Below, one piece after another: positions 1 through 32,000 of a stretch of DNA of 32,000 nt. This DNA comes from an uncultured Erysipelotrichaceae bacterium (GTDB lineage: Bacteria > Bacillota_I > Bacilli_A > Erysipelotrichales > Erysipelotrichaceae): the NCBI GenBank assembly GCA_942492995.1, contig OW818653.1, positions 150,001-182,000 on the forward strand, written 5' to 3'. The notes below the pieces were generated by a model. The model worked only from the letters and a program-made list of their open reading frames with translations, was not told the DNA's origin and did not search any database. The number at the start of each line of letters is the position of its first letter. The first letter of the stretch is position 1. The position numbers and the translations under genes are program-made.

Positions 1-195
1 AAGTCACTTCTCTCCGCGATTCCTCATCCTGATCCTGATAGTGAGAAAACACGTAAACGTTTTGTGTATGATATGAGCACAATTATTTATAATGATAGCC
101 ATATGGTACAACTAAGTGATACTCATTCTGTATTAACGACAGACAAGGATTTTGAAATGTGGAATAATGGTGATTATTCATTAAGCCTAAAATAA
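1..195 (+). CDS. 3' end of an unidentified CDS (start lies upstream of the window)
   Basis: Frame 1 is open from base 1 to the TAA at 193-195 (...DKDFEMWNNGDYSLSLK*). A hairpin terminator follows directly. The fragment is too short to assign a family. Confidence 0.3.
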   Translation, partial: KSLLSAIPHPDPDSEKTRKRFVYDMSTIIYNDSHMVQLSDTHSVLTTDKDFEMWNNGDYSLSLK

Positions 196-216
196 AGCGA
201 GGATTAAACCTCGCTT
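195..216. terminator. Bidirectional hairpin terminator between convergent genes
   Basis: AAGCGAGG (195-202) pairs with CCTCGCTT (209-216) around a 6-nt loop. T-rich tracts flank it on both strands. The stop codon of the minus-strand gene (204-206) sits in the loop. Confidence 0.55.
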
Positions 217-560
217 GTTTGTTTAGGAACAGAATTCTGTAATTGATTCACTTGTGCTTTTAACACTTCATTCTCTTGGAGTGTTTTTTTATGTTCAGTA
301 ATTAGCGTCTCTTGTTGGACTTTTAAATTACTCACATTCTTCTCTAAATCACGAATGGTCATTCTAGTTTTAAAGCTTCGATATATGCCAAATAGTAATA
401 CTAATCCTGCACCAAGCGCAACCGATAATAATATGACTAAAGAACCAGATAATTGGAAACTCCATAAGAATAACTGTACTGTCATGATGTTTGCGTTAGT
501 TATTGCGAAGATAGCGACAAGAATGGATAAGAGAATAAAGAAGATGAATTGTTTTTGCAT
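204..560 (-). CDS. Small membrane protein, LapA-domain (DUF1049)-like, with a C-terminal coiled-coil tail
   Basis: The product has two hydrophobic helices (FIFFILLSILVAIFAI, LVILLSVALGAGLVLLFGI) followed by a heptad-like Q/E/L/K tail. I prefer the ATG at 558-560 (MQKQF...), which has an AGAGG RBS about 8 nt upstream, over the track start at 608. Confidence 0.6.
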   Translation of the reverse strand: MQKQFIFFILLSILVAIFAITNANIMTVQLFLWSFQLSGSLVILLSVALGAGLVLLFGIYRSFKTRMTIRDLEKNVSNLKVQQETLITEHKKTLQENEVLKAQVNQLQNSVPKQTSEV

Positions 561-614
561 AGTTAAACCTCTAACCATAGTATAGGCTAAATTAACGGAA
601 AATATCAAATTCCA

Positions 615-645
615 TAAAAAAAACTGTTAACGGATGTTAACAGTT
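615..645 (-). terminator. Intrinsic terminator of fba
   Basis: AACTGTTAAC (622-631) pairs with GTTAACAGTT (636-645) around a 4-nt loop. The A-run at 616-623 reads as a T-tract on the minus strand. Confidence 0.7.
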
Positions 646-652
646 AATTAAA

Positions 653-1585
653 TTACTCAGCTTTTCCTTCAGAACCTAATACATTCTTAATCTTGTGTGC
701 AACTAAACCCTTGATGTTAGCACGAGCAGGTTTTAAGTACGTACGTGGATCGAATACATCTGGTTTGTCATTGAAGACTTTACGGATACCAGCTGTAAAT
801 GCTAAACGTAAATCAGAGTCGATGTTAATCTTACATACAGCAGAACGTGCAGCTTGACGTAACATTTCTTCAGGAATACCAATAGCGTCTTGTAAGCTTC
901 CACCGTTTTCTTGAATTTGTTTAACGAATTCTTGAGAAACGCTTGATGCGCCGTGTAGAACGATTGGGAAGTTAGGTAAACGGTTTGAAATTTCTTCTAG
1001 AATATCAAAACGTAATTGTGGATTTTGACCTGGTTTGAATTTGAATGCACCGTGGCTTGTTCCAATTGCGATAGCAAGTGAATCAACACCCGTCTTTGTT
1101 ACGAATTCAACAACGTCATCAGGATTTGTATAACTGTGGTGTTCAACACTAACTTCATCTTCAACACCCGCTAATTGTCCAAGTTCACCTTCAACAGTGA
1201 CACCATGAGCATGAGCGTATTCAACAACTTTCTTAGTCAATGCGATATTATCTTCGAATGATAAATGAGAACCATCGATCATAACAGAAGTAAATCCACT
1301 GTCGATACATGATTTACATAATTCGAATGTATCTCCGTGATCTAAGTGTAAAGCGATAGGAATATTGCTAGTTTCTACTGCAGCTTCCACTAATTTCTTA
1401 AGATAAACTGGATTAGCGTATTCACGAGCTCCCTTTGAAGCTTGTAAAATAACAGGTGACTTCAATTCATTTGCCGCTTCAACGATTGCTTGAACGATTT
1501 CCATGTTATTAACATTGAAAGCACCAATTGCGTAACCGCCTTCGTAGGCTTTTTTAAACATTTCTTTGGTTGATACTAAAGGCAT
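653..1585 (-). CDS. fba: Fructose-1,6-bisphosphate aldolase, class II
   Basis: The 310-aa product has a typical class II FBA N-terminus (MPLVSTKEMFKKA..GYAIGAFNVNN.E) plus LHLDHG and HGASS motifs. An AGGAGG RBS lies upstream. Confidence 0.95.
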   Translation of the reverse strand: MPLVSTKEMFKKAYEGGYAIGAFNVNNMEIVQAIVEAANELKSPVILQASKGAREYANPVYLKKLVEAAVETSNIPIALHLDHGDTFELCKSCIDSGFTSVMIDGSHLSFEDNIALTKKVVEYAHAHGVTVEGELGQLAGVEDEVSVEHHSYTNPDDVVEFVTKTGVDSLAIAIGTSHGAFKFKPGQNPQLRFDILEEISNRLPNFPIVLHGASSVSQEFVKQIQENGGSLQDAIGIPEEMLRQAARSAVCKINIDSDLRLAFTAGIRKVFNDKPDVFDPRTYLKPARANIKGLVAHKIKNVLGSEGKAE

Positions 1586-1662
1586 ATTTTATTTTCCTCC
1601 TGGTCATATTGTAACGCAAATCATTTTTCTTTGATAGTAAAAAACTCTAACGTGCGCACTGA

Positions 1663-1691
1663 TTGTATTATAAACAAAAATTGACTATAAT
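1663..1691 (+). promoter_or_regulatory. SigmaA-type promoter candidate for pduL
   Basis: TTGTAT (1663-1668), a 17-nt spacer, then TATAAT (1686-1691), about 28 nt upstream of the pduL ATG. Confidence 0.45.
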
Positions 1692-1718
1692 GAAAGGGTT
1701 AAAAAGGAGTTTGAAGAA

Positions 1719-2300
1719 ATGAGTAAAGAAAAAGTACTAGTAGAAGTATCCGCACGTCATGTGCATGTAACAAAAGAACATTTAGAAATCCTATTCGGTC
1801 CAGGACACGAATTAACCCCTAAAAAAGATTTATCCCAACCAGGTCAATACGCATCAGCTGAACGTGTTGATTTAGTTGGTCCAAAGACAACTATTAAAGG
1901 TGTTAGTATTTTAGGACCTTGTCGTAATGCATCACAAGTTGAAGTATCGTTATCCGATGCACGTACACTTGGCTTAAGCGCCATGATTCGTGAATCAGGT
2001 AATATCCATGGTACTACAGGAATTGAACTTGTTGGTCCTGCAGGTAGTGTTACACTAACTGAAGGTTTAATCGTCGCAAAACGTCATGTTCATTTAACAC
2101 CAGAGGCGGCAGTTGCACAAGGTGTTACTAACGGACAAGTTGTTAGTGTAAAAGTTGAAACAGCTGAACGTTCAATGACGTTTGGTGATGTCGTTATTCG
2201 TGTCAGTGAGAAGTTCTCACCTGCTATGCATATTGATACGGATGAAGCGAATGCGGCTGCTATTAGCTCCACTGCTTGGGGCGAGATTGTGATAAACTAA
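1719..2300 (+). CDS. pduL: Phosphate propanoyl/acetyl-transferase, PduL type
   Basis: The 193-aa product carries the duplicated PduL signature (VSARHVHV... and VAKRHVHL...). An AAGGAG RBS lies upstream. Confidence 0.9.
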   Translation: MSKEKVLVEVSARHVHVTKEHLEILFGPGHELTPKKDLSQPGQYASAERVDLVGPKTTIKGVSILGPCRNASQVEVSLSDARTLGLSAMIRESGNIHGTTGIELVGPAGSVTLTEGLIVAKRHVHLTPEAAVAQGVTNGQVVSVKVETAERSMTFGDVVIRVSEKFSPAMHIDTDEANAAAISSTAWGEIVIN

Positions 2301-2318
2301 CCGATTATTCGGTTTTTT
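2299..2318 (+). terminator. Hairpin plus T-tract overlapping the pduL stop codon and abutting the ygiQ ATG
   Basis: AACCGA (2299-2304), loop TTAT, TCGGTT (2309-2314), then T residues to 2318. Confidence 0.5.
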
Positions 2319-2319
2319 A

Positions 2320-4197
2320 ATGATGGTAATGCACCCTATAAATAAAAAAGAAATGATGGAAAGAGGCTGGGATACAGTCGATTTCGTCTTGGTTAGCGGA
2401 GATGCGTATGTCGATCATCCGTCTTTTGGCGCAGCCATAATTTCTCGAGTATTAGAAGCACATGGATTTACCGTAGCGATATGTCCACAACCTGACTGGA
2501 AGAAAAATGATGATTTACTTCAATATGGTAAACCTAATTTAGGTTATTTAGTCACATCAGGGAATATCGATTCGATGGTAAATCATTATTCAGTCAATAA
2601 AAAACGTCGTATCAAAGATAATTACACCGATAAAGGGGTAATGGGAAAACGACCTGATCGAGCTACGATTGTCTATAGTCAATGGATACGTAAAGTTATG
2701 CCTAATGTACCAGTCATTATTGGTGGCATTGAAGCGTCATTACGTCGATTATCTCATTATGATTATTGGGATGATACGGTACGTAATTCAATCTTAATGG
2801 ATTCTACAGCTGATCTATTGATTTATGGAATGGCAGAAAATAGTGTTATAGAAGTCGCAGAAGCGATGCGCTCTGGGATTGCGATTGAAGATATTACATA
2901 CGTTCGTGGAACTGTTTGGAAAACTAAGTCACTTGAATTACCAAGTGATGCGATTATGTTGCCACCGTTCTCTGAAACGAAAAAAGATAAAGATAAATTT
3001 AGTGATAGTTTCTTACTCCAATATCGAAATACCGACGCATTTACAGCTAAACCTTTAGTTGAAATGTATGGGAATGTCGCGGTAGTACAGAATAAACCAT
3101 GTTTTGCGCTTAAACAAGAAGAAATGGATTGGGTATATGGATTACCATTTACACGTTTAATTCATCCTTCCTATACAGAAATTCCTGCAATTGAAGAAGT
3201 TCAATTCTCATTAATCAGTAATCGTGGATGTTTTGGATCATGTAATTTCTGTGCACTTACAGCACATCAAGGTCGTATGATAAGCAGTCGTAGTACGGAT
3301 TCATTGGTTGAAGAAGCGAAGAAGATTACAGCAATGGATAACTTTAAAGGGTTTATTCATGATGTCGGTGGTCCAACGGCGAACTTTAATCAAGTATCAT
3401 GTCAGAAACAACTCAAGCTTGGGACATGTCAGTTAAAAGAATGTCTCCATCCGGATCCATGTAAACAACTTGAAGTGAGTCATTCTAATTATTTACATAC
3501 CTTAAGACAATTACGTGCACTTCCTAAAGTGAAGAAAGTATTTGTTCGTTCAGGTATTCGTTATGATTATCTTATGTATGATAAAGATGAGACATTCTTT
3601 AATGAATTGGTTCAATATCATATCTCAGGACAATTAAAAGTTGCGCCAGAACATATATCAGAACGTGTACTTGATTTAATGGGTAAACCAAAACGTCAAT
3701 TATATGAAGCGTTTGTTAATAAGTATGAAAAGAAAAATGAAGAATTTAATAAGAATCAATTCTTAGTTCCATATATGATTTCTTCTCATCCTGGAAGTGA
3801 GTTAAAGGATGCGATTGAGTTAGCGCTTTATCTAAAAAAGATTAAGCATACCCCTCAACAAGTCCAAGATTTCTATCCAACGCCATTTACAGTAAGTACA
3901 TGTATGTACTATACCGAGAAGAATCCATTTACTAAAGAAAAAGTATTTGTGGCTAAGACTTCGAAAGATAAAACACTACAACGTGTATTATTACAGTTTA
4001 CATACCCACAAAACCAAAGTCTTGTGTTTGAAGCATTAAGACAAGCAAATCGATTGGATTTAGTTGGTTTTGGATCACATTGTTTAATTAAACCAATGAA
4101 ATCCAATGCCCATCATGAACGTCGACCTGCAAAACCAGATGAGCGTAAAGTCAGCTCACATAGTACAAATCGATCAAGCGGAAAGAAGAAATCTTAA
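2320..4197 (+). CDS. ygiQ: YgiQ-family (UPF0313) radical SAM protein
   Basis: The 625-aa product has the family N-terminus (GWD..D..LVSGDAYVDHPSFG), a radical SAM CNFCALTAHQG motif and a basic C-terminal tail. The exact start is uncertain (ATGs at 2320, 2323 and 2329) and no clear RBS is visible. Confidence 0.88.
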   Translation: MMVMHPINKKEMMERGWDTVDFVLVSGDAYVDHPSFGAAIISRVLEAHGFTVAICPQPDWKKNDDLLQYGKPNLGYLVTSGNIDSMVNHYSVNKKRRIKDNYTDKGVMGKRPDRATIVYSQWIRKVMPNVPVIIGGIEASLRRLSHYDYWDDTVRNSILMDSTADLLIYGMAENSVIEVAEAMRSGIAIEDITYVRGTVWKTKSLELPSDAIMLPPFSETKKDKDKFSDSFLLQYRNTDAFTAKPLVEMYGNVAVVQNKPCFALKQEEMDWVYGLPFTRLIHPSYTEIPAIEEVQFSLISNRGCFGSCNFCALTAHQGRMISSRSTDSLVEEAKKITAMDNFKGFIHDVGGPTANFNQVSCQKQLKLGTCQLKECLHPDPCKQLEVSHSNYLHTLRQLRALPKVKKVFVRSGIRYDYLMYDKDETFFNELVQYHISGQLKVAPEHISERVLDLMGKPKRQLYEAFVNKYEKKNEEFNKNQFLVPYMISSHPGSELKDAIELALYLKKIKHTPQQVQDFYPTPFTVSTCMYYTEKNPFTKEKVFVAKTSKDKTLQRVLLQFTYPQNQSLVFEALRQANRLDLVGFGSHCLIKPMKSNAHHERRPAKPDERKVSSHSTNRSSGKKKS

Positions 4198-4213
4198 TCC
4201 GCTTTTTCTTTTT
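4177..4213 (+). terminator. Possible intrinsic terminator after ygiQ
   Basis: AGCGGA (4177-4182) pairs with TCCGCT (4198-4203) around a 15-nt loop, followed by TTTTTCTTTTT. The large loop lowers confidence. Confidence 0.45.
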
Positions 4214-4305
4214 ATTTGAATTTTTATGCATATATTTTGTGACATTTACGACTATACGTTAATTGTCCTTTATTTTAAGTGTCTAAAGCTTTAAAATAAA
4301 CATAT

Positions 4306-5211
4306 ATGCGACACATTTTTATTATCAATCCGATGTCGGGAAACCAACATGCGGCAAATTACATTCCTCTAATCGAAGATTATTTTAAAGTACAACCAAT
4401 GGATTACGAGATCCTACTTACTCAATATCCTGGCCACGCAACTGAGTTAGCACGAAAATATACAGAGAAAGACAATGTTTGTGTGTATTCACTAAGTGGT
4501 GATGGGACTGCGAATGAAGTGTTGAATGGATTAAATGAAGGTGTATCACTAGCGATAATACCACTTGGGACAGGGAATGATTTTACCCGGATGTTTCAAA
4601 TTCCAGATATGCCTATTGAAAAGCTTATTATAGAAACGATTGAAGGTAAAGAATGTTTAGTTGATTATGGCATGTCGAATCAACGTAAATTTCTAAATTG
4701 TTCGACGATGGGATTAGATGCGGATATTGGTATACTTGCGCATGAGTTAAAAGTAAAGTATCCATTTATAAAGAGTTTATCGTATGTTTTAGCGATATTT
4801 CCATTACTATTGAAACGTAAACCACTTAAATTTACGATTACATTTGATGATAAAGTATTGCATGTACAATCATTATTAACTGCAGTAATGAATGGTCAAA
4901 ACTATGGTGGTGGATTTACCCCAACACCAATGGCTTCCATTCAAGACGGTTATCTCGATTTATGTGTTATAAATGATACGGGTTTACTCAGAATATTAAC
5001 ACTACTTCCTAAATACAAAGTAGGAAAACATATCCATGAAGATATCGTAACTTTCTATAAAGTTAAACAATTCCATTTATTAAGCGAAGAAACAATTAAT
5101 ACGCAATGTGATGGAGAAGTCTATCCTGAAAAAGAAATAGAATTCAAAATCATGGAAAAAGGGTTAAGATTAAGAGTGCCTAAACGAAGTTTATTGGAGG
5201 AAGCTAAATGA
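4306..5211 (+). CDS. Diacylglycerol/lipid kinase family protein (YegS/BmrU/DagK-like)
   Basis: The 301-aa product starts MRHIFIINPMSG and carries SGDGTANEV and PLGTGNDF motifs. Confidence 0.85.
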   Translation: MRHIFIINPMSGNQHAANYIPLIEDYFKVQPMDYEILLTQYPGHATELARKYTEKDNVCVYSLSGDGTANEVLNGLNEGVSLAIIPLGTGNDFTRMFQIPDMPIEKLIIETIEGKECLVDYGMSNQRKFLNCSTMGLDADIGILAHELKVKYPFIKSLSYVLAIFPLLLKRKPLKFTITFDDKVLHVQSLLTAVMNGQNYGGGFTPTPMASIQDGYLDLCVINDTGLLRILTLLPKYKVGKHIHEDIVTFYKVKQFHLLSEETINTQCDGEVYPEKEIEFKIMEKGLRLRVPKRSLLEEAK

Positions 5212-6056
5212 TCTTAGAAAATGAAACGATTTATTTAAACGTTGATTTACAGGCTGCAGAGATGCATTCATTAATCGATAAAGTAAATGATAAAGAATGG
5301 ATATGGAATGCGAATCCAGAGTTCTGGTCACAACGGAATCCAATCTTATTTCCACTTGTTGGAAATACCTATGATAAGAAACTACATATTGATGGAAAGG
5401 AATACGCTATTGGTAATCATGGATTTACACGACATGCATTATTCACCTGTATTGAACAAACTCCAGAAAAGATTGTCTTACAGCTTAAATCTAATGAAAC
5501 GACATTAAGTCAGTATCCATATGAATTTACTTTAGAAGTTGAATATCGATTAAACCAAGCATCCATAGATATTATCTATCGTATAACCAATGATTCTAAT
5601 CGCGTAATGCCATTCAACTTTGGTTTACATCCAGCATTCTTACATTCGAATAATGGAAGTGATAAAGCAATACCAATCGAATTTCTACAAAAAGAAGATA
5701 ATCTACCTGAATCTATACTACGGGTAGATGGTAATCAATACTTAGATTTTACTGATCAATTCTTTGAAACAACACCAACCCTTGTATTAGATAATGTTAA
5801 ATCAAGTTATGTGAGACTACATGACTTTAATAATTATCTCGATGTAAGTGTGTTTGGATATCGTTGGTTAGCGTTCTGGAAGAAGCCAAAATCTAACTTC
5901 ATTTGTATCGAACCTTGGTATGGTCATGATGATTTTGAACCATTCCATGGTGAATTCAAAGATCGTGAAGGGACATTATTCTTAGATTCTAATAAACAAT
6001 TTACGACATCGTATCAAATAATCCCAAAGGGCAATAAAGGAGAGAAACATGTTTAA
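5208..6056 (+). CDS. Aldose 1-epimerase family protein (LacX-like)
   Basis: The 282-aa product has PILFP.VGN, HGF.R and FGLHPAF motifs typical of mutarotase-fold proteins. Its start overlaps the upstream stop as ATGA. Confidence 0.8.
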   Translation: MILENETIYLNVDLQAAEMHSLIDKVNDKEWIWNANPEFWSQRNPILFPLVGNTYDKKLHIDGKEYAIGNHGFTRHALFTCIEQTPEKIVLQLKSNETTLSQYPYEFTLEVEYRLNQASIDIIYRITNDSNRVMPFNFGLHPAFLHSNNGSDKAIPIEFLQKEDNLPESILRVDGNQYLDFTDQFFETTPTLVLDNVKSSYVRLHDFNNYLDVSVFGYRWLAFWKKPKSNFICIEPWYGHDDFEPFHGEFKDREGTLFLDSNKQFTTSYQIIPKGNKGEKHV

Positions 6057-6774
6057 AGTATTCGTGTTTGATGATTATGAAGGATTAAGTCAAAAAGCAT
6101 TTGAAGTTATGGAAGAGGTTGTTAAACAAGATAAAGTAACGCTTGGTTTAGCTACGGGATCAAGTCCTGTTGGTTTGTACAAACGCTTAGTCGCAGCACA
6201 TAAAGATGGTTTGTCATTCAAAAATGTACAAAGCTTTAACTTAGATGAATATGTTGGATTAAGTAAGAATCATGATCAAAGTTATTATCATTTCATGTTT
6301 GAACATCTATTTAAACATGTTGATTTCAATTTAGACAATGTACATTTACCAAAAGGTGAAGGATCACTTGAAGATGTGGCAGAAGAATATGAAGCAATGT
6401 TAAAACAAAATCCTCAAGATTTACAATTATTAGGAATCGGTTCAAATGGACATATTGGATTTAATGAACCAGGTACAAGCTTTGAATCTACAGTTCATGT
6501 TGTACGTTTAAAAGATGAAACACGTCAAGATAATGCCCGATTCTTTGGATCAATCGATGAAGTACCTCATTTCGCTATAACAATGGGTATTCAAGATATT
6601 TTACGTGCTAAGAAAATATTATTGGTTGCGTCTGGAAAAAATAAAGCGGTTGCGATTAAAGAAATGTTAGAAGGAAAGATTCGTGAAGAAGTTCCTTGTA
6701 CAATCTTACAAAGTCATCCAGATGTGATTGTTGTGTTAGATAAGGAAGCCGCTTCTTTAATTAAGCATGATTAA
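6049..6774 (+). CDS. nagB: Glucosamine-6-phosphate deaminase
   Basis: The 241-aa product has LGLATGSSP, FNLDEYVGL and LGIGSNGHIGFNEPG motifs. It overlaps the upstream gene by 8 nt. Confidence 0.92.
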   Translation: MFKVFVFDDYEGLSQKAFEVMEEVVKQDKVTLGLATGSSPVGLYKRLVAAHKDGLSFKNVQSFNLDEYVGLSKNHDQSYYHFMFEHLFKHVDFNLDNVHLPKGEGSLEDVAEEYEAMLKQNPQDLQLLGIGSNGHIGFNEPGTSFESTVHVVRLKDETRQDNARFFGSIDEVPHFAITMGIQDILRAKKILLVASGKNKAVAIKEMLEGKIREEVPCTILQSHPDVIVVLDKEAASLIKHD

Positions 6775-7648
6775 ATTAATCGTTTCAGATTTAGATGGTA
6801 CACTTTTAACTAAATTTAAATCGGTATCCAAAGAAAACCAACAGGCTCTTATCGAAGCTCAGAACCAAGGATGTATCCTTGCGTTAGCTACAGGTCGTGG
6901 GTATGATAGCACACATCAATTCATACCACTCTTGAAGATGGATCAATACAATGGCTATATGGTTATGAACAATGGCCAACGTTTAATCGATGTTAAATCC
7001 GGTAAAACGACAATTAATGGTTATATTACAATAGAAGATGCGAAACAAGTTTTAGCGTTTGCGCAGAAACATCATTTACAGTTTGTGATGGATGGTGATA
7101 CTGGTTTTGCGTTCTACTCCCCAAAGAATTTAAGAATCTATCGTGATATTTATCGTTTCTTAATTAAAATACTTCCTCATTTCAAACCGATTTTAGGTCG
7201 TATTCATATCTTTAGCTTATTTGGTTTCTTAAAAACGCAAGAAGTTAAAATTATAAATGATGCGAGTGATATCACAACAAATTACGATAAAATTGGATTA
7301 GCGCATACTAAATTAAGTTTAGATAAGAGTTACCAAGAATTAATGGAAGCGTTTGATGAACATTTTGAAGTTATGCGTGTTTCTGATAACTGGATTGATA
7401 TTTGTCCTAAGGGTTTGACAAAACTTGTAGGCATTAAACAAATCATGGAAATTCATGGTATTAATGAAGATGAAGTATTAACGATGGGTGATTCCGATAA
7501 TGATGTGACGATGATATCTGCGTTTCCACATGGCGTTGCGATGGGGAATGCGAATGAACGCATTAAATCTTTAGCGAAATTTACCACAAAGACAAATGCG
7601 GAAAATGGCGTAGCGTATGCGGTAGAGAAGTTCGTTTTAAATAAGTGA
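6767..7648 (+). CDS. Cof-type HAD-IIB phosphatase
   Basis: The 293-aa product has MIKLIVSDLDGTLL, ATGR and GDSDNDV..... GVAMGNA motifs. It overlaps nagB by 8 nt. Confidence 0.88.
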   Translation: MIKLIVSDLDGTLLTKFKSVSKENQQALIEAQNQGCILALATGRGYDSTHQFIPLLKMDQYNGYMVMNNGQRLIDVKSGKTTINGYITIEDAKQVLAFAQKHHLQFVMDGDTGFAFYSPKNLRIYRDIYRFLIKILPHFKPILGRIHIFSLFGFLKTQEVKIINDASDITTNYDKIGLAHTKLSLDKSYQELMEAFDEHFEVMRVSDNWIDICPKGLTKLVGIKQIMEIHGINEDEVLTMGDSDNDVTMISAFPHGVAMGNANERIKSLAKFTTKTNAENGVAYAVEKFVLNK

Positions 7649-7713
7649 GCATATTGAGCGTAAATGATTTAGAATATTGATATACTCAAAGGGATAAAAA
7701 ACGGAGGAACGTA

Positions 7714-8028
7714 ATGAAAACTGTAAATGCGGTAGAATTTGATTCAACAACTAAAAAGGGTGTAGTATTGGTAGATTTCTCAGCTGAATGGTGTGGTCCT
7801 TGTAAGATGATCGCTCCAGTTCTTGAACAATTATCCAAAGAATTAGAAGGCAAAGTTAAAATTATAACTGTCGATGTCGATGTCGAACAAGCTTTAGCTC
7901 AACGTTATAATGTAATGTCTATCCCTACACTATTATTGTTTAAGGATGGCACAGTCGTTGGTCAAGTCGTTGGATTCCAATCCAAGGCAATGTTAGAAAA
8001 ATTTATTCAAAGAGCATACGTAAACTAA
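7714..8028 (+). CDS. trxA: Thioredoxin
   Basis: The 104-aa product has the WCGPCK active site. A GGAGG RBS lies upstream. Confidence 0.95.
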   Translation: MKTVNAVEFDSTTKKGVVLVDFSAEWCGPCKMIAPVLEQLSKELEGKVKIITVDVDVEQALAQRYNVMSIPTLLLFKDGTVVGQVVGFQSKAMLEKFIQRAYVN

Positions 8029-8049
8029 GAAGCGAAAGCTTCTTTTTTT
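8027..8049 (+). terminator. Intrinsic terminator of trxA
   Basis: AAGAAGC (8027-8033), loop GAAA, GCTTCTT (8038-8044), then a T-tract to 8049. Confidence 0.75.
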
Positions 8050-8188
8050 ATAGAAGTTAAATATTTGACGTTAAATGAGATAAATTAATCTCTTTTTTAA
8101 TATATTGAATTTAGTGCAATATTTTTAAAATAGGTATATATTTTAAGTGATTAGAGAACTTGTTAAAAAATGGATTTATGTCTAGGGT

Positions 8189-8216
8189 TTGACTGGTTAA
8201 TTAAGTGTTTTATAAT
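8189..8216 (+). promoter_or_regulatory. SigmaA-type promoter candidate P1 (regulator and pot operon)
   Basis: TTGACT (8189-8194), a 16-nt spacer, then TATAAT (8211-8216). Confidence 0.45.
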
Positions 8217-8241
8217 TCATAAAAATAATTGATTATAAATA

Positions 8242-8269
8242 TTGCATTTGAGAAAAAATGTTTTATAAT
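8242..8269 (+). promoter_or_regulatory. SigmaA-type promoter candidate P2 (regulator and pot operon)
   Basis: TTGCAT (8242-8247), a 16-nt spacer, then TATAAT (8264-8269). Confidence 0.45.
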
Positions 8270-8278
8270 GTACTTTGT

Positions 8279-8317
8279 GTTTAGTATAAAACGCTAAATA
8301 GTTTAGTAAAACTAAAC
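8279..8317 (+). promoter_or_regulatory. Candidate operator pair in the 5' leader of the HTH-cupin regulator
   Basis: There is a perfect palindrome GTTTAGT-AAA-ACTAAAC at 8301-8317. An imperfect copy GTTTAG-N9-CTAAAT lies at 8279-8298. Both sit between P2 and the RBS. Confidence 0.4.
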
Positions 8318-8328
8318 AGAGGAAACTG

Positions 8329-8862
8329 ATGGAAATTGGACAAAGAATTAAACAATTACGGACGCAGAACAAACTAACACTCGAAGAGTTGGCAAGTCGT
8401 TGTGAGTTAAGTAAGGGATTTATTTCTCAAGTAGAAAGAGATCTTACTTCACCATCGATTGCGACACTAAGTGATATTGTCGAAGCGCTAGGGATTAATC
8501 TTGCACAGTTTTTCAAAGAAGAGAAAGATGAAAAACTCGTTTTTGCTCAAGAAGATTTCTTTGTGGATGAAAAAGAAGATTACACCATACATTGGATTGT
8601 GCCAAATGCACAGAAAAATGATATGGAACCAATTATGTTGGAGTTAAAGCCTGATCAACAATCAGCTGTTATAACACCTCATAATGGAGAAGAATTTGGT
8701 TATGTAATAAATGGGAAGATTAGTTTAGTTATCAATAACAAGAAACATGTTGTTAAGAAGGGACAGACATTCTATATAAAAGGAATGCATGACCATTACA
8801 TCCTTAACGATACCAAGTCTGACGCAAAAGTATTATGGGTATGTAACCCACCAATTTTCTAG
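8329..8862 (+). CDS. XRE-family HTH plus cupin transcriptional regulator (PuuR-like)
   Basis: The 177-aa product has an N-terminal HTH (IGQRIKQLRTQNKLTLEELASRCELSKGFISQVERD) and a C-terminal cupin barrel (GEEFGYVINGKISL...). Confidence 0.85.
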   Translation: MEIGQRIKQLRTQNKLTLEELASRCELSKGFISQVERDLTSPSIATLSDIVEALGINLAQFFKEEKDEKLVFAQEDFFVDEKEDYTIHWIVPNAQKNDMEPIMLELKPDQQSAVITPHNGEEFGYVINGKISLVINNKKHVVKKGQTFYIKGMHDHYILNDTKSDAKVLWVCNPPIF

Positions 8863-8871
8863 GAGGCACAA

Positions 8872-9915
8872 ATGAAAAAACTGATTGAATTTCAAAACAT
8901 TGTAAAAAGCTTTAATGACAGTTTAGTTTTAAAAGGAATTAACTTATCGATTCATGAAAATGAGTTTGTAACGCTACTTGGACCAAGTGGTTGTGGTAAA
9001 ACAACTTTACTTAGAATATTAGGTGGATTTATATCCCAAAATGAAGGACATGTTTATTTCGATGATATTGAAATTAGTAATGTTCCTCCATATAAACGTG
9101 AAATTAATACAGTATTCCAACGTTATGCATTATTCCCACATATGAATGTGTTTGATAATATTGCGTTTGGTTTACGTATCAAGAAACAAGATAAGAATAC
9201 AATCGAACAAAAAGTTCGTAAGATGTTAAAACTCGTTAACCTTGAAGGATATGAAGATCGTCCAGTAACCTTGTTATCGGGTGGTCAACAACAACGTGTT
9301 GCGATTGCACGTGCATTAGTTAATGAACCAATGGTTCTATTACTCGATGAACCTTTAGGGGCACTTGATTTAAAATTACGTAAAGAAATGCAGATTGAGT
9401 TAAAGAAAATCCAACAAGAAGTTGGCATTACCTTTATTTATGTTACACATGACCAAGAAGAAGCGTTAACCATGTCAGATACGATTGTGGTAATGAATGC
9501 TGGAGAAATCCAACAAATTGGTACACCAACAGATATTTACAACGAACCTGAGAATCGCTTTGTGGCTGATTTTATTGGGGAATCAAATATTATTGATGGT
9601 GTGATGTTAGAAGATTATAAAGTCAAATTCGATGATCAAGTATTTGAATGCATCGATTATGGATTTGAAGATAACTTAGATGTGGATATTGTTTTACGCC
9701 CTGAGGATATTGATATTGTTCCAATTGATATGGGACGTATTAAAGGTTTTATTAAATCTACGATATTCAAGGGAGTTCACTTTGAAGTTGTGGTTGAAAC
9801 ACCGTACCGTGAATGGATTATTCATACTACTGATAAAGTAGAGGTGGATAAGGAGGTAGGATTACACTTCTTCCCAGAAGACATTCACATTATGTATAAG
9901 ATGGGAACCTATTAA
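8872..9915 (+). CDS. potA: Spermidine/putrescine ABC transporter ATP-binding protein
   Basis: The 347-aa product has Walker [10 protein letters not shown], the [15 protein letters not shown] signature, Walker B LLLDEP and a PotA-type C-terminal regulatory domain. Confidence 0.92.
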
Positions 9916-9916
9916 T

Positions 9917-10768
9917 ATGAAAGGTTATGCAAGTCTAGTAAAACCTTATATATTTTGGATGTCCTTGTTTATCGTAGTTCCGATGTTACTGATTGTTCTA
10001 TATGCATTTACTGAACATGGAAATGCGTTGATGGCATTCCGTTTCACCTTAGATAACTTCCTTAGATTCTTTGATCCAGTCTTTATCAAAGTATTATTCA
10101 AATCACTAGAAGTTGCGCTTATTACAACATTCCTTTGTATCCTAATTGGTTATCCAATTGCGTATATCATTTCTAATACAAGTGAACGTACTCAAACATT
10201 ACTAATCTTATTAATTACACTTCCTATGTGGATTAATATGTTAGTTCGTACGTACGCATGGATTAGTATCTTATCGGATGGTGGTATCTTAAATTCAATC
10301 TTTGAGTTTATGGGACTTCAACCAATAAAGATGATGTATACCGATTTTGCGGTAATGTTAGGGATGGTATATAACTTCTTACCGTTTATGATTATTTCAA
10401 TTTACACTGTATTAGCAAAACTCGATCGTGCATTAATTCATGCAAGTCATGATTTAGGGGCAAATCCAGTTCAAACATTCTTACGTATTGTATTACCATT
10501 ATCAATGCCTGGCGTTATTTCAGGGATAACATTGGTGTTCTTACCAGCAGTTAGTACTTTCGTTATTCCTAAGTTCTTGGGTGGCGGTCAGTATATGTTA
10601 ATTGGTAACTTAATTGAGAACCAATTTATTACGGTTGGTGAATGGAACTTTGGTAGTGCTATTTCGTTGATTATGGCGATGATTATTATGGGATCAATGA
10701 TTCTTACACGTAAGATTGATCGTGATGCGTCGGATACCGCAAGTGTTGAAGGAGGTAAATTATGGTAG
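9917..10768 (+). CDS. potB: Spermidine/putrescine ABC transporter permease
   Basis: The 283-aa polytopic product has an EAA-like loop (ALIHASHDLGANPVQTF.RIVLP). Confidence 0.9.
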   Translation: MKGYASLVKPYIFWMSLFIVVPMLLIVLYAFTEHGNALMAFRFTLDNFLRFFDPVFIKVLFKSLEVALITTFLCILIGYPIAYIISNTSERTQTLLILLITLPMWINMLVRTYAWISILSDGGILNSIFEFMGLQPIKMMYTDFAVMLGMVYNFLPFMIISIYTVLAKLDRALIHASHDLGANPVQTFLRIVLPLSMPGVISGITLVFLPAVSTFVIPKFLGGGQYMLIGNLIENQFITVGEWNFGSAISLIMAMIIMGSMILTRKIDRDASDTASVEGGKLW

Positions 10769-11562
10769 GCATTAAGAAACATAATTTAGCAAAATTCTTC
10801 ATGATGTTTGGAATTCTTGCCTTCTTCTATCTTCCAATCCTTAGTTTAATGATCTTCTCATTCAATGATTCAAGATCATTGACCTCATGGTCAGGTTTCT
10901 CACTTCAATGGTATAAAGCCTTGTTTGAGAATCGTGAGATGATGACGGCTATTACAACTACAATTACGATTGCGCTTATTTCAACATTTGTCGCAACAGT
11001 AATGGGAACGTTGGCGGCGATTGGTATTTCAAAATCACGTCGTTTAGTTAAAGAATTAGTCTTAAGTGTGAATAACTTCCCAATCTTAAATCCTGAAATC
11101 GTTACGGCAATTGGATTGATGTTGCTATATTCTTCATTGAATATTGAAAAAGGATTTATGACGATGTTACTAGCACATATTATATTTAGTACACCGTATG
11201 TCATATTAAGTGTATTACCGCGTTTAAGACGTTTGGATCCAGATATTGCGGAAGCCGCACTTGATTTAGGGGCAACTCCTCTTCAAGCGCTATGGAAGGT
11301 TATTGTGCCTATGATTACTCCGGGGATTGTCTCTGGTGCACTCATTGCGTTTACGATGTCCTTCGATGACTTTGTTATTTCTTACTTTGTAAGTGGTAAT
11401 GGCGTTAAGAATATCTCTATCCTAGTGTATACAATGTCAAAACGTATTAATCCTACAATTAATGCTTTATCAACGATTCTTGTCGTAATCATAACGATTG
11501 TATTACTCGTTGTTAATTTATATCCTTATATCGCTAAGAAAGAACTAAAGGAGGCAGAATGA
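10762..11562 (+). CDS. potC: Spermidine/putrescine ABC transporter permease
   Basis: The 266-aa polytopic product has an EAA loop (IAEAALDLGATPLQALWKVI.P). It overlaps both neighbouring genes. Confidence 0.9.
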   Translation: MVGIKKHNLAKFFMMFGILAFFYLPILSLMIFSFNDSRSLTSWSGFSLQWYKALFENREMMTAITTTITIALISTFVATVMGTLAAIGISKSRRLVKELVLSVNNFPILNPEIVTAIGLMLLYSSLNIEKGFMTMLLAHIIFSTPYVILSVLPRLRRLDPDIAEAALDLGATPLQALWKVIVPMITPGIVSGALIAFTMSFDDFVISYFVSGNGVKNISILVYTMSKRINPTINALSTILVVIITIVLLVVNLYPYIAKKELKEAE

Positions 11563-12593
11563 AAAAATTAAGTATGCTAATCCTTGTCCTAGCATTTATG
11601 CTAGCAGGATGCAACAGTGACACAAAAACCTTAAAGGTATTTAATTGGGGCGTGTATATGGACGCTACCTTGATTGATGAGTTTGAAGAAGAGTATAACG
11701 TTAGAGTTGTGTACGATGAATTTGATAGTAATGAATCCATGTATACAAAGCTAATGAGTGGTGAAAAATATGATGTAATCGTTCCTTCAGATTATATGGT
11801 TCAACGTTTAATCGAAGAAAATCTATTACAAAAGTTAGATAAAAAAGTTGTTAGTTTAGACGATGTTTTACCCAATGTATTGAATCAAAAATTTGATCCA
11901 AACAATGAATATAGTGCTCCATATTTCTGGGGCAATGTGGGTATTTTGTATGATACAACAAAAGTAGATACAAAAGATTTAGAAGAAGGTTGGAATATTT
12001 TATTAAATGAAAAATATAAAGGTGCGTTGTACTTTTATGATTCAGAACGCGATGCCTTTATGGTTGCGCTTAAAGCACTTGGTTATTCCGCAAATTCAAA
12101 AGTAGATTCACAACTTGATGAAGCATTTGAATGGTTAACCCAACTGAATACGACAATGGAACCGATTTATGTTACAGATGATGTTATTGATAACATGATT
12201 GCTGGTAATAAGTCGATTGCGGTAGTGTATTCAGGTGATGCGGCTTATATTGTAGATGAAAATGAAGATATGGCATTCTATGCGCCAGAAGAAGGCACAA
12301 ACCTTTGGATTGATAACATGGTTATTCCAGCGAATGCAGAAAATCCTGAATTAGCGAATGCTTGGATTGCGTTTATGTTAAGTGAAGATGCTCAATCACG
12401 TAATACGATTGAAGTTGGATATTCTACAGTACATAAAGCAGTGTGGGAATATATGATATCTGATGAAGGGGATTATGCTGGTAATGAAGCGTATGCAGTG
12501 CGTACGAATTATGCATCTGATGAATTGTTTAAATATGATGAAGAGCTAAAAGTAAAGATGTCAGATCTTTGGCTTAAAATTAAGGCTCAGTAA
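11559..12593 (+). CDS. potD: Spermidine/putrescine-binding lipoprotein, copy 1
   Basis: The 344-aa product has a signal peptide with an LAGC lipobox and PotD/PotF-like motifs (NWG.Y, YFWG..GI.Y, NLWID.M.IP). Confidence 0.88.
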   Translation: MKKLSMLILVLAFMLAGCNSDTKTLKVFNWGVYMDATLIDEFEEEYNVRVVYDEFDSNESMYTKLMSGEKYDVIVPSDYMVQRLIEENLLQKLDKKVVSLDDVLPNVLNQKFDPNNEYSAPYFWGNVGILYDTTKVDTKDLEEGWNILLNEKYKGALYFYDSERDAFMVALKALGYSANSKVDSQLDEAFEWLTQLNTTMEPIYVTDDVIDNMIAGNKSIAVVYSGDAAYIVDENEDMAFYAPEEGTNLWIDNMVIPANAENPELANAWIAFMLSEDAQSRNTIEVGYSTVHKAVWEYMISDEGDYAGNEAYAVRTNYASDELFKYDEELKVKMSDLWLKIKAQ

Positions 12594-12602
12594 GGAAAGA
12601 AA

Positions 12603-13646
12603 ATGAAAAAAATACTCTTAACATTAGTTGTTGCTTTACTCACATTGGCAGGTTGTTCTTCCAATGAACAAAAAGTATTAAAAGTTTATAATTGGGGTGC
12701 TTATATCGATGATACAGTCATTTCAGAATTTGAAGATATGTACGATGTAAGAGTTATTTATGATAACTATGATTCCAATGAATTGATGTACACAAAAATC
12801 CAAAGTGGAGAATACTATGATGTATTAGTTCCAACAGATCATATGGTTGAACGCTTAATTGCGGAAGATTTCTTACAACCAATCGATCTTACAAAGATTA
12901 CAAATCTATCAAACGTATATCCAGATTTACTAAATCGTCCATTTGATCCAAATAATACGTATAGTGTTCCTTATTTCTGGGGTAACATTGGTATTATCTA
13001 TAACAAAGAAACCGTTGATTTTGCTGATCTTGAAGCTGAAGGATGGAATATCTTAAAGAATCCTAAATATACTGATCGTATTTATATCTATGATTCAGCA
13101 CGTGATGCATTCATGGTAGCGCAAAAGGCTTTAGGTTATTCAGTAAATACAACAGATGAAGCAGAAATTGAAGCTGCATTTGAATGGTTAAAAGAAGTTA
13201 ATAATACAACTCGTCCAATCTATATCGATGAAACAATCATTGATAACATGATTACTGAACAAAAAGATATTGCAGTAGACTTCTCAGGTGATGCGGCATA
13301 TGTTATTTCACAAAATCCTAATATGTCATTCTATGTACCTAAAGAAGGTACAAATGTTTGGATGGATAGTATGATCATTCCTGCGAATGCTAAAGAAGTT
13401 GATTTAGCACACAAATGGATTAACTTCATGTTAGACAATGAAGTAGCGACTAAGAACACAATCTATGTTGGCTATACTTCACCAGTTATTGCGGCGTTTG
13501 AGGCTGTAACAGGTGCTGGTGGCGATTATGAAGGCAATATTGCATATGGTCCTCGAATGGATAATCCTTTAGATGAAGAGTATAAATACAATGATGCGCT
13601 TAAAGAAGTCTTAACAGATAAGTGGACGCGCGTTAAAGCACAATAG
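12603..13646 (+). CDS. potD: Spermidine/putrescine-binding lipoprotein, copy 2 (tandem paralog)
   Basis: The 347-aa product has an LAGC lipobox. It is colinear with copy 1 along the full length, and by eye more than half of the residues are identical. Confidence 0.88.
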   Translation: MKKILLTLVVALLTLAGCSSNEQKVLKVYNWGAYIDDTVISEFEDMYDVRVIYDNYDSNELMYTKIQSGEYYDVLVPTDHMVERLIAEDFLQPIDLTKITNLSNVYPDLLNRPFDPNNTYSVPYFWGNIGIIYNKETVDFADLEAEGWNILKNPKYTDRIYIYDSARDAFMVAQKALGYSVNTTDEAEIEAAFEWLKEVNNTTRPIYIDETIIDNMITEQKDIAVDFSGDAAYVISQNPNMSFYVPKEGTNVWMDSMIIPANAKEVDLAHKWINFMLDNEVATKNTIYVGYTSPVIAAFEAVTGAGGDYEGNIAYGPRMDNPLDEEYKYNDALKEVLTDKWTRVKAQ

Positions 13647-13654
13647 TAATTTAG

Positions 13655-13683
13655 AGTGGTTAAATTAAACCACTTTTTTTTTA
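13655..13683 (+). terminator. Intrinsic terminator of the pot operon
   Basis: AGTGGTT (13655-13661), a 6-nt loop, AACCACT (13668-13674), then a run of about ten T residues. Confidence 0.8.
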
Positions 13684-13817
13684 TTTAAATATTTGTAAAA
13701 TAGTCGTTTTCTTTTGGAGAAAATGAAGTATAATATGTGTCGTAACAAATGCAAATATCGCAAAAATTACGGAATAAAAAGTAAATATTCGATTTTAAAA
13801 AAAAGTTTAGTTTCGTC

Positions 13818-13845
13818 TTGCAATTTAATCATAGTTTGTTATAAT
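13818..13845 (+). promoter_or_regulatory. Promoter of the tRNA cluster (extended -10)
   Basis: TTGCAA (13818-13823), a 16-nt spacer, then TGtTATAAT (13837-13845). The first tRNA starts about 20 nt downstream. Confidence 0.55.
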
Positions 13846-13864
13846 AAAAAGGCACCGTTTACAC

Positions 13865-13938
13865 GGTTCCTTAGCCAAGTGGTAAGGCAATAGACTGCAA
13901 CTCTGTGACCGTCGGTTCAAATCCGACAGGAACCTCCA
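13865..13938 (+). tRNA. tRNA-Cys (GCA)
   Basis: A cloverleaf folds by hand: acceptor GGTTCCT/AGGAACC, anticodon stem ATAGA/TCTGT, loop CTGCAAC, T-arm GTCGG-TTCAAAT-CCGAC. The CCA end is encoded. Confidence 0.9.
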
Positions 13939-13940
13939 AT

Positions 13941-14027
13941 GGGGATGTGGCGGAATAGGCAGACGCAACGGACTTAAAATCCGTTGATGGTAACATCGTG
14001 TGGGTTCAAGTCCCACCATCCCCACCA
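13941..14027 (+). tRNA. tRNA-Leu (TAA), class II with a long variable arm
   Basis: Acceptor GGGGATG/CATCCCC, anticodon stem ACGGA/TCCGT, loop CTTAAAA, long variable arm, T-arm GTGGG-TTCAAGT-CCCAC. The CCA end is encoded. Confidence 0.9.
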
Positions 14028-14072
14028 TTGCATGTTTCAGAGAAGAATATTTGGTGCCTTATATTAGACTAT

Positions 14073-14149
14073 GCGCCTATAGCTCAATTGGATAGAGCGT
14101 TTGACTACGGATCAAAAGGTTGTGGGTTCAACTCCTGCTAGGCGCGCCA
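14073..14149 (+). tRNA. tRNA-Arg (ACG)
   Basis: Acceptor GCGCCTA/TAGGCGC, anticodon stem TTTGA/TCAAA, loop CTACGGA. The T-stem GTGGG/CCTGC contains two adjacent G-T wobble pairs. The CCA end is encoded. Confidence 0.85.
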
Positions 14150-14160
14150 AAAAAATGACT

Positions 14161-14237
14161 CGGGATGTAGCACAGCTTGGTAGTGCACTTGATTTGGGAT
14201 CAAGGGGTCGCAGGTTCAAATCCTGTCATCCCGACCA
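14161..14237 (+). tRNA. tRNA-Pro (TGG)
   Basis: Acceptor CGGGATG/CATCCCG, anticodon stem CTTGA/TCAAG, loop TTTGGGA. The CCA end is encoded. Confidence 0.9.
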
Positions 14238-14254
14238 TGCAATTTTTATTTAAC

Positions 14255-14331
14255 GGCGGGATAGCTCAGTTGGCTAGAGCAATCGGTTCATACCCGGTCG
14301 GTCGTGAGTTCGAGTCTCACTCCCGCTACCA
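14255..14331 (+). tRNA. tRNA-Met (CAT), elongator type
   Basis: The anticodon loop is TTCATAC and the acceptor GGCGGGA/TCCCGCT has a G1-U72 pair. As I recall, Bacillus elongator tRNA-Met has the same G1-U72 pair and ends in GCTACCA. The CCA end is encoded. Confidence 0.8.
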
Positions 14332-14336
14332 ATTTT

Positions 14337-14413
14337 GGACCCTTAGCTCAGTTGGTTAGAGCTGCCGGCTCATAACCGGTAGGTCGTAGGTTCGAGTCCT
14401 ACAGGGTCCACCA
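14337..14413 (+). tRNA. tRNA-Ile2 (CAT, presumably lysidine-modified)
   Basis: GGACCCTTAGCTCAGTTGGTTAGAGC...CTCATAA...AGGGTCCACCA closely resembles ileX-type tRNAs. It lacks the C1-A72 mismatch and the three consecutive G-C anticodon-stem pairs that mark initiator tRNAs. Confidence 0.7.
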
Positions 14414-14421
14414 GTTTCATT

Positions 14422-14510
14422 GGAGGAATACCCAAGCGGTTTAAGGGACTAGTCTTGAAAACTAGCAGATGTGAGAGCATGCGTGGGTTCGAATCCCACT
14501 TCCTCCGCCA
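14422..14510 (+). tRNA. tRNA-Ser (TGA), class II
   Basis: Acceptor GGAGGAA/TTCCTCC, anticodon stem CTAGT/ACTAG, loop CTTGAAA, long variable arm. The CCA end is encoded. Confidence 0.9.
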
Positions 14511-14539
14511 TCACATATTTCTAAAATTTATATATACAT

Positions 14540-14616
<77 letters not shown>

Positions 14617-14619
14617 ATT

Positions 14620-14695
<76 letters not shown>

Positions 14696-14707
14696 TTTAT
14701 AAACGAT

Positions 14708-14729
14708 CCTGTTGAAGACAGGTTTTTTT
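14708..14729 (+). terminator. Intrinsic terminator of the tRNA cluster
   Basis: CCTGT (14708-14712), a 5-nt loop, ACAGG (14718-14722), then seven T residues. Confidence 0.65.
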
Positions 14730-14768
14730 ATGCTTTATTGAAGAATACGGTATAATATAGACATATGA

Positions 14769-16229
<1,461 letters not shown>

Positions 16230-16245
16230 TTAAAGGGGGCTTTAT

Positions 16246-16968
16246 ATGGATTATTTCTTTGCGTCTGAGCAACAAATCCCAGAAAGTATGCGATTAAGCT
16301 TATATGGTCGTACTCATTTACTTTGGTTAGGTGCGATTGTCGTGTTTATCGTGTTATTGAGTATTTTTTATACTCGTTTACGTCCTTATCAAAAGAAACA
16401 ATTCAAGAAGAGTTTCGCGTTGTTTATTATTTTCTTTGAATTATTACGTCAAATTATCTATCTCGTATTAGGTCGATATGAACTTGGATTACTTCCGTTA
16501 CATCTTTGTGGTTTAACGGAAGTATTAATCTTATTTCATGCCTTTACGAAGAATAAAGTAGTTAAAGAGAGTTTATATGCGATGGGATTAATTGGTGCAC
16601 TCATGGCACTTCTATTCGCGGATTGGTTAGTTTATCCTGTATTGCATTTCCAATCAATCCATAGCTTTGTGATGCATGGATTACTCATGGGGTATATCGT
16701 TATGTTAATTTGGAGTCAAGAACTTAAACCAAATGAAAAGTTATTGCCTCAAGTATTTATCTTATTCTTCTTAATATGTTTTGGATTGTATTACTTTAAT
16801 AAACAATATGGTACAAACTTCTTCTTTCTTAATTATCCATCTCCAGGTTCTCCTTTAGTTATTTTTGAACAATGGGTAGGAAATCCTGGGTATATTGGGT
16901 TAACGGTTGTATTGTTGTTTATTGTTTGGTTCATTTTATATTTACCATGGCGTTTAAGCCGTAAATAA
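16246..16968 (+). CDS. Polytopic membrane protein (YwaF/TIGR02206-like; family name tentative)
   Basis: The 240-aa product has about 7 hydrophobic helices. A GGGGG-type RBS lies upstream and the gene starts 16 nt after the bglA stop. Confidence 0.6.
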   Translation: MDYFFASEQQIPESMRLSLYGRTHLLWLGAIVVFIVLLSIFYTRLRPYQKKQFKKSFALFIIFFELLRQIIYLVLGRYELGLLPLHLCGLTEVLILFHAFTKNKVVKESLYAMGLIGALMALLFADWLVYPVLHFQSIHSFVMHGLLMGYIVMLIWSQELKPNEKLLPQVFILFFLICFGLYYFNKQYGTNFFFLNYPSPGSPLVIFEQWVGNPGYIGLTVVLLFIVWFILYLPWRLSRK

Positions 16969-16980
16969 AAGGAGCATATC

Positions 16981-17871
16981 ATGGGTAAGGTTGACTTACA
17001 TATTCATTCGCATTATTCCATGGATGGGGAGTTTAGTGTATTAGATCTATTCAAGAAAGCTGAAGAAGCTGGTTTAGGTTTAGCTGCAGTTGCGGATCAT
17101 GATAATATCGAATCGGCTAAGCAAGTTGAAACGTATCGTACGTATTCCAATATAAAGTGGATTCCAGCGATTGAATGTACCTGTGTATATGGTGATATGG
17201 AATTACATATCATTGGATATGGAATTGATCCACAGTTTAATTGGTTTCAAGATTTACACTTACTTGTAAAAAAAGCGCAACGTGATGCACTAAAAGAACG
17301 ATTAGTTGCGTTGAATAAAATGTATGATTTAGAACTTTCAATGAGTGATTTTGAGATATTCTTTGATAAGTACACAATGAATCCTAAGTTTATTGCGAAA
17401 TATATCTTAACCCAACCGAATGCGGTCGATAATAAGTCTCTTAAACCTTATATTTCTGGTGGTTTAGCAACCCCAAATCATGCGATATTTATCCAAGATT
17501 CCATGGCTTTTGGGAAGGATGCGTTTGTACATTGCGATTTACCATCTGTTGCGGAAGTTATTAATCAAATTCATTTATCAGGGGGATTAGCTGTTTTATC
17601 TCATCCTGGTAACAGTATAAAAGAAGATAGTTCTTTACTTAATGAGATAGTTCATTTAGGATTAGATGGGATTGAAGCCTATAGCTCATATCATTCTGAA
17701 TTTCAGAATGTGTTCTATGTGGAATATGCGCTTAAACGTAAATTACTTGTGACTTGTGGTTCAGACTTTTATGGTCAAAGTAAACGGTATATTCGCATTG
17801 GGAATACACATTGCCCAATGAGTGAAGAAGAAATCTTAGAAGGATTTAGAAGAAAAGGACTCGTAATATGA
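16981..17871 (+). CDS. PHP-domain metal-dependent phosphoesterase (TrpH/YciV-like)
   Basis: The 296-aa product has VDLHIHSHYSMDG, ADHD and LSHPG motifs of the PHP fold. Confidence 0.8.
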   Translation: MGKVDLHIHSHYSMDGEFSVLDLFKKAEEAGLGLAAVADHDNIESAKQVETYRTYSNIKWIPAIECTCVYGDMELHIIGYGIDPQFNWFQDLHLLVKKAQRDALKERLVALNKMYDLELSMSDFEIFFDKYTMNPKFIAKYILTQPNAVDNKSLKPYISGGLATPNHAIFIQDSMAFGKDAFVHCDLPSVAEVINQIHLSGGLAVLSHPGNSIKEDSSLLNEIVHLGLDGIEAYSSYHSEFQNVFYVEYALKRKLLVTCGSDFYGQSKRYIRIGNTHCPMSEEEILEGFRRKGLVI

Positions 17872-19166
17872 AAGTAGGATTAGTATCGTTGGGATGTAGT
17901 AAGAATCTTGTGGATTCTGAAAATTTATTGGGTTGGTTTAAGGCAAATGATCATACAGTCGTCACTAACTTAAAAGAAGCAGATACGATTGTTATAAATA
18001 CATGTGGATTTATTGAACCAGCTAAACAAGAAGGAATTGAAACGATTCTTGAATTAGCGGAGTATAAGAAACATAATTGTAAGAACTTGATTGTGACAGG
18101 TTGTTTAGTGCAACGTTATCATCAAGATTTAGTTGATTCTTTACCTGAAGTAGATGCTTGGGTGAGAATACAAGATTATCCAAGAATTAATGAAATCTTA
18201 AGTGAAACATTACACACTGAATTTAAAGTGGTTTATGGTAAACAAGAACGTCTACAGAGTACCGCAAAACATACTGCTTATTTAAAAGTAGCGGAAGGAT
18301 GTAGTAATCGTTGTACATATTGTGCTATTCCTTTAATTCGTGGGGATATGAACTCTTATCCAATGGATGATTTACTCTTAGAAGCAATTAAATTAGCGGA
18401 TAATGGGGTAAAAGAATGTGTTCTTATTGCCCAAGATACTTCACGTTATGGTATGGATAAAGGTCAAAGTTTATTACCTCGATTATTAGATGAATTGAAT
18501 AAGATTGATGGTTTTCATTGGTTACGTTTACTCTATCAATATCCAGATGCGATTACACCTGAAATATTAGATGCGATGAAACGTAATGAAAAAGTATTAC
18601 CTTATTTCGATATTCCTATCCAACATGCGAATAATCGTTTATTAAAACTCATGAATCGTAAAGGTACGATTGAAGATATACGTCGTGTTATCAAGAATAT
18701 AAAAGAAGTGTTTCCTAAGGCAATTCTACGTACCACAATTATCGTTGGATTCCCAAGTGAAACTGAAGCTGAATTCCAAGAATTATTGGACTTTGTGGAA
18801 GAAGTTAAATTTGATCGACTAGGCGCATTTACATATTCACCTGAAGAAGATACTGTAGCGTATTCAATGGAAGATGCGATAGAAAAAGAAGTTAAAGAAG
18901 ATCGTTATCATCGTTTGATGCGTCTTCAATCACATATCTCTTACGAAAAGATGCAGGAATGGTTGAATGAAGAAATAGAAGTATGTGTAGAATCTCGTGA
19001 TCCAAAATCACTGTTATATCATGGACGTTCTGTGCATAGTGCACCGGATGATGTGGATGGAGAAGTTATCTTTACTTCATCTAAATTACTTAAAAAAGGT
19101 AGTTTTGTGTCAGTTAGAATTAATCGTGTAGAAGAATATGACTTATTTGGTGAAACCGTTGAATAA
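17868..19166 (+). CDS. rimO: Ribosomal protein S12 methylthiotransferase
   Basis: The 432-aa product has an MTTase N-domain (VGLVSLGCSKNLVDSE), the radical SAM motif CSNRCTYCAIP and a TRAM-like C-terminus. It overlaps the upstream gene as ATGA. Confidence 0.92.
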   Translation: MKVGLVSLGCSKNLVDSENLLGWFKANDHTVVTNLKEADTIVINTCGFIEPAKQEGIETILELAEYKKHNCKNLIVTGCLVQRYHQDLVDSLPEVDAWVRIQDYPRINEILSETLHTEFKVVYGKQERLQSTAKHTAYLKVAEGCSNRCTYCAIPLIRGDMNSYPMDDLLLEAIKLADNGVKECVLIAQDTSRYGMDKGQSLLPRLLDELNKIDGFHWLRLLYQYPDAITPEILDAMKRNEKVLPYFDIPIQHANNRLLKLMNRKGTIEDIRRVIKNIKEVFPKAILRTTIIVGFPSETEAEFQELLDFVEEVKFDRLGAFTYSPEEDTVAYSMEDAIEKEVKEDRYHRLMRLQSHISYEKMQEWLNEEIEVCVESRDPKSLLYHGRSVHSAPDDVDGEVIFTSSKLLKKGSFVSVRINRVEEYDLFGETVE

Positions 19167-19177
19167 ACGGTTTTTTT
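19154..19177 (+). terminator. Intrinsic terminator of rimO
   Basis: AACCGTT (19154-19160), a 5-nt loop, AACGGTT (19166-19172), then a T-tract. The hairpin overlaps the stop codon. Confidence 0.75.
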
Positions 19178-19179
19178 AT

Positions 19180-19202
19180 TAAAAAAGTACGGTTTACGTA
19201 CT
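19180..19202 (-). terminator. Intrinsic terminator of the TetR gene
   Basis: AGTACG (19186-19191) pairs with CGTACT (19197-19202). The A-run at 19180-19186 reads as a T-tract on the minus strand. Confidence 0.6.
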
Positions 19203-19813
19203 TACTGATTAGAATATTGTTGGATATAGATAGGTATACTTAGCGCAAAGAAATTTACGAATGTATCTTTAAATACTTCATCGTTGATATCCAATACACC
19301 TAATGAATATTGTAAGGCAACGCCATCAAGTGCTGCGACAAGTATTGCGGCTATACGCTTTTGACAAGCTTGGTTTTCTACCCCAAACGCATAGAAATAG
19401 AGCTTTGCGACTTTATCAATAATTTCATTATAATCTAAGCGATACTTTTCTTTTATACGTCCACCTTTAGTAATTGCGTATGCAGTTAACAGGATTAGTA
19501 ATCGTTGTTCGATTTCTTTTGACATACGATCTCGAACATTCGTACTAATTTCTTCAAACATTTCTTGATTAGTCTTAAGTTTACTGTCCTTATCTTTTTC
19601 AGATAATTTATGTACGAAATAAGCGGATTCTTTGACTGCGTCATAATACAAATCATCTTTGTTTTTATAATGATAATAAATAGCGCCAGTCGTAAGCCCA
19701 GCATTTGCCGCAATCTCACGCATACTCGCTTTTTCGAAACCTTGGGTTGCGAACACATGAAGTGCCGCATCAAGGAGTTGTTTCTTTTTGTCGATAATTA
19801 GTTCTTCTATCAT
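19202..19813 (-). CDS. TetR/AcrR-family transcriptional regulator
   Basis: The 203-aa product has an N-terminal TetR HTH (FEKASMREIAANAGLTTGAIYYHYKNKDDLY). It is divergent from the hypB operon. Confidence 0.9.
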   Translation of the reverse strand: MIEELIIDKKKQLLDAALHVFATQGFEKASMREIAANAGLTTGAIYYHYKNKDDLYYDAVKESAYFVHKLSEKDKDSKLKTNQEMFEEISTNVRDRMSKEIEQRLLILLTAYAITKGGRIKEKYRLDYNEIIDKVAKLYFYAFGVENQACQKRIAAILVAALDGVALQYSLGVLDINDEVFKDTFVNFFALSIPIYIQQYSNQ

Positions 19814-19829
19814 ATTTAACCTCTTTCAA

Positions 19830-19847
19830 AGTGTAACATATAACACT
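19830..19847. promoter_or_regulatory. Imperfect palindrome O1 upstream of the TetR gene
   Basis: AGTGTAACATATAACACT has matching outer arms AGTGT/ACACT. It shares the 9-mer TGTAACATA with O2 and lies 17 nt from the tetR ATG. Confidence 0.4.
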
Positions 19848-19885
19848 ATTTTATTAAAATATTTACTTGTTTATTAAATCACATA

Positions 19886-19914
19886 TTGTAACATAACAAA
19901 TGTTATGTTAATAT
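19886..19914 (+). promoter_or_regulatory. hypB-operon promoter with embedded perfect palindromic operator O2
   Basis: TTGTAA (19886-19891), a 17-nt spacer, then TAATAT (19909-19914). The palindrome TAACATAACA-AA-TGTTATGTTA (19889-19910) fills the spacer and touches both hexamers. Confidence 0.55.
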
Positions 19915-19952
19915 TATCACAATTAGAGTGATAAGACTCAGAAAGAGTGATT

Positions 19953-20621
19953 ATGACGCAATTTAGAATTCTAGAGATTAAAGAAAGTGTATTTGAGAAT
20001 AATAATAAACAAGCAGATTTATTACGTGAATCATTAAAGAAAGATAAACGATTTTTATTGAATTTAATGTCCTCACCAGGTTCTGGTAAAACGACTACTT
20101 TAACGCAAACAATTAATCGATTAAAAGATGAATTTAGCATTGGCGTCATGGAAGCGGATATCGATTCAGATGTAGATGCACATACAATAGCGAAGACTGG
20201 TGTGAAAGTAATTCAACTTCATACCGGTGGGATGTGTCATTTAGATGCGGATATGACCAAACAAGGTCTAGACGGATTGGGTATTGATGAATGTGATTTG
20301 GTTATCTTAGAAAATGTTGGAAATTTGGTATGCCCTGCAGAGTTTGATACAGGTGCGAGTAAGAATGCGATGATTCTAAGTGTTCCAGAAGGTGATGATA
20401 AGCCGTTAAAGTATCCACTAATGTTCTCAATTTGTCAGGTTCTATTAATTAATAAAATCGACGTATTAAATGTGTTTGATTTTGATTTAGAACTTTGTAT
20501 ATCAAGAGTTAAAAAGATTAATCCTAATATAAAAATAATCCCTATATCAGCTAGAACGGGTGTTGGAATGGATGAATTTGCGGAATGGTTACGACACGAA
20601 GTGAGAACCTGGAAGGAATAA
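19953..20621 (+). CDS. hypB: Nickel-insertion GTPase HypB
   Basis: The product has P-loop SPGSGKTT, the G-domain metal-binding motif GGMCHLDA, ENVGNLVCPAEFD and NKID. I prefer the ATG at 19953 (RBS GAAAGAG 5 nt upstream) to the GTG at 19947 used in the track. There is no N-terminal His-rich stretch. Confidence 0.88.
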   Translation: MTQFRILEIKESVFENNNKQADLLRESLKKDKRFLLNLMSSPGSGKTTTLTQTINRLKDEFSIGVMEADIDSDVDAHTIAKTGVKVIQLHTGGMCHLDADMTKQGLDGLGIDECDLVILENVGNLVCPAEFDTGASKNAMILSVPEGDDKPLKYPLMFSICQVLLINKIDVLNVFDFDLELCISRVKKINPNIKIIPISARTGVGMDEFAEWLRHEVRTWKE

Positions 20622-20622
20622 T

Positions 20623-23316
20623 ATGGATAATAAACAAGTAAAGTTAAAAGTATTAGAGTTTGCGAATAAAGTAAGTAATAAGAAGATGGGTTCTAAAGGC
20701 GCAATTACCGCAAGTGATCCACGTTATTACATTATGGAACCTGTTGTAAGTGATGAAATGGCTGAAGTCGCATTAGTAATGGAATTTAGAAAAGCACTTA
20801 GTGCAGAAGAATTAGCGAAACGTTGTGGAAAATCTGTTGAGTTAACAGAGAAGCTTTGTTGGGAACTTGCGATGGCAGGGGTATGTTTCGTTAATAAAAA
20901 AGAAGGTGTAGATAAATATTGGTATGACACATGGGTTCCAGGCATTATGGAAATGATGTGTAATAACTTAGATAATGTTCGTAAATACCCTCAGATAGCA
21001 CGTGCATTTGAAGAGTATGGACGTGTTGTTGGACCGATGAGTGTTGGTAAATTTCCAGTTGGGGTTGGCGTTATGCGTGTTATCCCAATTGAAACTGCAA
21101 TTCAAGGTGAAACGCGTCGTGCATCGTATGAAGAAGTTTCAAAATACTTAAATGATGCGCATATTTTCTCAGTGTCAGATTGTTCATGTCGTACATCACG
21201 TGAGGCAATTGGCGAAGGCTGTGGGCATTTAAAAGAAGACATGTGTATTCAAATGGATCATGCGGCGGAATACTATATTCGTACAGGTCGTGGTAAAGAA
21301 ATTACACGTGAAGAAGCACTCGAAATCATTAAACGCGCAGAAGAAAATGGTTTAATGCATCAAATACCGAATCTTGATGGTTCAGGTAAAACCCATGCGA
21401 TTTGTAACTGTTGCGGATGTTCATGTTATGCGATGCGTATTGCGTCAATGTTCAAGAACTCAGACATGGTACGTTCTAATTACGTTGCGCACGTAGATCC
21501 TGAGAAGTGTGTTGCGTGTGGTGAATGTGTTGAGAATTGTCCAACCAATGCGGCTAAATTAGGTCAAAAACTTTACACAATCAATCCAATAAAACAAGCT
21601 AAGGTTGAAACACCGCGTGATATGAAGTGGGGACCTGAGAAGTACAATCCTGATTATCGTACAAATCGTAAGGATGTTGTGGATAGTGGTACAAGTCCAT
21701 GTAAGACGGAATGTCCTGCGCATATTTCAGTTCAAGGGTATATTCGTTTAGCATCACTTGGTAAATATAAAGAAGCGTTAGAACTTATTAAGCATGAAAA
21801 TCCATTCCCAGCGGTATGCGGTCGTATTTGCCCACGTAAATGTGAATCCGCATGTACACGTTGTGAGATTGATAAAGCTGTCGCAATTGATGAAATTAAG
21901 AAATACATTGCGGACCAAGATTTAAGTTTAGAAAATCGTTATGTCCCTAAACAAAAACATAATTATGGTAAGAAGATTGCGATTATCGGGGCAGGTCCTG
22001 CTGGATTATCATGTGCATTCTATCTTGCGATTGATGGATATAAAGTAACGGTATTTGAGAAACAAGAAAAGCTTGGGGGAATGTTAACTCTAGGTATTCC
22101 AAATTATCGATTAGAGAAGGATGTTGTGAATGCGGAAATTGATATTCTAAGAGAACTTGGGGTTGAATTTAAAACAGGTATTGAAGTTGGTAAAGATGTT
22201 AGCTTAGATGAATTACGTAACCAAGAGTATAAGGCATTCTATGTCGCTATTGGAGCACAAAAAGGTCGTAAGTTGAACATCGAAGGGGAAGAACACCCTG
22301 ATGTATTATCTGGTGTTGATTTCTTAAGAAATACGAATTTAGGTAAATCAAATAAAATCGAAGGTAATGTCGTTGTCATTGGTGGCGGTAATGTCGCAAT
22401 CGATGTGGCGCGTACAGCAGTTCGTCTTGGTGCAAGTAAAGTAGATATGGTTTGTTTAGAGAGTCGTGAAACGATGCCAGCTCTTGAAGAAGAAATTCAT
22501 GAGGCATTGGATGAGAAAGTAAATCTCAATAATTCTTGGGGTCCTAAACGCATCGTAATTGAAAATAATAAAGTAGTTGGGGTTGAGTTTAAGAAATGTA
22601 TCTCAGTATTGGATGAAAATAAACGTTTTAATCCTCAATATGATGAAACAAATACCATCATAATCCCAGCTTCAACTGTACTAATCTCAGTTGGACAAGC
22701 GATTGATTGGGGTAATTTATTAGATGGGACTGAAGTTGAATTTAATCCAAATCGTACATTGAGTGCGGATGGATTTACGTACCAAACGAATCATAAAGAT
22801 ATCTTCACGGGTGGTGATTGTTATACTGGACCACGCTTTGCGATTGATGCGATTGCGGCGGGTAAACAAGCTGCGATTTCAATTCATCGATTCGTACAAC
22901 CTGGACAAAGTTTAGTGTTAGGTCGTGATCGTCGTGAATTTGTGGCGATTGATAAAGAGAATTTAGATTTACAAGGCTATGATCGTATACCTCGCGAAAG
23001 TGTTAAACATAACTATAAAACATCGGGTTCTGAAGCATTTAAAGATGGACGTTTAACCTTTAGCGAAGAACAAATGAAGAAAGAAACGGAAAGATGTTTA
23101 GGGTGTGGGGCAACCGTTGTCGATGAGTACATGTGCGTTGGATGTGGACAATGTACAACGAAGTGTAAGTTTGATGCGATTAAACTTGTGCGTACCTATG
23201 ATTCAAAAGGTGCAGGGTATGAAGAGTTAAAACCAATTGTACTTAAACAAATCGTTAAGCGTGAAATTAAGATTGTCGCTAAAAATATAAAGAACGCTTT
23301 TTCTAAAGAAGATTAA
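20623..23316 (+). CDS. Multidomain Fe-S flavoprotein: Cys-rich N-terminal module, ferredoxin motif, GltD-like NAD(P)H/FAD oxidoreductase core and C-terminal ferredoxin motif
   Basis: The 897-aa product has these elements in order. N-terminal cysteines: C187-x-C189...C200...C208 and C261-x-CC-x-C-x-C268. First ferredoxin motif: C296xxCxxCxxxCP. GltD-type cysteines: 360-414 (SPC..EC, AVCGRICP..CE.AC). Dinucleotide folds: IAIIGAGPAG (455-460) and VIGGGNVA (587-592). C-terminal ferredoxin motif: C825xxC...C838xxCxxCxxxC848. The gene starts 1 nt after the hypB stop. Confidence 0.85.
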   Translation: MDNKQVKLKVLEFANKVSNKKMGSKGAITASDPRYYIMEPVVSDEMAEVALVMEFRKALSAEELAKRCGKSVELTEKLCWELAMAGVCFVNKKEGVDKYWYDTWVPGIMEMMCNNLDNVRKYPQIARAFEEYGRVVGPMSVGKFPVGVGVMRVIPIETAIQGETRRASYEEVSKYLNDAHIFSVSDCSCRTSREAIGEGCGHLKEDMCIQMDHAAEYYIRTGRGKEITREEALEIIKRAEENGLMHQIPNLDGSGKTHAICNCCGCSCYAMRIASMFKNSDMVRSNYVAHVDPEKCVACGECVENCPTNAAKLGQKLYTINPIKQAKVETPRDMKWGPEKYNPDYRTNRKDVVDSGTSPCKTECPAHISVQGYIRLASLGKYKEALELIKHENPFPAVCGRICPRKCESACTRCEIDKAVAIDEIKKYIADQDLSLENRYVPKQKHNYGKKIAIIGAGPAGLSCAFYLAIDGYKVTVFEKQEKLGGMLTLGIPNYRLEKDVVNAEIDILRELGVEFKTGIEVGKDVSLDELRNQEYKAFYVAIGAQKGRKLNIEGEEHPDVLSGVDFLRNTNLGKSNKIEGNVVVIGGGNVAIDVARTAVRLGASKVDMVCLESRETMPALEEEIHEALDEKVNLNNSWGPKRIVIENNKVVGVEFKKCISVLDENKRFNPQYDETNTIIIPASTVLISVGQAIDWGNLLDGTEVEFNPNRTLSADGFTYQTNHKDIFTGGDCYTGPRFAIDAIAAGKQAAISIHRFVQPGQSLVLGRDRREFVAIDKENLDLQGYDRIPRESVKHNYKTSGSEAFKDGRLTFSEEQMKKETERCLGCGATVVDEYMCVGCGQCTTKCKFDAIKLVRTYDSKGAGYEELKPIVLKQIVKREIKIVAKNIKNAFSKED

Positions 23317-23318
23317 TT

Positions 23319-23660
23319 ATGCATGAATTAGGCGTAGTAATAGAGGTTGTTAAAGCGTTGGATCGAGTAGTCAAAGAAAATAATCTCAAAGAAGTTGAAA
23401 CGATTGTATTACAGATTGGTGAAATATCGTCGATGATGCCAAAGTACATCGAGGATTGTTTCGAAGTAGCGGTAGATGGAACACAGTTCGAGAAGACAAA
23501 ATTGAGAATTGAAATATTGACTGCGACTGCTTTATGTCGACCATGTCAGAAAGTATTTAAATTAGTAGAAAATGATGGATTGTGTGAATGTTGTAAAGGG
23601 AATGATTGGGAACTCTTAAGTGGGAAAGAGTTCCTAATTAAAGAAATAGTAGCGTGTTAA
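23319..23660 (+). CDS. hypA: Nickel metallochaperone HypA
   Basis: The 113-aa product has the N-terminal Ni-binding MHE motif and Zn-site cysteines C73xxC76...C89xCC92. It starts 2 nt after the upstream stop. Confidence 0.88.
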   Translation: MHELGVVIEVVKALDRVVKENNLKEVETIVLQIGEISSMMPKYIEDCFEVAVDGTQFEKTKLRIEILTATALCRPCQKVFKLVENDGLCECCKGNDWELLSGKEFLIKEIVAC

Positions 23661-23669
23661 GGAGAAGTT

Positions 23670-24368
23670 ATGAATGAACTAACCTATTTATTATCTACTG
23701 CACTCTTTATCGGGACAGTTCATACATTAATTGGTGTGGACCATTACTTACCGTTTGTCGTGTTATCTAAGGCTAATAATTGGTCTATAAAGAAAACATG
23801 TGGAATTGTGTTTGTATGTGGTATTGGGCATGTTTTAAGTTCAGTGATTCTTGGATTTATCGGTTTAGCAATAAGTTCAAGTTTAATGACACTTGTTGGT
23901 ATTGAAGATATACGAGGAACACTCGCAACGTATTTTATCATTGCGTTTGGATTGGGTTATACCGTTTATGCTTTACATAACTTATATAAGAATCGAACGC
24001 ATAAACATATGATTGATGGACATGAACTGGTCCATGATCATCATGATACGAAGAGTATTGAAGAACATGTTCATGATAAGAAGAAAACAAATGTCGTATG
24101 GGGTTTATTCATTTTATTTGTTTTAGGTCCATGTGAACCTTTGATTCCTTTATTAATGTATCCAGCTTCAACACTTAATGTGTTTGCGCTAATTAGTGTT
24201 ACCTTGGTGTTTTCAATTAGCACAATAAGTGTCATGTTGGGACTTACGGTATTAGGCATAAAAGGTTTGGATTTCATCAAGATTAAGCATTTAGAAAAGT
24301 ATGGAGAGACACTAGCAGGTTTGGCAATTACTGTTTGCGGTGTTCTCATGATTACCTTAGGGATATAG
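23670..24368 (+). CDS. Putative nickel/cobalt transporter (RcnA/NicO-like topology with a HupE/UreJ-like HxxxGxDH motif)
   Basis: The 232-aa product has about 6 TM helices. Helix 1 carries VHTLIGVDH. A cytoplasmic-type loop (about residues 103-136) contains 9 His. GPCEP follows in the next helix, comparable to the IPCP in RcnA. Confidence 0.6.
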   Translation: MNELTYLLSTALFIGTVHTLIGVDHYLPFVVLSKANNWSIKKTCGIVFVCGIGHVLSSVILGFIGLAISSSLMTLVGIEDIRGTLATYFIIAFGLGYTVYALHNLYKNRTHKHMIDGHELVHDHHDTKSIEEHVHDKKKTNVVWGLFILFVLGPCEPLIPLLMYPASTLNVFALISVTLVFSISTISVMLGLTVLGIKGLDFIKIKHLEKYGETLAGLAITVCGVLMITLGI

Positions 24369-24391
24369 ACAAAAGTCTATAGGAGGAATGC

Positions 24392-25378
24392 ATGTTTGTA
24401 TTTAACACATTAGAAGGTGGGAGCTTTCTAGCAGCGTTTAGTATGTTACTGGTTGTATTAGTTAGTTTGTTTGTATTCAATGAAGTAACACGTAGATTTA
24501 AATGGGCAGGTTTTGTGAGTTTTGTGATTCTACCTGTTGTACTAACTGTAATCTGGTTTACGGTTATGAAAGAAACAACCTATACCGATTGGTTCCACCT
24601 TGCAAAAGTATATTCTGCGACGGCAGGATCAATTGGTTTCTGGTTAATTCGTCATTATGAAAAGAAGGATAAATCTGGGAATGTTATATGGAGACTTGCG
24701 ACAAATAAAGTCGCATTATGTTTCCCACCATTAATTTTAGCAATTAATATCCTTGAAGCTGTAGCGCGTGATATAGAAGTAGGATCTGCATTCTGGATGA
24801 TTAATTCAGGTGCGATTGAAGGCGAAATCATGGGTGTATTGGGTGGTCCATGGAATTACATGAATGCACTTGCTGGAATCTTGAATATTATTACGATTAC
24901 AGGTTGGTTTGGCATCGTAATTCGTAGACAAACACAAAAAGATAAGAGTCGTGATATGTTATGGCCAGATATGTTGTGGTTCTGGATAATTGCGTATGAT
25001 GTTTGGAACTTTGTGTACACGTATAACTGTATTCCATCACATTCTTGGTATGCAGGATTAGCGTTATTAGTTGCGCCAACATTATGTGCATTTACTTTAG
25101 GCAAAGGCGCATGGCTTCAACATCGTGCCGCAACTCTTGCGATTTGGTGTATGTTTGCTCAAACGTTCCCATTATTTCAGGATACGGGTAAATACATGGT
25201 TGCGTCGAGTTATAATCCTACCATCTATACCATTCTTGGGGCTTTATCCTTAGCGGTTAATTTAGCAGTATTTGTTTATATGATACTTAAATACACTAAG
25301 ACTAAACGTAATCCATATAAGAGTGAATTGTATACAGATTTAAGTGAATACAAAGCCATTAAACTCCTTGCAGAGTAA
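24392..25378 (+). CDS. Polytopic membrane protein of unknown function, last gene of the hyp-containing operon
   Basis: The 328-aa product has about 8-9 hydrophobic helices and is rich in Trp and aromatic residues. A strong RBS (TAGGAGGAA) lies upstream. I cannot place it in a named family from memory. Confidence 0.7.
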   Translation: MFVFNTLEGGSFLAAFSMLLVVLVSLFVFNEVTRRFKWAGFVSFVILPVVLTVIWFTVMKETTYTDWFHLAKVYSATAGSIGFWLIRHYEKKDKSGNVIWRLATNKVALCFPPLILAINILEAVARDIEVGSAFWMINSGAIEGEIMGVLGGPWNYMNALAGILNIITITGWFGIVIRRQTQKDKSRDMLWPDMLWFWIIAYDVWNFVYTYNCIPSHSWYAGLALLVAPTLCAFTLGKGAWLQHRAATLAIWCMFAQTFPLFQDTGKYMVASSYNPTIYTILGALSLAVNLAVFVYMILKYTKTKRNPYKSELYTDLSEYKAIKLLAE

Positions 25379-25381
25379 AAG

Positions 25382-25402
25382 AAAACGGACAATGTCCGTT
25401 TT
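25382..25402. terminator. Bidirectional terminator shared by the hyp operon and pepF
   Basis: AAAACGGAC (25382-25390), loop AAT, GTCCGTTTT (25394-25402). The A and T tracts serve both strands. Confidence 0.75.
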
Positions 25403-27206
25403 ACTGTTTTAGTAGTAGTTTTTCTAATTCATCTAAACGTATTTCGAATAATTTGAGGGCATCGAGTGTGGCTTGATTACTTCGCATATCGACACCAGCG
25501 ATTAACAAGGCATTGATTGGGGTAACGCTTGAGCCAGCGGATAAGAACTTTAAGTAATTCTTTACAGCAGATTCACCTTCATTTAGTATCTTATAACTTA
25601 ATGCGGATGCGGCACTAAATCCTGTTGCGTATTGGTATACATAATAGTTGTAATAGAAATGTGGAATTCTAGCCCATTCGTATTTGATTTCTTCATCATA
25701 TACCATGTTTTCACCATAATATTTACGGTTGATACGATCATAGTTTTCACTTAAGAATTCACTGGTTAATGCGATACCGTCCTGTAATGATGTATGTATG
25801 AAATGTTCGAATTCTGCGAATTGGGTTTGGCGATAGACTGTACCTTTAACACCGTCTAAGAAATGATTGATAATGTATGCTTGAATTTTAGGATCCGTGT
25901 ATTTCTTTAGAAGATATGCTGTTAATAGATTCTCGTTTGTTGTGGATGCGACTTCTGCGACAAATATGGAATAATCACCATAAATGAAATCTTGGTTTAG
26001 ACGTGAATAGTATGAATGTAGACTATGTCCTAATTCATGAGCTAATGTGTATACATTATCGAGATTATCTTGCCAATTAAGTAAGATAAATGGATTTGTC
26101 GTATAACATCCACTCGAATAAGCACCACTACGTTTACCTTCGTTCTCTAATACATCAATCCAACGTTCACTGAAGGCTTTTTTGAGTACAGAGACATAAT
26201 CATCACCTAATACAGAAAGTGCTTCTAAAATGATATCCTGTGCTTCCTGGTAAGTGAATTTAAATTCTACATCTTCTACCATTGGTACATATAAGTCATA
26301 CATTTTAACATTATCTAGTTTAAGAACGTGTTTACGTAAATCAACATATTTATGTAATAAATTTAAACGTTGATTAATCGCTTCAACTAATGCGTCATAA
26401 ACTGATTCTGGAATATGATTAGAGAATAAAGCAGCTTCACGACTATTTTTGAAACCACGAATATCCGCATTAAAATTATGATGTTTAACGGTATTTGATA
26501 AGGTGGACGCAAATGTATTCTTTAAGTCCATATAACTTGCGTACATATTCTTAAACGCTTTTTCACGAATATTACGATCTGAACTTTCAAGATATAAACC
26601 ATATCTTCCATGTGATAACGGATAGGTTTCTCCTGTTTCAGTTTCAATTGGTTTGAATTTTAAGTCCGCATTGTTTAAAACAGAAAATGTTGTACTACTT
26701 CCACCAAATACATCTGAAGCTTTCGCAAGCAACAATTCTTCTTTTTCACTTAGAATGTATTTTCTACGTTCAAACATAAGATTGAATTCATGTGTATAAA
26801 GTTTTAATTCATCAGATTGTAGAAATTCTTTTAATAGTGCTTCATCTGTATCCAATAATTCAGTTTCATAAAATGATAGTGCACTCGCAACTTTACTGTA
26901 TAGCGTACGTGCTCTACTTTGAAGAGCTTGATTATCTGTATTACTTGTATCTTGATCACTTAATAAATGTGCATAGGTATAAAGATGTTCCATCTTTTGT
27001 AATACAGTATTTCTGAATGTTAATGCGTTGAATAATGTAGTAGAGTTGGATGCTAAGGTGTTTTGAAATGTTTGTGATTTTGGTAGTAATTCTTCTAATT
27101 CTTTAAATGCGATTTCAAATGATTCAGTATTCTTAAATACGGTACTAATGTCCCAGGTTAATTCAGTTGGGATTTCGTTTCTTTTTAATACTTGATTATT
27201 TTCCAT
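25401..27206 (-). CDS. pepF: Oligoendopeptidase F (M3B family)
   Basis: The 601-aa product has the HELGHSLH zinc motif and the family-typical N-terminus (W.L..IF). An AAGGAG RBS lies upstream. Confidence 0.93.
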   Translation of the reverse strand: MENNQVLKRNEIPTELTWDISTVFKNTESFEIAFKELEELLPKSQTFQNTLASNSTTLFNALTFRNTVLQKMEHLYTYAHLLSDQDTSNTDNQALQSRARTLYSKVASALSFYETELLDTDEALLKEFLQSDELKLYTHEFNLMFERRKYILSEKEELLLAKASDVFGGSSTTFSVLNNADLKFKPIETETGETYPLSHGRYGLYLESSDRNIREKAFKNMYASYMDLKNTFASTLSNTVKHHNFNADIRGFKNSREAALFSNHIPESVYDALVEAINQRLNLLHKYVDLRKHVLKLDNVKMYDLYVPMVEDVEFKFTYQEAQDIILEALSVLGDDYVSVLKKAFSERWIDVLENEGKRSGAYSSGCYTTNPFILLNWQDNLDNVYTLAHELGHSLHSYYSRLNQDFIYGDYSIFVAEVASTTNENLLTAYLLKKYTDPKIQAYIINHFLDGVKGTVYRQTQFAEFEHFIHTSLQDGIALTSEFLSENYDRINRKYYGENMVYDEEIKYEWARIPHFYYNYYVYQYATGFSAASALSYKILNEGESAVKNYLKFLSAGSSVTPINALLIAGVDMRSNQATLDALKLFEIRLDELEKLLLKQ

Positions 27207-27345
27207 AATAACTCCTTATTGGAATAATTATACCTTAATCTATGATTTATTTGATAGGGATATACTCGTTTAAAAGTACTATTATTTTATTAAGATTATT
27301 AAGTAAATAAGTGATATAAATTCATAAATATGGCATGATTTTACA

Positions 27346-27384
27346 ATGTAATTTTCTATCATAAATGTTGTAAGAAAATTACAT
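27346..27384. promoter_or_regulatory. 12-bp perfect inverted repeat in the pepF/speA divergent intergenic region
   Basis: ATGTAATTTTCT (27346-27357), a 15-nt spacer, then AGAAAATTACAT (27373-27384). It lies 20 nt upstream of the speA -35 candidate. Confidence 0.3.
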
Positions 27385-27404
27385 AAAAAAGCATAAAAAA
27401 ATAA

Positions 27405-27432
27405 TTGCATTATTATAACAATACTGTATAAT
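27405..27432 (+). promoter_or_regulatory. SigmaA-type promoter candidate for speA-speE-speB
   Basis: TTGCAT (27405-27410), a 16-nt spacer, then TATAAT (27427-27432). This would leave a leader of about 65 nt. Confidence 0.45.
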
Positions 27433-27502
27433 TTGTTTCGCATTAGTAAACAATCATCTTGATTGATAGTGTATGCAAATAACGATAAGATAGGAATGAA
27501 TA

Positions 27503-28960
27503 ATGAAAGATTTAAAGATGGATCAATCGCGCGCTCCAATAGCAGAAGCTATGGAGACACATGGATACAAGCGAACTGTCGCATTCGATGTACCTGGCCA
27601 TAAACAAGGAAAAGGGAATCCGATGTTGCGGGAATTTTTAGGTGATAAATGTTTACGTTATGATGTTAACTCACGCAAAGATTTAGATAATTTATGTCAT
27701 CCAAGTGGGGTAATTTTAGAAGCTGAAGAATTAGCTGCTGATGCGTTTCATGCGGGGCATGCGTTCTTTATGTTAAATGGTACGACTTCTGCTGTACAAA
27801 CAATGGTATTAGCTGTAGCACGTGCGAATGAAAAGATTATCTTGCCTCGTAATGTACATCGTTCAGTTATCTATGCATTAATCTTAACTGGAGCGATTCC
27901 GGTTTATGTTAATCCAGATGTTCATCCGAAATATGGAATACCTCTAGGTATGAAATTATCGAATGTTGAAAAGGCTATCTTAGAAAATCCAGATGCGAAA
28001 GCGATCTTTGTGAATAATCCTACGTATTATGGAATATGTAGTAATCTTAAGGGAATTGTAGAATTAGCGCATAAACATGGTATGCAAGTATGTGCAGATG
28101 AGGCGCATGGTACACATTTTTACTTTAAATCAGGTTTACCAATTAGCGCTATGGATGCTGGTGCTGATATGGCGGCAGTTAGTATGCACAAAACAGGCGG
28201 AAGTTTAACGCAGAGTTCTATCTTACTAATCAAAGATAAAGCTCGTATGGCTGAAATTCGTCAAGTAATTAATTTAACCCAAACAACGAGTGGCTCTTAT
28301 TTATTGTTGTCGTCACTTGATATATCAAGAAAATATTTAGCCTTACAAGGTGAAAGTGTTTTTGAACAAGTTTTAAAACTTACAAAATATGCGCGTGAAG
28401 AAATATCGGATATAGAAGGGTATTATGCATTCTCTGAAGATATTGTTAATCATGATAGTGTCTATGCATTTGATCCGACCAAACTAACCATTCATACGCG
28501 TGGAATTGGTTTAGCTGGTACAGAGTTATATGATATCTTACGTGATGAGTATGATATTCAAGTTGAATTAGGGGATTTAGGGAATATCTTAGCGATTATT
28601 GGGATTGGGGATTCAAAAGCTCAAATCGAACGATTAATTTCTGCTTTACAGGATATTAAAGATACCTATGGTACTGAAGATAAATCGATGATTCCATTTG
28701 ACTACATTAATCCTGTGGTTAAAGTATCACCTCAAACTGCGTATTACTCAAAAATGAAACCTGTTCGTTTCACTGAATCACTAAATCGTATCAGTGGAGA
28801 ATCAATTATGGTCTATCCTCCAGGTATTCCTATTATTGCGCCAGGTGAAGAAATTACGCAGGTTGCGATTGATTATATTATGTATGCGAAGGAAGTTGGA
28901 AGTTTCTTGACAGGTATTGAAGATGTGAACATTGAATATATCAATGTCTTGGAGGATTAA
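27503..28960 (+). CDS. speA: Arginine decarboxylase (Orn/Lys/Arg decarboxylase family, Bacillus SpeA type)
   Basis: The 485-aa product has F..PGHK.G, the PLP-lysine motif SMHKTGGSLTQSS and VYPPGIPI..PGE. It appears colinear with what I recall of B. subtilis SpeA. Substrate is inferred from the linked agmatinase and spermidine synthase genes. Confidence 0.82.
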   Translation: MKDLKMDQSRAPIAEAMETHGYKRTVAFDVPGHKQGKGNPMLREFLGDKCLRYDVNSRKDLDNLCHPSGVILEAEELAADAFHAGHAFFMLNGTTSAVQTMVLAVARANEKIILPRNVHRSVIYALILTGAIPVYVNPDVHPKYGIPLGMKLSNVEKAILENPDAKAIFVNNPTYYGICSNLKGIVELAHKHGMQVCADEAHGTHFYFKSGLPISAMDAGADMAAVSMHKTGGSLTQSSILLIKDKARMAEIRQVINLTQTTSGSYLLLSSLDISRKYLALQGESVFEQVLKLTKYAREEISDIEGYYAFSEDIVNHDSVYAFDPTKLTIHTRGIGLAGTELYDILRDEYDIQVELGDLGNILAIIGIGDSKAQIERLISALQDIKDTYGTEDKSMIPFDYINPVVKVSPQTAYYSKMKPVRFTESLNRISGESIMVYPPGIPIIAPGEEITQVAIDYIMYAKEVGSFLTGIEDVNIEYINVLED

Positions 28961-29815
28961 ATGGAATATTGGTTTACTGAAGAACATAGTGATAATGTTC
29001 GTTTCTCGATTCGTACAGATCGTCAATTAGCGAGTGTTACGACTGATATTCAACGTATTGATGTATTCGATACGCCTGAATTTGGTAAAATGCTTGTTTT
29101 AGATGGTAATGTGACGATGACCGAAAAAGATGAGTTTATTTATCATGATATGTTAGTTCATGTGCCTATGGCAGTTAATCCAAATATTAAAAAAGTGTTA
29201 GTTATTGGGGCAGGAGACGGTGGTACAATTCGTGAATTGACGCGTTATCCTAGAATTGAACAGATTGATATGGTTGAAATTGATGAAGAAGTTGTTAAGG
29301 TTTGTCGAGAACATTTTACAAGTACTTCGTATGCTTTAAATGATCCTAGAGTTACCATTTATTATGAAGATGGATTGAAGTTTGTTCGTTCGAATAAGAA
29401 AGCGTATGATTTAGTTTTGGTTGATTCAACTGATCCAATTGGACCTGGTGAGGGCTTATTTACACGTGAATTTTATGGGAATTGTTATAATGCGCTGAAG
29501 GATGATGGAATTCTAGTCAATCAACATGAGAGTCCTTATTATGACTTTAATGTTAAGGCGATTCAGAAATCACATAAAAGAATTAAAGAAAAGTTTCCGA
29601 TTGTTAGAATGTATCAAGCACATATTCCTACGTTCTCTTCAGGATATTGGTTGTTTGGTTTCGCGAGTAAGAAGTATGATCCGGTTAAGGATTTGAAAGA
29701 AGATGAGTTTAATCAGTTAGGCTTAAAAACGCGGTATTATAATACCGAATTACATAAAGGCTGTTTTGCCTTACCAAATTACGTAAAGGAGCTATTAGAT
29801 TATGACATTAAATAA
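28961..29815 (+). CDS. speE: Spermidine synthase
   Basis: The 284-aa product has WFTE, VLVIGAGDGGT.RE and DSTDPIGPGE.LF motifs. It starts directly after the speA stop. Confidence 0.93.
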   Translation: MEYWFTEEHSDNVRFSIRTDRQLASVTTDIQRIDVFDTPEFGKMLVLDGNVTMTEKDEFIYHDMLVHVPMAVNPNIKKVLVIGAGDGGTIRELTRYPRIEQIDMVEIDEEVVKVCREHFTSTSYALNDPRVTIYYEDGLKFVRSNKKAYDLVLVDSTDPIGPGEGLFTREFYGNCYNALKDDGILVNQHESPYYDFNVKAIQKSHKRIKEKFPIVRMYQAHIPTFSSGYWLFGFASKKYDPVKDLKEDEFNQLGLKTRYYNTELHKGCFALPNYVKELLDYDIK

Positions 29816-30668
29816 GAATGTTCAAACATTTGTTGGTTGTGTAAGTGAATACGATGATGCGGAGATTGTCTTATTTGGGGCACCGTTTGATTCCACAACT
29901 TCATATCGTCCAGGAACGCGTTTTGCGAGTTCGGCGATTCGTACTGAATCCATTGGCTTAGAATTATATAGCCCATATTCAGATTATGGATTAGAGGCGT
30001 GTAGTGTATGTGATAGTGGAGACCTAATTCTCCCATTCGGAAGTGCAGAACGTGCGTTAGAAGCGATTTATGAGCGTGCTAAGGTCATTGTAAAGGATAA
30101 GAAGATTCCTTTTATGATTGGTGGCGAACATACTGTAACCTATGGAAGTGTTCATGCAGTATTTGAAGAACACCCTGATTTACATATTATTCATTTTGAT
30201 GCACATACTGATTTAAGAGATACTTACTATGGCGAATATTATTCACATGCGACTGTGTTAAAACGTTGTTACGACTTGGTTGGAGATCACAAAATTTTCC
30301 ACTTTGGTTTACGTTCTGGAGCTCGTGAAGAATTCGTGTTTGCACAAGAACATAGTTATATCGAAAAGAGTTCATGTGATACATTAGTTGATATCTTGCC
30401 GCAATTACAAGGGAAACCAGTGTATATTACGATCGATCTAGATGTATTAGACCCTTCCAATTTCCCGGGTACAGGTACACCTGAAGCAGGTGGAATTAAC
30501 TTTACACAATTATTAAATGCAGTACTCGCAATGAGTCATTTAAATGTAGTTGGAATAGATGTGAATGAATTATCACCAATATACGATCAATCAGGCGCTA
30601 GTACAGCACTTGCTTGTAAGTTAACACGTGAAATTCTTATCGCAGTTTCAAAAAATAGAGCTAAATAA
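29802..30668 (+). CDS. speB: Agmatinase
   Basis: The 288-aa ureohydrolase-fold product has GGEH, HFDAHTDL and TIDLDVLDP motifs. It overlaps speE by 14 nt. Confidence 0.92.
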   Translation: MTLNKNVQTFVGCVSEYDDAEIVLFGAPFDSTTSYRPGTRFASSAIRTESIGLELYSPYSDYGLEACSVCDSGDLILPFGSAERALEAIYERAKVIVKDKKIPFMIGGEHTVTYGSVHAVFEEHPDLHIIHFDAHTDLRDTYYGEYYSHATVLKRCYDLVGDHKIFHFGLRSGAREEFVFAQEHSYIEKSSCDTLVDILPQLQGKPVYITIDLDVLDPSNFPGTGTPEAGGINFTQLLNAVLAMSHLNVVGIDVNELSPIYDQSGASTALACKLTREILIAVSKNRAK

Positions 30669-30690
30669 CACGGATTTCCGTGTTTTTATT
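30668..30690 (+). terminator. Intrinsic terminator of the spe operon
   Basis: ACACGG (30668-30673), loop ATTT, CCGTGT (30678-30683), then TTTTATT. Confidence 0.8.
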
Positions 30691-30700
30691 AAGGAGAAAA

Positions 30701-31126
30701 ATGTTTAAATTTAATCACAAAAAATGGATAAAGGTTATTTTCTTTATATTAAGCTCAATAACAATCATTAGAAGTCTAATTCATATTTTAAGCGTGGATG
30801 GTGGTGCTAATAGTATTGCGGGTATTCCTTTAGATTTGTATCCAAGTGAAGCGAGTCAAACGATAATATTTATGTTCGCAATGTGGGGTATATCTCAACT
30901 AATAATTGGTTTATTTTATATGTATGTACTTTTTATAAAACCAAATTTAGTTCCATTAATGTTATTAAGTTTAACACTTGAATATGCATTAAGAATTCTA
31001 ATTGGTCAGATTAAACCGATTGTTACGACACATACAGCACCAGGTGCATATGCAAACTATATTATGATTCCATTAAGCATTATTCTATTTTTGTGTTCAA
31101 TAAAAAAACAACCTAAAGTTGTTTAA
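30701..31126 (+). CDS. Small membrane protein of unknown function
   Basis: The product has about 4 hydrophobic helices. I prefer the ATG at 30701 (RBS AAGGAG at 30691-30696). The track start at 30680 is a GTG inside the spe terminator stem. Confidence 0.55.
   Translation: MFKFNHKKWIKVIFFILSSITIIRSLIHILSVDGGANSIAGIPLDLYPSEASQTIIFMFAMWGISQLIIGLFYMYVLFIKPNLVPLMLLSLTLEYALRILIGQIKPIVTTHTAPGAYANYIMIPLSIILFLCSIKKQPKVV
31098..31124 (-). terminator. Candidate rluF terminator embedded in the overlapping 3' ends of two convergent CDSs
   Basis: AAACAAC (31106-31112), loop CTAAA, GTTGTTT (31118-31124). The A-run at 31101-31108 reads as a T-tract on the minus strand. Confidence 0.45.
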
Positions 31127-31829
31127 TTAAGTCATTATATTCATCATCACTTAGAATACGATACTGACCTTTATTTAGATTATCTAATGTAAGATTCATA
31201 ATACGTATTCTTTTTAGATAAACTACTTTAAATCCTAACTCAGAACACATACGACGTATTTGTCGATTTAATCCTTGTTTAAGTGTTATTTTAAAATTCT
31301 TTTCACCAATAATTTTAACGGTACAAGGATTTGTAACAGTCATTTCGTTTTTAACAGGGTTGAATATTTCTACCCCTTGTTCCATAGCGTATTTAAATTC
31401 ACGATCGATTGGTTTATGAACATAGACAACATATTCCTTTTCATGTTCATTTTCTGTTCTTAATATTTGGTTTACGATACTTCCATCATTGGTTAAGAGA
31501 ATAAGTCCTTCACTTTCCTTATCTAAACGACCAATTGGGAAGACTCTTTCTGGGTAATTCACCGCATCAATAATGTTGTCTTTAACATCCGGTTCACTTG
31601 TACACGTAATTCCAGCTGGCTTATAGTATGCGAGTGTCACAAATTTCTGTTTCGCTTTTAATACTTTATCGTCCACACTAACTTCATCATCTTCATTCAC
31701 ACGCATACCTAAAACCGCCACGACACCATTTACTTTTACTCGTTTTTCTTCAATAAGAGTATCAGCTTCGCGTCGCGAACATAATCCTGTTGCGCTAATA
31801 TAATTGTTTAATCGTACTTGGTTTTCCAT
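31113..31829 (-). CDS. rluF: 23S rRNA pseudouridine synthase, RluF type (RsuA family)
   Basis: The 238-aa product has an N-terminal S4 domain (RLNNYIS..GLCSRREAD.LI), the catalytic motif GRLDKESEGLILLTNDG, plus HEKEY and QGLNRQIRRMC motifs. Confidence 0.88.
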   Translation of the reverse strand: MENQVRLNNYISATGLCSRREADTLIEEKRVKVNGVVAVLGMRVNEDDEVSVDDKVLKAKQKFVTLAYYKPAGITCTSEPDVKDNIIDAVNYPERVFPIGRLDKESEGLILLTNDGSIVNQILRTENEHEKEYVVYVHKPIDREFKYAMEQGVEIFNPVKNEMTVTNPCTVKIIGEKNFKITLKQGLNRQIRRMCSELGFKVVYLKRIRIMNLTLDNLNKGQYRILSDDEYNDLIKQL

Positions 31830-31848
31830 AATCTATCCTATTATGACA

Positions 31849-31880
31849 TAAAAAAAGAATAATCCAAGAGGGTTATTCTT
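31849..31880 (-). terminator. Intrinsic terminator of the upstream minus-strand gene
   Basis: AAGAATAATCC (31855-31865), loop AAGA, GGGTTATTCTT (31870-31880) with one G-T pair. The A-run at 31850-31856 reads as a T-tract on the minus strand. Confidence 0.7.
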
Positions 31881-32000
31881 TTATTGATATAAATTCAATG
31901 GTGCAGGACTTGCGGTACTACGTGAAGGTTCGATAATTAATTCACCACTTCGAACTAATTTAACAAATATCTTAGCAAGAATTGGATCGAATTGTTTACC
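31881..32000 (-). CDS. 3' end of a CDS, possibly an HD/HD-GYP-domain protein (start lies beyond the window)
   Basis: The minus-strand frame reads GKQFDPILAKIFVKLVRSGELIIEPSRSTASPAPLNLYQ*. The G.QFDP..v..F motif is typical of the end of HD-GYP domains. Only 39 codons are visible. Confidence 0.35.
   Translation of the reverse strand, partial: GKQFDPILAKIFVKLVRSGELIIEPSRSTASPAPLNLYQ

Follow-up and report, generated by a model that had tools for sequence, protein, structure and literature searches.

Nickel chaperones and the IsrA family

The chaperones HypA and HypB deliver nickel to [NiFe]-hydrogenase in Escherichia coli and to urease in Helicobacter pylori; the latter is a precedent for a HypA/HypB client other than a hydrogenase. 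The closest described system is that of IsrA, the putative isoprene reductase of Acetobacterium wieringae ISORED-2, which Kronen et al. (2023, mSystems, PMC10134865) proposed as a Ni client, with Ni inserted into the enzyme. IsrA has 901 aa. Two CxC motifs form part of its Cys6 site, which in their description resembles the A-cluster of ACS; the isr operon is induced by isoprene with an LFC of 6–10. Strain ISORED-2 has hyp genes without a [NiFe]-hydrogenase and without hypCDEF, and its other Ni enzymes possess their own maturases (PMC10134865). The same paper gives a neighbourhood network of 988 homologs, with values of 0.73 for HypA, 0.56 for HypB, 0.40 for DUF5692 and 0.21 for TetR, and reports that Acetobacterium homologs are 47–49% identical to IsrA. 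In Pelotomaculum, according to a preprint, isoprene raises hypA 373-fold and hypB 585-fold. The idea of a Ni client and the neighbourhood statistics of the IsrA family were already published in 2023, hence they are not new. No biochemistry on members of the family, purification included, is found in the literature by 2026.

Organization of the operon

We have analysed a stretch of 32,000 nt, which we call the window. A TetR-family repressor gene (19202–19813, minus strand; PF00440, 59 bits) is divergent from a series of plus-strand genes: hypB (19953–20621; TIGR00073), the gene of an 897-aa Fe-S flavoprotein (20623–23316), hypA (23319–23660; PF01155, 98.2 bits), a His-rich permease with six TM segments, putatively importing Ni(II)/Co(II) and of PF13386/UreH-like type (23670–24368), and a DUF5692 integral membrane protein (24392–25378; PF18948, 381 bits). 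All six genes lie where a preliminary description had placed them, and the gaps of 1, 2, 9 and 23 nt that it had measured are reproduced. The five plus-strand genes form a real, repressor-controlled operon, tightly packed opposite the divergent TetR gene. The ORF lister starts hypB at a GTG (19947) which falls within the RBS-like AGAAAGAG; to judge from the sequence, the ATG at 19953, 5 nt downstream of this element, is the likelier start.

The operon promoter (19886–19914, plus strand) has an embedded operator. We read its -35 element as TTGTAA (19886–19891) and its -10 element as TAATAT (19909–19914); the scanner gives another reading, GTAACA-18-TATTAT, at 19888–19917. The palindrome of the preliminary description is real: an inverted repeat, TAACATAACA/TGTTATGTTA, is found at 19889–19910, may be read as AACATAAC-N4-GTTATGTT (19890–19909), and takes up the space from the -35 to the -10 element. 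The window has no second copy, and chance would give 0.07 matches. At the other end the intrinsic terminator (25382–25402), described as bidirectional, is indeed a hairpin with a 9-bp stem and four G-C pairs which scores on either strand; it is common to the operon and the convergent pepF.

The operator is co-conserved with its regulator, which is a new point. Its block is invariant among nine orthologous promoters, with a mean identity of 59% there. Each of 11 TetR-bearing loci has one exact copy, and TetR orthologs (at least 60% identity) are found in exactly the loci which carry the operator. The TetR protein reaches no NCBIfam equivalog cutoff. A GntR/FCD/FadR_C-type regulator is found at 34 related loci, compared with 11 for the operator-matched TetR; both types fit the earlier suggestion that the operon is induced by an organic ligand.

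The 897-aa enzyme

With PMC10134865 as reference, the flavoprotein is placed in the IsrA family, in clade 9. It shares with IsrA a length of about 900 aa, the domain order and an unclassified N-terminal region of about 270–290 aa, in which the Cys6 site has two CxC motifs; Fer4, Fer4_20, an FAD/NAD(P) domain and a C-terminal Fer4 follow. It has over 8000 homologs; the best 120 all have about 890–915 aa and at least 71% identity. In a species-representative collection, with one genome per species, there are at least 546 matches.

The N-terminal domain (aa 1–290; 20623–21492, plus strand) has a winged helix, after which comes a Cys-rich core that is unclassified. The domain matches no Pfam or NCBIfam family; an exhaustive search gives 1823 representative clusters. 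Its AF2 model has a pLDDT of 79, and Foldseek against the PDB has no hit with E≤1e-3; winged-helix proteins are matched weakly. The core (aa 187–268; 21181–21426, plus strand) is a candidate catalytic or Ni-Fe-S site and is the counterpart of what Kronen et al. (PMC10134865) call 'cluster V', a Cys6 site. Its residues C187xC189, R190, C200-G-H202, C208, H246 and C261xC263C264xC266xC268 are invariant among 25 close homologs; in 84 divergent homologs C187, C189 and C208 are conserved in 100%, and C261, C263 and C268 in 94–95%.

The rest of the protein is built around a split 2x[4Fe-4S] ferredoxin. Its first half (C296xxC299xxC302xxxC306P; PF00037, aa 290–310; 21490–21552, plus strand) is collinear with a stand-alone homolog, P0184. 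The second half (C838xxC841xxC844xxxC848 plus C825/C828, all invariant; 23095–23166, plus strand) lies far downstream: residues 302–327 of P0184 match aa 831–856 with E=2e-6. Between the two halves there is a GltD/NfnB-like module (21691–22863, plus strand; PF14691, 82 bits; PF07992, 111 bits), made of Fer4_20 with two [4Fe-4S] clusters (aa 357–433) and an FAD/NAD(P)H-binding domain (Pyr_redox_2, aa 451–747). As read from the sequence, a NAD(P)H/FAD module is thus inserted inside the ferredoxin that follows the Cys-rich domain, and this is also a new point. PDB relatives over aa ~355–760 include 9BOV, 8OH5, NfnA 9N5U, 4YLF and 5JCA (E from 1e-52 to 1e-99). The module shares NAD(P)H-to-Fe-S electron input with NfnB, GltD and dihydropyrimidine dehydrogenase (4YLF, 5JCA, 9N5U, 9BOV, 1GT8). 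It differs from them by its position inside the ferredoxin domain of another protein and by the added Cys-rich domain and HypA/HypB linkage; it also stays below the NCBIfam subfamily cutoff (473 vs 516).

The likeness to IsrA raises the question of isoprene. The adjacent hypA and hypB, and TetR and DUF5692 as recurrent neighbours, are shared with the IsrA system. The same family, architecture and HypA/HypB linkage speak for a true isoprene reductase like that of ISORED-2. However, the isr operon is defined by an additional hypA copy and an N-domain ferredoxin of 350 aa, found only in the two isoprene-reducing strains (Kronen, PMC10134865), and both are missing here. The window has a single hypA and adds TetR, the His-rich permease and DUF5692. 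It resembles instead the 'cluster II' loci of Acetobacterium, whose hosts do not reduce isoprene: strains with TetR and hypothetical-protein neighbours, like those of the window, showed no isoprene reduction experimentally. Furthermore the subfamily remains about 70% identical in Bacillota, Chloroflexi, Spirochaetes and a deltaproteobacterial MAG; its spread over four phyla, gut bacteria included, argues for a commoner substrate. A true isoprene reductase is thus very improbable, and most likely the enzyme of the window is not one itself.

The chaperones and their neighbourhood

The preliminary description had considered both chaperones to be intact, and the motifs which it named are present. 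HypB, a Ni-metallochaperone GTPase whose N-terminus is extended by neither a His-rich nor a CxxCGC segment, has the GSGKT P-loop, the metal-site motif GGMCH, NVGNLVCPAEFD and NKID; with 252.8 bits for TIGR00073 (cutoff 121.2) it is twofold over the HypB equivalog cutoff. HypA has the M1-H2-E3 Ni site and the four Zn-site cysteines (C73xxC76, C89xC91C92), and is below every NCBIfam equivalog cutoff (TIGR00100: 72.5 vs 88.1). The P-loop, CH...C, MHE and Zn-site cysteines are kept as in E. coli and H. pylori. The difference lies in the presumptive client, here a flavo-Fe-S reductase, and in the partners: neither hypCDEF nor genes for urease or a hydrogenase large subunit are present in the window, and none of these is recurrent in the 80 loci described below. 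As had been claimed, hydrogenase, urease, CODH or any other known Ni enzyme is absent from the 32 kb.

We have surveyed the neighbourhood of the gene in 80 species-representative genomes. They are the closest relatives (enzyme identity 69–99%), so that the high frequencies describe their own subclade only. In 71 of the 80 loci hypB is directly upstream of the enzyme gene, and HypB identity ranges over 66–96% among the 80; hypA is at most 1.2 kb downstream in 76, and both are found together in 72. DUF5692 is within 2 kb in 56/80, which makes it the fourth member that the module conserves. Trp/Tyr/Asn/Arg/Asp/Glu residues are invariant in this protein, and it has no metal-type His/Cys motif. The flanks are otherwise unrelated, and within ±7 kb no hydrogenase, urease, CODH or hypCDEF recurs. 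The arrangement is kept in Subdoligranulum at 49% enzyme identity, where HypB is still 73% identical; the adjacency of enzyme and hypA is retained in an abundant clade that diverges even further and has no hypB. Orthologs mostly lacking hypAB neighbours, which would have spoken against the proposed link, are not what these 80 loci show, and the claim that the enzyme is functionally tied to HypA/HypB, probably as a client, is strongly supported by the comparison.

The client of HypA and HypB might instead be a canonical Ni enzyme, a [NiFe]-hydrogenase, urease or CODH, with its gene elsewhere in the genome, the 897-aa protein being an NAD(P)H-linked electron-transfer partner that happens to be co-transcribed. 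Its GltD/NfnB-like core is of a kind typical of electron transfer, our search of the source genome for Ni enzymes covered the 32 kb of the window, and Pelotomaculum species with IsrA homologs possess [NiFe]-hydrogenases (preprint). Against this stand the near-universal synteny in 80 species with no such enzyme or hypCDEF recurring nearby, the persistence of hypA beside the enzyme gene even without hypB, and the case of ISORED-2, with its hyp genes and the separate maturases of its remaining Ni enzymes. One genome with the module and no other known Ni enzyme has already been reported. We consider a canonical client unlikely.

Metal importers

Two kinds of metal importer and an ECF S-component join the module, lineage by lineage, a further new point. 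The permease is found in the module only in Erysipelotrichaceae, in 6 of the 80 loci and in locus L089. It has invariant motifs (H18-x5-D24-H25, CGxGH and GPCEP) and a His-rich loop. Like the permeases UreH, HupE-UreJ and NicO it is small and polytopic, with H-x5-DH in TM1 and a His-rich loop, and these are also encoded beside Ni-enzyme genes; UreH was assigned to Ni by such a location (PMC2667541). Unlike them, the putative permease of the window matches only the generic PF13386 model (30.3 bits, cutoff 24.9) and no NCBIfam model; its source annotations conflict (TauE/SafE vs NicO). A Treponema homolog adjoins a Prismane/CODH-type gene and two CooC-like ATPases. A CbiM-PDGLE/CbiQ/ATPase importer joins the module in five Clostridium and Lachnospiraceae loci. 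These lineage-specific importers would be an independent metal link for the module; their sequences do not separate Ni from Co.

A repurposing of the chaperones for another metal (Co, Zn, Fe), or for Fe-S or protein assembly, with an enzyme that is not a Ni enzyme, would agree with the HypA scores, with the curated models which label the ECF importer a cobalt transporter and with one UreH-family member linked to Co (PMC2667541). The conserved Cys site also occurs where HypAB are not nearby: homologs in which the Cys-rich domain stands alone have the same core site, with HypA/HypB close by in 0 of 4 contexts. The site could thus be Fe-S of the ordinary kind, and Ni may bind elsewhere in the enzyme or not at all. 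This repurposing appears improbable to us in view of the Ni sites kept in both chaperones, the Zn-site cysteines kept in HypA, the score of HypB and the CODH-type and CooC-like neighbours of the permease homolog.

Possible substrate and function

In eight loci the gene immediately upstream, co-oriented with the module, encodes a full-length homolog of PAI, the linoleate isomerase of P. acnes (PDB 2B9W); this, too, is a new point. Two species with the module, C. sporogenes and P. bifermentans, have been reported to convert linoleate via a conjugated diene to vaccenate. Both observations suggest that the substrates may be conjugated polyunsaturated fatty acids, which is our preferred candidate class. 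In linoleate biohydrogenation (PAI, clostridial CLA reductase, membrane isomerase) a conjugated diene becomes a monoene, as in isoprene reduction; the window differs by having no PAI homolog, the link being known from gene context alone. The purified Butyrivibrio CLA reductase of the older literature is presumably unlike the 897-aa protein.

We give a probability of about 70% to the following reading: a TetR-repressed operon for a HypA/HypB-matured and therefore probably Ni-containing, NAD(P)H-linked Fe-S flavoenzyme of IsrA clade 9. TetR would sit on the palindrome, with which it is co-conserved, until freed by a hydrophobic organic ligand. Nickel would be imported by the His-rich permease and loaded into the enzyme by HypA and the GTPase HypB, as their Ni motifs and synteny suggest. 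Electrons would pass from NAD(P)H to FAD, to the two [4Fe-4S] clusters of the GltD-like module, to the split ferredoxin and finally to the N-terminal Cys-rich site, a path that follows the domain order and the model of Kronen. The reaction there would be the reduction of a C=C bond, unactivated and probably conjugated, in an organic substrate, by analogy with the conversion of isoprene to methylbutene. DUF5692 might handle the substrate at the membrane, by uptake or prior isomerisation. CODH/ACS, matured by CooC/AcsF, would be alike in that a dedicated NTPase puts Ni into a cysteine-rich Fe-S environment; it differs by having no similarity of sequence or fold, and the chaperones here are HypAB, not CooC.

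The survey of 80 genomes strengthens the published linkage of IsrA with HypA/HypB. Surrounded by Ni chaperones, a probable Ni importer and a membrane protein, the enzyme probably represents a nickel enzyme of a new kind.

Organization of the operon and its surroundings

The operon contains five genes on the plus strand and is preceded by a divergent tetR gene (19202-19813, minus strand, TetR_N profile). The first of the five is hypB (19947 or 19953-20621, HypB profile), and its likelier start is the ATG at 19953, which lies 5 nt past AGAAAGAG. The next gene codes for an 897-aa Fe-S flavoprotein with Fer4, Fer4_20 and Pyr_redox_2 domains (20623-23316). It is followed by hypA (23319-23660, HypA profile), by a His-rich permease (23670-24368), whose match with PF13386 (DsbD_2) is weak but above threshold, and by a DUF5692 membrane protein (24392-25378, 381 bits). 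These gene limits, and the gaps of 1, 2, 9 and 23 nt between the genes, had been given in a preliminary description made from the sequence alone, and our ORF listing reproduces them. A bidirectional terminator had also been proposed there: we have found a hairpin with a 9-bp stem at 25382-25402 which has a terminator score on both strands. The same description pointed out the absence of hydrogenase, urease and CODH, and no known nickel enzyme is found in the 32-kb window, where the [NiFe]-hydrogenase large subunit and HypCDEF are both absent. Otherwise the window carries housekeeping functions, namely RimO, PepF, nine tRNAs, a polyamine ABC transporter and genes for glycolysis, sugars and polyamine synthesis. 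The feature is real and non-random, and it had been correctly interpreted.

Some neighbouring features should be mentioned. The nine tRNAs form an array on the plus strand (13865-14692), which accounts for a local GC spike (0.455 at 14001-15000). Blocks related to polyamines flank the operon on both sides. The one at 8329-13646 has an HTH-cupin regulator and a PotABC-like ABC transporter, whose two solute-binding proteins are paralogs encoded in tandem (11559-12593 and 12603-13646); the one at 27503-30668 has an Orn/Lys/Arg decarboxylase, a spermidine synthase and an agmatinase-type arginase. At 16246-16968, directly 3' of a GH1 glycosidase gene, there is a gene for a bacterial protein of the TMEM164 family (PF14808, 145 bits). 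In the region 1719-4197 there is a stand-alone PduL-type phosphate propanoyltransferase (PTAC), with no microcompartment genes near it, and after it a radical SAM protein of 625 aa (Radical_SAM_N and DUF3362).

The nickel chaperones

HypA and HypB are the textbook maturases of hydrogenase and urease. HypB passes the curated family test (TIGR00073, 252.8 bits for a cutoff of 121.2), and in its sequence we read the GTPase motifs and the CH...C nickel site (GSGKT, GGMCH, NVGNLVCP and NKID). HypA has 98.2 bits with PF01155 (cutoff 28.9), while all the NCBIfam equivalogs stay below their cutoffs (72.5 bits with TIGR00100, which requires 88.1). Its sequence contains the N-terminal MHE nickel site and the zinc site with four cysteines. 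Judged by these features, it appears to be a divergent HypA.

Comparison with the IsrA family

The window operon is a module of a known, still putative kind, in which HypAB is associated with clade 9 of the putative isoprene reductase family. IsrA itself (VUZ27132.1) is a 901-aa oxidoreductase from Acetobacterium wieringae ISORED-2, a strain without [NiFe]-hydrogenase and hypCDEF; isoprene strongly induces its operon, isrA-hypA-hypB-ferredoxin-hypA, and the N-terminal part of the protein, about 270 aa, is unannotated and has a six-Cys site which includes two CxC motifs (Kronen et al. 2023, PMC10134865). Among 988 clade 9 homologs the frequencies of neighbours were 0.73 for HypA, 0.56 for HypB, 0.40 for DUF5692 and 0.21 for TetR (PMC10134865). 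In the literature searched, this is the only paper which mentions DUF5692.

The window protein agrees with clade 9 in its length class (about 900 aa) and in the full order of its domains. It has the six cysteines of the site (C187xC189, C208, C261xC263 and C268), all of them invariant or nearly so. A further trait by which clade 9 is recognized is the presence of hypA and hypB within a few genes of the enzyme; in the window both are directly adjacent to it. It differs however from the isr operon proper, which has a second hypA and a 350-aa ferredoxin with the same N-terminal domain: the window has a single hypA and no such ferredoxin. Acetobacterium strains in which the homolog is flanked by a TetR gene and a hypothetical protein do not reduce isoprene (PMC10134865), and these are the neighbours present in the window.

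The preliminary description had proposed that the enzyme may be a nickel client of HypAB. This hypothesis is sound, already published and putative, because the insertion of Ni into IsrA by HypAB is a proposal of Kronen et al. 2023 (PMC10134865) and two Pelotomaculum preprints of 2026 provide transcript data only, with hypA up 373-fold and hypB up 585-fold.

The 897-aa enzyme and its N-terminal domain

The enzyme is made up of an N-terminal domain (residues 1-290), a Fer4 (290-310), a Fer4_20 (357-433), an FAD/NAD(P) domain of the Pyr_redox_2 type (451-747) and a C-terminal Fer4 (825-848). Its homologs number more than 8000; the best 120 have lengths of about 890-915 aa throughout and identities of at least 71%. 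The enzyme contains the module common to the GltD/NfnB subfamily (NF009410), but it is not a member, with 473.3 bits for a cutoff of 516. In two loci (L066 10001-16307 and L073 10001-16064) there are two full-length reductase paralogs in tandem, in the order hypB-X1-hypA-X2, which suggests substrate diversification inside one locus.

Neither Pfam nor NCBIfam gave any match for the first 290 residues or so, and stand-alone homologs of this region had generic ferredoxin matches only. An exhaustive search with residues 1-290 gave 1823 representative clusters. The proteins have two main architectures, fusions of about 900 aa and stand-alone forms of about 350-390 aa, in which a complete 2x[4Fe-4S] ferredoxin comes after the N-terminal domain. 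A pairwise alignment of one stand-alone homolog (P0184) with the window enzyme falls into two blocks: its residues 55-295 correspond to 60-314 and its residues 302-327 to 831-856. Therefore the NAD(P)H/FAD/2x[4Fe-4S] module of about 516 aa interrupts the ferredoxin as an insertion, with one half on either side.

Conservation was studied in 84 divergent homologs. Cysteines C187, C189 and C208 are invariant; R190, H246, C261, C263 and C268 reach 93-96% conservation and C200 reaches 85%, while C264, C266 and H202 are variable. The last one, in the motif G-C200-G-H202, is kept in every member of the alignment with about 900 aa and the CNCCxCxC type, and varies in the stand-alone forms. An AF2 model of the domain made from 44 sequences, stand-alone homologs included, has a pLDDT of 79 (85-97 in the core); a model from 12 close homologs was discarded (pLDDT 56). 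With the better model Foldseek found no match in the PDB at E<=1e-3. Since the weak matches (E >= 4e-3) were only winged-helix (wHTH) proteins, we give the Cys-rich core of the domain no fold assignment.

We also considered the N-terminal domain as a general client of HypA. This is unsupported, since HypA and HypB were near none of four stand-alone homologs: the chaperone link is a property of the fused clade. In one of the four, from a Spirochaetes MAG (L092 2637-6083), a 260-aa CdhC-like gene and a CooC-like ATPase lie 0.8 kb upstream of the stand-alone N-terminal domain with its ferredoxin, and they adjoin BcrAD/HGD-D genes of the 2-hydroxyacyl-CoA dehydratase or benzoyl-CoA reductase type. 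This single case hints at another nickel link for the domain.

Conservation of the gene neighbourhood

A scan with one genome per species gave at least 546 relatives, in gut Clostridia, Erysipelotrichaceae and Oscillospiraceae, and also in MAGs of Chloroflexi and Spirochaetes. We have analysed the best 80 loci, with enzymes 69-99% identical to that of the window, scoring the neighbours by tblastn and by de novo clustering of the flanking ORFs. Most of these loci come from Clostridia, Erysipelotrichaceae, Lachnospiraceae and Peptostreptococcaceae; Chloroflexi, Spirochaetes and a deltaproteobacterial MAG are also represented. One of them (L007), in the Erysipelotrichaceae MAG SMAG_U955 (DASSDQ01), has an enzyme 99% identical and indicates the lineage from which the window comes. 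Complete genomes with the module include those of Terrisporobacter mayombei (CP101637), Clostridium sp. HCS.1 (CP170704) and Haloimpatiens (CP172402).

The tie of the enzyme to HypA and HypB, as claimed from the window alone, is borne out by this survey: both chaperone genes are present in 72 of the 80 loci. Taken separately, hypB is found at most 300 bp upstream on the same strand in 71 loci (two of the misses are contig ends), hypA at most 1.2 kb downstream in 76 and DUF5692 within 2 kb in 56. No hydrogenase, urease, CODH, hypCDEF or any other enzyme is recurrent within 7 kb on either side in the 80 loci, and the flanks are otherwise unrelated. A plasmid collection contained only one full-length homolog.

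Subdoligranulum variabile (L095) maintains the order GntR / hypB-X-hypA-DUF5692, though its enzyme (8001-10688) is only 49% identical; its HypB (7250-7906) is 73% identical and its HypA 38%. Such a gradient, with HypB more conserved than the enzyme and HypA, is unusual for a set of chaperones and client. A clade which is still more divergent and very abundant, with 1353 cluster members, has hypA 13 bp after the enzyme, and hypB and DUF5692 are gone. HypA is therefore the tightest partner, being kept where the other two are lost, which fits its part in hydrogenase maturation, where it is HypA that docks on the client.

Putative metal importers and DUF5692

Within the module, the His-rich permease is specific for Erysipelotrichaceae (6 of the 80 loci, and L089). 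The family has the invariant motifs H18-x5-D24-H25, CGxGH and GPCEP, and a variable His-rich loop. Public annotations disagree, some giving TauE/SafE and others NicO. The match with PF13386 (30.3 bits for a threshold of 24.9) and the position next to hypA, both in the window and in L089, point to a putative UreH-like / PF13386 Ni-Co permease; UreH-type permeases were assigned to nickel by the same adjacency logic (PMC2667541). Homologs are also found elsewhere. In Treponema metagenome contigs (L085 1-6711 and L086 99-5246) a 54%-identical one has a Prismane/CODH-type gene and two CooC-like ATPases as neighbours; it is translationally coupled to a DUF3786 gene, with an S-methyltransferase adjacent. 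These loci are a second nickel-enzyme context for the permease family. In an Oscillospiraceae contig the neighbours of the homolog are an ArsR-type regulator and a P-type ATPase.

Five loci of Clostridium and Lachnospiraceae have an ECF importer (CbiM-PDGLE/CbiQ/ABC-ATPase) after DUF5692 instead of the His-rich permease. Different lineages have thus recruited different putative Ni/Co importers to one module. An ECF S-component (PF12822), together with a class I SAM methyltransferase, comes after the reductase or hypA (at about 13050-14330) in five other loci, which have a homolog of the linoleate isomerase discussed below (L041, L048, L051, L062 and L076); for L048 and L051 the ORF listing gave no hypA.

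DUF5692 is polytopic, with invariant Trp, Tyr, Asn, Arg, Asp and Glu residues and no conserved His/Cys motif of the metal type. It could be thought to import nickel, which is unlikely: besides the missing motif, it coexists with UreH-like or CbiMQ importers. For the same reasons we read it as a membrane protein which handles the substrate. In Paraclostridium bifermentans (L057) there are two DUF5692 paralogs, one divergent and upstream (7280-8281), the other between the reductase and hypA (12703-13638); the same arrangement is found in Terrisporobacter and Romboutsia relatives.

Regulation

A TetR gene and a palindromic operator at the promoter had been described in advance, and we have found all their elements: the TetR_N HTH, the divergent gene and a predicted operator which overlaps the promoter. 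The palindrome AACATAAC-N4-GTTATGTT at 19890-19909 fills the 17-nt spacer from TTGTAA (-35) to TAATAT (-10) and occurs only once in the window. It is invariant in nine orthologous promoters, while its surroundings are only 59% conserved. It is present exactly once in each of 11 of the 94 loci examined, one of them from C. sporogenes: ten are the survey loci whose TetR is at least 60% identical, and the other is L089, where a divergent TetR occupies the same position. Chloroflexi loci with a TetR 31-32% identical have a different palindrome. A weaker palindrome, AAGTGT-N10-ACACT (19828-19850), adjoins the tetR start codon, and only the closest loci (L005-L007) have it too; autoregulation and chance are both possible explanations.

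In 34 of the 80 loci TetR is replaced by a divergent GntR with ligand domains of the FCD/FadR_C type. An organic ligand had been guessed from the TetR gene, and all the regulators found are indeed of kinds that sense organic ligands.

Conjugated fatty acids as possible substrates

The enzyme subfamily could be a nickel-dependent reductase which converts the diene of conjugated linoleic acid (CLA) into a monoene (vaccenic acid), with DUF5692 as the membrane linoleate isomerase or fatty-acid transporter that would feed it. This reading is based on gene context and it is tentative: we would give it about three chances in ten. The chemistry is the same as in the reaction ascribed to IsrA, since isoprene is also a conjugated diene reduced to a monoene. 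In 8 of the 80 loci (Tissierella, Vallitalea, Natronincolaceae and several Clostridium) there is an FAD protein of about 415 aa directly upstream of hypB or DUF5692, in the same orientation. It aligns end to end with PDB 2B9W (E=1e-57), the P. acnes polyunsaturated fatty-acid isomerase (PAI), which makes CLA (PMC13003489). Kronen et al. 2023 (PMC10134865) noted that the A. woodii homolog has an oleate hydratase as neighbour. Two species which carry the module, C. sporogenes (L027) and P. bifermentans (L057), convert linoleate to CLA and vaccenate, according to the passages in which reviews quote Verhulst 1985; the same reviews attribute to Peng 2007 a membrane-bound isomerase in C. sporogenes (PMC12254105, PMC13365329).

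The CLA reading is supported by the PAI homologs, the FCD/FadR_C regulators, the oleate hydratase and the presence of the module in these two linoleate hydrogenators. It is weakened by the absence of a PAI homolog in the window, by the surroundings of the module in the two clostridia C. sporogenes and P. bifermentans, which show no convincing lipid genes, and by the classical Butyrivibrio enzyme, which looks different from the 897-aa protein. As far as we have searched the link is new: we found no paper that connects biohydrogenation with hypB or with the IsrA family, and reviews of 2025-2026 describe the clostridial enzymes of the CLA-reducing step without gene names. This highly conserved subfamily may thus represent the reductase that has long been sought in the bacterial biohydrogenation of polyunsaturated fatty acids.

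Significance

To our knowledge there is only a short list of nickel enzymes. The combination of IsrA clade 9 with HypAB may represent a new class of them, with a testable physiological role. If it is matured by HypAB, a flavo-Fe-S reductase would be both a new nickel enzyme class and a new route for the reduction of unactivated C=C bonds. The window is a clean and compact example of the module; with a putative nickel permease of its own and a TetR operator that is defined, it is well suited to heterologous expression and to the screening of regulator ligands. The family would also help to explain why hyp genes and nickel importers are retained in organisms without hydrogenase. If the fatty-acid reading is true, genes would be named for a step of lipid biohydrogenation which affects lipid metabolism in the gut and how much trans fat and CLA ruminant products contain.

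Follow-up and report, generated by a model that had tools for sequence, protein, structure and literature searches.

An IsrA-family flavoenzyme encoded between hypB and hypA in an Erysipelotrichaceae genome: a probable nickel site in its cysteine-rich N-terminal module

Introduction

The closest described system is the putative isoprene reductase IsrA of A. wieringae together with its clade 9 relatives, for which the fusion architecture, the linkage to HypA/HypB and the hypothesis of a nickel site have already been published (Kronen et al. 2023, PMC10134865). That work linked IsrA to the reduction of two conjugated dienes, isoprene and butadiene, reported a co-occurrence of 0.40 with DUF5692 and likewise compared the proposed site with acetyl-CoA synthase; a member of its clade 9 would be expected to show about 47–49% or more identity to IsrA (VUZ27132.1) and to fall within that clade of the tree. 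Acetobacterium strains with homologs of the type described below did not reduce isoprene, and oleate hydratase sits in the clusters of A. woodii and A. fimetarium (PMC10134865). In the literature searched, neither a metal analysis nor an enzyme assay was found for any member of the IsrA family. [quoted passage not shown]

Here, a member of this family with 897 residues is described from a 32,000-nucleotide stretch of DNA (the window) of an uncultured Erysipelotrichaceae bacterium. Its architecture had been described before (Kronen et al. 2023, PMC10134865). The new elements are the counts of flanking hypB and hypA over 80 ortholog loci, a genome lacking five other nickel-enzyme markers, the HypA/HypB link of some stand-alone relatives of the N-terminal module (N-module), the insertion of a GltD-like module into a ferredoxin domain, and eight ortholog loci bearing a P. 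acnes-type linoleate isomerase gene.

Results and Discussion

Organization of the locus

The five genes hypB, the 897-residue protein gene, hypA, a His-rich membrane protein gene and a DUF5692 gene are separated by gaps of 1–23 nt and form an operon bounded by one promoter-like site (19888–19917) and one terminator (Table 1). The palindrome in front of hypB probably serves as an operator and overlaps the promoter of the operon, and the divergent TetR regulator gives weak NCBIfam matches to efflux and fatty-acid regulators. The hypB gene is the only one in the genome; its real start is likely the ATG at 19953, and the product carries the P-loop GSGKT, CH at positions 97–98, C129 and NKID. The membrane protein encoded downstream of hypA contains 13 histidines, ten of them within residues 103–135, and is a probable nickel permease.

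Table 1. Features of the operon, its upstream region and the domains of the 897-residue protein (window positions)
Feature	Position	Strand	Evidence or remark
TetR-family regulator, divergent	19202..19813	-	PF00440 TetR_N, 3e-16
Perfect 10+10 palindrome TAACATAACA-aa-TGTTATGTTA	19889..19910	.	tetR/hypB intergenic region
hypB, nickel-inserting GTPase	19947..20621	+	TIGR00073 hypB, 252.8 bits (cut-off 121.2)
Gene of the 897-aa IsrA-family (clade 9) Fe-S flavoenzyme	20623..23316	+	Pfam, NCBIfam; starts 1 nt past the hypB stop
N-module, residues 1–290	20623..21492	+	Helical start, predicted winged helix (~40–105) and Cys-rich alpha/beta domain (~150–276)
2x[4Fe-4S] ferredoxin domain, first half (C296, C299, C302, C306-P)	21490..21552	+	PF00037, residues 290–310
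GltD/NfnB-like module	21691..22863	+	Fer4_20 (residues 357–433); FAD and NAD(P)H Rossmann folds (451–747)
C825/C828 and second ferredoxin half-motif (C838, C841, C844, C848)	23095..23166	+	All invariant
hypA, nickel metallochaperone	23319..23660	+	PF01155, 98 bits; MHE N-terminus, two CxxC
His-rich polytopic membrane protein	23670..24368	+	PF13386 DsbD_2, 5e-7
DUF5692 polytopic membrane protein, last gene of the operon	24392..25378	+	PF18948, 6e-114
Bidirectional terminator hairpin closing the operon	25382..25402	.	Sequence

The neighbourhood was compared over 80 ortholog loci from Bacillota, Chloroflexota, Spirochaetota and one deltaproteobacterium. An adjacent hypB is present at 72 of them and an adjacent hypA at 76, while DUF5692 accompanies 53. 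The His-rich permease gene is confined to the six loci of Erysipelotrichales type. Divergent upstream regulators belong to the GntR/FCD family at 32 loci and to the TetR family at 21. Besides hypB, hypA, DUF5692 and the regulators, no neighbour that could name a substrate recurs in more than eight of the 80 loci.

Domain architecture and family assignment

The open reading frame translates without a stop into 897 residues, to which Pfam assigns Fer4, Fer4_20 (3e-23) and, over residues 451–747, Pyr_redox_2 (1e-31); the dinucleotide motifs are GAGPAG at 456 and GGGNVA at 587. The six cysteines of the Fer4_20 domain are all invariant, as are those of C296–C306 in the ortholog alignment. Every motif that the first-pass annotation had listed for this protein is present at its given position: the CxxCxxCxxxCP motif appears in the translation, the GltD-like dinucleotide folds and the Fer4_20 cysteine pattern are matched by Pfam, and the second ferredoxin-like motif, given as C825–C848, was located cysteine by cysteine. 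The whole-protein score against the GltD/NfnB-like NCBIfam model PRK12771 is 473.3 bits, below the cut-off of 516, while the domain-level Pfam matches pass.

On alignment, the GltD-like module is an insertion within the ferredoxin domain, whose halves C296–C306 and C838–C848 it splits. When residues 317–830 are deleted in silico, the remaining protein becomes colinear with the stand-alone protein P0393 across both ferredoxin motifs. The closest PDB matches of the inserted module are 9bov_A (1e-99), 8oh5_C (4e-96) and 9n5u_A (NfnA, 7e-92).

By its domain architecture, the 897-residue protein is assigned to the putative isoprene reductase (IsrA, clade 9) family. Its full-length identity is 48% to P0153, a Cys6-type representative of clade 9 and not IsrA itself. 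A 26-residue insertion and the Cys6 pattern had suggested P0153 as IsrA; this was rejected, and since its gene context (TetR, a gene of the 897-residue type and HypA) is not that of the isr operon, P0153 is treated as a Cys6-type relative only.

The N-module and its cysteines

The nine cysteines of the N-module lie in two clusters, C187, C189, C200 and C208 (nt 21181–21246) and C261, C263, C264, C266 and C268 (nt 21403–21426). None of the nine varies among the 80 orthologs, which come from four phyla, or in the paralog encoded by this genome, and stand-alone homologs at only 24–35% identity retain eight or nine of them. Because the conservation extends over orthologs, paralog and distant stand-alone homologs, these cysteines are, judged by sequence, no chance feature. 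The set invariant in all relatives examined, 93 of 93 fused sequences, is a Cys6 core of C187, C189, C208, C261, C263 and C268, and the triad C200/C264/C266 is retained or missing as a set. The earlier expectation of nine conserved cysteines therefore holds for the orthologs, whereas the universal set is six, with the other three forming the triad. The residue between C264 and C266 is variable, and Cys6-type members in which HypA is retained have neither cysteine. The two CxC motifs (C187/C189 and C261/C263), together with C208 and C268, would fit the six cysteines, described as topologically close, that form "cluster V" of clade 9.

Residues 1–289 match no Pfam family even at E ≤ 1 and no NCBIfam model, and a profile built from a 47-sequence alignment matched PDB entries in the ferredoxin part only. 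An AF2 model of the N-module reached a pLDDT of 85 and a pTM of 0.82. In Foldseek, the whole module returned matches to its winged-helix subdomain only (best E 7e-3), and the Cys-rich subdomain alone gave no credible match (best E 0.41, TM ≤ 0.24). The first-pass annotation had made its idea depend on the module not being a characterised domain, and none of the Pfam, NCBIfam, PDB and Foldseek searches returned such a domain. An acetyl-CoA synthase-like or other known cluster domain was ruled out at the fold level, on account of the Foldseek result for the Cys-rich subdomain.

Stand-alone homologs of the N-module

Stand-alone proteins of about 355 residues, consisting of an N-module and a 2x[4Fe-4S] ferredoxin, also exist. 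They are colinear with residues 30–316 plus 831–870 of the 897-residue protein and, unlike it, have no flavin module. Such homologs had been mentioned in the first-pass annotation, and the names of those found indeed go no further than "4Fe-4S binding protein" or "ferredoxin". They occur in varied gene neighbourhoods, among whose products are SdhAB-like proteins, molybdopterin oxidoreductase and flavodoxin-like proteins.

HypA/HypB adjoin some of these ferredoxins, namely at L081, at L083/84 and at 7 of 80 metagenome loci, so that what the chaperone-linked genes have in common is the N-module plus ferredoxin. A general HypA/HypB link of the stand-alone homologs was rejected: it holds for about 9% of the loci, in particular clades only, and hypA/hypB are absent nearby in about 90%. 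Since the cysteines of the N-module are conserved in these mostly hyp-less homologs, the cysteines alone are no mark of a nickel site.

The metal site and alternative explanations

The suggestion of the first-pass annotation that the N-module could hold a hetero-metal gains strong support from the presence of hypB, hypA and the His-rich permease gene in the same operon. In addition, a search of the complete 2.0-Mb genome gave no [NiFe]-hydrogenase large subunit, HypD, CODH/HCP, urease or LarA. The genome also encodes another IsrA-like protein, a paralog accompanied by a hypA of its own; besides these two, no plausible client of HypA, HypB and the nickel permease was found there. From this genomic linkage, and since none of the other nickel-enzyme markers searched for turned up, we infer that the N-module binds nickel. 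The site formed by its cysteines probably contains nickel and serves as an active site for the hydrogenation of C=C bonds, perhaps those of fatty acids.

It is conceivable that the module holds one or two unusual Fe-S clusters and no nickel, for example a [4Fe-4S] cluster with extra ligands or a double-cubane-like cluster, with HypA/HypB serving zinc/nickel buffering or another client. Six to nine cysteines would suffice for such chemistry, their conservation in the mostly hyp-less stand-alone homologs agrees with it, and a resemblance to P-cluster and double-cubane sites was noted by Kronen et al. (PMC10134865). We judge this unlikely, because the adjacency of hypB and hypA across four phyla is hard to explain without a client, and the five other nickel-enzyme markers searched for are all absent from the complete genome. 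The HypB score also exceeds the equivalog cut-off, its CH...C nickel site is intact, HypA keeps its MHE, and the permease belongs to the same operon. The dedicated metallochaperones, which speak for a special metal site, also weigh against a non-catalytic N-module, that is, a winged-helix docking or redox-sensing element of an Nfn/Sud-like NAD(P)H:ferredoxin (or partner-protein) oxidoreductase. The winged helix is the only fold recognised in the module, and the remaining protein closely resembles NfnB/StnA-type electron-transfer modules. The invariant cysteines, however, lie outside the winged helix and belong to a distinct alpha/beta domain predicted with high confidence, and no conserved partner catalytic subunit occurs among the 80 ortholog loci, so that this explanation appears very improbable.

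Similarly low is the probability that the protein is a true reductase of isoprene or of another small volatile diene. Family and architecture are those of IsrA, isoprene strongly induces IsrA and the hyp genes in A. wieringae (PMC10134865), and induction of hypA and hypB in Pelotomaculum is described in the literature. Nevertheless, the identity of about 48% is to P0153 rather than to IsrA, the site is of the Cys9 and not the Cys6 type, the isr layout with two hypA genes and a stand-alone ferredoxin is missing, and lipid-related neighbours occur. Since the Acetobacterium strains with homologs of the 897-residue type do not reduce isoprene (PMC10134865), the substrate cannot be transferred from IsrA.

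The substrate

At eight of the 80 ortholog loci, a 420-residue protein is encoded directly upstream, about 390 bp from hypB. Its best PDB match, over the full length, is 2b9w/2ba9 (6e-63), the former of which we take to be the P. acnes linoleate isomerase. The occurrence of this gene, limited to 10% of the loci, suggests conjugated fatty acids as the substrate. Divergent upstream regulators of the FadR-type GntR or TetR families are found at ortholog loci, and the operon is carried by C. sporogenes and Paraclostridium. In the present genome, searches returned neither a P. acnes-type linoleate isomerase nor an oleate hydratase. A conjugated-diene fatty acid such as CLA is tentatively put forward as the leading candidate for the substrate of this ortholog group.

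Proposed mechanism and significance

Starting from the observed architecture, conservation and operon linkage, we infer an electron path and a substrate as follows. NAD(P)H would reduce the FAD of the GltD/NfnB-like module, from which electrons would pass to the two [4Fe-4S] clusters of the Fer4_20 domain and on to the two [4Fe-4S] clusters of the split ferredoxin domain (C296–C306, C838–C848). They would then reach a terminal metal site in the N-module, formed by the Cys6 core and the C200/C264/C266 triad. Catalysis would most likely take place here, at a Ni or Ni-Fe-S centre. HypB and HypA, transcribed together with the enzyme, would load it, the His-rich permease would bring in the nickel, and the enzyme would most likely hydrogenate a C=C bond of a hydrophobic compound. 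The explanation as a whole, an IsrA-family flavoenzyme whose HypA/HypB-loaded Ni or Ni-Fe-S site carries out C=C hydrogenation, is held with moderate confidence.

A wider reading, speculative and offered as a possibility, regards the N-module as a portable catalytic domain whose fold has no solved relative and which HypA/HypB would mature without HypCDEF into a Ni or Ni-Fe-S enzyme of a new class. It would hydrogenate unactivated or conjugated C=C bonds, wired to varied electron inputs (the GltD-like insert and SdhAB-like partners, among others), and the group represented in the window, with DUF5692, would run the clostridial-type conversion of linoleate via CLA to vaccenic acid.

If the N-module does bind nickel, it would represent a further class of nickel enzymes and a third kind of HypA/HypB client, and the proposed reaction would provide a catalyst for the chemically hard NAD(P)H-driven hydrogenation of non-activated alkenes. 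Relatives of the 897-residue protein are encoded by anaerobes of at least 528 species, clostridia of gut and rumen type among them, and the fatty-acid lead, if true, would tie the IsrA family to the biohydrogenation of dietary linoleic acid. The window is an unusually clean test case: it comes from a complete genome of small size in which no plausible client turned up besides the two IsrA-like proteins.

Comparison with known systems

IsrA (A. wieringae ISORED-2) and the 897-residue protein share a length of about 900 residues, an N-terminal region of about 270–290 residues that cannot be annotated, the two CxC motifs, four canonical [4Fe-4S] sites, and FAD and NAD(P)H sites. Their loci have hypA/hypB as neighbours in common, with TetR and DUF5692 frequent in clade 9 as well, and both genomes lack a [NiFe]-hydrogenase. 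The two differ in the site, which is Cys9 (the Cys6 core plus the triad) here and Cys6 as described for IsrA, and in gene order, which is hypB, the 897-residue protein gene, hypA, permease, DUF5692 in contrast to isrA-hypA-hypB-ferredoxin-hypA. The five-gene isr layout is absent from the window and a stand-alone N-module ferredoxin is absent from the genome.

NfnB/GltD/StnA-type modules (8oh5_C, 9bov_A, 9n5u_A, 4ylf_B, 5jca_L) align with residues 355–835, with E values down to 1e-99, and have the same arrangement of Fer4_20 and double Rossmann folds; these proteins lack the Cys-rich N-module and have other catalytic partners. The proposed site resembles the Ni-Fe-S centres of acetyl-CoA synthase (A-cluster) and CO dehydrogenase in placing a Cys-ligated metal at the end of an Fe-S wire. 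Cys-Gly-Cys is the motif of the distal nickel site in acetyl-CoA synthase, and C264-G-C266 resembles it. Neither the PDB profile search nor Foldseek gave any sequence or fold similarity of the N-module to these enzymes, and Cys6-type members do without the Cys-X-Cys triad. The chaperones of acetyl-CoA synthase/CO dehydrogenase are of the AcsF/CooC type, not HypA/HypB.

HypA/HypB have [NiFe]-hydrogenase and Helicobacter urease as clients, and the same chaperones, with their nickel motifs intact, are encoded here; their presumed client, the 897-residue protein, has a fold unrelated to either enzyme.

Domain architecture and relatives of the N-terminal module

Translation of the ORF at 20623-23316 (+) gives a protein of 897 residues, and every motif that the first-pass annotation had listed for this protein was found in place when the residue positions were checked. 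The top NCBIfam model, PRK12771, covers residues 341-867 at 473 bits, under its cut-off of 516, and a Pfam search of residues 1-289 to E<=1 gave zero matches. Removal of residues 317-830, with the joint picked from 120 trial splices, leaves a gap-free joint that is colinear with the stand-alone homolog P0393 across both ferredoxin motifs, and raises the score against P0393 from 132 to 153 bits. From this colinearity, the ferredoxin domain of an N-module protein is split in two here by the GltD-like module (Fer4_20 plus the FAD/NAD(P)H folds), which is thus inserted and not fused end to end.

Residues 1-290, the N-module, have 1,823 relatives (phmmer, 1.84 billion representative proteins). Part of them are fusions, 750-945 aa long, and many are stand-alone proteins of ~355 aa, in which the N-module precedes an ordinary 2x[4Fe-4S] ferredoxin. 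The stand-alone homologs that the first-pass annotation mentioned as having no assigned function do exist, with names limited to "4Fe-4S binding protein" or "ferredoxin". On some metagenome contigs such genes form tandem arrays (four copies at L096, two at L082), the L082 pair adjoining a molybdopterin oxidoreductase and a flavodoxin-like gene.

The AlphaFold2 model of the N-module is confident (pLDDT 85, pTM 0.82; 126-row alignment), and its winged-helix subdomain is the sole part recognised by Foldseek in the PDB. The Cys-rich alpha/beta subdomain, modelled separately (pLDDT 79), is matchless in Foldseek (best E 0.41, TM<=0.24), and a PDB profile search with the N-module matches only the ferredoxin part. 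On these Pfam, PDB profile and Foldseek results, the N-module, its winged-helix subdomain apart, corresponds to no well-characterised domain covered by the searches; such a match would have counted against the first-pass reading.

Cysteine conservation

The alignment covered 80 orthologs together with the paralog from the same genome and 11 distantly related fused representatives. In it, C187, C189, C208, C261, C263 and C268 (the Cys6 core) are invariant, as are both ferredoxin half-motifs, C825/C828 and six cysteines of Fer4_20. C200, C264 and C266 (the triad) do not vary within the ortholog group or among the stand-alone proteins. Of the nine N-terminal cysteines in the earlier reading, the six of the core are the ones conserved throughout. 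Five representatives lack C264 and C266; C200 is replaced as well in four of them (P0153, P0169, P0187, P0191) and retained in the fifth, P0168. This pattern of loss indicates a putative site made of the Cys6 core plus a facultative triad.

Features of the 897-aa protein, its operon and related loci
Feature	Location	Strand	Description
N-terminal Cys cluster 1	C187, C189, C200, C208		897-aa protein
N-terminal Cys cluster 2	C261, C263, C264, C266, C268		897-aa protein
CxxCxxCxxxCP	C296-C306		897-aa protein
Dinucleotide motifs	456; 587		897-aa protein; GAGPAG; GGGNVA
C-terminal Cys set	C825, C828, C838, C841, C844, C848		897-aa protein
Fer4	residues 290-310		Pfam
Fer4_20	residues 357-433		Pfam
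Pyr_redox_2	residues 451-747		Pfam
Palindrome	19889-19910		TAACATAACA-aa-TGTTATGTTA, perfect 10+10; between divergent tetR and hypB, overlapping promoter-like site
hypB	first operon gene		TIGR00073, 253 bits vs cut-off 121
897-aa gene	start 1 nt past hypB	+	
hypA	2 nt past 897-aa gene		PF01155, 98 bits
His-rich membrane protein	23670-24368		permease-like, DsbD_2-type; 13 His, 10 at residues 103-135
DUF5692	last operon gene		
Terminator	25382-25402		3' of operon
Second operon, outside window	C1:797370-802182	-	275-aa membrane protein, 893-aa IsrA-like paralog (63% identical), hypA paralog (42%), DUF5692 paralog (41%)
HTH + isomerase-like pair	L040, L046, L055, L062, L071, L072, L074, L075		~1.1-3.4 kb upstream of ortholog

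Operon context and chaperone linkage

The gene sits in a compact five-gene operon (hypB, 897-aa gene, hypA, His-rich membrane protein, DUF5692) with a divergent tetR on its 5' side; the palindrome between them is a probable TetR operator. The hypB ORF as listed opens with GTG at 19947; the ATG at 19953, two codons on, has a purine-rich stretch just 5' and is more likely the real start. HypA retains MHE and two CxxC motifs, and HypB its P-loop, CH...C and NKxD. The His-rich permease-like gene is confined to the 6 closest Erysipelotrichales-type loci of 80, and lineages without it must take up nickel by another route. Elsewhere in the window, the ORF at 27503-28960 has decarboxylase-type NCBIfam matches (stretch 27503-30668).

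The genome (2.0 Mb on a single contig, completeness 98.5%) contains one hypB, two hypA and a pair of IsrA-like genes; the one outside the window lies at ~798.7-801.3 kb, accompanied by a hypA and a DUF5692 of its own. A [NiFe]-hydrogenase large subunit, HypD, CODH/HCP, urease and LarA were not found in it, and no plausible HypA/HypB client other than the IsrA-like proteins was found there. Because the second operon is without its own hypB, the single hypB of the window presumably serves both.

A relative is encoded in 528 species genomes. Within the best 80 loci (68-99% protein identity), which span Bacillota, Chloroflexota, Spirochaetota and one deltaproteobacterium, hypB lies next to the gene at 72 and hypA at 76, and DUF5692 is present at 53. 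Cys6-type members likewise retain HypA, so the triad, including its Cys-Gly-Cys, is not needed for the chaperone link. The majority of stand-alone N-module genes are without this link, and linked ones occur at 7/80 metagenome loci. In Dehalococcoidia the stand-alone ferredoxin gene follows hypB-hypA, and in a Hydrogenedentota genome (L081, 6001-9930) it precedes hypA and genes for a fumarate-reductase/SdhA-like flavoprotein and an SdhB-like Fe-S protein, which looks like the same catalytic module on a different electron-input system. The N-module plus ferredoxin, as the sole part common to all chaperone-linked architectures, points to itself as the site served by HypA/HypB.

A fatty-acid substrate lead

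Conjugated linoleic acid (CLA), isoprene and butadiene are conjugated dienes, and fatty acids such as CLA are a lead for the substrate of the ortholog group. A gene for a 420-aa flavoprotein is found just 5' on the same strand in 8/80 loci, among them those of Vallitalea, Alkaliphilus and Sporanaerobacter, where it follows a 355-aa HTH protein gene in a conserved pair directly 5' of hypB. The full-length top PDB match of the flavoprotein (6e-63) is 2b9w/2ba9, the linoleate isomerase of Propionibacterium acnes (Liavonchanka 2006). The divergent regulator is a FadR-type GntR at 32 and a TetR at 21 of the 80 loci. An oleate hydratase lies within the A. woodii and A. fimetarium clusters (Kronen et al., PMC10134865). 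The operon is present in C. sporogenes and Paraclostridium; C. sporogenes, C. bifermentans and C. sordellii convert linoleate via CLA to vaccenic acid (review, PMC12254105). Against this lead, the isomerase-like neighbour occurs in a minority of loci only, and both a P. acnes-type linoleate isomerase and an oleate hydratase are absent from the window's genome. A CLA reductase was reportedly purified from Butyrivibrio fibrisolvens by Hughes in 1982, and a gene for CLA reductase is said to have been described by Fukuda in 2007. In the literature searched, no paper ties HypA/HypB to linoleate hydrogenation.

Comparison with the IsrA family

A literature search on DUF5692 led to IsrA, a protein of 901 aa from Acetobacterium wieringae that is induced by isoprene and described as a putative isoprene reductase (Kronen et al. 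2023, PMC10134865). Its first ~270 residues are described as unannotatable, with a "Cys6 cluster V" carrying two CxC motifs, alongside four canonical clusters plus FAD and NAD(P)H; a ferredoxin of 350 aa, paralogous to IsrA, aligns to its N-terminus, and "clade 9" homologs of ~900 aa are present in many anaerobes (PMC10134865). Neighbours of 988 homologs include HypA (0.73), HypB (0.56), DUF5692 (0.40) and TetR (0.21), and nickel insertion at cluster V was proposed (PMC10134865). Two 2026 preprints give transcript data for Pelotomaculum and contain no biochemistry. Both the fusion and the hypothesis of a putative nickel site in it are thus already published, and the 897-aa protein is a new member of this published, still putative kind; the first-pass observation is confirmed, and the computational evidence, as far as it reaches, supports its interpretation. 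In contrast to the ferredoxin group of Kronen et al., reported without HypA/HypB association (PMC10134865), some stand-alone clades found here are chaperone-linked.
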